Shown here in pieces: positions 1 through 64,000 of a stretch of DNA of 64,000 nt; the first letter of the stretch is position 1; each line of letters starts with the position of its first letter. The notes below the pieces were generated by a model, which was not told the origin of the DNA, ran no database searches, and worked only from the letters and a program-made list of their open reading frames with translations. Source of the DNA: Bugula neritina (lineage: Eukaryota; Animalia; Bryozoa); contig OZ037765.1 of assembly GCA_964035545.1 (NCBI GenBank), positions 5,714,698 to 5,778,697 of the forward strand, in the 5' to 3' direction. Position numbers and translations under genes: made by a program.

Positions 1-266
1 TTTTAGTCACATGACCGCAAGTGCTTGCTACGTGTCTCGTGACAATAACATGGTGTGTGCAACAATTAGTACTTTGTTTTTCGAAATCAGTATACACATG
101 CATCGGGCTAAATAAATTTCTAACTTAGGATGACATACACATGCCTGTGATTGGACATGCTCTATTCGCACAAGATACAATAATGTTGCAAGTGTGATGC
201 CTTTTGACTGCTTGAACTTCAACTTACTAACTTCAAGAATCAACATGAAATTTTGATAGACATATT

Positions 267-428
267 CACTGCATTTCCATGACTTCGAAATATGCGAATG
301 GTTGCTCTTATGGATGAATTTTGGTTGCGGTTTGCATCAACTTATGGTTATGGTTTCATTGGATGCAACCATTTCTAAACATCGAATAAAAAATGCATTC
401 GAACAGTGCAATGCTTGGAAACGCAGTG
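267..428. mobile_element. MITE (family A), ~160 bp with terminal inverted repeats CACTGCATTTCCA...TGGAAACGCAGTG
   Basis: TIRs visible; ATT on both flanks; a homologous copy lies at 46336-46499. Confidence 0.7.
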
Positions 429-596
429 ATTGCATCAGCATTAACAAATGTTTGTATCATAAATGCACAAAACAGCCCTATTTTTTATCTGTGCCAGGCC
501 TTTACTAGCAGTCTATGCAGAAATCCGTGTCATGTGATTGGACCTTTATTAAGCTAAAGAATACTTTTCAAAACAAAAAGGACTAGTTTGCAGTTA

Positions 597-785
<189 letters not shown>

Positions 786-1867
786 CTAAGGAAACAAACA
801 TAATACAAAACCATCATAACAGCTTGTTTTTGAATACTTGTTTTAGTAAATCTCTATAAATAAAATGTAAAAACCTGGCAAAAACAGTAGAATAGTAGTC
901 GAAGCAAAATATTTATTCTGTAAGAGTACTGTGAGTTGATTACGTCTTTTTAATAAAAGAACTAGTTTACATTACAAAAACAAAGTGTAGATTTTGTATA
1001 TTCAAACATAGTAAATATGGCACTTGAACTGGTGTAAAACTACGTATCAGCCCAGCATGGCTGTACATATACTTTCTCCAGTGACAGTCAACAGTTCAGT
1101 TTCTTTTCAAAAGATATTTCGAGATGTTTATTTAGCAATGATTAAGTTGTGCGTTTGCCATATTGTATGTCTTAATGTAATAATTCAATACATTACACTT
1201 TTGTTCTTTGTCCATACAAATGTTTAACTAGTTTTTGTATCAACTACTTTATTGTTTGAAAAACTGTAGCGTTTATATAACATTTGAAAGAAAGAGTATA
1301 TTCAATACAATGTAATGCGATAAAATTTGCTATTATAACTAAATGAATTGAGTATTAATACAATCACTGATTTAATTCGATCAATCAGTAATATTTTTTA
1401 ATGTGGTGCTATAATAGTTATGTAATCAATTTATGAAATTGTTAACTTTGAATATGCATTCATTATGATTGAATTAAAAGGTTTGTTTTAGACACAATGA
1501 ATTGCTGTACACACAAATAATGAAATGCAGTTGGAATTTAAACTTGGGTCAACAAGAGAGAAGTGTATGCCTATCGAGCTTAAAAAACTTTAATATCACT
1601 TTGATTGATAGTAATATTATATTACAGCAATATTTTATAGTAATATACTATAACCACAGCATATTGAATTGTTTGAACTTGAAACTTAAACGTTATTTAC
1701 TCCTTTCACCATGGTTTCACGCTTTCAACTGATGTTTATGTCACAAAAATGTGTTTTAAAGACTCTAACAGACTGCATGACACACAAAAGTTCATCCCAT
1801 AAATCATACCTTATAATGTCAACTAGGGTTAAACTATGCAGAATATGCAGTTTTTACTAACACTTAC

Positions 1868-4468
1868 TGTGCATTTGTTGGGTCTTTCTCCAGTGTGTAC
1901 TCTCATGTGTATTAACAACTTATACCGTGCGTTGAATGGCTTGTGATCTCTTTTACAGTCTCTCCAGAGGCAAGTAAAATCTTCTCCTTTACGCTGATCA
2001 ATGTGATACTTTTCTACATGCTTCACCAGCTCTTCTTTGTTCTCACATATCTGATCACACTCCACCCACAAGCACTGTGTTATTTGCTACAACAGTAAGC
2101 AGCTTATCCTAGTCTAGACCCAATTAACTAAAATAAGTTATCTTTTACAATACTGAATTGGATTAAATTATCAACTCTCAGTGATTGTCTAACCAGATCA
2201 TATTTCATCATTTACAGAGAGTACATAAGAATATATAGAAGAGTTTAGCAGAAGACTCGGCTACCCGTACCTTGTCCTCATGGTCTTCCTCGTCGTCATC
2301 GTCACTATAATCCTCGTGTCTGTTAGAATGAGTCGTATCCATGGATTCCCCATGTCCACCATTAGCACCAGCTGCCTGGCTACTAGGGTACATAGGTGGC
2401 TTTCTTGGAGTCAATGCAACCTTTTAAGTATAAATGACAATGTACTATAGACATCATGCAACAGCCCAGATCTCGCTCTTCTATATCAAAGTGTCACCTA
2501 AATGATGCTTACCCCTGGTCGTGGTAGTGGCGGAGGTCTGGCAGTCAGTTGGGGCATTTGCTGCTCTGGATGGTAAATCAGGTTCTCTTGGTGCTGCATT
2601 GGTATTGGCATTGGCTCTTGCTTATGGGGCTGCAAAAGACCTGGATGCTGGTGGGCGTTGTTTATTGCCAGGTGATGCTGAGCAGCATCCATGGGAATGT
2701 TTTGCGCGTTTTGCTGTTGACGATAAGCGATGTATCCTTCGACCATTTGAGCATGATCCTGATGCATCACAACTTGGTTTGCAGACATCATTTCATGCTG
2801 TGTGTTCTGCTGCTCTAATAGAGCCATGCGAGCATGATCAACACTCACATACTCATCTTTTATCTTTACATCAGCCATATTTTTTGGAATTAAATGTCCT
2901 TGGTTGCCAATGCTTTGAAGTGCTGTATTATTTGTAAAAGGACTGAGTCTGCTTCTATTAGCAGACGACGCCCTGCTAGAGCCACCATTCATGTAGGCTA
3001 CTAAAGATGTTGGTGAACTGCGAATAATAGAGTTCAAGTCGATGCCATCTGCGGAAAGTGGAGATATTGAAAGAGCTCTCTTTTGTCGATGTGATTTGGC
3101 GGAATGTCTAGGACTTGAGAAAATTGATGGTGCAGGGCTGAAGTCCAAACTGGGAAATGGTGAGAGAGAAACATTGCTAACGGGATACTGTGACAAAGAG
3201 CTAGTCGAGAGCTGCGGGTCACTGTTCTCTTGTAAATGATGATTATTTAAACCTGGCAAGACTTTGAAAGCATTCCAGTCTGGTCTCGAAACAGGAAGAG
3301 GTTCCAGAAAGTTCTGTCCTCTTTCACTGCCCATTGGTGTACGAGGGGTATTGACTCCATTCCTTTGCTCCAGCGTTGGTGTCAAAACTGATGAAAGGTG
3401 GGGGGTCATTCTGATGCTTGAAATGTCACTGGGTGTAGGTGAATGGTTAGCATTGTTATTGTCTGGTAACTTGAGGTTTACCGTGTCTATGCGAGAATGA
3501 GAATGACTGTGATATAAAGCGTGATGATGTGCTGAAAAAGTTGGTTTTTTAAAGATATCTTGAGAATGGTGAGACTGCAGACTTGAACTGTGGTTTGGCA
3601 CAGGTATCTTACTGGGTGGGTGGGGTTTGGTGAAATTCTGACTCCCATTGTTGGATATGTGCAAGTCAGACACCGGCTCTAAATTTTGAAAATATCAAAT
3701 ACACACGATCTATCTTTTGGCAGAAGCTACTAATAATCTGATTATTCTTCCAAAAATCATATATCTGCTACAGAAGAGTTAGAACTTACCTTTTTTAATG
3801 ATCTGCTTGGGAGGGCTTGGCTTATTGAAAGAACTGCCATATGTTGGTGGTGCGCTTGATTGAGATTTGTTAAAAGTAGGAAGGGAAACCCCTTTGCCTA
3901 TTGCTTTGTCACCTCCACCAGGTGCGTTGAGAGGCACCGGAGTGCCTGCTTGTATTCTGACTGTTGGAAGGTTGCCAGATTGCACTTCTCTGAAAGTTTA
4001 CATCTCTTTTGAAAGACTTCCGTATTAAAATCAGTTAACTATAGACTACGACCTTACTCAAAAATATTGTATGCATACATACACTGCATACAATGCTCGA
4101 CTACAACAAGATGTTTTAATTATTAAACAAAACTTGGCAATTTTATGTTCCAAGGCAAAATATAAGATGCAAACTTCTGAATGAAAGCAAATTGTACATG
4201 GCATGCCTACATTATCAGTGTAAGCATGTATAACAATGCGCTATGGTTAAAAAAAGTTATTGTTTATGATAACTGGTTTCATTAAAACTTAGCTCTGCAT
4301 AGTTGCATTTACTAATCTTCAAGATAAGTTTTAATTATTAATTATCCCTCACTGTTATTACTTAGAACTATAAAGGTTCAATATGATTGCAAGTTAGTAA
4401 CTTGTACAACTGATGTTCTCCATGATATCTACAAAAATCTATTAGACATACCCAGCAGGCCTGTTCAT
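1868..4468 (-). CDS. GLIS3: GLIS1/3-type Kruppel-like C2H2 zinc-finger transcription factor, 5' part. Exons 4452-4468, 3790-3989, 2513-3678, 2271-2420, 1868-2086; remaining zinc-finger exons were not found and probably lie left of the window
   Basis: The ZF1-2 exon CLWVECDQ...HVEKYHIDQRKGEDFTCLWRDCKRDHKPFNARYKLLIHMRVHTGERPNKC is the GLIS1/3 signature. KRALSISPLSADGIDLNSIIRSSPTSLVAYMNG matches the conserved GLI/GLIS3 N-terminal region. Exon phases join correctly from MNRPAG|EVQ. Confidence 0.9.
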
Positions 4469-6373
4469 TATAATAAATCTGCGTTACAAAGTCTTCTCTT
4501 AGCTGTTTCCTTCACTGCTTTATTGATGAGTCCTTTAAAACAGACAATAGAAATATGTCTTAGAAGTATGCCAATTACATTTTGCGAAATCAATACCTTT
4601 GAATTGATTATGCATTTGCATTATTTGCGACAATAAAGAACATGTATTAATTAGGTGCTTCATGTTGTCTTAACCTATCTAAAGAACATTGTAATTGATC
4701 TTATCTACTTGACATGCTACAAACATCCTAAAAGAATTTAGAAACTTTGACAGAATTAAATGAGCAACACTTAGCGTTCTTCACCAAAACATTGCATTAA
4801 ACTCAATACATTGAATACTGATTGAACTAATTACATAAATTTGAACAGTTAAAATTTGGTTCCCTATACTTACATAATTTAAAGCATAAAACTGAAAAAA
4901 ATCAGCGTAGGTTTACACGTAGTTCAGTGTGACGTTTTTAAAAAAACAACACGGCGTCTACAACAAAGGAAACTATAAACACTATCCCTCAGTTATCGTT
5001 ACAAAAAAATTGAAACTCTAGTTGATTGCGGGTCAGTCGATGAAAATGAGTCTCAAGAGCCATATTAAATTTTACCAAAATAAACGTGTAAACAGTTGAA
5101 TTACGCAACTAACTTGGAAGACCTAACAAAACTGGTTAACAGTAGACACAATTATTTCAAAACCAATCTACAGCCTACTTTCAAAGACTAAAAGTTCTAG
5201 TGATTAGACTTAGTATATAGTAAAGTAGACACACTCATATAGGAACTGAATCAGTGCAAGATTATGACTAACAAAATAAATGCTAAAGCCATGGTTTGTC
5301 AAGCATAAAATATGATTATATTTTGTTTATATAAAACACCCTACATTACACGAAGCCTTGTAATTCTACTACCAACAAACCTTGCTAGAAGTGTGGCAGC
5401 TTACTTCACGTATAGCTGACCTGGTACTGGACTATAACTGTGATGGCAGATCATTCTTTCAACAATGTCAGAGCTTTAATCGTCAAGTTTCAACATCTTA
5501 GTCAAATAACTAAGAAATATACAGTTACATGACTGGTTTCAATTTTAAATTTAAAATCTTATGCAAATTGTGCATCATTTAAGTACATTTAAGCAAAATA
5601 ATACAATTACTAGTTCTGTTTTAATTTGAAATCAAAAACTTGAGAGGATGGACAGAAGAAAATTGATAAGTTTAAATTATTTGTAGAAGAATTACAAAAC
5701 TGACTTTAGTTTTATTGAAATCTAAATAGCCAATCGGCAAGTTTTGCAGTACCAAATCTGCGAGGTAAATGCAGTTACGGAAACTGTGTCTGTCCTCTGG
5801 ATAACGAATGTCTCCAAGGAAGTTACATTTTCACAAGTTTTTTAAACCAAGTTTACAAACACAACTTAGAATGGAATCTTCCTATCTGATTGAACGCTAC
5901 GTTTTGCGGTTCCTAACTGCTTAAGATGCTTCAGGTTTCAACAAACATCTGTTTATTGATACTCGAAAGCGAAAAGTCTGAACTAAAACTTCACAATTAG
6001 CCTGGAGAAAAATGCAAGATACACTAAGAATAAGGTGCAAGTTGCCTAGCTGGTGCATCAGTTTAAAAACCCATTATATTTGAGATACCTAATTTACAGC
6101 GTTAGTCTTGAAAAACTTGATCTCCAAGTAGATGACTTAAAACTCACACTTGAGGATTTGCAGTTAATTGAAAATTAGTCTTTAGTAACAACAGCCATAA
6201 ATCTAAAGACTTAGTGCAAACTGTCAGCTTGTAAAGAGACGGCATTCTGTAAATGTTGTGAACTCTTCAAACTTAGAATTTCCTCTAATTTAAAATCTGA
6301 ATCATTCCACATCTCACTAGTCTAAATCTGTCATTTAGTGTTACTTAATATAATATCAGGATATCTTACTCAC

Positions 6374-6501
6374 CAAAAGTTCTTGAAATGCAGTTCCTAT
6401 GCTAAAACTATTGAAGAATATGTTGGGTAAATTTGTGCAATAGCCTACCAATGAAATGCCAAATGCACCAAATACCAACCACTTTTCGCCTTCATGGGCA
6501 C
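6374..6501 (-). other. Probable 5' UTR exon of the GLIS gene containing a short uORF (MKAKSGWYLVHLAFHW*)
   Basis: Bounded by a TTTTAG acceptor and a GTGAGT donor on the minus strand, upstream of the first coding exon. Confidence 0.35.
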
Positions 6502-7932
6502 CTAAAAGAGAATTAACAGGTGTAGATAAATATTTCGTTAATCACATGAAAGCTCCGCCCAAACTCAATATCATTGGCTAACCAGGAACAATCAATCATA
6601 ATCATTGACACTTTAGTGATGTAATAAAGCGGGAGAAATAAATAGAGCAGCATTCAATACTGAATACATTTGATAGTAACTAAGCAACTGGCAACTTTAT
6701 CAAAGCTCTATGTAGTTGAATAATTGAATTTTACACACAGTCAAATTGTGCCACACTGTACAAGCACGGAGTAAAAATTAGGTTTAGTAGGAAATAAAAC
6801 AATCTAAGTTGTAGTCAAGCATATACCTGCAACAGTTGGCAAACAAGGAAATGTTCATAAGGTTGATGATAAATATGACAATACAGCCAGGCAGTTTTAA
6901 ATGTAGAAAGCATTAAAAACAATAAAATAAACAAACAGTTATAAGGTGCATAATAGCAAAAGTTATAAGTGATATACTACCCCAGCTTGACAAATAGCAT
7001 GTACTTTTGTAAACAATATAACTTGTTATAATTGCACTATTAAATGCTACACGCTGGACAAATTGATCAAAATTCAACTTCCTTAATAATTAAGCAAATC
7101 ACCTTTTTTAGAGTCCCATAGGATGTAAAGTTTTTAGACTAAAAAAAAATTTATCTGCATTACATAATTAGTTCCTAATCAGATTACAGAAAGAATTAGA
7201 CAGGATGACCATCAGTGTTTCTAAAAGACTGGGAGATGAAAAGGAGGAAATGTTGGATTTTATTTGACGTACAAATGATTCAGCCATGATTAAGCAGACT
7301 CTGCTTTATTGCCAATGTCAGTAGTTTGATTTTTACAAAAAACTAAACAAGACCAATTGAAATTTGATTTTCTCCAAGACTTTTTACTACAATATCTTTA
7401 CTACTTTCTGACACTCTAATAAGTATGTTTCAAAAATTTGAAAAAACATTGAAGTTGCAATTATTAACAGAGCATAATTAAATCAACAGCTAGCTAATCC
7501 TAATAATACTGATTTTTTTTCCTTCAGCTATACCAAGCTCATGTTAAATAGCTTGCACAGTAAAAATAGGTACCCAAAACCTAGACTTCCAATTTCCAAC
7601 CTTCGTGGACAAAATATATTTTCCAAATTAATACTCTAAAAGTTACACCATCATTTATTGTTCTATTTCTTTCACCGCTTTCCACAAAGGTTGTTTTGCA
7701 ATCATTAGAGAAATACTTCAGACTAAATTAGGATGAAATTATCTATCATTTGCTGAATCAATTCATGATAGTTATTGTTATAACTTATGGTGCCTGTAAA
7801 GTAACAAGCTACCTTTGATTCTCTAGTCATGTTTGGCCAAGCTGAAAGCTTATAAAACACTAGTCAGCTGCAAAGCATAATTTCATCGATGCTTGCAAAA
7901 TACCATTCTATCCTATGATCATTTGCTATAAG

Positions 7933-8141
7933 GAGCAGCCGTAGTCTAGAGGTTAGAGCGTTTGCTTTGTAAGGACGAAGTCATGGGTTCTAGCCCTGGT
8001 GAAGGTCATTGGTGATGTTAAGAAGAGCATCCAGTCATAATTGCTCCTGTGTCTCATATGAATAAGTCCTTAACTTGATTTAACAAAAAATCCTTTCCTT
8101 CAGGGGTTCTCACAGGGATAGTGACTATAAACTTTCGTGAG
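7933..8141 (+). mobile_element. tRNA-derived SINE (family S, copy 1)
   Basis: A-box/B-box-like tRNA head (gtagtctagaggttagagc...gggttctagccct), then core TGATGTTAAGAAGAGCATCCAGTCATAATTGCTCC and tail GGTTCTCACAGGGATAGTGAC, which are shared with 20488-20682 and 33165-33345. Confidence 0.7.
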
Positions 8142-10349
8142 TTTTATGATCATTTACATAAACAAACTAGTCAACTTCTTTCCTTGTACCTTAAAAATAA
8201 ATTTTGTTGATTCATTTTTGTTTCAAATTAGAATGTCTCAATTATGTAAATTTCCATTTGCTGAATTGAGTGACCAGAATTTACAAACTATAGAACAGTA
8301 TTTTGTGATGATTTTAAAAGTGGTGTCTTTTTAAAATATCCTATATAACTGATTATGATAGTCTTCCTAAAATTGCATTGTTGGAAATACTAAAGAGCAA
8401 AATCAGACAGAAACTTACAGACAATGCCAACTTAGCAACTTTTTGGAGACTACCTATCTTAAAAATGAGTAGAATGGATAAATTAAAACTGGAACTTATT
8501 TCTATCAACCAACCTTGTAAAGCTGAGTAAGTATTGGCTGATCTAAATACATTAGGTTGAAATGTTTATTTTTAGTATTAGGAAAATTGCAAATTTAAAA
8601 GTTATTTTAGCAGATGCCGGTTTTATTTTGCGAACTTTTATAAATTGGATTCAATGACTTTTGGTGAATAACTTTCATCTCAGACTGAAGTAACCTTGGA
8701 ATCTTTGTTTCCTCAAGCTCGCTGCAGTCTTCTAAATTTTTATAGATAATCTAAGTTTCTCTACCTTTTTGGTGTAATCTCAGTTTCTTACAGTCTCTAT
8801 TTCTCACATCTGTACATTCTACACACTATCTGAGAAGTGAGAACTGACCAGGCCAGATGGTTGTGTTACTATAATAATAATAAGCCACACTTCAAAGTCT
8901 AAACAATAAAAGCTGGCACAAGCAGAATGTTAAAAGCATAATGTTCTAACAGCTGATGATGTTACTTTGAGTAACTTGGCTTCCTTTATTGACTTTTCAA
9001 ATAGCTTTTAATGCTTTGTTTTTATGATATTGGATCTTTGCTACGGTAATCATTAGCCAAACTTTGCAGTAAAAGTCTTAACTGTTTATATTGACTCATC
9101 TAAACACTTAGTTTGGAAAAAATTGAATGCAAACAAACTAGATATTATATAATTTATTACAATGTCGGTGTCTAAGCTTTTAACCTGCTGAAATGCAAAA
9201 CTGATAACTAACATTTTATTCCACAATTTATATTCATTATTTATCTGTACATGGAGTTGTGCTCTCTTTTCTTATTTTGTTTCTTTTTCAAGTAAAATAA
9301 TTTTACCCACAAAACATGCTGATATAAAATACATAACAGACAATTTAAACCCAATAACATTACAAAGCTCTACATAACCCTTAAGTTCTAAAGTAGAACT
9401 CAACATTGGAAGGCAGAAATAATCACTTTTTGTCAATTAAACATTTTAATTGAGACCCAAACTATCAAAATTTATCTACTATGCATTTATTATTGTCGAG
9501 AACTGAACAGAATTTAAACAAAGGTATAGACTTGTACTTTCCTAATGCGCAGTACTAGATTATAGTTGAGAAATTATGTGGTCAGACAGCAATTTTTGAT
9601 CACATTTTTTCTCCCCATCAATCTAGCGTGTTTGTGCAGAAGAAGCTAGCAATTGTTGATAGTACACTAGTGATGACTCACATCTAGAAGTTGTGATTCA
9701 CATGCAGAGGTTATGAAAGCTACTGACTCAGGAAAAGACAAACCTCCATAAATTCAAAAATAATTCTGCTGTTCTATTTAAATTTCTATGACAAAGCAAA
9801 AAGTAGCCAATGCACTTACAAAACAAAGAATGCAGCAAAGGTTTGAAGGGTACTATGTATTACGATGGCATGTAGCTAACAAAGGGAAATGTTTTCTACA
9901 GGTAAAGATCTTATTTTTGTACCATAGCAAACAATGGAGCTAGGCATGCTAACTTCACGTTTCGTACAGCGTGAAGATACAACTTAAAAAAAGGTACTAA
10001 AAACTATTATAAGCTTGAGCTAAATAGTTGTACTGTATTTCAACCACATATGTAAAACAGATTCAGCTATTTTACATATGTGGTTTAACTTGGGACACAT
10101 ATTGCTTCCATCAATTAGAAAATATAGCAAAATGTGAAATTTTCGTTTATAAAGGGAAAGTAAGAACAAACATATAATTAGTTTTATAGAGTTTATTGGA
10201 AAAACTTATCATATATTCATAAATAATCATAGAAAAATATAAATTATGAAAACTAAATATATCTGACTGTTTAAAATTTTAAATTAAAACATAAAATAAT
10301 TGATTCGACAAATTATAGCTGATGTGATATTGATTGTGTTGTGATGGGT

Positions 10350-13300
10350 TTATATTAGGTTGTCTCTTGGTGCATTAACAGCACCGATAGTGTTACTTCT
10401 TTGAGAATAATCTTCATGATAGAATGGCCGCCTAAAATACAAAAAATACACCCATACAACAACCGGCCATAACTAAGCATCAAAGTACCACATAATGATG
10501 GTTTTGCAATGTCCAATATGGCAACACCTTAGCCGTTTTACAATTTAGTATGTTCAACTCACAATTGATATCATATATTTTGCATATGCTAAAGTTGATA
10601 GCTGACCAAAAATTCACTACGAGCAAATTTCATTATACGAGAGAGTTTAAGTTTTGCTTTACCACTAATAGAACTACAATATTGCATCAGCTACTAAGAG
10701 TAGGATGTGGAATAACGAGTATTGAATACACCACAAGACTTACATTACGCCGAGAGTCTGACTAGCATATGGCGTAGCCTCAGCAGATCTGTTCAGTGTA
10801 CCGAGAGGTATGGGTGAGCCACTCGCAAAACTCTCTTGACGAGACAGATTTGGACCAGAGAATATAAAGGCTTCTTTATTCTCTTTGCTCTTCTGGGGAG
10901 CTTGTGCTTTCTTTCTCAGACACAATATCTGAAAGGGAAAAAGACAGCACATTCAGAGCTATTACTATGTCTAGTCTAGTTATGAGTACGCAGGTAATTA
11001 TGTTTAGTCTAGTTGTGAGTACGCAGGTAATTATGTTTAGTCTAGTTGTGAGTACGCAGGTAATTATTACAACACATAAACACTAGAAACAAATTATCTC
11101 AAATAAACAACAGATTTAAATAATTCATATTCAAGTGGCTAATTACTACAAAAGCAAATTTTGAGACAACAATTCCCACTATATCATTTAAAAATTTAAG
11201 CTTTAAAAGAGTCAGGAAACTAAAAAAATATAGTTTCAATCAAGCTTATGGCTGAGATCCTATTTCTACTATAAATCATTGAGTGTATCTGGGATAGACT
11301 CTACAGTCAGTGTGACAAATCATGCCCTACTTACACCAACGATGATGACTATGATGACAACAGTGGCTACGGCTACACCAATTATAACATATCCTCCCCA
11401 GCACAGAGTCGTGCCGTCAGACGAGCGAATCTGGAACTTGGCAGCAGGACAACCAGTCAGCGGTTTATCATAATACAAGTCAACAGCTTCCTGTGAGGAT
11501 GACTGAGCTAGAAATGACCCTTCCACTTCCGCATTTTCCCATGCATAATCTACAAAATGCATTACTTGCATAAATTCTTACCAAAAGAATTGTGCAAAGA
11601 TAAGGTATAAAGAGAGACTTGGAATACTTAGGATAACGTACCTAATAGTTGCTCAAATGCCAACACATATTCTGGGGCCGGATCATTTTCACTTCTCGGG
11701 TCATCTTTATGTTTCTCGTAATGACTCTCACCAAAACCTCGTAAAACACCTGTCAGCAAAAACAGTGAGTTTACTAATACGGCAGCAGGTGTTACCCAGC
11801 AGCATCCTGATTGGCTAAACAAATGTCTCAATATAATATCAATGTGGACACATGCAATAGTTTAGCAAAAATAAATGGTACAGTATGGCAATTCTATTGC
11901 ATAATCACAACGAGCCACTTTTACAAAGAGTATTAGGAACATTCTATGCAAGCTCAGTTTGTTATGTAATATTGTATCTTGCTCAAAAAATTATTGGCAA
12001 GCAATGACTGATAATATTACTTAATAGGATTTTCTAAAAATATTTTAATTTAAATGTTGTAAACAGCTGTTGTAGATTCACCATAGTTAATAGCTTGTTT
12101 AGACATAGGGCATGAATTTTCCTTATATTAAGAACTCTCCATAATGGCCACATTTCAACATGAGTATTTTATGACTATTTGCCATGTTGTTAGACTGACA
12201 TCAATACTTCATCAAACTTGGTGTTGCAAAAGTTTAAAACGCCAGAACAAGTTGAGCCAAGCACATTGCATAAGTAACACCCTACGGCCTACACTGTACT
12301 GAAAGCATTTCAACTACGAGGTAAAGAAGTTTACAAACTTACGTGAGGTGTTGAGAGGTGGAGTGTTGACTGCTCTACGGTAGGCAGCAATCACTTCATC
12401 AATTGTTACAGAATCATCGAGAGAGTTGAAGTACATTGACCTCAAAGTGTCTGCCTCAAACTGATAGCCAAGAGGGATGAGCATTTTGTACTCCGTAGAC
12501 TCTGTGTTACCTTCTATAGAAAAGTTAGCGCCTACAAGAGATTTTTGGAGCTCAGCTGCTTCAAATCCTGATTTTATGGCAGCAGTCGTGTCCCCATCAC
12601 TGTAAACAACATCACATAAAATATTTACTACATCAGTTGCAAAATTACTGCTAAAAACCTGCTCAAAAGCATGTTAAATTAACACAGACAAAAATACAAT
12701 TTACTAAATTCTAAACTTCAACGTTTGTTCTATTTAAATTGCAATTATGCAAATTTTTAGTAGACAACACTAAAAATACAATCATGTATTACTAGGTGGT
12801 TAAGCTTACATTCTTTGCTTTGTTCCTATGACAACAAACTTGTACAGGTCTGCCAACTGTTTATATGGGACTGATAGCGAACTGTTTGTGACTGCATTCA
12901 GTGCTGTCAGGATATCATCTACATCATCTCCGTTATTCAACTTTTGAACTGCGGCAGCAGTCCAATAATATGCTCGACTTATCACTGCCAAATCATCGGT
13001 ACTAGCAGAGAGGGGTAAAAGCCAGTCGGGGTTAAACTCAATTTCATTGGCCTAAAATTGAAAAAATTACCTGCTTTAAATTATAATAAACACAAAAATG
13101 TGGTCGTTTGAGTTTCTGACTTACAATTCTATCAATCCTTTACTCACTCATCAGTTTCTATCTAAGTCAAACCTTGCAAATGCATTCAACAAGTATTTCC
13201 ACTTATGCTTGACAGAGCATAAATGAACTGCACCAAGAAGCAAGATATATTCACTTACGTATTTATCATATATGTAGTCATATGTACTAAAATATGCATT

Positions 13301-15802
13301 AGCAGTCATTCTATAAAGTAGGTTCTGCGTTTGTTCATCAACATCTGCCAAAGTGAGTAAGTGATTTTCTGCCACATCAAACAACGCAAGCTAAAATAGA
13401 ATGAGTTTTATGCAAACCAATTTTATCAACTCCGCTTCAAAACACTGTATGGATTCAATATGTTTTTGAAGGAATAAAATTAAGTTAATTCAGATTTACT
13501 GGAAATATGTCTTGCGAAATAAGCTGTTTACCATATTTCATAACAACAATTCACAGTGGTGATTAATGAAATTCTGGTGAGAAAGATATTTCTATCATAA
13601 CATAACTCCATTGTTGAGTCATAGCTTCCTGTATATTGCCACGACTCACTTCAACGATTAACTAGACACATTCATGCATAACCATGTATAAATATACAAC
13701 ATATTTTACTGTTCAACTTTATGTATTAAAAAACCACTACAAAAAGCTATAAACTACCTGAAGTTGAAAGAAATGGAGTCGCTCATATTCATTAATTCTA
13801 CGAAGTGACCTGCTCATGTAGACTACTTCTAACTGATGAACCACCAGGTTATCTCCCACCTCTTTAAACAAAGCTGTGTCATCTGATTCAATTGTATTAC
13901 GAAACAAAAAGTCACGCTGATCACTCAACATCTTCTGCCCTTTGTTCCAATAAGCATAATACTCTGCAATGTCTACACAATCCGAATATATTTGCCAAGC
14001 CCCTTTTACTTCCAGAGCTTCAAATGTGTACATTGCTCCAGTAGCCGTGTTTTCACTTTCGGGTGAAATAATATTTTTTCCATTCTTGTAAGGGTTTAGA
14101 TTGTGTGTTAGTAGCTGCAATGCAAAAGTGTTGGACTCTTCGGCTATCCCCTCAATAGTTTTGTAGTTATTAAAATGCAGAAGCTGGGCATTTCCATCAA
14201 CAACATTGAGGATATAATTCTTCTTAGTAGTCGTATCACTGGAAAATATCTTGATCATGGCTTCGAGTCCCTCCTCAAAACTCGGTGCTGAATGTAGTCC
14301 GATTAAAGCTTCTATTAGTAATTGTTCTTGCATGGACTGCTTTACCCTGAAGTCGGCTCTTTTGGCTATCTCTTGTAGTTTCTCGTAGTAATTTGGCACC
14401 ACGTCATCTCCAAGTCCGTAACCCATGTTTTTATTAGCCAGAATCTTGCCAACATATGCCATTGAGTAGTTGGAATCAATGGCAATAGCTTTGTCTAGCA
14501 TATCATGAGCTAAGATATACCAGCCAGCTTCCATGGCCTTCCAACCAAGTGCGAAATTGTGGTAGGCTTGTTGATCTGTAAAATTATATAAATATGTATT
14601 CCAACTTTTGATTGTTGTTGCATGATAAGTTATTCGCAAATAGCTCTACTAAAATGCTTTGACTAAAATTGTATAACCTTGTGTTTATAAATGGGCAAGT
14701 GAAATATCATGCTATATTATATATCTAAATTTGAGTTTGAGCATAATAAAATTTCAATAGTTATTAACTGCACCTAATAGCTTTATACAAGAAAGCAGTT
14801 ATTCTAAAATAACAAAAGGTTAAAAAACAATGTATGAATATTTCAGTTTATAGGACTTTGCGATTTCTTTCTGGCAAATTACAGCAATAGATTTGACCAC
14901 AGATGTTGATTATGTTTAAACTATACTCTACAAGTCCGCATTCACAAGAATAGGCCAACTCTGAAAATTATGACACCAACATAATAATAACAAGAGAAGA
15001 TTAAAGTCATAAACCATTTAGGTCAAGTTCTTTGATTTATTTACCAACAAAGATATCACATAGCTTATTTACCATCATCTGTACAGTTAGGGTTTGGCTC
15101 TTCTCGAAGGTATATACGATAATGAGTTGAGGCGACATTGTTTCCAACATAATCAGGGTCTAGTGTACCGAAAGAAGGATTTTCTGAGTACACATATCCG
15201 GTGATGTTGTGAAGTGCACACTTCCCTGCATTGGCTTGAAAATAGTCGCAGGCTCTACACACAAACTCCTTTTCCGTGAGACAGGCCATAACACAGCCCT
15301 CTGCCGACAGCGCGTCTCGTTCAATGGATCGCTTCGCTGGTCGAGTACGAAAAGCGGTTGTACCATATACCCGCTCATTCGAAAAGGATTCAAGAAGTTG
15401 GAAATTTAAATCAAAAACTTTGGATATTTCTTCCTCATCACATTTGGTAACTACAAAGAGGCACAACTAACAATGCATTATAATTTGAATATAAGCACGA
15501 CACCATCAACGAAATTAAATACCAACCATTTTGGTTGCCTATTACACTGACGAAAAGCAAAGCAAATTTGTTTTTTTAAGGAGGGAAATAAATTTACCAA
15601 ACAAAAAATAAACAAAATACTTACAAGTGCCAAGAGAAAATGGATGTATAAAAGAAATGCTTTGGCCAAGAACCTGTCCATCATCCCAAAGTCTTTGAGC
15701 TTGAAGTGGACTTAAGTTTATACTAGTCTGTTGCCCAAAGACACCAATGTGAGCATGGGAGAGTATTATCCAAATAAACAGGTACGATGCTTTAGCATTC
15801 AT
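10350..15802 (-). CDS. Type-I membrane protein, paralog A (~864 aa): signal peptide, PAN/Apple domain, TPR-like helical ectodomain, TM, cytoplasmic tail. Exons 15625-15802, 15073-15450, 13758-14575, 13259-13390, 12810-13051, 12343-12599, 11642-11749, 11335-11549, 10744-10928, 10350-10431
   Basis: All ten exons have GT/AG boundaries in compatible phase, total 2595 nt (divisible by 3), and match paralog B exon for exon. PAN Cys pattern SAEGCVMACLTEKEFVCRACDYF...KCALH; TM YVIIGVAVATVVIIVIIVGILCL followed by RKK. Confidence 0.85.
10966..11067. repeat. Minisatellite, 33-bp unit (TATGTTTAGTCTAGTTGTGAGTACGCAGGTAAT) x ~3, intronic
   Basis: Direct tandem repeats visible. Confidence 0.9.
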
Positions 15803-16885
15803 TGTTGTTGAGCTCCGAGTTATAACATTGAATATGTCAGAGAAGTAACACTGTTGCAGCATATTATACTACAACACTGAGATACATCATGGTTAGATTG
15901 TGACATTTTGGTATTTTTAGCTTCTGAAGCGTATAACTATTAATAACCAGTAGGTAACAAATGGATCCAATTTTTAATTTGAAGGGAGAGGGTTATTATT
16001 GAAATCTTGATATTTAGGTAAAAAGTCAATTAAGTTATTAAAAACAATTCATTTGAGCTCGCCGATTAGTTTAATACAAAAAATTGCGTCAGCTAGAAAT
16101 AAAATGTGCTAAATTTATGAGACAAAACTCTGGTGAAGAATTTTCCTGTATCCACCACTTTGAGCCAGATCACTGGAGCGAGAATCCCAAATAGGTTGTT
16201 CATAGAAACTGAATTCATTACCATGGAGCTGATATGCTCTATGAAAAACAATTGGGGATAGCATGGAAGAATATCAGCAAATGTGAAGTATGAGTAGACA
16301 TGCAGACATGCAATAAAACTTGTGGAAATGAGTTAGAATGTTGACGAGCCACACATTTTTGTGAGTGTGTATTCAACGATGTTACAAATTTCAATACATC
16401 AAACATTTTAATACAAGATAAATGCTATTAAAAACATTTCTAGTTCAATGAAGTAATAAAGGAAGTAGACTTTTCCGTTGTCATTTAAGACAACAATCAT
16501 TCTCAAGGTAACTATGCTATGATCGAGATACGAGTACTTGATAGAATAGACACAGTGATACATTTTTACCATTTATATTAACCAACAATATTGAAAGGAT
16601 TAGAAATAAAGAATAGTACGAAGGTGCCAAAGGTTAAAATTTAATAAATTATATAGTAAAATAAAATATTTTTGGCCTAGAACTATGCAAATTGTCTTTG
16701 TTTTATAAATTTGCATCTATCCAAAGTAGTGTTACACTAGTTACAAACGACTTGAAAGAATCAGAATGCGGTAAAGTCTACGACTCACAGTAAAAAAGTA
16801 ACAGGATCAAATAAAGTTAGCTATATAGGCTAAACGAACGAGTCAATTATAAAAAACAAAGACACAACTTTGCAACGCAGGGCTT

Positions 16886-19800
16886 CTAATGAGAACTCGA
16901 AACATGGATTTCTCCATTAGTGTTTCCAACACCTCCAATAGTATTGCTTCTCTGTGTATAATCTTCATTATGGAAAGGTCTTCTACAAAAACAAGATAGG
17001 GGTTAGGTTCTGCTAAAAATAAAACCAATTAAAAATAAATTCAGGGAGAGTAAATAAAAGATAATACAAACCAACCGGTATTCAAATAGGGAAATAGAAG
17101 AGAGAAAGTTTAACACACACAAACACACCATGCTGAGAATTTTCACCAACAAATCAATATAGGTAAAATGAAGAAATGAAAGAAAACTCGGCGTTACCAA
17201 TCCAGTAACTTAGTAAACAGTTCAAACAGAGCCACATATTAACTACTATCAACATTTCCAATGCACGTCTAATAGTTTGCATTGTAAATAGTTGATGCTA
17301 GCTTAAGATTTTCAAACTTGTAAAGATAAAAAATATTGGGTGTGTGATAATTAGATAAAAGCTGTGGGAGTTTGACCAAGATATCTGAATATAATAAACA
17401 AATCTTCCCGACAGCATATTGATAGAACACTTTCTGTATTCTTTCCACAAAGAGCATTCAACACTAATATTGCTTTTTTTCTAGAAGAGAAACTTGTCCC
17501 AATAATAAGAAACTTTTATTAAAATTATACTTCATAAAACGAGTTGCAGTCTCTGTAAAAAGGGACAACTCCCTGATTTAAGGTAGCTACAACAAATAAA
17601 GAACTGATTAACTGGTTAATCAGTATGGTATTAAATAAAGAAAGATACGTGAATACATACTGTATACTTAGTGTCTGACTAGCATACGGAGTCGGGTCAG
17701 GTGACCTTCTGTTCAACGTGCTAATCGGCATCACCGAGCCGCTGCCGAAACTATCCTGACGAGCAAGATTAGGGCCTGAAAAAATGAATGCTTCTTCCTT
17801 CTCTTTATTCTTCTGAGGAGCTTTAGCCTTTCTTCTCAAGCAGAGAATCTATAATTGAATTAAGTGCAAAGTGAAGAACAGAAGCTGCTCTGGTTGAGTT
17901 ACAGAACACTGGAGTTCTATGTAATAACTTCTACTGCAACAAATGTATCGATTAGTTTGAATAAATATAACACTGTTTCTGTGCTGCCAATACGGCATGC
18001 TACTAATTTTGTATGATGTCAACATAATTTTCAAAAATATTCAAAACTGTGATAACCTGCTATAAAATATTTTCTGAAAAATAACGAGGCAAAACTGTCC
18101 ATTCAAACCAGCAAATCTTTGTCATTCTATATTTACAGCACGTATCTATAAGGCGTACCAATGTACACGTTTCTATTTAAGGTAGACTAAGGCCGTAAAT
18201 TTCCCTAAAGCTCGTCATATTTATTATAGCATTCTTCATATTCTTGAAAGTCATAATACTTACACCAACAATAATGACTATGATAACGACTGTAGCCACA
18301 GCCACACCAATAATTATGTATCCGCCCCAACAAAGACTTTTCTTGTCAGCGGAGCGAATCTGGAACACATCAGCCGGGCAACCAGATAGTGGTTTATTAA
18401 AATAGAAATCCACAGCTTGTTGGGAATCTGTTTTAGCAGGAAATGCTCCGGAGACTTCAGCGTGTTGCCAAGCATTTGCTACAAGTTACAAAGTTGAAGA
18501 CTAAATAAAAATTTCAGTAAATAATATTTTAATTTAAAAATAAATATGTTGAAAGTTATTACAAGCATACCTAGCTTATTGAATGCCAACACGTATTCTG
18601 GCCATGGACCGTCTTCATCTTTTGGATCATCTTTGTGCTTTTCGTAGAGACTTTCCCCATAGCCTCTTAAAACACCTGTTAGTAGCGGTCAAAACTATTC
18701 ATTACAACTGAATTACCGACATATTTGCTTGGAATTTAACTTAAATTTGCGTGATTAGAAAACTGTAAGGACAACTCCTACAAAAAAGTCTAAAAACTTT
18801 TCTGTTACATTGATCTACATATATTGTCAGATTTGACATTTAGGCACTGTGCTTTGCAATACAAAAGTGGCAACTAAAACTACTGTTCCTAAAAACTTTA
18901 ATGCTATTCAGTTCGATAGCAAAATAAAATCACACGTTATAAAAAATAAAAATATTACAATAAGTAAAATAGTCTCTATATATTATACATATGGGTTCAA
19001 AACTAAGGTCATTAGTGATGTCAAGAAAAGTACCAGATTATAAGTTCTCTTTGCTAAGACCATGTGGTGTGTGTGTGTGCATGTAGTGTGTGCATGTAGT
19101 GTGTGCATGTAGTGTGTGTGTGCGATATATATATTACATGCGTATTTCTGATCAACCCACACACATAGATGTCTATTTCACTGTACTGCTGCTAATTTAA
19201 CAACAAAGGGAAACTTACGCGAGGTGTTGAGAGGTGGAGTGTTGACTGCTCTACGGTAGGCAGCAATCACTTCATCAATTGTTACAGAATTATCAAGAGA
19301 GTTGAAGTACATTGACCTCAAAGTGTCTGCCTCAAACTGATAGCCGAGAGGGATGAGCATTTTGTACTCCGTAGACTCTGTGTTACCTTCTATAGAAAAG
19401 TTAGCGCCTACAAGAGATTCCTGGAGCTCAGCTGCTTCAAATCCTGATTTTATGGCAGCAGTCGTATCCCCATCACTGTAAAAGACAATGAAATTAAATT
19501 GAAATGTCAACTTAGTAAGAAAATGAATTAGAATTACAGTTTTTATTGCGAATGCTATTGAAGTTGAAAAAGTAGAAAAGTAAATTTACAGTTGGTTTTT
19601 ATTAGTTTACCAAATTAAAATTCAATATTATATTTTTACAAATCAAATTTTCAAAGTAACCAATGAGTTTGCTAAATTACAGCTTTCTTAGTGAAAGCAG
19701 AAAATGCAATTTTATTCAAAACTTGTATACTGTAATCTCAAGCGTAAAATCCTCCACCATAGTTTCTGAGATATGAATTACTTGTTATTTACTGCAATTG

Positions 19801-22800
19801 AACAATGACCAGGGTGATTTGCTACCACATCTAAACCCACAGCTCAAATATATAAACTGTTTAAAGTATCATAACAGAAAAACTGAAACTCAACATGTTA
19901 CAATAATAGTGACAATCAGAATATATAACATTCTGTTAAGTTACAGGGAGTTGTCAATATTATATAGAAAGATTTTACCAAAATAAAACTCCATCATTGT
20001 GTAAAGCTGCGTTTATCCATGTACGAGTTTTTAGCAAAAGTATAAATGAACCATAAGAATTGCAGTGACATGCCAAGATTAGGGCATTATTGTCCTAAGC
20101 CAGCACAGAGCTCATGTACAGGGCTATTGAGTAGTTGTCTTTAGGACTTTAAAATCTACTTACACCTTTTGCTTAGTACCAACTACGATTAGCTTATAAA
20201 GATCTACGAGCAACTTGTAAGAGTTTTCTTTCGCAGCCAATTTGGCACTATCAAGTGCTGCCAGGATATCATCTACATCATCTCCGTTATTCAACTTTTG
20301 AACTGCAGCAGCAGTCCAATAATATGCTCGACTTATCACTGCCAAATCATCGGTACTAGCGGAGAGGGGTAAAAGCCAGTCAGGGTCAAACTCAATTGCC
20401 TTTGCCTGTAACAGGCAATCATTGTGATCCTTACAAAACAAAACCTAGGCATCTGATATAACACGCATGTATAAGTTTGCACTGACGCTCACGTGACTTT
20501 ATGGTCATTATCCCTGTGAGAACCTCTAATGAAAAGGGTTACTTTAAAGCCGGCTAAAAACATTTTCTATTGGAGCAATTATGAATGCATGCTCTTCCTA
20601 ACATCACCAGCAGTGTTTAGACTCAAACCATTGACCTTGTGTTTACTAGGCCAGAACTCTAACCAATGTACCACAACTGCTCATAATTTTGTTCTAGCTG
20701 TGCAACTATAAAGGCCCACAAATAAGTAATAGCACAATTTTTTCATAATGGCAAACTGAAAATTCTTTAAAAGCAAACACACTAAATTACCAAAAGTTTG
20801 CTGCAGTAAACATTGACAATAGTGTTAATTACTACTTTTAGCAATATTTCCAACTAGCCAACAATAAAGAAACAATACCAGGACTACATGTAGTTATGAG
20901 TTTTACTTACGTATACATCATATATATAGTCATAAGTACTAAAATATGCATTAGCAGCCATCCTGTAGAGCAGAGCTTTAGTTTGCTTATCTCCAGACAA
21001 TAAATCAAGATCAATCAAACCCATCAAGTGATTTTTCGCCACATCAAAATAAGCAAGCTAAAATTTTTAAAAACATATTTTAACTCACAATTATAACAAT
21101 TATCTATTACACGTGTCAATATTTTTCTGTAATTATTGAAATCAAATATTTTTAACAATTATATTCCAACAGGGTACCAAAATACCTAAAAAAACTACCT
21201 GAAGTTGAAAGAAATGGAGTCGCTCATATTCGTTAATTCTACGAAGTGACCTGCTCATGTAGACTACTTCTAACTGATGAACCACCAGGTTATCTCCCAC
21301 CTCTTTAAACAAAGCTGTGTCATCTGATTCAATTGTATTACGAAACAAAAAGTCACGCTGATCACTCAACATCTTCTGCCCTTTGTTCCAATAAGCATAA
21401 TACTCTGCAATGTCTACACAATCCGAATATATTTGCCAAGCTCCTTTTACTTCCAGAGCTTCAAATGTGTACATTGCTCCAATAGCAGCTTTTTCACTTT
21501 CCGTTGATATTCTTTCTTTTCCATTCTTATAAGGATTCAGGTTATGAGTAAGCAACTGCAAGGCGAATATATTCGACTGCTTGGCAATTCCTTCAATCAC
21601 TTGATAACTATCATAAACAAGTAATTGAGCATTTCCATCAACAACATTGAGGATATAATTTTTCTTAGTAGTCGTATCACTGGAAAATATCTTAATCATG
21701 AGTTCGAGTCCTTCCTCAAAACTCGGAGCTGAATGTAGTCCGATTAAAGCTTCTATTAGTAATTGTTCTTGCATGGACTGCTTTACCCTGAAATCGGCTC
21801 TTTTGGCTATCTCTTGTAGCTTCTCGTAGTAATTTGGCACCACGTCATCTCCTAGCCCGTAACCCATGTTTTTATTAGCCAGAATCTTGCCTACATATGC
21901 CATTGAGTAGTTGGAGTCAATGGCAATAGCTTTGTCTAGCATATCATGAGCTAAGATATACCAGCCAGCTTCCATGGCCTTCCAACCAAGTGCGAAGTAT
22001 TGGTATGTAAGCTGATCTAAAAAACAACATATGTTTTCATCAAAACTAAAGTTTATGAGTTCACAATATTGTGAGTGGAATTGTAAGCAATTGGTCATGA
22101 TACTATATACCTATACTTGATAATGAAGCAGTTATGAATGTTGACCTACCTTCATCATAACATGCTATTGGAACCTCATTCTTTTTATATAAGATGTAAT
22201 GATCTGATGCGGGGTTATCTCCCACATAAAATGGATCAGTGGTAGTCGGGTCTTCCAGGTACAAGGGACCAGTGGTGTTATAAAGAGCACATTTTCCTCC
22301 ATCTCCTTTGAAATAATCTAGATCGCGGCACACAAATTCTTTTTCAGTGATACAAGCCAATACACATGCTTCAGCCGATAAAATCTTATTCTCCACAGTC
22401 CGAATAGCTTTAGCTTGGCGATATGCTGACTTGGTCACTACTCTGACATTCAGGTTTGAATAATCGGATTTATCAACTTTGTCTATCCGGTATGGATCCA
22501 GGAATTGGAAATCAGAAGTGAAAACATTTTTTATTTCCAGCTTGTCGCAGTCGGTAACTAAAAATATGCACTCGGCAATTTATGTAAACATTTTTATCCT
22601 ACATGACATAACTTACATTGAAAAATAGCATAGGCACAATATTAAAAACAACATACCAACAAAAGAGTTCTGTCAAATAAGCTTTCACCAGCAGTAAATT
22701 AAAAAATGAACACAAAATGTCAAATGGTTTATATGTCCGGTTTGCCTTTGACAGGTGAATATTGAAGCAGTGTAAAGTTTCACTAGAGTAGAATTACTGG

Positions 22801-23000
22801 ATATGTTTTAAATAAGCATGAGACTTACGGGATCCAAGAGAAAATGGATGTGAAAACGAAGTACTTCTACCCAGAATGCTGCCATCATCCCACAGGCGCT
22901 GAGCTTGAGAAGTGTTGAAATGTATATTAACTTGCTGCCCATACAGCACATAACGACATGTGTATATTTGAAAAATAAATATTGCGATCCACCATCTCAT
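16886..23000 (-). CDS. Type-I membrane protein, paralog B (~882 aa), same architecture as A. Exons 22829-23000, 22150-22557, 21199-22016, 20911-21057, 20164-20405, 19219-19475, 18571-18675, 18264-18478, 17661-17848, 16886-16982
   Basis: Exon lengths 818, 242, 257 and 215 are identical to paralog A; total 2649 nt in frame. Signal peptide MRWWIAIFIFQIYTCRYVLYG; PAN motif SAEACVLACITEKEFVC; TM YIIIGVAVATVVIIVIIVGILCL. Confidence 0.85.
19064..19122. repeat. (GT)n / GTGTGTGCATGTA compound microsatellite
   Basis: Seen directly. Confidence 0.8.
20488..20682 (-). mobile_element. tRNA-derived SINE (family S, copy 2), in intron 4 of paralog B
   Basis: Reverse complement reads GAGCAGTTGTGGTACATTGGTTAGAG...TGATGTTAGGAAGAGCATGCATTCATAATTGCTCC...GGTTCTCACAGGGATAATGAC, collinear with copy 1. 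Confidence 0.7.
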
Positions 23001-24040
23001 GATTTTCTAGTTACTTTGTTACTTCACAAGATATACCGAAAATTGTGATGGAAATGCACCGAGACTGGAAGTATTTTCGAAGCATAAGGCTCTTTCAGCA
23101 CAGCTAGTGACTAGTACAGCTCTCACGTAAATCCACCAAGTCCTCCTTCTAATTGCAGGTTAATTATGTGCAAAAGAAGAGGTGGATTCAGCAGGGGTAA
23201 ATTCACTTAATGTTAAGAGACTTGATATTGAAAAAAAACGAGCACCACAGAGCGAGACTGCATCACAATTTGCTATTGCTATAGCTAGACTTGCGCCAAG
23301 AAAAAAAATGCTAGGCAAGTAGCAAAATAATACTTTTCCCCTCCAAATAATCTATTTGAAAATCCGCTCTTTGTCAGTTCAGTGAAGCAAAACCAATTTA
23401 TGCTAGTTCACCATGAATAACGTTGAGACCGCAAGATGGCAAAACTCATTAATCATATCAACAAGTAGAATACTGGCAAAAACCTAAGCCCAAGGGTGTA
23501 AATCTTTATGTACAAGAAAATATGTCATGACGTTCACGATGGACAATTTCCTTGCGTAAAACGAAATCTACATAAAAAATTCAAGTAGCAAATGACAAGA
23601 CTAATCAATTGCTAATGAGTGGCTTGAAGACAACTAGGGTCAAATCTTCATCAGTTCTGTTTGGTAAAATCTGGATGGAAGGTTTTAAAATATACCATTT
23701 GACTGATGAAAACTTTGTGTGAATTCAACTGCATACTTATGAAGTATAACCATTGTATTATATTTATGAAACATATAGGGAAATTACATCTGTTGGAAGC
23801 ACCACTGGCATATATTCAACAATCTACTAAAATAAATTATAAAAATATTATAAAAAGTCATTCAATCTACCTAATGTATAAATATAGTTGAAACACAATA
23901 CCATCAGATTGTCTTTAAAAGCGTAGCTTTATATTTACACTTATATGTATATTATGTAGCATACAATGATAGAGGGATTATATAAAAATCCTGTTGAAAA
24001 CATACAATGATTTATAAAAACCGATATAAGCAAGTCTTAC

Positions 24041-26059
24041 CTAGCCTTTATTCCCAGAGCACATGTGTCTACAGTACGAAATACTGTCTGAGAACACACC
24101 AACCATACATATAAGCCATAAGATGAGAGGTAGCAGAGACAGAGAACATATTAATATAATAACCAAAGTCTCACGTTGTTTACTTGTTGACTCATCAAAC
24201 CTACAAGATTACATAATATTTTGCAATGAAAAAATGCTGAGTTGTAATTGAAATAGATAGACACGTGAATATCCTATCCTGTTGTAGACTCAATAACAGC
24301 AGCAAAAATATAATATAGTTTTTAAAATGTACTTATACACAACTGTCTGCTATCATAGATATTGACGCAAAATAGTCACGTTTTTCACGGAAAAGTCCTA
24401 ATGTCTCCTAAACTGACTAATTTAAATCGTATATTTTAGGGGTTAGCAAGTAAGTACTATAACTATTAATAAATGCTAATAAAATATGTTGAGTTCCCAA
24501 ACATGGCAGATAAATAAATAAAATTAACCTCTCAGGAGTGTAAAACAGACAGCCAGCCAACCAGAGCATCACAACCAGAATTCCTAGTAACTCCCGGGAC
24601 TCTTCATAGTGCAGTGGGTTGGGACCATGAGGTATAGCCCGGGTTTCTTCAGATATATACATGATGGTGTACGAGGCTATGGCTAAGCAGTATGCCATTT
24701 CCAGCACTACTAGAACCTTCCACCATATACTACCTACAGTAAATCATACACGTCTTTCCATTATAAATAATGTAAAACTACTTTGCACAAAAATTTGAAA
24801 GTTTCTATGAGTCATACAAATATTTCTTTCAAATCAAAAATATAAACAGGCGTCTTTAGCCTGACCTTTATATGCTTAGCCTGACCTTTATATGCATTCA
24901 ATTTTGAACTTTTTTAATCAAACCCAACTAGTAGTTAAGAAAAAGCCTTGCTGTCAAGGTTAGGTTGCATCTCAAGACATGATTAACTAGTTGAAGTAAC
25001 TGAGTGATGTACATTCTAGGAGCACAGTCTTTGACTGTCCCTCTGGCCTCTACAGTCTACACTCATTGGGAAAAGAGGACAACTTCTTTTCTCACTCATT
25101 AAACACAAACACAAGTTGGATTTTCAATATAAATACTTAGAGCTACAAACAAATTCGATGATTTTGTTTTTAAAAACTCATCAGTTTGGCAACAAAAATA
25201 TTTGTAAATACTGAAAACTGAAAAATGTTTAGCCAAAAAGAACATAATGCTGAATTCAGGCTAGTCAAAGAAATTGTGAAATTAATAAAATTATATGTAG
25301 CTAATTTGAAACTGTGATTCTTCAGTTTGAAAGAAATATTTCAAAATTGAGAGCAAACAAGAATTGCTCAGCAAGATAAATCAGAGATGATACGCCAACA
25401 CTGTGTATATAAGACTGGTTGAATACCTTGAAAGTTGGGTGAAGTAGCTATTGCCAAACATAGCAAGCTTGCCAAACCATAAAGTGGCTGTAAAAATAAC
25501 AGAAATTATAACCAAAAAGTTTATAAGCAAAAATATAGTACCAAATAAACATTAAAATATTAGTAGAAATTTGCCTATAAAAATAATGGTCAATAATACA
25601 TTTCTAAGGGCATCTGTTAGCAAGCACCTACTTGTAAAGCTAAAAACTGAAACATTTTCCAAACAAATTCTGCAGTATAGAAAAGCAAGTGCGTCCAAAA
25701 AGGTATTATTGATTTATCATAGCTTTCTATAATGCAGTTAAACCATTCTAGGTTAGACGTTAGTGGGACCTTGGCACTGTTACTAGTGCAGTTGAGTTAT
25801 TTTTAAAGCTAACATAAATATGACAAATTTTAAATGCATCGGATAATATGAACATTTGTAAGAGAAAAACTATAAAAAAAGACATTATAAAAATACTAGA
25901 TTTACTAACCATCCACAACTCTGGATCAGGATCATTGTGCTGGAGTACAGCACATATGCAAGTAAAGACTGCCATTACAGCATTACATATTCTCCATGTT
26001 TTAAGTCTCAAAGATGCTTTTGGAGGTGCAAAAGAGCGGTGGCCTATCTCACTAGCCAT
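24041..26059 (-). CDS. TMEM220: Transmembrane protein 220. Exons approx. 25910-26059, 25427-25487, 24528-24732, 24041-24200
   Basis: WRICNAVMAVF...LQHNDPDPELWM|PLY and EESRELLGILVVMLWL are TMEM220 family motifs; multiple TM helices; stop TAG at 24041-24043. Confidence 0.85.
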
Positions 26060-26749
26060 CTAATTAAAAGTGCTGCAAGTTGAAATACAATTTCATTAAT
26101 GGTAGGAAATTTAAAAATACAAAGAAATGTATTTATATGTTAATGAAAACAACAGTTTGATAAAAGATAATATACTGTAATTTGATACAAAATATCAAGT
26201 CAATAAGCTAAGACATTAAATCTTTTCAACAGCTAAAAGCAAAGTGAGTGAAAAATAAATTATCTAAACTCATCATAAGTACTTCCTTAAAAGTTAAATG
26301 CATATAAGTGAAACTACTAAACATAATAGTACAAAACAATTAAGTGTAAAGTAAAATAGAAACAATTTATCGAAATATTTTTAGCAAAAGTTTTATGGAA
26401 AAACTCTGATGCAGCTCTTCCATTGTACACAGATTGTGGCATTAATGATAATGCTCTTACTTTATGCTCAAAATGGGCATTCTGCCATTGAGCTTTCTAG
26501 CAGCAAGGGTAAGCTGATGGGCTTTATGTAAAGCTTATAGTTATAAGTGTTGTAACTCTAACTGCATTTTAACTTAAATGTACACATTAAAATATGCTTG
26601 TGGAGAGAAATTAGTGCAAAGCCATAAGTGTAAACCGTGGTGCTCTGTTCTGTGCAGACGAGGGGGACAATCCCTGAAACAGCTGCTGCACACATATTGA
26701 GTATATATTATGGTGAAGAGTACACGTTACCAAAGTGTTTTAATTTCTA

Positions 26750-28330
26750 GAAGGTGAGTATCAGTCTGAGTCTACCACTATGTTTTAGTTTACTGAATAA
26801 CTACCAGTCACTGTCAGAATTCACAGTATCAGTATGAGTATGAGTGTCAGACTCAGTGTGACTCACTCAGACTCAGGCTGTGAGTGTCTAACTCAGACGC
26901 TTACTTTACAACTGTAGAGTAACTGTAAAGTGAGCCTTCTGTCACTTGTGCCAAATAAAGTCACTGTAATAGACATATAGTGCTAACTGCTATGGACTAT
27001 CATTAAAAGTAAGTGGTGTGACTGTGCATACTGATACTTGAGTACTAAAGTCTAAACCCACCTGGTTGGGATTTCCTTTCATTTGATAAAGAGATGAAAT
27101 GGGCGGAAAACGAAAGTTCAAAAAAGTAAAACAATTAGTCGGGTATTAATGTGAGTGCCCCGCAAAACGGCTACATAATAGCAATTTCAGTAAACTAAGA
27201 ACTACAAAAACAAAGAAATCGTTAGAAGCGACAACGAAGTGGGAGTGACTAAGTACAGTATATCTGTAAACATCGTTGACCAAACGCCTCGTTCCAAACT
27301 TGCGCTAAAACACTGCTTTTAGCCACCCCAACTTGGTGCTGCTTCAAGTGATTTTTTAAAGACGAGTTTCATTTTTATTCACCGTGGTCCATGACCATCA
27401 AATTCATTTGGCATCATTATGACTATCACCATAACTATCACTATCAGTATGACTATGAGATCTGATCTATGAGATCTGATCTATCAGGTTCAATGCTTTA
27501 GTACTAGTAGTATTCGTATGAGACATGGGGGTACGATAGTGATACTCGTACTGTTTTTGTATCTTTCAGTTTCTTAGTTTCTATTAATTAGTATTAGGCC
27601 TACTATTAGATTTACTTTTACTTTTAGTATTAATCTATAGAATTGGAGGGAGAGCCGATAACTTGAACTTCAACTACTACTAAGTACTAGTGAACTTGGT
27701 TTTTAAAAATTGACGTTTATTTTTAAACTTCAAGTTTAGGGTTGATCAACTCATTATGATTAATATTATCTCATGTATGATATTAGTAATTATAATATTG
27801 ATAATATTAATATAAATATTTAATATTTACATTAGACTTAGTTTAATAACTTTTGAGTGAAACATTTTCTCTAACGACTAACCCTAACAGTATGAGTAAC
27901 AGCAACGCTAACTCAATCTGAAACTGTTATAGTAATAGTGATTAACGTAAGACTAAGTCTCACTTTAAGTTTAGGAATAAAAATAAATGGATTTTTTTGT
28001 TAAAATTGAAACTACTGTTAGTGTTACTATTAGTATTACTGAATACTGTATTGCTATTAGTGTTACCTTTTAACCTGATACTCAATTTATTATTGATATT
28101 AGTATTACTATAAGTATAAGTATAAGCACCACAGGGCTAGGCGTAGTTGCAACGAAGTCGAATGTCAATGCGATAGTAATAGTCATTTTGATTGTGAATT
28201 TCATAAGTCATACTCATACTGATGCTTTCTACGTCTATGAAGTTTTTAAAATGGCTCAAGCATGAAGTTTAAGAATAAATATTCTAAACTAATACTATTT
28301 AAAATGAAAGCTAAAAGTAAAAGTATTATC
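26750..28330. promoter_or_regulatory. Divergent TMEM220/REX1BD promoter region; a CpG-richer core (~27050-27400) is flanked on both sides by 6-bp-periodic A[CG]T tracts
   Basis: Head-to-head gene arrangement; a GGGCGG box at ~27100; periodic tracts such as cagtat cagtat gagtat gagtgt cagact cagtgt. Confidence 0.5.
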
Positions 28331-28704
28331 ATTATGAAAAATTGTAGTTGTCACTCATTATGGTTGTGAATATACTTGTATTTATCGCTGTTTGTTTTTA
28401 TGTGAGTGTTGCCTAGAATATGTTTTTTATGGCCGTGAATGACCTTGACCCATACAATTTATTATTCAATTTGTTTATTTAAAGCAAAATGATATACTAT
28501 AATACTGCACCATTGTTTCATGCATGAAACAATCGGGTAGTGTCACTCCAACTTTATTGGTGTAACAAACATATGTTCATGCTGCATTTTGTTCACTTGT
28601 CATCTGGTTTTATCAAGCTAAACAAAAAATTTATTCACCTAAACTATTCACCTCTTTAGTTTAGCTACACATGTCATATGTTTTAGGACAGCACCAACTG
28701 TAGG

Positions 28705-30777
28705 ATGTCTGTTACAGCTAGTGTTGACTTGCTAAATGAGCTCAAGAGGTTTCATTATTTGGAAGCAGAACGAGTTGAAACATACGGGCTCTTTGAAGAG
28801 TAAGTACATTTATAACCACCATTTCTATATTGTCAAATTTAGTTCATGGTTAGTATTAATAAAGCTGTTGTTTTTGTTCAGTTGATAGACTCGTTTCAAA
28901 CCTTTTATTTTGTATGGAAATACTATAATGAAAATCTAATCCTACGTTCATGTGACGGCTTTCCCTGTTTATATTATATGTAGTAAGTCTTTACTTTTTG
29001 TGAAAACACAAAATGTTATCTACTGGCTGTTTCATGCTCATGGCTAAGTTAGAACCTAATTGTTTAAGGTCTGAGGAAATTGGAAATACTATACAACAAA
29101 CTTCTGTGATTTCATTTTCATTGTGGCTGTACTATGTAGTTCTACGTAGCAGTAATCATTACTGTTTTTATATCACATATATTGACAAATTTATTCTGTT
29201 AGTGCATGGTGCTCTAATTAGTCTCATACTATCAAAAAATCTCTAAATCGGATATTTTTCACATGTTTTAGCTTTTTAAATACTGCCATACTAATTATTC
29301 GCTAATTTTAACCTTACTCTCCCCACTAATATTACATAATATTTTTTGTATTTCTCTTTGCAATTATTATTTATTCAAGTTGATTTTTATTTTGTTGAAG
29401 AGGATTTTCTGCGTATCTAAAAGGAGCTCCTAATTATAACCTTCAAATGTATAAAGAATTAGTGAATGAAATAACTACGACATTTCTCAATATCTCTAAA
29501 GACATAATAGGCATTAAAAATATATTTGAAGAGAATGGACAACACGCCATATCAGATTCTGTATCTAAAATTCAATCATTAGAACAAAGGAAACTTCAAC
29601 TGGTAAGAGATCCCATATGCTGTAACTGTTGTTTACGATGATACTGGATGTTTTAGTATTTGTTTTTATGTTACACCAATTCGAAATTCTATAGTCACAG
29701 AAACAGTTGTGTGATAAATAGTGAAAGATGTATTGTAGTGATGTATTGTAGCGTATAATAATTTAGATTTGTCTTTTCAGTTTTTCATTTAATATAGTAA
29801 TTTTTGTGCAATTACGTAAGCCAATCTCAGCCGAGAATCGAAAGTGTGAAGATGTTGGGATCTCCGAGTGGGTTCGAGGCATTCGATTGTCGGATCCGAT
29901 TGAATGCGATCAGACATATCGGTGGCTCCGACATCTTCACGGGAACCTCGATTCTCGGACGTGATCGGCAGAAGTTTCTCGAAGGGACTTTTTCCCAGTA
30001 TATAAGAAGGCGAGCTCACAGAGTGGATCAGTCTACCACTGGAGCTCGCCTGATCAAGACACACACATATACTCTTATAGCTTATAATAAAGATTATTCT
30101 ACTCAACACGGACAACCTACCTCATCTCATATATTACAGAGTTATGCTCCCCACTTAATTGCATTCCACCTATAAAACTACTACAGTATTTTATATTGGC
30201 TGTGCTGCTAACTTGCATTGCAGCGTACAAAATTATATGGGTTTTGTAGACAGCTGACTTACAAATTATTAGACAAAAGGAGATTGATGAACCAGATGAT
30301 GCGTTAGCTGATGACATTAAAGAGCTCAAGTCCAAGTGAGTGTCACCCAAACCATTAGTGGGTGTTAAGAGTTGTTTACCCACTCAAGGAGACAATGAAT
30401 ACCCCATTGTGTTTATACCATTTTACAAGTTAATTATCTGCTAGGCTTCCACTGTAGATTTACACTAGAATGACTATATCAGCATCTTTTGATAATCATG
30501 TACATTATTTATTGTCTGGCTACTATTAATGAGAAAAAATCCTGCATGTGAACTTATATTACATATATATCCTGAATGGCAAACAAAGGGCTCCATATTT
30601 TTGCAATGCTCAGATAACATCTGTACATAAGATCAGTTATTTCTTCTACTAAATTAAAGCTGTGTGATGTTCACTTGTTTCAGGATTTCCCAAATTATGG
30701 AAGATATAAATGATGAAATTGAGACACTGAAATATAATTCAGAAGATTTGTACACAGCAGAAGGAGGTGCTACATGA
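28705..30777 (+). CDS. REX1BD: Required-for-excision 1-B domain protein (C19orf60). Exons 28705-28799, 29401-29602, 30250-30335, 30684-30777
   Basis: ERVETYGLFEEGFSAYLKGAPNYNLQMYKELVNEITTTFLNISKDI...IQSLEQRKLQLTADLQ follows the REX1-B family pattern; exon phases join. Confidence 0.8.
29708..30138 (+). mobile_element. Solo-LTR-like insertion in REX1BD intron 2
   Basis: GC-richer island with TGT...ACA ends, TATATAAG (~29999-30006), AATAAA (30086-30091) and internal inverted repeats. The target-site duplication is only imperfect (CAGT/GAGT), so the left end is uncertain. Confidence 0.55.
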
Positions 30778-30939
30778 GTATCACACAGAAGTCATCAATG
30801 CTATTATTATACACATATATTTATTTAGCTTTTATGAATAGCAGTTTTTTGTGAAAAAAAGTTGTTAACGACTTTAGAAACCATGTAACAGTATGAAATA
30901 GCAAATAAAAATTCATATTTTGTTAATTGCAAAGCTTGT

Positions 30940-31975
30940 TCAATCATCTTTAGATGCTTCATCAAAATTTTCAACTAGATCTGGCACTTCATCATCTTCG
31001 TCTACTTCAGTGGTAGCAGGTGCTTTTTCTGTATTGGTCACTAGAAAAATGATTCACAATGTAATTTTTGAATTAATGTAAATAATAGCATGTCAACTTT
31101 CTACAGATGTACAATTAAATCACCAATCACTTGACATAGCAATGAGAGAACTAGAAGTAGTTTATATGCATGTGGGGATGTTAGCTATAGAAATAAACTC
31201 ACATCCAGCCACAGTTGTAGCCAGTTTCTTAAGGCTGGCCAAGTTCTCTGGGCCCAGTTGATTGAGGATTCCTGGCAACATCTCGGTTATTTCTAAAATA
31301 ATTGGATGACTTACATGAAATGATAGTGGGCAGCATAAAGATTACTTGAAAACAGCTCAATTAAATATGGAGCAGCATGTTCATTTCTAAATGCAAGCCT
31401 AACAAACTGAAGTGATGGAGGCTTTAAACTCAATTTGGAAATTTTGATAAACTAGAATCTCAATGAAAAATGTACATCTATGGCTTATGATAGTAGTATA
31501 TGAGAACAAGATACTGGTCATTGGTCATGTTTTCCTTTATAAAATAAAATTTAAAAAAATTAATTCTACTGTTGAGACAGGGGTGGGCATGAGTTCTGTT
31601 TTAAGGTTTTAAGAGTTGGGTGCACTTGTTAGCAAATGCAGAAATATGATGGCCAAAACCAAGTTAATCATCAGAGTGATAATTTTACAAGAGCTTACGT
31701 TTTGTCTCTGCGTGACCAGTGATAGAAAATGTGTTGGCAACTAGTGATGCTTGCACTTTAGGGTTGGTAAAGTGAATTACTGTTCCATCATCTTTAATCA
31801 TATTTACTTCTTCAATTCCGGGAATATTATTTACACCCAATTTCTTGAGTGAAGTCTGTAGCTTTTTATCATCTGTAGCAGCTGTTCTGTGTATGACCTT
31901 TTTCTTCCTACGCACTGAACCCTTACCTCCAGTTCGCACCTGTTCTTGAAGAGCTTTTAGTTTTTCAGGGTTCAT
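30940..31975 (-). CDS. BTF3: Transcription factor BTF3 / nascent polypeptide-associated complex beta. Exons 31699-31975, 31203-31292, 30940-31040
   Basis: [64 protein letters not shown]...[16 protein letters not shown] is a clear NAC-beta sequence. Confidence 0.97.
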
Positions 31976-32276
31976 TTTCAACTTCTAAAAGTAAATTAAA
32001 ACAGTCGTATAAAAGCGAATATCCTAATTTAATGCTTGGTAGAAACAGTTCAACTCCAAACTACTATTCCTAATACTATTCAATTAAAATGATTACTACT
32101 ATCACTATGATTATGATACCAACTCCAAGTCTGAAAGTGGAATAACTAGCAGTACTTCAACTTGTTAGTGGTCAATGTCGTACTTCCTAACACTTTACAT
32201 TGCAATTTGATTTTGAAATTGATAGAGTAATTTTAAATTTAATAATTTGACTTTTAGACTAAGACTGAAAAATTAT

Positions 32277-32349
32277 TGCCTCCATTGGGATTCAAAGTCG
32301 AGACCTCCAGCTTGCAAGCAGGCGCGCTAACAAATTACAACAAAGGGGC
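32277..32349 (-). pseudogene. Degenerate tRNA-like sequence (tRNA-Ala(TGC)-like pseudogene or SINE head) in BTF3 intron 1
   Basis: Reverse complement GCCCCTTTGTTGTAATTTGTTAGCGCGCCTGCTTGCAAGCTGGAGGTCTCGACTTTGAATCCCAATGGAGGCA shows a cloverleaf-like layout with a CTTGCAA anticodon loop and mismatched D and T arms. Confidence 0.5.
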
Positions 32350-32639
32350 TATTGAGTAAACTCAACACTACGTAGACTTAATTCTTAATTAATCTACAAT
32401 ATCAATTTCAAATTGAACTTCATTTTCTATTTGAATAATTGAATTTAATTTTACAGTTTTAGTATATTTTAGCGATTGGTGTCGTCTTTAATCATTAGAC
32501 CAATTAAACTAAAAACAAGTACTTTGAATCAGTGAGCTGAACAACATAATTATTTCGTACTTACGGTTTAATTTTCAGGACAGAGTGGTTATCACTGACG
32601 CACCTCGCGGTTGACTACAGACAAACTCGCGAGTAACAA

Positions 32640-32672
32640 ACACAAAAAACAGGAAATAATGCTGAAAAGGGT
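32640..32672 (-). promoter_or_regulatory. Putative polypyrimidine (TCT/5'TOP) initiator of BTF3; the non-coding exon 1 ends at a GTAAGT donor near 32563
   Basis: Minus strand reads CCCTTTTCAGCATTATTTCCTGTTTTTTGTG; TCT initiators are typical of translation-machinery genes. Confidence 0.45.
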
Positions 32673-33164
32673 TTGCGATCAAGATTTTTCTAGACTTTCT
32701 TGTTTTACCATATAAAAATAATAATAATATAGTCAGCAGTAACTCAATTTATAAATTTTATTTTAAACTTAATTAAAATAAAAACATGTTGCATTTTTTT
32801 ACGCTTACTAATAGTATAATGTTATCAAAATTGAGATTAAAATAATTGTTGAGGATTCGCCCAACAAAACTTTTTGTTATAGAGTTGTCCTTTCTAAAAC
32901 TTTGACTTGGGTGTTTTAAAATACAAAATATTGATTTTAGTAGAGTTGTCTAATCTATTATAAGATTTGCAAACAAAGAAAAGATAACAAAAACCTGCGC
33001 AATGTATATTATAATTATAAGCTCCATAATCAGAGCCAGGATGAGCTACTTGGAAGGAGAGAGGGAGAGAGGCTCAAGCTTCTCGATTATGAAAAGATTC
33101 CCCATGCAGCTGCTATCTCAAATAAAAAGCAGCATTCAATTACTCAATATAATAACCTTGGGTG

Positions 33165-33345
33165 TTCTAGATTGTAGTGGTTAGGGTGCAGGCCAAGTAT
33201 GACAGATGACATGGTCATTGCGGATGTCAGGAAAATCATTCGATCGTTATTGCCTTTGTGCCGCAGCTAAAACTCAAACTATGATGCTAGCATGGTATGA
33301 GGCACCGGCTAAACTCTCATAGGGATGGAGACTTAAAAATGTGAG
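33165..33345 (+). mobile_element. tRNA-derived SINE (family S, degenerate copy 3)
   Basis: GGTCATTGCGGATGTCAGGAAAATCATTCGATCGTTATTGCCTTTGTG and CTCTCATAGGGATGGAGAC align with the copy 1 core and tail. Confidence 0.5.
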
Positions 33346-34402
33346 CATATCTGCATAGTACACATAATATTGATTGCATGAATAAGTGTCATATTATTAT
33401 GATGCCACAGCAGTAAAAAATTCCATAGCAAATATATACTATATTAAAAATATACATATTTAACTCAAGCTGCTTATTGAGTATTAACATATATAGAATC
33501 AAAAAGATGCCATGCATCATGCAATAGATGCTGCTGTACAGTATAAGTACTGTTATTCTAACACATAACATACTATATCTGCTTCTTTGAAGTGATAAAA
33601 AATGAGTCCCAGATAGGCTGATGTTAAATAAAAGTTATACTTTGCAATATTCACATATTATTATTGACTCCACAAAAATAAGACAATTATCTATAATGAC
33701 TTGGAGAATTGTTTTCAACTAATACGATTGCTAGAGATTAAGGCTGGCCATTCAATATATTATAGCAATGCTAACCTAAATACTTAGGCAATAATGCAAC
33801 ATGTAAAGGGCATAATATGATGTCATTTATTTTGAAAATTGAACCGGTCAGCTGGTATCAAAGCTTTGTTTTCAACTGAAATAATAATCTATCTAAACAT
33901 ATTATTATACTCACAGTCACATCTTTGCAATTTAAACATAAATCACAAGATGAAAAATTTTATGCTTAATTTACACTCTGTTTCTGTATTCTCACTTTTT
34001 AAATGATCATCATTTAGTGCGCTTTTATCAGGAATATAAAGGGTTATCTCAAAGAAGTGAGTTAGAGGCATTCTCTATAATATTATAATATTATTTTAAA
34101 ATTTCACACCTTTCACACCTATACGGTCGTAGTCCCGTACGGGTGACCGGATTATTATTTTAAAATGGGGTGGCAAAATCTTTTTATTTACCAGAGAGTT
34201 GTCGCTTTTTGCTAGCAAATCGTCGATCCAATAAGACCACAGCCTTCAGCTGGCGGGAATCAACGGGATAGCCACAAAAATAGTAGCATTGTATTTTCCA
34301 TTCGCAAAAGTTTAACGATTGTACTACAGTCCTACTGAGCTTTCAATACACTGTGTTTGATCTTTAACTTTGTTGAAAACTTCATTTAGGCCAGTGTCTA
34401 AC

Positions 34403-37400
34403 ATGTCTAATGATGCAGAGCAGTTAAATTTGAAAGAAAAAGAAGTTTATAAATGTACCACTACCAATGGGCATGGCAATGAACTTGAACTTGAAGATCA
34501 AGATCAAGATGAGCAGAAATCTGAATCTCCAGAGGCAGAGGGGTAACTAACTTATTCGTATTTGAAAAAATACTGAAATACAGAAAGTATTCTGATAACT
34601 AATTGGTAGCTTTATTTGTAGTAGTTATTAAACTACTATCACTTAATCTTATACTTAAGTTATAGCTAGGCCTAGTATTATATTAATTAAATAATAATTT
34701 ATAAAAGTAAAAAAGTAAATCACAATGCTAGGCCTAATAGTAATACTAATTGTAATACTAATAGACATAGTAAAAATATAAGACCAAGTACTACTATTAC
34801 TATTAGTATTAGTATTACTATTAGTTTGGCAATAGCCATAGCCTAGGTATTACTTTACTATTAATATTACCTACTACTACTACTAGTATACTATTAATAT
34901 ACTAGTAGGTAATATTAATAGTAAATTTTTAATATTATTAATAATTAATATTACTGCTACTAGTAGTAGTACTAGTAGTAGTAGATGAAAGGGTACTGAT
35001 AATAGTGATAATGTCAATATTACTATTACTATTACTATTAGACTTGCTCTTAGCGTCTTACTCTAGTCTTAGTGATAGTGATACTCTAACTAATGTTGTG
35101 ATAGTATAACTGTAAATTATTAAGTATGAACATAACTAAAGTCTATAATGGCAGTAGTAATAGTAATATTAGTATTAGTATAAGTATCAGTATGCCAATG
35201 CGTTCTTCAAGTTATGAACTTATGTAATTATATAACTTTTAAGTACTAGTAGTGTAGCATGAACATCATAGTAAAAGACAGTGAAACTGAAAATCAAAGT
35301 TATTGCTTAATACTATTTCAACTATTGATCATCATTCTGTAGTATAATTTTTATATTGATTACACTGTAACTTTTAATCTTAGGCTTGGGAATCACTCAA
35401 TTTGCTTTAGACTTTTGCATTAGTAGCCTGTAGCTTATGCTATAACATTAGGTATAAATATTAATGAGTATTAGTATCAATCTGAATCAGAATAAAAGAC
35501 TAGCCTAGTTTTAGTGCGAAAAGTTTAATTTGAGTAGGAGTAAAGCTACAAAGTAAGATTTTGTCAAACTGATTTCGAATCTGTTGAAAATTTATATACT
35601 GAAATACTTGAGAGGTTGATTTCTTGAAAAATAGTTTTAAAGGTAAATTAAATACAGAACACATTATAAAAATTTTAATTTATATATATTCACTGATTCA
35701 CTCTTTTAATGCAACCAATTTAAATTGTCAACGCTAGCATACATGACACCAATAAATACAGGACAGTTTTTAAAATGCTGCAAATAAATTTGGGGTGATA
35801 TCTTTTTAATAATTCGCATGATTTCAAATTTAAGTATAAAAACTGAATTTTATGAAAAATAATACAATTTTCTAACTTTCATGAATACAAATTTCTCAGA
35901 ATTTTAAAATAAATATTATAAACAACTGCATGACTTGTATGAACATGTGATTTTCTCTTACTGTTGCCAAAAAACTTTTAGATCATTATCACATTATTTG
36001 TAGCTTAGCTGAAGAAAAACTGAGTGTCGGTAAAAAGAGTTTGGCATGTGGAGAATATTCACAAGCTGTAGACTTGCTGGGAGAGGCTTGCCACATCTTG
36101 GCTGCAAAGTTTGGTGACAACAGCCCTCAGCTTGCGGATCCATACTTCTATTACGGGAAAGCACTTCTGGAGCTGGCCAGAACAGAAAATACGGTGCTTG
36201 GAAATGCACTTGATGGAGGTGATGCATTGCAATACAGATTTTAGTAGTGATTTTAGTTGAGTTATTAGATTGCTAAGCAGTGTAGACGACTGTGTTGCTA
36301 TGTAAACAACTGCGTTGCTAAGAGATGTTTTCCTGTTTCAGTTGGTGCAGAAGAAGAGAACGAAGCAGATCTATCAGAATCTGATCAGTTTGAAAAAACT
36401 AACGGAGTGTCCGGTTAGTTTGCTCTGCTTTGGCTGCCCGTATCACGCTTTGTTATGACATCACATCCTGATCTGTAAAGTTGGTCATAAAGACACTTGG
36501 CTACTTGTAATACTTCTGGATGCAGTAGTTCAGGCTGATATTGGTATTCCTCCTTTCAATGTTCCCATCACAAAGTTTGTCTCTTGTGTCTGTAGATTCA
36601 GAGAGAGATGACGTGAGAGGTCAGGTTTACTCTGCCATGTCTGCCACAGAAAAAGGAGACAACTCAGAGAAAACAGAGGGAGACAAGTCTGAAAAAGGTT
36701 TGGATAACGGGATGCTACTCGATTCTATCTCTTCCCTGCTGACTTCCAAGCACTGAATAGGAGAGATAAAGGTTGCAGAACTGAGTGTATATTTTAGATG
36801 GAGACAAAACTGAAGCCGATGCGTTGCCAGATTCAGTATCCAACCAGGAGGAGGATACTGAGAAAACATCAGCTGACAACACAGACTCTGGTGCTACGGA
36901 GGGCAGCGAGGCAGCTGCTTCTGTAGCAACTCCTGCTGACAGCGCTGCCAGTGAGGAGGCCGTCACAGCTAATGGTGAAGAGGATATGGTAGCTGATGAA
37001 GACGAGGAAAATTCGACAGAGGATGCTGGGGCAGAGGAAGATGGGGAAGCTACAAACTCTTCTCAGGTGACGGAATATTTCTGGCCTGTGAACTGCCAAG
37101 TTAAAACACGTATTGTATACAGTGCACACTTTGACATGCTTGTTATGTTACAAAGGCTACTAGAAAATGGTCTTTCATGCTCCAAACATATTTTGACAAT
37201 GCAAAGGGTTTGTGATTGGCTAGCATCAGTACATGTGTTTAATTTTACATGTAGACCCCAAAGTGAAGCCAAATGTGTATGTATGTGCGTAGCCAATGGC
37301 CCCCTCATTTACAATCTATACATATTCTCATCTTCGTATTGAATTTACAGGGAGACGCCGATGATGTACCCAATCTTCAGCTTGCATGGGAAATCCTTGA

Positions 37401-39067
37401 CCTTTGTAAGATTATTTATCTAAAGATGATTGAGAATGCAGAGTTGCCTGACCAGAGTGTGAATGAGAAACTGAGCGAAGTGTACAGAGCATTAGGTGAG
37501 GTGAAGCTGGAGGATAGCGACTACGGGCAGGCTACAGAAGATCTCCTTTCCTGTCTTCAAATCCAGAAAGAGTGCTTCACAGAGGACAATAGGTATTTAG
37601 CCGAGACGTACTTCCAGCTGGGCAACTGCTACCTCCTAGATGGGAATTATGACGCTGCCCTGGAGAACATGAACAATGCTAAGTCTGTAAGTCACGTTAC
37701 ACCCCCCCCTTCCCCATATTCTTATGGTTACTGATGGTACTGGTTGGTGTTGTCAGTAGTTGTCCGCTCAACAATTCTATGCATGAACCAGTTAGTCATA
37801 GTTGAAAAATACTACTCGCTATAAATACATAGTTTATCGCTAATAGTTTTCAATTAGGCTGCAACACGTCCAGTTGTAGACAAGTCTGCATGGAAAGAGT
37901 AGCTAAACTCATGGACAGAATTTAAGTGTAACATGAATTATATCAAACGAATGGCAATGTCTTGTCTGTTCTTCCAAATTTATCATTTTCTTTTACCATC
38001 AGATTTGTTTTAAATTTATTTTCTTGTCTCAAGGTTGGATGAGCCATTGTTAGTACTGATTCTAATAGAACCCGTAAATTAGGAAAGCTACCTTTTGTAG
38101 ATATTAGAGCTTCGAGTCTCCAATTTTGAAAAGAAGTTGACTGAAGAAATTAGTGAAGAAGAAAGCGAGAAATGTAACAAGGAATTGAAACAGTTGAGAC
38201 AATTGTTACCAGATGTAGTTTCTAAGGTTGGTTTTTCAATACATTATGCACTACTATTATATTAAATAACATTTTCATTCATTTCATAAAGTTGTATTAC
38301 GAGAAACACTGAATCGGCACCAGTAACTTGCTGTCGAACTTCTCCAAATACTCTCTAAAAAGTAATACTACAAGGGTTGATGTGTGTTTCACTTCTAGTA
38401 ATGAATTACTATTACTCAGCTGTTTGATACTTTGTTCAAAAATTAAATTGTATTTGGACTAAATCAACCATACACAATTATGAACTAAAAACCTCTAGAA
38501 TGTTGCAATTTCGGAATGGAAAGTTTTCAGTCTCAGCTCTATGAACTTTGGTGATGCTATTCATGGCAAGTTTTATTCATACTGAGTTTTCAAACTCTGG
38601 GAGGGGAAGTTCTAGTTAAGAATGGTGGTTACAGCTTCTTGCTTAATTACATTGTACTTTAAAACATTACTTTAAAATCAACTGCCTTATAGCAGTTGTG
38701 TATACATGCTAGGGAAAGCATCATTAAAATACTACTTTGAATTGCCTTCTCATTGCAGATTGAAGATGTTGCTGATGAAAGTGTTAATGCTAAGAAAGCT
38801 GAAACTGAAGTGAAAGCTGTTATTGCTAGTCAAAAGCAAAATGGAAGTACAACCATTGGCTTTGGTGAGACTTCAGGTTCTTCATCTGCATCTACGATTA
38901 CCACGCAGAAGGCCAATGATATATCAAACCTTGTTCGTAAACGAAAGCCCGAAGTTCAACCTGCTGAAGGGTCAAAGAAGGTCAAGTTAGAGTCTACCCC
39001 CACAGCTGAAGGAGATAAAGAAAATGGAGTCTCTTCCACAGACGAATGCTCGAAAATTAGCAGTTGA
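34403..39067 (+). CDS. NASP: Nuclear autoantigenic sperm protein (SHNi-TPR histone H3/H4/H1 chaperone). Exons approx. 34403-34542, 36004-36218, 36342-36413, 36597-36697, 36799-37066, 37351-37686, 38101-38226, 38759-39067
   Basis: YFYYGKALLELARTENTVLGNALDG, an acidic insertion, DDVPNLQLAWEILDLCKIIY, LAETYFQLG, TTIGFG and DISNLVRKRKPE are NASP hallmarks. Confidence 0.95.
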
Positions 39068-39689
39068 ACATTTATTCTGTGCTATGAACTTTGTATATTG
39101 TTATTCACTGTTGTAGATAATTCCTTTCATTGTGCAAAAGTTTCCCTCCTCGATTTCTTTGTTATTTTGTATCATAATATTCACATTGTAGTCTTGACTG
39201 AATCTTACTGAATTACCTATAAGTAACATTTACGTACTAATTTGAATATAAGGAGTTTTTCTATTTGTATTTACTTGCTGTTGTCATTTAATATTTCTTT
39301 GTAAATAAAAAAGCTGAAGGCTCTTCGCCAAATAATAGAGTTTATTAGAAAAAATAAAAGCAGAAAGTGTAAGCTTGTTGAACCGACTAACAAATCACTT
39401 AGGAGAAGGGTCAACTAGCAATATTAATATATTAAATAAATAATTATAAAAGTTAATGTTAGCCTCAAATTAAGAACTTGAGAATAGTACCCTCTTGGTA
39501 AATGCAGTACTCCCATCATTTCATTGGGTGTACAGGACTGGGTTAGTTGCTTAACTAAAGAGTCAAGGGAGAAGAATCAAGTTATTATGACGCCAGTATT
39601 AGAGTTTGCAGAAGTATACCTCAACCCAAGCTAAATGACAGTTAAGTATACTGTATATATGTATAATAATTTTTAGAAATATTTGGCCG

Positions 39690-42600
39690 CTAAATTAACT
39701 TGTCAAGTGCCTTTTGTAGGTCCATGTCACAGGCCACCAATGCATCCTTTATTTTATCATTGCTGAAACCAAATTCTGAGAGTTTCTGATGAGCTTTCAC
39801 AAACTGTTCCGCCTGGAAATTAAAAGATTTCATCATATCAACACCAGTCTTGAAACTCATGAGTTAAGAAAACAATAATCAAATAACAAAATACAAATAA
39901 CAAACAAGAGTAAATTAACTGCAGTACCTTCTCGGAATCATTGGGATAGGAAAGAACAGCTTGCTCTGCAGTCTGCCAGTTGGCGCCATTGACTGTCACC
40001 TTCTGTACTGCACACAAGTGCTCCACCAGCTAAACAGATTAAGTTATACATTCAGCAATGGATGATAGTATTGTGACTGCCTTTTTAATAGTACTAATTT
40101 TAGTTGAGTTTAGTAAGGCCCCACAATGATAAAACATAAAATTACATTCAAATATAACTAAAACAGACATAGACATGATGGTGGTTACATTTTATCTATT
40201 AAAACTAACTTTATATTATAGAAATTTATAGCAGCAACAATTAACTTTATACTTCAGCAACATATGTACATATTCTGGCATAGTTGATTTGCATACACAA
40301 ACCTGTTTCATGTCAGAACCAACGAATTTAATAGCAGAACAAATCTGAGCTCTCTCAAAGCCCATAGAAAGCAAAGACTGCTCTACCTGGGGGTCTGTGC
40401 TCTAGAAACAAGAATACAATGGAAGTTAGTAATGAAACTTTAGAAGCACAAGAATGTTTGTTTGACCTCAAAACATCAGAATACATACGGAAACACATCT
40501 TTAATAGCCTGAAATGAAAAATAGATGAGATAAGAGCATTTAATTTAAGCAAGTACCACTTGAGCATAGTAAAGCTAGTGAAGAGCGAGTAGCATAAAAC
40601 ATTAACGGCATCTTTTAGCTTTGCACCTGTCACCAAATAGAAGAATTTTTGAACACACCTGATTGAGAAGCAGTTGGATGTTTGAAAGCAAGACATGTGA
40701 AGTCTGCAAAGTTACCAACAAACATATTTTGGAGAAAAATACATATAAGAATATCTAATTGAGCTAAAAAGTGCTTATCTCGAAACATCAAGTCTTTGTT
40801 TTTTAAAGAGCCAGCAATTGTAACTTTTGTTGCAATACAAAAAACTCTTTGTAAAAAAAGATTACAACTCACTGCTTCTGCATATGCGTGGTTAGAATGG
40901 GAAACAGGAGGTGCAGTTGTAGAGACAGAGCTTGGTAGTGCAGTTCTAGACACAGGGCGAGGTGGTGCAGTTCTAGACACAGGGCGAGGTGGTGCAGTAG
41001 TAGACACAGAGCTTGGTGGTGCAGTTCTAGATGCAGGGCGAGGTGGTGCAGGTGTAGACACAGGGCGAGGTGGTGTGGGTCTACATGGTTTATTTTTCTT
41101 CATATCTTTGTTCAGCGTGTTTTCAAACGGAGGCATTTGTGCTCCTACTGAACTGCCTAATTCATCTCCCATAGTGCCGGTACTGCTTTGTGGAAAAGAG
41201 GGCATAGTTCCTTCTGAATGTGGTGTTGGGGTCAACGATGGCCACTCAATACTTTGAACTTGATGATTCTCATTTGAAGATGGATGATTCATGGTTGCGG
41301 AGACATATGAAAAACCTTTAGGTGCACCGGGTGGTCGAAACATTGACTTACCTAAATCTTTCTGCAGAGCATTTGCTAGCGAGTGTACTTTACTATCAGA
41401 TTTAGCAACTTCATTCACTGCGGATGCACTACCTAACCCGGTATTATTAGCTTTCAAGTCAACTTTAGGTTTGGGTTTCGTTACTGGAGGAGGTTTGGGT
41501 TTTATATTTGGCTTTTGCTGAGCACTAGAAGAAGATACGCCAATGTTAACCGTATCAGCACCAGGACTAAACTGCACAGAAGGCAATGGTTTACCGCCAT
41601 TCAAGTCATTGTGTACTGATGGAGTTTCCACTGGCACTTGTTGCTGATGAGTGGTATTACTTTCATTTTGAATTTGTAGCTGATTAGAAGGCAGCATATC
41701 CCCATTAGCACTGACAGAGACTTCTGCTGCACCATTGCACATTTCCTTTTGTAGAGGTGGTGGAGTTTGAACACTGGAGTCAGCTGATATGGCAGCTGAT
41801 GATGAACTATGCTTGGCAATAGAGCCAGCCTTTGATAGTTGTAATGCTTGGGTATTGGCCAGTACAGATTCTAACTCTTTCATATCGTTAATCGTCTTCA
41901 ACTCAAGATTGTCAAAAGGATCCTCTGCTAAATTCTCAAAATCTTGTACATTGACATAATATGGGTTTGACTCTCTTTTGCTGCTCGAGCTTTCAGCCTC
42001 CGGTGAGACACGCTGAGGAAGTAAAATGGTGTCAGATATGACAGGTGCTATAGAAACGGGTTTTGTATTTTCCAGTTTATTGGTTGAATAATGAAGAGAA
42101 TTTGCTAGGGATTGAGCAGGTGGGGGGTTCACCGCTTTGGCTGCTTCCTCCTTCTGTTTGTCGGCACGTTTTTTCTCCTCTATTTTCTCTTCTTTTAACT
42201 TAGCCTGTGCTCTTTCTGCTTGAACAAAGTCTTCGTGCCATTGAATGTAGCCTTTCTCGGTTGTATACTCATACTACATAAATTAATATCATATCAAAAC
42301 ACAGCAATCTTTTCATATTTTACAGAATAGTATTTTGAAATATGATTAGAATGTTGAACACAATGAAGCTAGCAGTAATATGCTAGTATTACGTACCTTA
42401 AAGTTAAATACTTTTGATTGAGCTACATTAAATCTCAGAGGAGGCAAGACATCCTGAAAAATACATTTGCTGTTTTATTTGTAAATGACTGATCAATTCA
42501 AGAGATACGTGATGTATGTTTACAATATCATTCAGTAACAGACAAATAATTAAGTTGACTAAGATTAGTTTATAAATCAAACCCGTTTGGGTGCTTTAGG

Positions 42601-43102
42601 CCTGAAGTTCTCAGCAATTCGCATAGGTACACCATCCAGAACATAATGTGTAGCTAAAATATTATATCTAAAGGTACAAAGTCTATTAATAAAATGTCAT
42701 AAATGTTGCTTCTCTGACATGTTCTGTTAAACCACATTTCTTCTTGTGAAAATGAAAAATAATTGTTGTTACAATAATTTCTCTTTATTGTAGCCTGGCG
42801 ATGACCAACAACTTTAGCTTTGACTCCAACAGCTAAACCATAGATCTCTGCTTCAGACAACAGCTTTTATCAATCTCATTACAAAAGATAATCTGGAATT
42901 TCCTACACAACTTGCCATAAATTTTTATTCAACACAATTTTTATATACTTTGGAGCTATTAAAAAAATTCAACATATGACTAAAGGAAGTAGATTGTTAA
43001 CAGAAAATAAAGCTAAATATTATTATTAAAACATTATGTTAGGTTTTACTAAGCAATACTTCACTTACCATTGGTAACTGATATCCAGGGATCATTTGCC
43101 AT
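39690..43102 (-). CDS. UBAP1: Ubiquitin-associated protein 1 (ESCRT-I subunit; UMA and SOUBA domains). Exons approx. 43069-43102, 42583-42653, 42397-42453, 40873-42275, 40302-40381, 39928-40029, 39690-39812
   Basis: UMA-like YVLDGVPMRIAENFRP; conserved DFENLAEDPFDNLELKTINDMKELESVL; C-terminal UBA-like FVKAHQKLSEFGFSNDKIKDALVACDMDLQKALDKLI*. Confidence 0.85.
40908..41075 (-). repeat. Coding 27-bp (9-aa) tandem repeat (APPRPVSRT-like) x ~6 in UBAP1
   Basis: Repeating acagggcgaggtggtgcagttctagac units. Confidence 0.9.
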
Positions 43103-46100
43103 TCTCAATGACTACAGTTGAGAGCTGAAATGATTCTGTAGCATTAAATTACAGGCAAAAAATTCTATCACCCTTTCATAGTATCACACTTGTCTGCAAA
43201 ATTTAAATTAAAGAACCAAACTAGAAGTTGAGACTTGAAAACTTTATGATTGGCATTTATAGCCACAGACTATACTTCACATCGAGAAAGTCTATTACAA
43301 AATAAGTAAATGAAGCATTAGATAGATTTAATAACAGGCCAAATTCAAAATAAAATTTCAAGTTCCTAATAATTGAAAATTATCGACTCCTGTGTGAAAG
43401 TTGAAGCATGTTTCAGTGACAGAAAACTCTAATTATTGCTTATTTAAGTAAAATGAGTTTATAGGAGCATAAATATTCTTATTATTTGCAAGTGCAAGCC
43501 TTAAGAAAGGAAAAGCCTATATACACAATAATTTCTGAATGTTATAAGCAAAATTTATCAAGTAATCCTCAAGATAACAAAATGATACTAAATAAGTAAA
43601 AATCTATTTGCTGGAATTTTTAGTAGCACTAGGATAAAGTTGGGGGATTTTTGTTGACTTGTGAAATGGTTTTGCATATAAAAAAAGTTTAACTATCCAA
43701 GCAGCAACCTCATACAAAAACTAGATTCATGTAAATAATACTATCACTAATTTTATATTAGTGCTTCAACAATTTAGTAAATCTACTTGAGTCATAAAAT
43801 TTTGAGTACTTGATTAAAAAATACTAAAGCTAGATTTAGGACCTAAAATTATAGACTTTGACTTTGACACACAACAATCGTAAAGACCCGTCAAGATGAA
43901 GAATAGCACAAGCTTACTTTAATATATATGCATTCTCAAATATATTTGAAGAGAACTTTCCCCAAAAATAATACTGAATGAAAATTTTACTAAATGATAA
44001 CTAATATGAAGCTAAAGCACCCTGTTTTCCCATCTGATGTGCTTTGAAAACTGAAACTGAATATGATAGTATAACTTATAGTTATAGTTATACTATCACA
44101 TTCACTATCACATTTACCCTATGCCTAGGCTCATAATCATAGGACTAGGCGTTACTAACAACTCTCTTACTATTAGTGTATTACTATAAGTATAAATCTT
44201 TAGTGATACTGATACTGAAAGTGAATGTGATAGTATTATTATATAACTTATAGTTATACTTATAGTTTAAGTTATAGTTATACGATCACATTCAGTGATT
44301 CACTATCACTACTTTAACTTAGTACTTATACAGTGAGTTATAGTTATACTTATAGTCACTATAACTATAAGTATAACTTATAGTTATAAGTATAAGTATA
44401 ACTTATAATGTAGTGCATAACTATAGTCTACAACTATAAGTATAACTGTATAAGTATTCTGTAAGTGTGTTACTGTTAATATTCATATTCATATTGTAAT
44501 TTAAATTTTTATTACACTTAACTTAATCTTATACTAATACTTATAGCTAGCTAGAGTAGGCATAAAATTTAAATTCCAATACAGAAGTACTCCATATTTA
44601 ATAATTTACATTAGGTATTCCCACAAACCCGTTAAACAAAACATAAATGATTCACTTCCACAATGATGATGACTAAGAATAAGTAAAGGTTTTGAGTTGC
44701 ACATCGAAATTTCCCCAGGAAACTGATTGACCTTCTGCAACTTTAATTTAAATTAATAGTATAAGCACTTGAATACTGCTAGCAGATCAATGGTAAACTT
44801 TATAAAATACTCTTTACTAGAATCGCTAAAACTTTAAATTATTGAGCTGTGTTTTACTAACGGAGTTATCCTTTCCTGCAAAAGAAGTTGAGGGAGTAAT
44901 TGTACCAAACTTCAGGTTCTTTTGAAATGTTTTAAGTAACTTGGCAATTTATTACTGCACATTATTTTCATAGTATAATATTTTCAAAACGCTGTATATT
45001 ATATAGTGTTCTAGCAATATGCAATGACCAATGCACATTTAATCAAAGCTTGCTCTAAGACCCTGATTCTATTACCTGTACTTATAGCAATATATTATAC
45101 TACCATAATATTTTTGTATGGATGTTTCACTTAACCTGAATACTATGTGCATGGAAGCTGTCACACTAGTGCTAATCGCTGTTCTATTATCTAGGTTGCT
45201 GCAGATGCTAGAAGTACATCATAGTATGGGAGTAGTTGGTCATTACATTGAAAACTTAATTGCTGTACATACCAGTCTCAAAAGCTTAGCAACAAGAGAA
45301 GGGCACTTGCAATACAGTAAATACACCGATATTGTATTTAATGAGATTATTTTACTCCAAGACAATTTTCTGCAACATCAAGTAGCACAATCACACAACT
45401 GCATAAAATCTACCTAATCATAATGGTTAGGCTGCAATTAAATTAAAATCTTCAACTTAATGGACTTCCATTTAGCAGGTCTCTAGCTACAAGCACTGAT
45501 GTCGGACAAAAAATTTCAATTCTTCAGCCAGCAGTATCTTCCACATACTACAGATTTCTAAATAACAGGGCTCAACTTTTTAATGTAAGGACTAAAGTAG
45601 CCATCTTCTGCATGTCTAGTGGGATAATTACTATACAACTATATTTCAGTAGTTGTATGGCATTTTTATTTTGTGTTACCATCACTTTAATGCCAACCAA
45701 CAATAGTCCAAATAGTAATAATGCATGCAATATGTGAAAAAACTACAAAATCAGCTACAAATTCAAACTTCATAACATAAAAACTGTAACAAAACACATT
45801 TAATCCATTGTCTTTATTTGTACAGAAATATTTTACCAAAGATGTTGAAAGCTTTTAATCATTTTTAAAAGCATATATAAAAAATATCAGTTACCAATAA
45901 ACGCACAGACAATAGAAGTTTCATAATCTAAAACTACGAAATTATGTTTGTACATGATATATACATAAATCATGATAAAATGTGTGTAAAATATACAAAG
46001 AATTTGTAAGAAATTTGCATTCTATAATACACAAGCTTCAATCTCTTCGCAGTGAAAAGATATTAGCATCTGAGCCATTGTAATCAACAAGTCAAATAGT

Positions 46101-46113
46101 AGTGATGTGCACT

Positions 46114-49100
46114 CTATGTAGTATCGAGTCTTATCAACCTAAGTTTGTTACTATCAGCTAACACGCAGGCAGCATCATTGCTGCCGCCACAGTAACCTGA
46201 AGAGGAAAATACAGTCAGCAGTTTGCCTCTCTGTTGAACCTAAACATAAACAATACAAGTCACAGACAGGGAGAAAGAGCTTACGCTGTATATAATAACA
46301 GTAGAATATTAGAATGAGCTAACGTTGTATATAGTCACTGTGTTTCCATTTTTATCGCATTATGCGAATGGATGCTTATATGGATGAATTTATGGTTGCA
46401 GTTTGCATAAACTTGTAATTGTGGTTTCACTTAATGCAACTGTTTCCAAACATCCAATAAAAAGTCTATTTACATAATGCAAAGCTTGTAAACGCAGTGT
46501 ATAACAATATAACAAATATTATCACACACAAACCTGGAAGCCACTCTGTTGAACCTCGTGTGCACGAATAACATGCGACAGTCCATTTCTTGTTAGGAAA
46601 CCCATCAAAGCCTCGACATTCCAGAAGAAGGCAGTACCTAAAACAAAATTTAGCAATAAGATGAAACTTCAGTATGTAATATACACAGTGGAGTCACAGG
46701 TGAAATATGTAAAACTGTATATACACAGTGGAGACACAGGTGGGATATGTAGAACTGTATATACAGAGTGGAGTCACAGGTGGGATATGTAGAACTGTAT
46801 ATACACAGTGGAGTCACAGGTGGGATGTGTAGAACTGTATATACAGAGTGGAGTCACAGATTGAGTTCAGAAACAACCAATAGAAAGTTAAGAACACACG
46901 GAACAAATGACCTTCAGTTTATATATTTATGTACATCCATCATACCTCTACGAGAGTTGAAGACGAAACCATTATTTGATTTCAGCTCCTTCTCTTCCTC
47001 TTCAGAAAACTGATAAGAATTGTTAACCGGGTCACTCCACATGATCTCCCAGGCCAAAGGACTTTCAAACTCCGGGTCAGACAAGGGGACTGGGATGTCG
47101 TCAATTGCATCCAGCATACCATCACCATGTGCTATGGATGGAATGCCTCCATGCACACAGAATATCTGCAAACACGTTCTGATACAACAATCCAGTTGAA
47201 GTCAGCCAATAAATACAAGACAAAGTAAAATATCAACAAATCAAATTTGACCTAGAATTTGCCTATAACAAGCTGCTCATGTACTATTTACTTTGGGCGC
47301 CTATTGATGACATATTATTGCCAACCTAACACTTTGCTATCCTAATGACCCATTTACCTTGTTGTCTATGACAGCGGCTAGAGGCATGACATCAAAGCAT
47401 TCGTTGATGGTGTCCCACACTTTCAGGCCAACCTGGTCTCCAAACTTTTCGAGACACTCTCGCTTGAAGTTAAAGTTCTCTTGTACAGACCTCAGCTCGT
47501 GATTCCCACGTAACAGAAAGAACTTACTAGGAGCCAAGACTTTTTGTGAGAAAAGATAAGAAACTACCTGAAAGAAAGCGAAGCGTCCAAGTAACTTTTT
47601 TGAAGTATGATATTATCAGTAAGAATTAACTTCACAAAGTGACTTTCATGTTGACATTACAGGAGCAGCCAGAGCACTGTAGCCTTTATTCCTACACACA
47701 TCTCTATACCGTATGCCCCCCCCCCCTACACATACCTCTATACCGTATGCCCCTCTATCCACATAATCTCCAAGGAAGAGGAAAGATGAAGGGGTCACCA
47801 AAGGGCCCATTCTCCACAAAACCTTCTCAAAGCACACCAAATCATGGTAGTTGCCATGTATATCACCTGCAATGCAGTGGGAGAGGTGAACAACTGCTCC
47901 TTAAACTAAATAATCAGATCTTTCATTGGTTGCAGTTGAAAAGAGCAGAGAGATTACATCCTCACATGACGCGTCAAGAGAAGACAACTTACCGAGAATA
48001 TAGACAGGGGAGCGAAGTCTGAGTAGCCTGGATTCAGTTCTCAGGAGATCCTTCAGCTGTTCACACATGGCCAGCAGACACTTGGCAAAAGCAGTCATAT
48101 CAACTTCTCCCCAGTCAAATGCTTTCTGTAACACACATACATGCGTGCGGTAGGTGAACTCTGACAGAACTACAAGGTGTTGAGGTGGACATGAACTTAC
48201 TACCTCAACATGGCACAAACTGGAACAGAATGTGAAGCCTACCTTCTCTTGTAGCGTGTCAGCGCCTGGCTTCTTCTTGATGGCCATCTCAAAATACTTC
48301 AATCCAGAGAGCATCTCGTTAGCGTGAGAGCCCTGCAATGGTACACAGAGGACCAAGTATAGAGCTACACTGGCTATGCACAGTTGACATTTGAGAAATA
48401 TGGCTAGCAAGACTATAATAACCGAAAACCTGCAGCAGGACATGTGCAAAATATTATGACATTTTACTACTAAAAGTATAGAAAATCATAAGAAGTTTGT
48501 GAGTATAGAAAAGTATAAGTATAGAAGACAAACGTGAAAACAGCACTTGTTTAACTCACCAAAAGTTTTAAGAAATAGTGACTGAGATTAAAAAATGAGC
48601 CTGTAGAAGCAATGCATACAACTTACTTTATTGAATGAGCCTGTAGAAGCACTGCATGCAACTTACTTTATTGAATGAGTCTATGGAGGCATATCTACTG
48701 TATCTCATCTTCTCCTTTTCCAAGTCCTGTGATGTCATTGAGCTGAAAGCATCCGTATCCTTCAGGTCCCACAATGCCTTCACGTCTATGAGAGCTCCTG
48801 AGCGACGCACTTTGACGGTGTGAGTGGCCAGCTCGTAGGGTCTCTCACTCAGGTAGCCCTGGTCGTTGTTTGCAGTCAGCATCAGGTCTGAAACATATGA
48901 AAGCAACTCAGTCTAACTGTGGCAGCTAGTGAGCAGGCAGCTAGTGAGCAGGCAGCTGGTGACAAGGCGGATGAGGAAAACTAATTGTAGAAGTTAGAGT
49001 TAACTGTAGCATTATCATGAAATAATTTGCTTGCTTTTGGTTTAAAAAATCAATTCACCATGTAGAGCAGTTGAAGAGCATATTGCAACTGCACTGTTGA

Positions 49101-52100
49101 ATCCATACGGTGTAAAAATACGGATATCAAAGCTACTACATTCTATATATTTATATAATATTATTTAAAGCCCACCATTTTGAGACATCTGAGTTGATAA
49201 AGCACGGCCATAAAGAGGTGTAAACTCTTTCTTGGTACGTTTATTTGGAGGAGAAGTAGAGCGTGGACTCCCCGGGCTTCTGGGTCTAAAACATAGGAGA
49301 AGAGTTGTGACCAAAACACCAACACATGTCAGTTAGCCGTGTTGAGAGAATAGATAACTTCAAATGTCTTTTCCAGTTCCCAATTTAGGACTGACTTTAG
49401 TTTTAAGCTGTCTATAAAAATCTTATTATTCTAAAAGAAATGACATTACATGACTTCTATTTTGATACTTCAACAGCAAAAATTTACATTATCTGGGTCA
49501 TGCATTACTGTGAAAAATGATATGCTGCACCATGTTGATGGATGTTTTTAGAACTCTGCTGATCCAGCCATAAAAAGTGTATTCTATAGTATGGCTACAT
49601 TATGTATCGCCAACGTATAAAACTACTTGCCCAGTGAGAAAGGATCGAGGTGACCGAAAGAGTACTGAAGTACCACGGAATTTCAATTGGCCAACTGTGG
49701 TGAGGAAATCATTCAGAGGCAACTCCAAAGTATCCCCTTCTTTGTAATGTGAGCAAAACTTCCTGTAAGACCAGCAATCAGATGAAACAAGCAGCGTATC
49801 AGCAACACAGCTGCGCTAATTGATACCTGGGTCATTTTACTTAATTTAGTACACACTATGTAACTCTAGCTTTTAGCTATTTTTCACAGTTTAGCAGCTA
49901 ATATATATATATAGTGTCTTGCATTAAATTGACAAAATATCAACATATACAGCCGAATAATTAAGGGTTTTTTATTTTGCTTGATTTTCTATGTTTTTTT
50001 CTCCTTTTTTTAGCAAATTTAGGTGTGCAGGCCGTGATGGAAAAACCGTCACAGTCTGCACATCCTAAATTACTAAAGAAATATAGTAACTAAGAAAAAC
50101 TGAATCAACACAAGAGTCAAGTGATCTTTTTCTACCACTTGGTCTATTGGTTATAGAGAATGTAGCAGAGGCTTACATTGCACTGGCTACGACATCTTCA
50201 TGCAGAGCGTCATCAGTGACTGGCTGTTTCTTCTTAACTCTAATGTCGTGTATCATTGACCTGTAGAGATATAGAAATGATGATGATGGATGAAACATTA
50301 ACTCAGGTCATTTCCTCACCTGCACGCATGTAAAATAATGGAATGTATCAATGAAATAATAGAATGCATGCCACACATTTCAGACTATAACACAAATATT
50401 AGTCCACAGAAATTTTCAACTGTTTTTACAGTAGATGTACTAAAATCTAAACTCAAATGAGATATTTGTTTAAAATATGAAATGTAACAGTTGATTGAAG
50501 AAATAAGCAAAATGAACACTTTTATCATGAAACTACGTAGAAAAAATTCTTAGTCCAAATGCCATTAAGTAGGATGTTTCTGGCTGACAAAAAGTTGTTT
50601 ATATAGAATAGGCAAATATGTAAATACAAAGTGTTTGCTATAAAAACATACACATGTACAAAGTTTACTGACACAGACTGACCTACACACTTAACAGGTT
50701 ATATTGTGGCATGTCTTCCAAGTTTAGATGAACGGAAATTACATCTCATATAAATATACAACAATGTCTATGATTGGTTATAATTGCAATTTATAACCAA
50801 TCAGCACAGAGATGACAAAATGTTACATGGGAATTACTACAGGATTATCCAAGCACCAACACCATCAACATAGTAGTATTTCAAACATTTCAATAAATAT
50901 ATTAAACAGTTGGCACTCAACGCTGTTAAATCGCTCGATAAGAAAAATGTACCAATTCATGCAAATGCATTCATACCTAAACTCTTGTAAGTTGAAGACA
51001 CCGTCACAATCAGCATCATAATATCTGAATATATATCTGCATCTGTACTCAGCGGGACTGCCTCCGTGGGGAGTTGTCGGCTCTAGACATGCCAGGCCAA
51101 TCAGGGTGTCTAGCCAAGTGAGAAAGCCTCGTCGATTAGTATCAAACGCTCTAAATTATATATCATCATACAGTATCGGTTATATAACATTAGTATATCG
51201 TCATACAATAGCAATGGTATATATTAAAATACAAACAACAAATCTAAGATTTAAAAAAGAGTGAATAAAGTTCATATATTAAAATTGATTATCTAAAGTC
51301 ATTGCTCTTTTTGATGGTGTATTCAGAAAAGTATAAGGATTCTAGTATTTATAACAGCACGTGAGTCATCATGTCTAGACAGCAAATGTTTGAGTCAGCA
51401 TCAAACAGAACTGGCAGCATTAGAAGGTTGATATATTAGTAAAAGTTAATGAAGTTATAGTTGTTAGTAATAGTGATACACTTTAGTAATAGTTACCTGA
51501 AGTAATCTGTTATGTTACTAGTTATGTCAATAAATCCAAGCCTCTTCATCAATATTTGGAACTGAGACATGTTGAGAGATTGACTGGGGAAACTAACATC
51601 CAAATATTCTTTGTACAGTAGCTCTTGTTCTAAGGATAACATACCAACACTTACCAAACATGTAATATATATATACTATCAGTAAGATGAATACAGTGTA
51701 GGTCAATAAACTAGATACATATGCATGCTATATCACAGGTGTTATCAAAACTTGCATCAATAAAAACACTACTTATAATGAGCATTAACTTAGTGCACTT
51801 TGCATCTATTTGTGTGATCATAAGGACTGAGTACAATGAATAACAGCATGACACTTCCCATTCCTTTACAGAATTGACTTAAATAGTAGAAGTACAGTAC
51901 ATTTATCCCTAGTATTCCACATGCAATAAAAATATATTGTGTAATACTAACAACAGCTGTCACAGTAACACTAACACTACACTGTATTAGAGTAACACTA
52001 ACACCACACTGTATTAGAGTAATACTAACCTTTAGGGCCAAACTTTGCTGACTTCAAAAGCATGTTATACGGGGAGTGGTTTGACATCAAGTCATTGTCA

Positions 52101-53351
52101 ATAAACACATACTTGTTGTCTTCTATTAGCGAGACGTCGGCAGAGCGCCCGACTTCATTGGCCTCCAAATGAGTTAGAACTTCAACACCAAACAGTAGGC
52201 TGGACTGAGATCGGCCCTACACATTGTATAGAAGACATAAGGAACCTGAGCTAAATATGGCAAGTAATGTTTCTATTTAAACAGAAAAGATGTCTGTTGA
52301 TTTTCTTCAGCAAGTAGAAGCTGGTCATGAAATATGTAACATGGTTACAAAAGCTGACAGCTGAGGATTCACCATAAAATATAGACATAGTGTCCGTAGA
52401 AAATGCGAAGATATACTATATGCAATACTGGAAATATCTTACTAACAATTTTTCTTAAACTCTGACTATGCATTATTTTTATTCGCTATATGACAGAAAT
52501 TGGTAAAAACTGATATATATAATGTTAGTATGTATAGCGCTCCTGTATGTTTTAAATGTATTATCAGTAACATAATATATACAATTATATTTTAATAATA
52601 GCCAACGTCTATCAACACTTCTATTCGCTGAATGGGAAAGTCATGGACATTTAAATAACAACAGCTAAACTGAACAGACTGAGCACACTATCACCTGTTC
52701 AGCTAACTCTCGAATACGGGGTAGAGACAGCCAGGTTTGACCTGCGGGTGAATCTTCACTATCCTCTCCTTCTGGCAGAGTCATGTGATAGGTCACATGA
52801 CTTATATCACGGTCCAATGACGGGCTTTTACCGAGAGATACTTTTATAATCTCTTGAATGGTAACATTCAGCCCAAACAACTGAAAAAATGTATAAATAG
52901 TACAGTTAACTCAGTCTATCACCTTTCACCACCATGCCCTGATCGGGCAGCGGCCGTAAACTCAATCTGTGTACAGCAATTGTTTCAAGATTTGGCCCTC
53001 GTGAACACAGAACAAGGCACTATGGCAGGTGTAATTCTTTTTCAGCTCGAAACAAGACACATACAAGATTGGCGCTGTGACAAGCGAGTTTACCTCAAAG
53101 CCTAATCTCTGTGCAGCGGCTGTGCAGGTCTCGTTGCTCTGAACATCTGTACACGGCAGCCACAGTCCTTTGCCTTCATAGTCTCTTAACAAGTAGCAGT
53201 CATCTACTTTCCTCTTAACAATAACACTGACTATACTCTTGAGGCCCGAGACTGTGGAGCTGTGAGATACGGACTCCATCATATTGTCTCCATTACTACC
53301 CATCTGATCTGTAGCATCTCCTCCTCCAGAGAAGGATGCAGTAGAATCCAT
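46114..53351 (-). CDS. PPP-family Ser/Thr protein phosphatase with N-terminal degenerate Nudix-like region and EF-hands (~16-17 exons; internal boundaries approximate)
   Basis: Catalytic motifs GDIHG (~47855), GDYVDRG (~47760), RGNHE (~47505), VHGGI (~47150), IRAHE (~46565) and FSSSGYCG (~46200). EF-hands [14 protein letters not shown] and [15 protein letters not shown] (50977-51149). N-terminal [28 protein letters not shown] resembles a Nudix box. Confidence 0.85.
46336..46499. mobile_element. MITE (family A, copy 2)
   Basis: Collinear with 267-428 (tatgcgaatgg...atggatgaattt...gtttgcat) and carries the same TIRs. Confidence 0.7.
46678..46859. repeat. Minisatellite, 40-bp unit (GTATATACACAGTGGAGTCACAGGTGGGATATGTAGAACT) x ~4.5, intronic
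   Basis: Direct tandem repeats visible. Confidence 0.9.
48594..48679. repeat. 40-bp tandem duplication spanning an exon/intron junction of the phosphatase gene
   Basis: aatgagcctgtagaagca(a/c)tgcat(a/g)caacttactttattg occurs twice. Confidence 0.9.
49828..50110. mobile_element. Truncated palindromic MITE (family B)
   Basis: Begins TGGGTCATTTTACTTAATTTAGTACACACT like 54583-55006 and keeps the central hairpin; the right arm is mostly lost. Confidence 0.7.
51962..52030. repeat. Short tandem repeat (AGTAACACTAACAC(T/C)ACACTGTATTAG) x ~2.5
   Basis: Seen directly. Confidence 0.75.
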
Positions 53352-54582
53352 AGACAACAGCGGGGAAAATATTTTCTACTTCAAAGGTTCGAGTGCATGG
53401 CCGTCTAAATACACATGCATACCAAAAATACATAAGCTCAAATAAAGGTAGCATTTACTTTTATAATATAATTTACAGTTGAAAATGACTTTTTCACAAA
53501 AAATAAATAAAGCATTCCAAACATCTTTTAAAAATTATTGCTCAAATACATATTTTTAGATTACAATCTTGCACAATGGAGAAATATTAACAATATCTCT
53601 CATCAGTATACACAATATTAAAATATGGTTTACGATGCAGTCATATTTAATTCCATGAACTAACAATCATAATGATAGGAATGTGCTGGTCACCATTCAT
53701 AGTAGAGCTACTAGTTAAAACTAGCTATAATTAACAATACTTCTTTCTCTCAGTATTCTTGGCTTGTTCTACTATATGTTCTAATTATATGTTTTAATAT
53801 AAAGCATTCACATGTGCGAACACATACACATTTTCGAAACAGAAATAAATTTATAAGTTTTCATGCAACTGCAGTTGCAGAAGGTAACTTTTTAATGGTG
53901 CAAGACAACTTATGACAGATCAAAATGAACTGGATCAAATAACAGAACAGATCCTATGGCTGCATAAAATTACAATAATTCCTGTTACTTCAGCAACTGA
54001 TTTTACCATTGATTCAATGCTTATTATGTAATCATATCAGTTATTAGCAATGGGATTAAGTTACTGTCAGGTACCCCAAGAAGCACACAGCAACTGTTTA
54101 CTCTCTCACAATATTGAAACTTCCCCCAATTTAACATAGAAGTGCATTTAATCAAGTTTATCCAATATTGAAGTAACACATTTTACTTTTAGGTCTTCTA
54201 ACACCTAACAAATATCTAAATCTGTAAAAACTCAAGATTCAATGAGTCTACTCAACATCAAGATGCGAGAATCGGAAAAATAGATATTTCATGATGTAGG
54301 AGGCCAAAAGTATATCCTAAACACAGCATCTAAGGCTAAATGTTATATTTAGGATATCCCTGTTCAAGGATTTTTGCTTTTCTGTATTGTAGAAAATGTC
54401 TTTATAATACAAAAGCAATATGTTGTCTAAAATCAGTATGTATCAGATGTTCTAATGATACAAAAAGGTGCTAGGTGGTAGAAGACTTTCACAATCCTCA
54501 AAAAATGTTAATGATATACTAAAATAAAAGAAATCCTAAAGGTACTGAAACTAATGATTTTGATAGCTATGAACAGATAAAT

Positions 54583-55006
54583 TGGGTCCTTTTACTTAAT
54601 TTAGTACACACTGAAATCTCCATTTTTTAGCTATTTTTCACAATTTAACTGCTAATGGACATGGACTTTTGCCCAAAACTAATAAAGCACCAATAAATAC
54701 ACCGAAACAATTAAGGCTCTTCTTAATTTTGCTTGATTTCCCATCTTTTTTTTTATATATTCAGCTTATTAGGAGTGCGGACTGTTACGAAAAAAACCGT
54801 AACGGTCCACAACCAAAAGTAGCTGAATAATTAGGAAAAAACATGGGAAATGAAGCAAAATTAAAAATAACTTTGAATATTTAGGTGTATTTGTTGATGT
54901 TTTACTAGTTTTGGCCAAAAAACCCATGTACATTAGCAGTTAAATTGTGAAAAATAGCTAAAAACTGAAGATATCCAGTGTGTACTAAACTAAGTAAAAT
55001 GACCCA
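54583..55006. mobile_element. Full-length foldback/palindromic MITE (family B), ~424 bp
   Basis: Left TGGGTCCTTTTACTTAATTTAGTACACACTG...TAGCTATTTTTCACAATTTAACTGCTAATG is the reverse complement of right CATTAGCAGTTAAATTGTGAAAAATAGCTA...CAGTGTGTACTAAACTAAGTAAAATGACCCA; central hairpin GGACTGTTACG-AAAAAAAC-CGTAACGGTCC. Confidence 0.85.
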
Positions 55007-58000
55007 TTTATCGTGACAAAAAGCTCATATCAATTAAGAAAATTTATACGATTTGCATTCCATCTAAACTTTATTACTCCTGACATATTACACCTCTATA
55101 GAGCTGTTGTCTTAGATATCCCTATAATAGACTTAGTATGTGAATTGGAAAAGTATAGGGCAATTTTCTTTTAAAACCTATGACTGATAACCTTACATTT
55201 AGACTAACTCTCCGCTTTAGCTTTAAATTTTTAACATTATCATAAAGATTGTAACATTATTAGTCAAATTTATTAACATTTTCATCATGACTTTTACTTT
55301 TAAAATTATAATAATTAGGAAAATCTTTCTGAAATTATAATTATTTCAATTATAAAAATCAAGGACACCAATAGCTATTATGGTAGACCTTATATTTAGA
55401 ATATTAATATCAATTCATAATCATGATAATTAGTCATAGCTCTCTTAACAAAGGTAAAGTAATGCAAATATCAACATAAATATTGCTTCAGATATTAACA
55501 CGAACATAACAATAAAAACCTCATTCAAAATAAAATTATTTAATGTTATAGCAATACAAATATTACACTATAATAGATAACTTTTTCCATTATAATCATG
55601 GTTATAATGAGTTATAATGATCTATATCATTAGCCTTAAGAACATGATTACAAATAATGAAGTATATGTAAAGCTAATGTCTAAGTCATCTACTAAATAG
55701 TTTCATCTTTTTATGAGAATAAATAGAACTGAGTCTAAGTTACAATAAATGAGTACTTGTAAACTGAAGCATTGGAGTTCTTTGATTCAAGTTGATTGGT
55801 TCAACTCAAGTGCTTCATGACATAAATTGAAACTTCTGTCAGTCAATTTGGGCAAGTCAAAGACTCAAATTAATTTCAAGCACTATTATTATTTAGATAC
55901 AGTGATTAAACAATAGAATAGATATTAGATAGTATTTTAATATAAATTATGCAGAGTTATTTAAGCACTTAATTATAATTCAAATGCTCTAAGAAATACT
56001 TAATGGCTATTAAAATGCAACTGCATGTAATCAACACTATGGTAGTTATTGCTTATTTTTATTTGTATTGTGGTATATTGAATATTAATTTTAAAATTGT
56101 TAAACCTGAAGATAAACATTGAACCATTTAAAGCTGATAAATGCATGCAGATTTCTTCAACCCTTGGTTATAGTATCAATACTCAGCATTTAAAATAGAC
56201 ATTACATATTGACTCATTTGATAGTCAATTCGAATTTACTTGGGCAAATTAAGGCTATTGACAAATTTAGAATTGGCTGAAAGGTTTTTGGGTTGAATTG
56301 ACCCGCTGTAACGTTGAATCTGCATTAGCTCTGATATAATTAAATCTAATTATATTTATAATCATAAATTTTTATATCATGAGAAACTTAGTGTTAAAGT
56401 AAAGGTTACGTAAATCTGAAGTTAATACTAATTAAAACATAGTAAATTGGTAATTACGCCCATGATAAGAATCGCCTAGCACTGCAGCTAAGAATAAACA
56501 CCAATACCAATGCTTTAATCTAAAAGTAAATTGGGTTTGTTAACAGCAATTTGAGCAGTAATCTGAACTGTAACTGTAAGACTAACAGCAGCTTTGAATG
56601 TTAACACAATTATAATAACATTAACTCAATAACATTCCAACAAGTATAACAAATAAGCTTAATGTCCAATGATGATAATCACAATGACAATAAATTAGCT
56701 CTTTAATAATACAATTTTACGCATGCAATTTTGAATGAAAAACTTTTAATATAACATTAAGTATGTATAGTCTATAACTATAAGTATAAGTCACCATCAC
56801 TATCAGTATCACTATGGCTTAGACTATCAGTGTCACATTTAGTTTTACTCGAAGTCTATCACTATCAGTATGCTAATGTAATAACTGTAAGTGTAACTGA
56901 CACTGCTTTTAACTTTAAGTTTAGGTCACAGCACGAGTATCACTATTACTATTACATTCACTATAACTATTAGTATTACATTATAACTATTAATATTGGC
57001 ATAGAAATAAACTATTAAATTATAAATTAAAATAGAATAATTATAATCATAATGAAACTAAAATTTTAGTTACCACGACTACTACTAGTACTATGTTTAC
57101 TAGAACTATACCGGTATACGGTTGAAATTTAGGGGTAATACTAAAACTAAAAGTAAAAAAGGTTCAAATAAAATTAAAACCAAAAGTAAAAGGAAATTGA
57201 AAATGAAAAAAACTTTAAGTTAAACTAAAACTTTAACTAAAACTTAAAGTTAAAGTTAAAGTCAAACCCAAGCCTAGGCTCAAGAGTCACGAGTGAAGAC
57301 GAGTCAGAGTCCAACTATTTTTTATTCCAGGGAAACATTTAGTTATATAATTATCATAAATATTTTCGGCCTGATTGGAGCCATAATAACAAGTATAATA
57401 GATATAAAAAATATTCATAAATCATGCTACAAGTACAGTAGTATGAGTTAACGATCATTGGTTGTTTTTGAGTTTCGGTTTGGTTAAAACCGGATAGCAC
57501 GTTTCTAGGAATATGAAACGCATCCCCTTAGAAGAGATACTATAAATTCTACAACGATAATTGTAGTAATGTATTTATATTTTGTGAACAAAAACAATTT
57601 TTGATTAAAAATTATGCAATTCCTCATTGAATTTATAAAAATTCATGTGAAAGTTTTCTTGTTAGTAAACAGTGATTTATCGTGAGGTTATTGGTAACTG
57701 TAAACTTCGTTGTCTGCTCTGTTTCCGTAAAGGCAACCTAATAAACATCATTACGATTAGGATTGCCTATATCATTATAGTTTATTGCTATTAGTATTTA
57801 CCGCAATTATACTTAAAAGTCAAAAGTTACAACCGTGTAAGTTTTACTAATTTACTAGTTTATGTGGCTGTTGACAACAACTATGAATATATTGTGACAT
57901 CTTGTGTAAAATACCCTAATCCTCATTTTCATTTTGTCAAGAGCCAGAGGTTCAGGTTATACTAATAGTAATAGTAATACTAATAGTAATACTAAATTTT

Positions 58001-58614
58001 AATTTACTTTTAGTTCAAGTAACTTATACACTTCTACTTATAGTTCTATATCCTTGGTTCTTGAGACTGAAAGTGAGTGTTCCCAAGTGTTCGATATCTT
58101 CAAAGCCAAAGGTATTCAAAGCTTTTATACTCTAAGGGTTCAATTTAAGCTAAAAGTAAAAGTAAATATAAATCAATATGAATATTATAGGACATAGATG
58201 ATAGATCTGCTTTTAAATCTTTAGTTCAGGACCAGTGTCTCATAATTTATCATTAGTAATTATAATCATGGTCAAAGTAACGTAATCTTTTTTAGTTTTT
58301 ACATACACTTTTCTTTAACCATTAACTTTAAGTTTAAACTTGATGCTCAATTAAAAATTTACCTTTCTTCAAAACTGTTCATTTTCACTCAAAGTCGAAC
58401 AGTAGTAAGCGATGAAAATAAAATATAACAAAAGTGGAGCGTAGAATTTTGTAGAAAAAAATTGAAATTCTCAATTTGGAAGTGCCATTTCTAATTTTGA
58501 AATGACAATCCTGACTTTTTGGTCAAACACTACTAATTTCAATCATTTCATTTTTTAGGTTAGATGATCATTAGAAGATCGTGACTACTCTCCTGGCTTC
58601 AGGTTTTTTTTACG

Positions 58615-59676
58615 ATGACAGGTGTAGGAAGTATTATAAATCAAATGTGCTTAGAACTGAAGCATATTCCTATGAAAATACTATGTGTAATGTTGGTAAT
58701 CCTGCAGTCATTCTTCATGGATGCAATCCTCATACATTGCTATGGCTCTGACTCAACAACTGGTGCTTGTGCTCCTTGTAGTAATTGTTATTGGTGGATT
58801 TTAGGTGACATCATTGTTGTAGCTTTCTTTATATTTTCTTTTGTCATCACCTACAAGTACTTGCAGTACCACCAGAAGTTCAAGAACTTGCATAAAAAAC
58901 ACATGAAGAATGGTTTACCTCTGTCTTGTGTAACATGGTTTATTTACTCTGCTTTTGTTGCTGCTAAAGTAGCCGTTATTTTTAAATCGGGAATCCCTGA
59001 CAGATTACTTGAAAGTGATTTCTATGGACCACAATTTCTAAAAACTGGCATCTGTCTTAGTGGAGTGGTTTTTATTTTATTTGCTGGATCCCAGCATCAT
59101 GCTAAGGAAGGCGCTAAGGAACGACTTTATATCAACTCTATGGCTTCAGGAGTAACATTTGATGTGCTTGACACTGTCGATTTTCTAGATATATTGTTTG
59201 TGAATGATACTGGGTTTCTATTACCATTTGGACTGGAAGAGGCCATATTGGCAATAGCAATTATTAATCTCATAAAACCAACTTTTTCATTTCTTGTCTT
59301 AATGGTCAACCATTTTGGTGCTACCAACATTAGTCGCGAGCTTTCAGCTGCAAATGCTTTCTTGTCTGTGTTTATAGTCAACACACCTTTCATGGCTATA
59401 AGAATGTATCTATGGCATAACCTGAGTCGTGATATCAGTGTATTTCTTATTAAAAACTTTGTTCTCATATTCGTTGGAATTCATGAAATGTACGAGATAA
59501 GTATGGAAAAGGCACAAGAAACGAAAAAATCTGAGATCGAAATGAACCCAAACCTAATAACAGCACATAGACCAACTGATCTACTTGCACGTAAACCTCA
59601 TCAGTCCGGCAGTAGACCTTCGAGTCACCATGATTCACTTGTGGAATTGAACCAAGAACAAATCACTAAAGTGTAA
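58615..59676 (+). CDS. TMEM121/CECR6-family multi-pass membrane protein (353 aa, single coding exon)
   Basis: About seven hydrophobic helices; TFDVLDTVDFLDILF and NTPFMAIRMYLW...SVFLIKN motifs typical of the CECR6_TMEM121/TMEM26 group; splice acceptor just upstream of the ATG. Confidence 0.75.
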   Translation: MTGVGSIINQMCLELKHIPMKILCVMLVILQSFFMDAILIHCYGSDSTTGACAPCSNCYWWILGDIIVVAFFIFSFVITYKYLQYHQKFKNLHKKHMKNGLPLSCVTWFIYSAFVAAKVAVIFKSGIPDRLLESDFYGPQFLKTGICLSGVVFILFAGSQHHAKEGAKERLYINSMASGVTFDVLDTVDFLDILFVNDTGFLLPFGLEEAILAIAIINLIKPTFSFLVLMVNHFGATNISRELSAANAFLSVFIVNTPFMAIRMYLWHNLSRDISVFLIKNFVLIFVGIHEMYEISMEKAQETKKSEIEMNPNLITAHRPTDLLARKPHQSGSRPSSHHDSLVELNQEQITKV

Positions 59677-60018
59677 TTTTTGTAAGCTTTGTTTTTTCTT
59701 GAACAATAATTTAAATTGTACATATATATTAACCCATTTTTTGAAATATTTTTACTTGTGCCTATGCGACTGTGTTTGGTTCATTCAATATTTTGATGAA
59801 TTCATAAATATTTATTATTATGATAGTAATTGAAATTACTAAGCTACAATAATAATATACCAAATTATAAAAAAAAACTGATCATGTTTTCACCTAACAA
59901 CATTTATGTATCTTACGACAAATTTACAATGGCAAATATATCTAGCAACAAGAGCTTTTTGTTCGAATAGAACACCAGTGATGAATAAGTATATTTTGAC
60001 GCTTCAAATGTCATTTTC

Positions 60019-63000
60019 TTAGCTCTCTTCGCCCAAGTTATGCTTAACTTGACTAAAATCAAAATCTGCTCCAGTAATTCGCCTGTACATATCCAGTACA
60101 TCATCACACGTTGTTTCAAAGTGAGTGGTAGCATCAAATGACTTGGAGATAAACACCTGAAATTCAAATCATGCATTGAAAGTGAAATGGTGTTTCAGCA
60201 TAAGCAAACAAAAGCGTGTAACTATTGGTGCAAACAATCTAATCATCCTTACCTTGCTAGCAGTTCCGTCATCTACTGGTTCGTACAAATCTGTCACAGT
60301 AACAAACCTGCAGAAAAATTTACAGTTTTATTTATTAACCTGTTGTACCAACCCCTACACTACTGCTGTAGCAATCCAACTTAATTTAATAGTTATCTTT
60401 CATGCACAACTGCAAACTATTTTATATAAAAAATCTAAGAAACATAATAAGCAACAAACATTAAAATTTTAGCCACCAAAGAAAGTGACCAATATAAGCC
60501 ACTAGTCTTGCATTAACCCATAATTCATTTCAACAGACAAAATGAAACTGAATTATTCGAACTATAAGTTTCCTGCCTACTATTGGCAATCTTAAACAAC
60601 TAATTCACAGTTCAGTCTCATTCAATCAATTAATATAAAGTACTAAATGCAGTAATCCTGCCACACTTACTTCTGTTCAATTGGTCCGAGTAAATCTAGT
60701 CCTGGTTTAATCTCCAGCTCTGGGTTAGCTGTTTCAACAAACGCGCTGACCAGAGCAAGGAAATATCCTTTCTGAGCTACATTGTGAGCGTATGACACAG
60801 CCAGCACATAGATATCTGAAACAAATTTCAACACATTAACACTAAGCTGCAACTGCTATAAAACTGAATATTGGTCCACTGTATTGGCCATGACTCAAAC
60901 ATTGACTAAGTAGAACTCAAGAGAGTACTTGAGTCACACAAAACTATAATGTGCAGTTGTGTTTCTCAACATTACTATAAAATTACAAATGAACAATTGG
61001 CACACTTAAGAAAATAATAGTAATAAAACATTTAGCGTTTGAGAAACATATAAGAAGACATGTAATATAAAATAATACAGCTGATTGACCTTGATACATA
61101 AATGATGAGATGTTGTGTAAGTAACCTCACCTGATTCACGCCCCACTTGATTTTGAGGAATTATTATCTGGGCAGAGAGGGAATCTGAAGTGTTTGGTAA
61201 TGGATGGTTGAGGATACAAATAGCTCTCACCACCTAACACAGAAAACAATAAAGTCCGGTACATCCTACACACATTAAATTTAGCCTTACACAAGTGACA
61301 ACATGATGAGAGAGCTTTGCTTGAAAAATTATACCATGATCCACAAAGTATCATTGAAAAAACAACATATGATCCAAATCAAGCACATTTCAGTGTTGCA
61401 AAACCCGATAATATATTTCTCAGCCTAGCAAGGGATAATTTGCAATTCAATGACTGACATTACAGGCCTAGGCCTGGACAAATTATTTGGCCAAGCTATT
61501 AACTTGGAGATGTCTGTTGTAGATTTGGTTCATGGCACAACATTTATGTGTCAATTTTCATTGATAGCCATGATATGTTTATCATATAAGATTCAACTGG
61601 TCATACAACCAACAAAAACTACGAAAATGTACTTGTGTGTCAGATAACAAAAAATGATATAATATATGTGGTGTTTGTTTTCAAGTATCAGCAATGTGAC
61701 ATGTTTAATTTAGTAAGAAACCAGAGGAAAAATTGCATTCCAGTACTTTGGTGGTGCTATTATGTCAAGAATGACCAAATTATACCCGAGCTAATATTTG
61801 TTCAGAGCTGAAGCAGAGAAATCTTGTGGGTCTGATTATACTATTTTTTCAAGAGAAATTATTTGAAAAATATTATTGCTAGCAAATACAGATCCTAATT
61901 TCAAGCATTGATTGACTGAATCCAAGAGCAACAATTTGAATCTGGTTATGTGGGTCTGTTTAATAACTGCAACATATTCATTTCTAGAATAGTGAGCTGT
62001 TCTGGTAGTTCTACCGAGAGCATGCAACTCTCAAATATGTTTAATGTTGGCATCTTCATATGGTTCATAAGTGTTACATGTAAATAGTGGAATATAACTA
62101 ACCATGATTATAACAGCAAGACAAAGATAGAATCTCATAGATCAAAATATTCATGTATGGGACAATAATTACAGTGTTGGTGCACACACCATACATTTAC
62201 TAGGGTGTATGTGATGCAGTAGCACAAAATAATGACTATTGACTCACTTGTCCAACTTTTTTGCACCTATTAGGGGCGTAGGAAGGATCGCAAACCACCA
62301 TCTTACACTTGGCCACCTCTTTGTCACTTCTCACGCCAACCACTTCTCCCGTCTCATTGGTCACAATTTCATCACCAGGCTTATCCAACATGTAAGTACC
62401 GCCGTAAATTGCACTAAGTCTAGCAAAGCCCTGTGGCAGCTCTCCCAGCCCATACAGTGGGTAGAGATAGGGGCTCTTGCCATACCTGGCCACCGAGTCA
62501 CTGTACAGCTTACATCGATGAACCAGCTCCTCTGCCTTTGTTTTCAGGTATCTATAAGAATACAAATAATACTAAATGTCAAAACAATGTTGAAACAGAT
62601 GTCACTCGATAGGCAGAGTTTGAAAAACAACATCATATAAAAATGAGATATTTCATCACACGTATGTACTAGTGTTTTCATCAAGATATAACTCGTGCAT
62701 TGTAAGAGAATGGTTTCTTGTAGGGCTAAACAGTTTGATGATCAAAAACAAGCTGCATGGAGATGAGGAAATGACAAGTAATAAACTATACAGTAGAAGT
62801 AAAGATTACAATTAGAGCCATAATTATATAACATACATGGTGTGATCGCCTAGCACCTTTACAAGATATACTTGAAAACTCTAATCTTATGTTTTTGACT
62901 TGATATTATAGCTGAGCCTTTATATAAGGAACAAATACTAAAATTTTGATCATTCTAATTGTTTAAATCCACCAAATGCTCTGAACATATGGCAAACGTG

Positions 63001-64000
63001 AAGGCGACTAAGATACTTCTACATAGCTAATTTAGTGATTTTTTAGTCATGGGCCAGATTAAATAAAGGTGCAACTATTTTACTCCATTCTACACTATTC
63101 AATATAGCCTACAATATACACTATTCAATATACAGTACATAATATACAGTATACACTATATATACAGCATACACTATACAGTATACACTATTCAATACTC
63201 ACGAGTCATCTCTGTACAGAGCCACGGCATGTCCTGTGAAGTCCTGCGTGTTTTTATCTACTCCGAAATAATCATACAGGTCTTGACAAGTCTTCTCCTT
63301 GGGATTGAATTTCTTAAAAGTTGAAGGATTTGCTGGGTCGTAGTCGTTGATAAACACCAAGAGATTACGATACTTCCTTTTTTCAAATATTCCCATCAAA
63401 CCTAAAGTTGCGAAAGCAATTCTCCTTCACATTGACATGAATATATCTTAAAATACTTTAGATAGTGAAAGTAAATTACTCTTTCACATTGAAATGAATA
63501 TATCTTTCAAAATTTTATATTGTCAATTTCAGCAAGTAATTCAAAGGCAATAAATTGTACGAAAAGCATTATTTTTGTGCAATATATAACATCCTTTTAG
63601 TAATATACTAAATCAAAATATCAAAGTGCAACCGTTGATTATCCTAAAAGCAAGGACACTAACTTGACCATTTGATAGCATCAGGTAAACTAATTTTCGA
63701 GTTTCAAAAAGAAGCTATTCCATTCGTTGAAATATAAATAGAATTTCAGCTCATGAAGTGTACAGGTAGACACTGTATAGCATAGCCGTATGTCCACTGG
63801 GAATTGCTACTCAAGCTGTATTAAATACAAGCAGCTGCAGTAGAGATTGCATTCTACTTGTTTTGATGATTTAGGTCACACAGCAGAGACTGAAACTAAG
63901 TATATACCAGTAGTTAGAGCTTCTTTCTCAGTAGCTGGCACCTTGTGAGCTTTACCACTCTTGAATACATAGCTGCCCTCCACAGACTTGAACTCCAAGT
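60019..64000 (-). CDS. GDI1: Rab GDP dissociation inhibitor, 3' part (runs off the window). Exons approx. 63857-64000, 63203-63401, 62247-62549, 61131-61233, 60671-60815, 60253-60307, 60019-60156
   Basis: [72 protein letters not shown] and [17 protein letters not shown] are diagnostic of Rab GDI. Confidence 0.97.
63090..63197. repeat. Degenerate TACACTATTCAATATA-type low-complexity tandem repeat, intronic
   Basis: Seen directly. Confidence 0.7.

Follow-up and report, generated by a model that had tools for sequence, protein, structure and literature searches.

Two tandem receptor-like genes

Which process could keep parts of two neighboring genes nearly identical when the rest of both genes is saturated with differences, and what does the pattern say about the encoded proteins? 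The question is raised by a 64,000-nt window of Bugula neritina DNA (GCA_964035545.1, OZ037765.1) that holds two 10-exon paralogs ~7 kb apart, both on the (-) strand, like every feature given below. Copy A (10353..15802) encodes an 864-aa type I membrane protein, and eight of its nine splice junctions are present in RNA-run contigs; copy B (16886..23000) encodes 882 aa and corresponds to an 875-aa annotated gene in a second assembly. Both translate without internal stops and have GT-AG introns in identical phases. All nine A/B intron pairs scored inside the shuffled range. The shared 10-exon layout and unalignable introns of the preliminary description are confirmed. These are the only two copies in the 216-Mb genome.

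The layout comprises a signal peptide, a PAN-like phase 1-1 exon within a TPR-like solenoid, one membrane helix, and a conserved tail. In copy A, exon 1 (15625..15802; 22829-23000 in B) carries the signal peptide, called from hydropathy only, and the start of the scaffold; exon 2 (15073..15450; B, 22150-22557) is the PAN/apple-like module; exons 7 and 8 (11335..11749; B, 18264-18675) hold the end of the scaffold, a two-cysteine stalk, and the transmembrane helix; and exons 9 and 10 (10353..10928; B, 16886-17848) encode the cytoplasmic tail, in which the motif PYASQTL is kept in all six copies examined. An architecture of this kind without a named family had been proposed earlier and holds: no named family was matched. 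The Watersipora protein was the query whenever a search or fold covered the full length; the window models were queried one exon at a time. AlphaFold predicted the exon-3 portion to be all-helical (pLDDT, ~90); its best PDB fold match had a Z score of 10.8, and all top matches were TPR-like and none specific. Canonical 34-residue repeats in the window copies fell below the Pfam cut-off (TPR_2, 11.4 bits versus 27), and TPR profiles matched weakly in 8 of 19 homologs. The full-length Watersipora protein, folded from a single sequence, reached a pLDDT of 35, too low to use, and sequence searches of the PDB gave no match. A hit to TIGR04510 (NCBIfam), at 30 of 400 bits, was rejected as a resemblance of the TPR region.

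The PAN-like exon has a six-cysteine pattern (C1..C-x3-C-x7-C..C..C6), with five cysteines invariant in seven of seven aligned rows and the last present in all six full-length rows, the seventh row being partial. PF00024 scored 17.3 bits in copy B and did not match copy A (gathering cut-off, 21.4 bits); it matched three of seven homologs (best E, 4.1e-5). Comparison with the genome's own PAN exons gave an hhalign probability of 72%, and the PAN-like part was predicted at a pLDDT under 50. PAN-ZP proteins and plant S-domain receptors are PAN/apple-domain cell-surface proteins. With such proteins the Bugula protein shares the apple-type cysteine pattern, the symmetric phase 1-1 exon, and a secreted ectodomain, but it has one PAN-like module inside a TPR-like solenoid, and a domain profile search of the copies and homologs found no ZP, lectin, kringle, protease, or kinase domain. 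The most probable role of the protein is that of a conserved binding/signaling or adhesion receptor at the cell surface: a non-catalytic solenoid would bear the PAN module, the single helix would serve as the anchor, and the conserved tail may dock an intracellular partner.

Gene conversion in four tracts

Near-identity between the copies falls in four tracts. Tracts 1 (14188..14555; B, 21629-21996) and 2 (13758..14040; B, 21199-21481) lie in exon 3 and differ at 12 of 368 and 2 of 283 nt; tract 3 (12900..13045; B, 20254-20399) covers the first 60% of exon 5 (nt 7 to 152) and differs at 6 of 146 nt; tract 4 (12343..12599; B, 19219-19475), which takes in all of exon 6 and donor position +3, has 7 differences in 257 nt. 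Over all of exon 3 the copies differ at 70 of 818 nt, just 14 of them in the two tracts (651 nt in total), and the longest identical run there (209 nt) exceeds the maximum over 5,000 random placements (141 nt). Synonymous divergence, checked in windows along the gene, is far from uniform: pS is 0.08 in exon 6 and 0 to 0.2 in tract windows, versus 0.55 to 0.88 in exons 1, 2, 4, and 7 to 10. These counts bear out the earlier observations that exon 6, most of exon 3, and ~60% of exon 5 are nearly identical, synonymous sites included, and that the signal exon, the PAN exon, exon 4 (13259..13390; B, 20911-21057; a 15-nt indel), the unconverted rest of exon 5, and exons 7 to 10 are diverged. Exon 3, described as one near-identical block, is indeed mostly homogenized but consists of two tracts with a saturated island between them.

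An independent assembly of another B. neritina lineage has the same mosaic with the same tract limits. Inside the tracts, 19 sites are common to the paralogs within a genome and none is locus-specific; outside, 447 are locus-specific and none is shared by paralogs. Since this holds in two assemblies, the mosaic is interlocus gene conversion at the DNA level and not mis-assembly. It is very improbable that the copies are chimeras produced by assembly or polishing. Tracts do collapse in short-read assemblies, and the second assembly was Pilon-polished with short reads, which could inflate shared sites in that assembly (PMC7576161). However, the window assembly is HiFi/hifiasm (QV 53.7), the limits recur in the independent assembly, short-read depth doubles over the tracts (tract 2 being a single unitig at about double depth), and unique short-read contigs show no differences from the window. 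Mis-assembly, named in the preliminary description as what would overturn its reading, is thus rejected.

Within the tracts, paralogs differ at 27 of 1,054 nt, versus 39 and 43 nt between orthologs, and paralogs of one lineage carry derived sites absent from their orthologs, as in concerted evolution. As judged from these site patterns, conversion continued after the two B. neritina lineages split, in support of the earlier proposal of an old duplication with repeated ectopic conversion. The low synonymous divergence comes in tract-like blocks and goes beyond protein constraint. Identity to Watersipora is 50% in converted tracts and 46% in unconverted helical parts; since tracts are no more conserved, constraint on the protein is not by itself a sufficient explanation for them. 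Tracts go no further than exon ends, with one intronic donor base included (exon 6, +3), which points to DNA and not mRNA as the template. Conversion templated by mRNA was ruled out, as no tract crosses an exon junction and one holds an intron base; a recent partial duplication was likewise ruled out, as saturated exons and unalignable introns lie between tracts.

The process itself is already known. In red/green opsins, interlocus gene conversion likewise leaves divergence islands. Further cases are Tigriopus GOT1p1/p2, also with divergence islands (PMC3728101), coding-only concerted evolution (PMC3924837), and Caenorhabditis paralogs (PMC3966223). As in these cases, Bugula paralogs are nearer within a lineage than orthologs are across lineages in some tracts and saturated elsewhere, introns lack conversion, and tracts span 150 to 370 nt. 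The Bugula pair differs in that less than half of its coding sequence (40%) is converted, its tract limits are nearly binary and coincide between two lineages, and the gene is an unnamed receptor. The mosaic is a clean two-lineage example and by itself flags candidate residues for what sets A apart from B.

History of the pair and a proposed mechanism

The only relatives found are from Bugula, Watersipora, and animal contigs (metagenome and Logan), all with bryozoan-type sequences; no non-bryozoan animal kin was found among 1.84 billion representatives. The family is new to the literature searched, where it is undescribed, and appears to be restricted to bryozoans, in which few genes have been characterized; it is a concrete candidate for bryozoan-specific cell-surface biology. 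A tree of the unconverted exons 7 to 10 groups A with B (support, 94/97), and Watersipora and the L003 host each have one copy in the syntenic stretch examined. Tree and synteny together place the tandem duplication on the Bugula line, after the split from Watersipora, the ancestor being a single-copy gene adjoining TMEM220.

In the mechanism that we propose, this gene duplicated in tandem, and introns and most exons then diverged to saturation, at which point conversion would have ended there. The three longest exons free of indels (818, 257, and 242 nt) would still supply enough homology, and ectopic conversion between the copies would keep rewriting the four tracts. Selection may hold the PAN exon and the exon-3 island apart as two binding surfaces. 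The account as a whole—tandem duplication with ongoing exon-limited conversion, selected distinct surfaces, a conserved surface receptor, and a remotely bacterial solenoid—seems to us somewhat likelier to be right than wrong.

Islands of divergence

The exon-3 island (14041..14187; B, 21482-21628) spans 147 nt around the family motif LLTHNLNPY; it is saturated, has no indel, has an active tract on either side, and recurs in both lineages. With its edges, it differs between A and B at 15 of 53 residues, and it is the best candidate for selected divergence. The PAN exon was said to be kept distinct, and it is, with faster change in A; it is not singled out, since the signal exon, exons 4 and 7 to 10, and parts of exons 3 and 5 are also unconverted. 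Unique changes number 25 in A versus 10 in B in the PAN exon and 13 versus 5 in the tail, and both regions of the single Watersipora gene are nearer to copy B than to copy A. That the PAN exon and the island are unconverted although long enough suggests selection for two binding surfaces on one scaffold.

Indels or accumulated mutations could neutrally stop conversion and leave the same islands.

There is a substantial, if less than even, chance that the mosaic is neutral, with conversion persisting only where long uninterrupted homology survived by chance, islands being traces of old terminator mutations, and the two copies differing only in expression. Conversion is seen in the three longest indel-free exons, and the PAN exon (two indels) and exon 4 do carry indels; coding-only concerted evolution has been described as the product of purifying selection that maintains similarity (PMC3924837); an ABCA transporter pair on the same chromosome displays the same exon-scale mosaic; and one RNA run has B-type contigs at a depth of ~400 with A almost absent, although contigs cannot quantify expression. 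A neutral origin fits less well with an indel-free island flanked by active tracts and identical in both lineages, or with acceleration specific to A in the PAN exon and tail, of which the remaining unconverted helical parts show none (12 unique changes in A versus 13 in B).

A remote bacterial relative

The solenoid resembles an unnamed family of bacterial secreted TPR proteins (alignment A5; ~540 to 590 aa, with invariant histidines) from Acidobacteriota, Latescibacterota, Gemmatimonadota, and others, for which no name or solved structure was found. With the PAN exon removed, the Bugula-family ectodomain matches the A5 profile collinearly from the first to the last bacterial residue; a W-x-x-A-D/E common to both closes the match, immediately ahead of the stalk (~16% identity; hhalign probability, 77 to 93% at full length). 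The bacterial set was first gathered with a short motif, which biases the first-repeat match; we counted as evidence only an unseeded genome search and the C-terminal comparison. In the former, a profile search of 151 bacterial genomes, A5 ranked first. In the latter, residues 120 to 600 scored 47.5 against A5; generic TPR arrays gave 18 to 19, and block shuffling no more than 22.8. The hhalign probability of the C-terminal signal drops to 2 to 3% with a small alignment of 14 sequences. Sequence searches for bacterial relatives gave none at database-wide significance, and neither plasmid tblastn nor a back-translated pattern run against bacterial genomes gave a match. Of the seven invariant histidines, no more than one or two align with histidine in the animal protein, which is, on this alignment, related to A5 but not a member, the histidine cluster being mostly lost; it also adds the PAN exon, cysteine stalk, membrane helix, tail, and nine introns.

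Remote homology of the solenoid to this uncharacterized family is quite probable on profile evidence; for a bacterial origin by horizontal transfer we see an even chance. The odds lean against, though not strongly, the helical ectodomain being a fast-diverged ordinary animal TPR-like protein whose bacterial likeness is generic or of ancient ancestry. Generic TPR arrays match the first repeat almost as well as A5 does (41 to 45 versus 49 to 65), one generic TPR protein scored 30 bits in the bacterial-genome profile search, the PDB fold matches are unspecific, and the window gene has nine introns and an ordinary GC3 (0.37). Against this stand the end-to-end collinearity with A5, a score for the C-terminal 480 residues far higher than that of controls, the lack of non-bryozoan animal kin, and, as a weak test, the failure to find an A5 member in this Bugula genome. 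We regard as rather doubtful a fuller scenario in which a phylum-specific bryozoan receptor was built from a horizontally acquired bacterial TPR protein, an animal PAN exon, a membrane anchor, and a tyrosine-motif tail, with the scaffold homogenized between the Bugula copies and selection separating the PAN exon and a loop region that replaces the bacterial histidine site. If the bacterial link is true, the receptor was assembled from a transferred gene and exon shuffling. The msp130 family of marine invertebrates is similarly proposed to be a bacterial secreted protein turned animal cell-surface protein (PMC11878542); sequence and fold are unrelated, and the analogy is one of origin only.

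Comparison with recognition loci

The preliminary description likened the pattern to immune, allorecognition, or gamete-recognition loci, in which a ligand-binding PAN domain diversifies on a homogenized scaffold. We consider this reading unlikely and found no positive evidence for it. The single-pass receptor layout would suit such a locus, the PAN exon ranks with the most divergent parts and shows acceleration in A, and tandem duplication arose independently in at least one other host, with two paralogs in one further sample. However, there are just two copies, and pN/pS between lineages is 0.40 and 0.18 in PAN and 0.18 and 0.11 overall, with all exon ratios below 1 in the two lineages compared. 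Conversion here erases differences instead of making them, and the other species' tandem pair shows no homogenization (exons 5 and 6 are 51% and 50% identical at the nt level). Like Hydractinia Alr1/Alr2 and Botryllus fuhc/fester, the Bugula genes are tandem single-pass membrane proteins with short tails in a colonial animal, but neither an Ig-like ectodomain nor a multigene cluster was found in the pair, and amino-acid change between lineages shows no sign of excess. As the ABCA pair indicates, exon-scale homogenization of old tandem pairs recurs in the Bugula genome and should not be taken for an immune signature.

Gene pair and genomic setting

The window sits on the largest chromosome of a 216.0-Mb assembly (321 pieces); the HiFi assembly of B. 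neritina, tzBugNeri2.1, is described as 216.00 Mb with a QV of 53.7 and a longest scaffold of 35.64 Mb (PMC11480708). The minus strand encodes A (15802-10353; 864 aa) and B (23000-16886; 882 aa). Each gene has ten exons without an internal stop, and the exon phases agree throughout, confirming the common layout proposed in the preliminary description. The gene models were searched exon by exon. The nearest protein in the databases was a hypothetical one from an independently assembled B. neritina genome, and 8 of 9 exon junctions of A were present in contigs of an RNA run. Searches with exon 3, PAN, and tail sequences found only A and B in the B. neritina genome. In RNA run X10, B-type contigs had a depth of ~400 and A-specific contigs (window 10300-15900) were almost absent, while run X9 contained both types; these contigs, which are not a quantitative measure, hint at different expression.

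Neighboring genes are ordinary: a Gli-like exon recognized by eye (2498-3673), TMEM220 (24000-26100), NAC/BTF3 (31685-31981), a NASP-like SHNi-TPR gene (36785-39067), an intronless TMEM121 (58615-59676), and Rab GDI (62236-62565). TMEM220 and a Gli-like gene also flank the receptor gene in other hosts. Short dispersed repeats of 72 to 79% identity (8010-8141 versus 20488-20609, 49822-50072 versus 54583-55012, and 262-428 versus 46331-46499), one of them within intron 4 of copy B, are probably old transposon fragments.

Gene conversion between the paralogs

Synonymous difference between A and B was 0.55 to 0.88 in exons 1, 2, 4, 7, 8, 9, and 10 versus 0.08 in exon 6, and in sliding windows it dropped to 0 to 0.2 across most of exon 3 and the beginning of exon 5. 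The four near-identical tracts (two in exon 3, one in exon 5, and exon 6) together held 27 differences in 1,054 nt, and every A/B intron pair scored like shuffled sequence. The near-identical exons, strongly diverged remainder, and unalignable introns noted from the sequence alone all held up; a 147-nt unconverted island dividing exon 3 had been missed.

Assembly GCA_010799875.2 contains both A and B in unchanged order, ~89% identical to the window, with a pS of 0.11 to 0.14 between orthologs, and is therefore another lineage of the B. neritina species complex, in which three cryptic types have been described (PMC11480708). In four-way site patterns, all 447 locus-specific sites fell outside the tracts, and all 19 sites at which both copies of one genome differed from both of the other fell within them, although short-read polishing of the second assembly may have inflated such shared sites there (the window is unpolished HiFi). 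Several shared sites are amino acid changes in A and B at once. A chimeric or mis-polished assembly is contradicted by the same copies and tract pattern in the independent assembly and by short-read runs in which depth doubled over the tracts and unique parts matched the window exactly. In the second assembly, an in-frame TAA interrupts exon 5 of copy A (L012:12797-12799), hence its annotation as a split gene (513 and 288 aa), and copy B is one base short in exon 8 (L012:7321-7534); these are either assembly errors or null alleles.

Tract 2 reaches the end of exon 3, whereas locus-specific sequence begins at the sixth base of exon 4. Exon 5 is locus-specific over its final 90 nt, and exon 6 is shared over its whole length, as is its donor position +3. 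This pattern argues for a DNA template. Conversion from mRNA would give tracts that run across exon junctions and include no intronic base; it is ruled out by tracts that stop at exon limits and by the shared intronic donor base. Conversion affected the three longest indel-free exons, as it should if a minimum length of unbroken homology is required (PMC3924837, PMC3966223). The tracts are not especially conserved across 19 homologs or against Watersipora (50% identity versus 46% for unconverted helical parts). A groups with B on the unconverted C-terminal exons (support, 94/97), so the duplication postdates the split from Watersipora, whose single copy adjoins TMEM220, with no second one within 10 kb either side; in another host, a single copy lies between TMEM220 and the same Gli-like neighbor. 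The site patterns and tract limits bear out the proposal of an old duplication with ectopic conversion, and the mosaic is genuine and well supported and represents a known process.

Possible selection and the immune interpretation

Two regions long enough to convert remain unconverted. One is the PAN exon, with 25 unique changes in A versus 10 in B, where B is 60% identical to Watersipora and 51% to A. The tail is also uneven (13 in A versus 5 in B), and other unconverted helical parts are even. The other is the exon 3 island, an indel-free stretch flanked by two active tracts. Its limits are equal in both lineages, and it encloses the most conserved motif of the receptor family. The PAN exon does stay distinct, as first described, but not alone. 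Islands left out of conversion have been described as a sign that selection opposes it (PMC3924837), which could explain both regions; neutral termination of conversion, which can also leave islands, may account for them instead.

The preliminary description considered such a mosaic typical of immune and recognition loci. However, pN/pS between lineages was <1 in every exon, the tandem pair of a second host lacked homogenization in exons 5, 6, 8, and 9, and a tandem pair 5.8 Mb away on the same chromosome combined exon-sized matches of 95 to 98% with others of 68 to 75%. On these comparisons, the mosaic is not an immune hallmark here. The 5.8-Mb-distant pair (G000:C1:11624000-11660000; L217-L220), which we take to be ABCA, has copies ~21 to 22 kb apart. 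The second host's pair (L015:517-3504 and L015:8510-12200, with L013) showed 50 to 63% nucleotide identity in four exons, and one Logan sample held two further diverged paralogs (P0012 and P0015); the receptor family duplicates repeatedly.

Architecture of the putative receptor and a bacterial TPR family

The receptor family is more novel than the mosaic. The A and B proteins comprise a hydrophobic N terminus, a 36-residue leader, a PAN-like exon between phase 1 introns, a helical region, a two-cysteine stalk, a single membrane helix at ~760 to 790, and a tail of ~85 to 90 residues. Receptor function is putative, from this anatomy, and the designation PAN-like reflects a cysteine pattern and subthreshold profile matches. 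At least 142 PAN matches in the B. neritina genome are possible donors; near-identical PAN exons form dense arrays with dozens of matches (C1:2.8-4.2 Mb, C3:29.75-29.81 Mb, and C9:4.9-5.2 Mb). The tail motif PYASQTL, present in 6/6 copies examined, contains YxxQ, a motif type bound by STAT proteins, and this link is only a lead. The exon 3 part is a predicted TPR-like solenoid (pLDDT, ~90), for which we found no specific solved-structure match. Sequence kin (40 to 54%) came only from B. neritina, Watersipora subatra, and database contigs that share these exon limits and that we regard as bryozoan from gene structure and synteny. One homolog (L017:10600-11770) has an additional intron splitting the exon 3 equivalent, with tandem repeats nearby. 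The literature searched contained no description of the family, in agreement with the initial impression that this architecture is not that of a recognized named family.

Atlas structure neighbors included bacterial TPR proteins of 530 to 565 aa (TM < 0.5). A bacterial family of that size was gathered with a short motif as the seed, and profiles were then compared. Once the PAN exon was taken out, the ectodomain of the bryozoan proteins aligned to the bacterial protein from first to last residue (probability, 77 to 93%; 16% identity). The first bryozoan repeat also matched generic TPR arrays; residues 120 to 600, which exclude the seed motif, scored 47.5 against the family; the corresponding scores were 18 to 19 for generic arrays, 20 for the reversed family, and ≤22.8 after block shuffling. 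When the exon 3 profile was run unseeded against 151 whole genomes, the six best matches were family members (per-genome E, 9e-9 to 2e-6), and in one genome rich in TPR matches (at least 150), the profile hit only the family gene. Specific homology is thus likely. We are evenly divided on a horizontal origin of the solenoid, since there may be distant animal or algal members.

The bacterial family, for which we found no name and no solved structure, has seven invariant histidines. Bryozoan ectodomains, apart from the inserted PAN exon, align with it end to end but keep at most one or two of the seven histidines, with an invariant motif of their own in that place, so any metal site has probably been lost. 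The family is widespread in bacterial records (L027-L146 and L177-L183; 500 to 600 aa), and Planctomycetota and Verrucomicrobiota records include a longer subfamily of ~770 aa.
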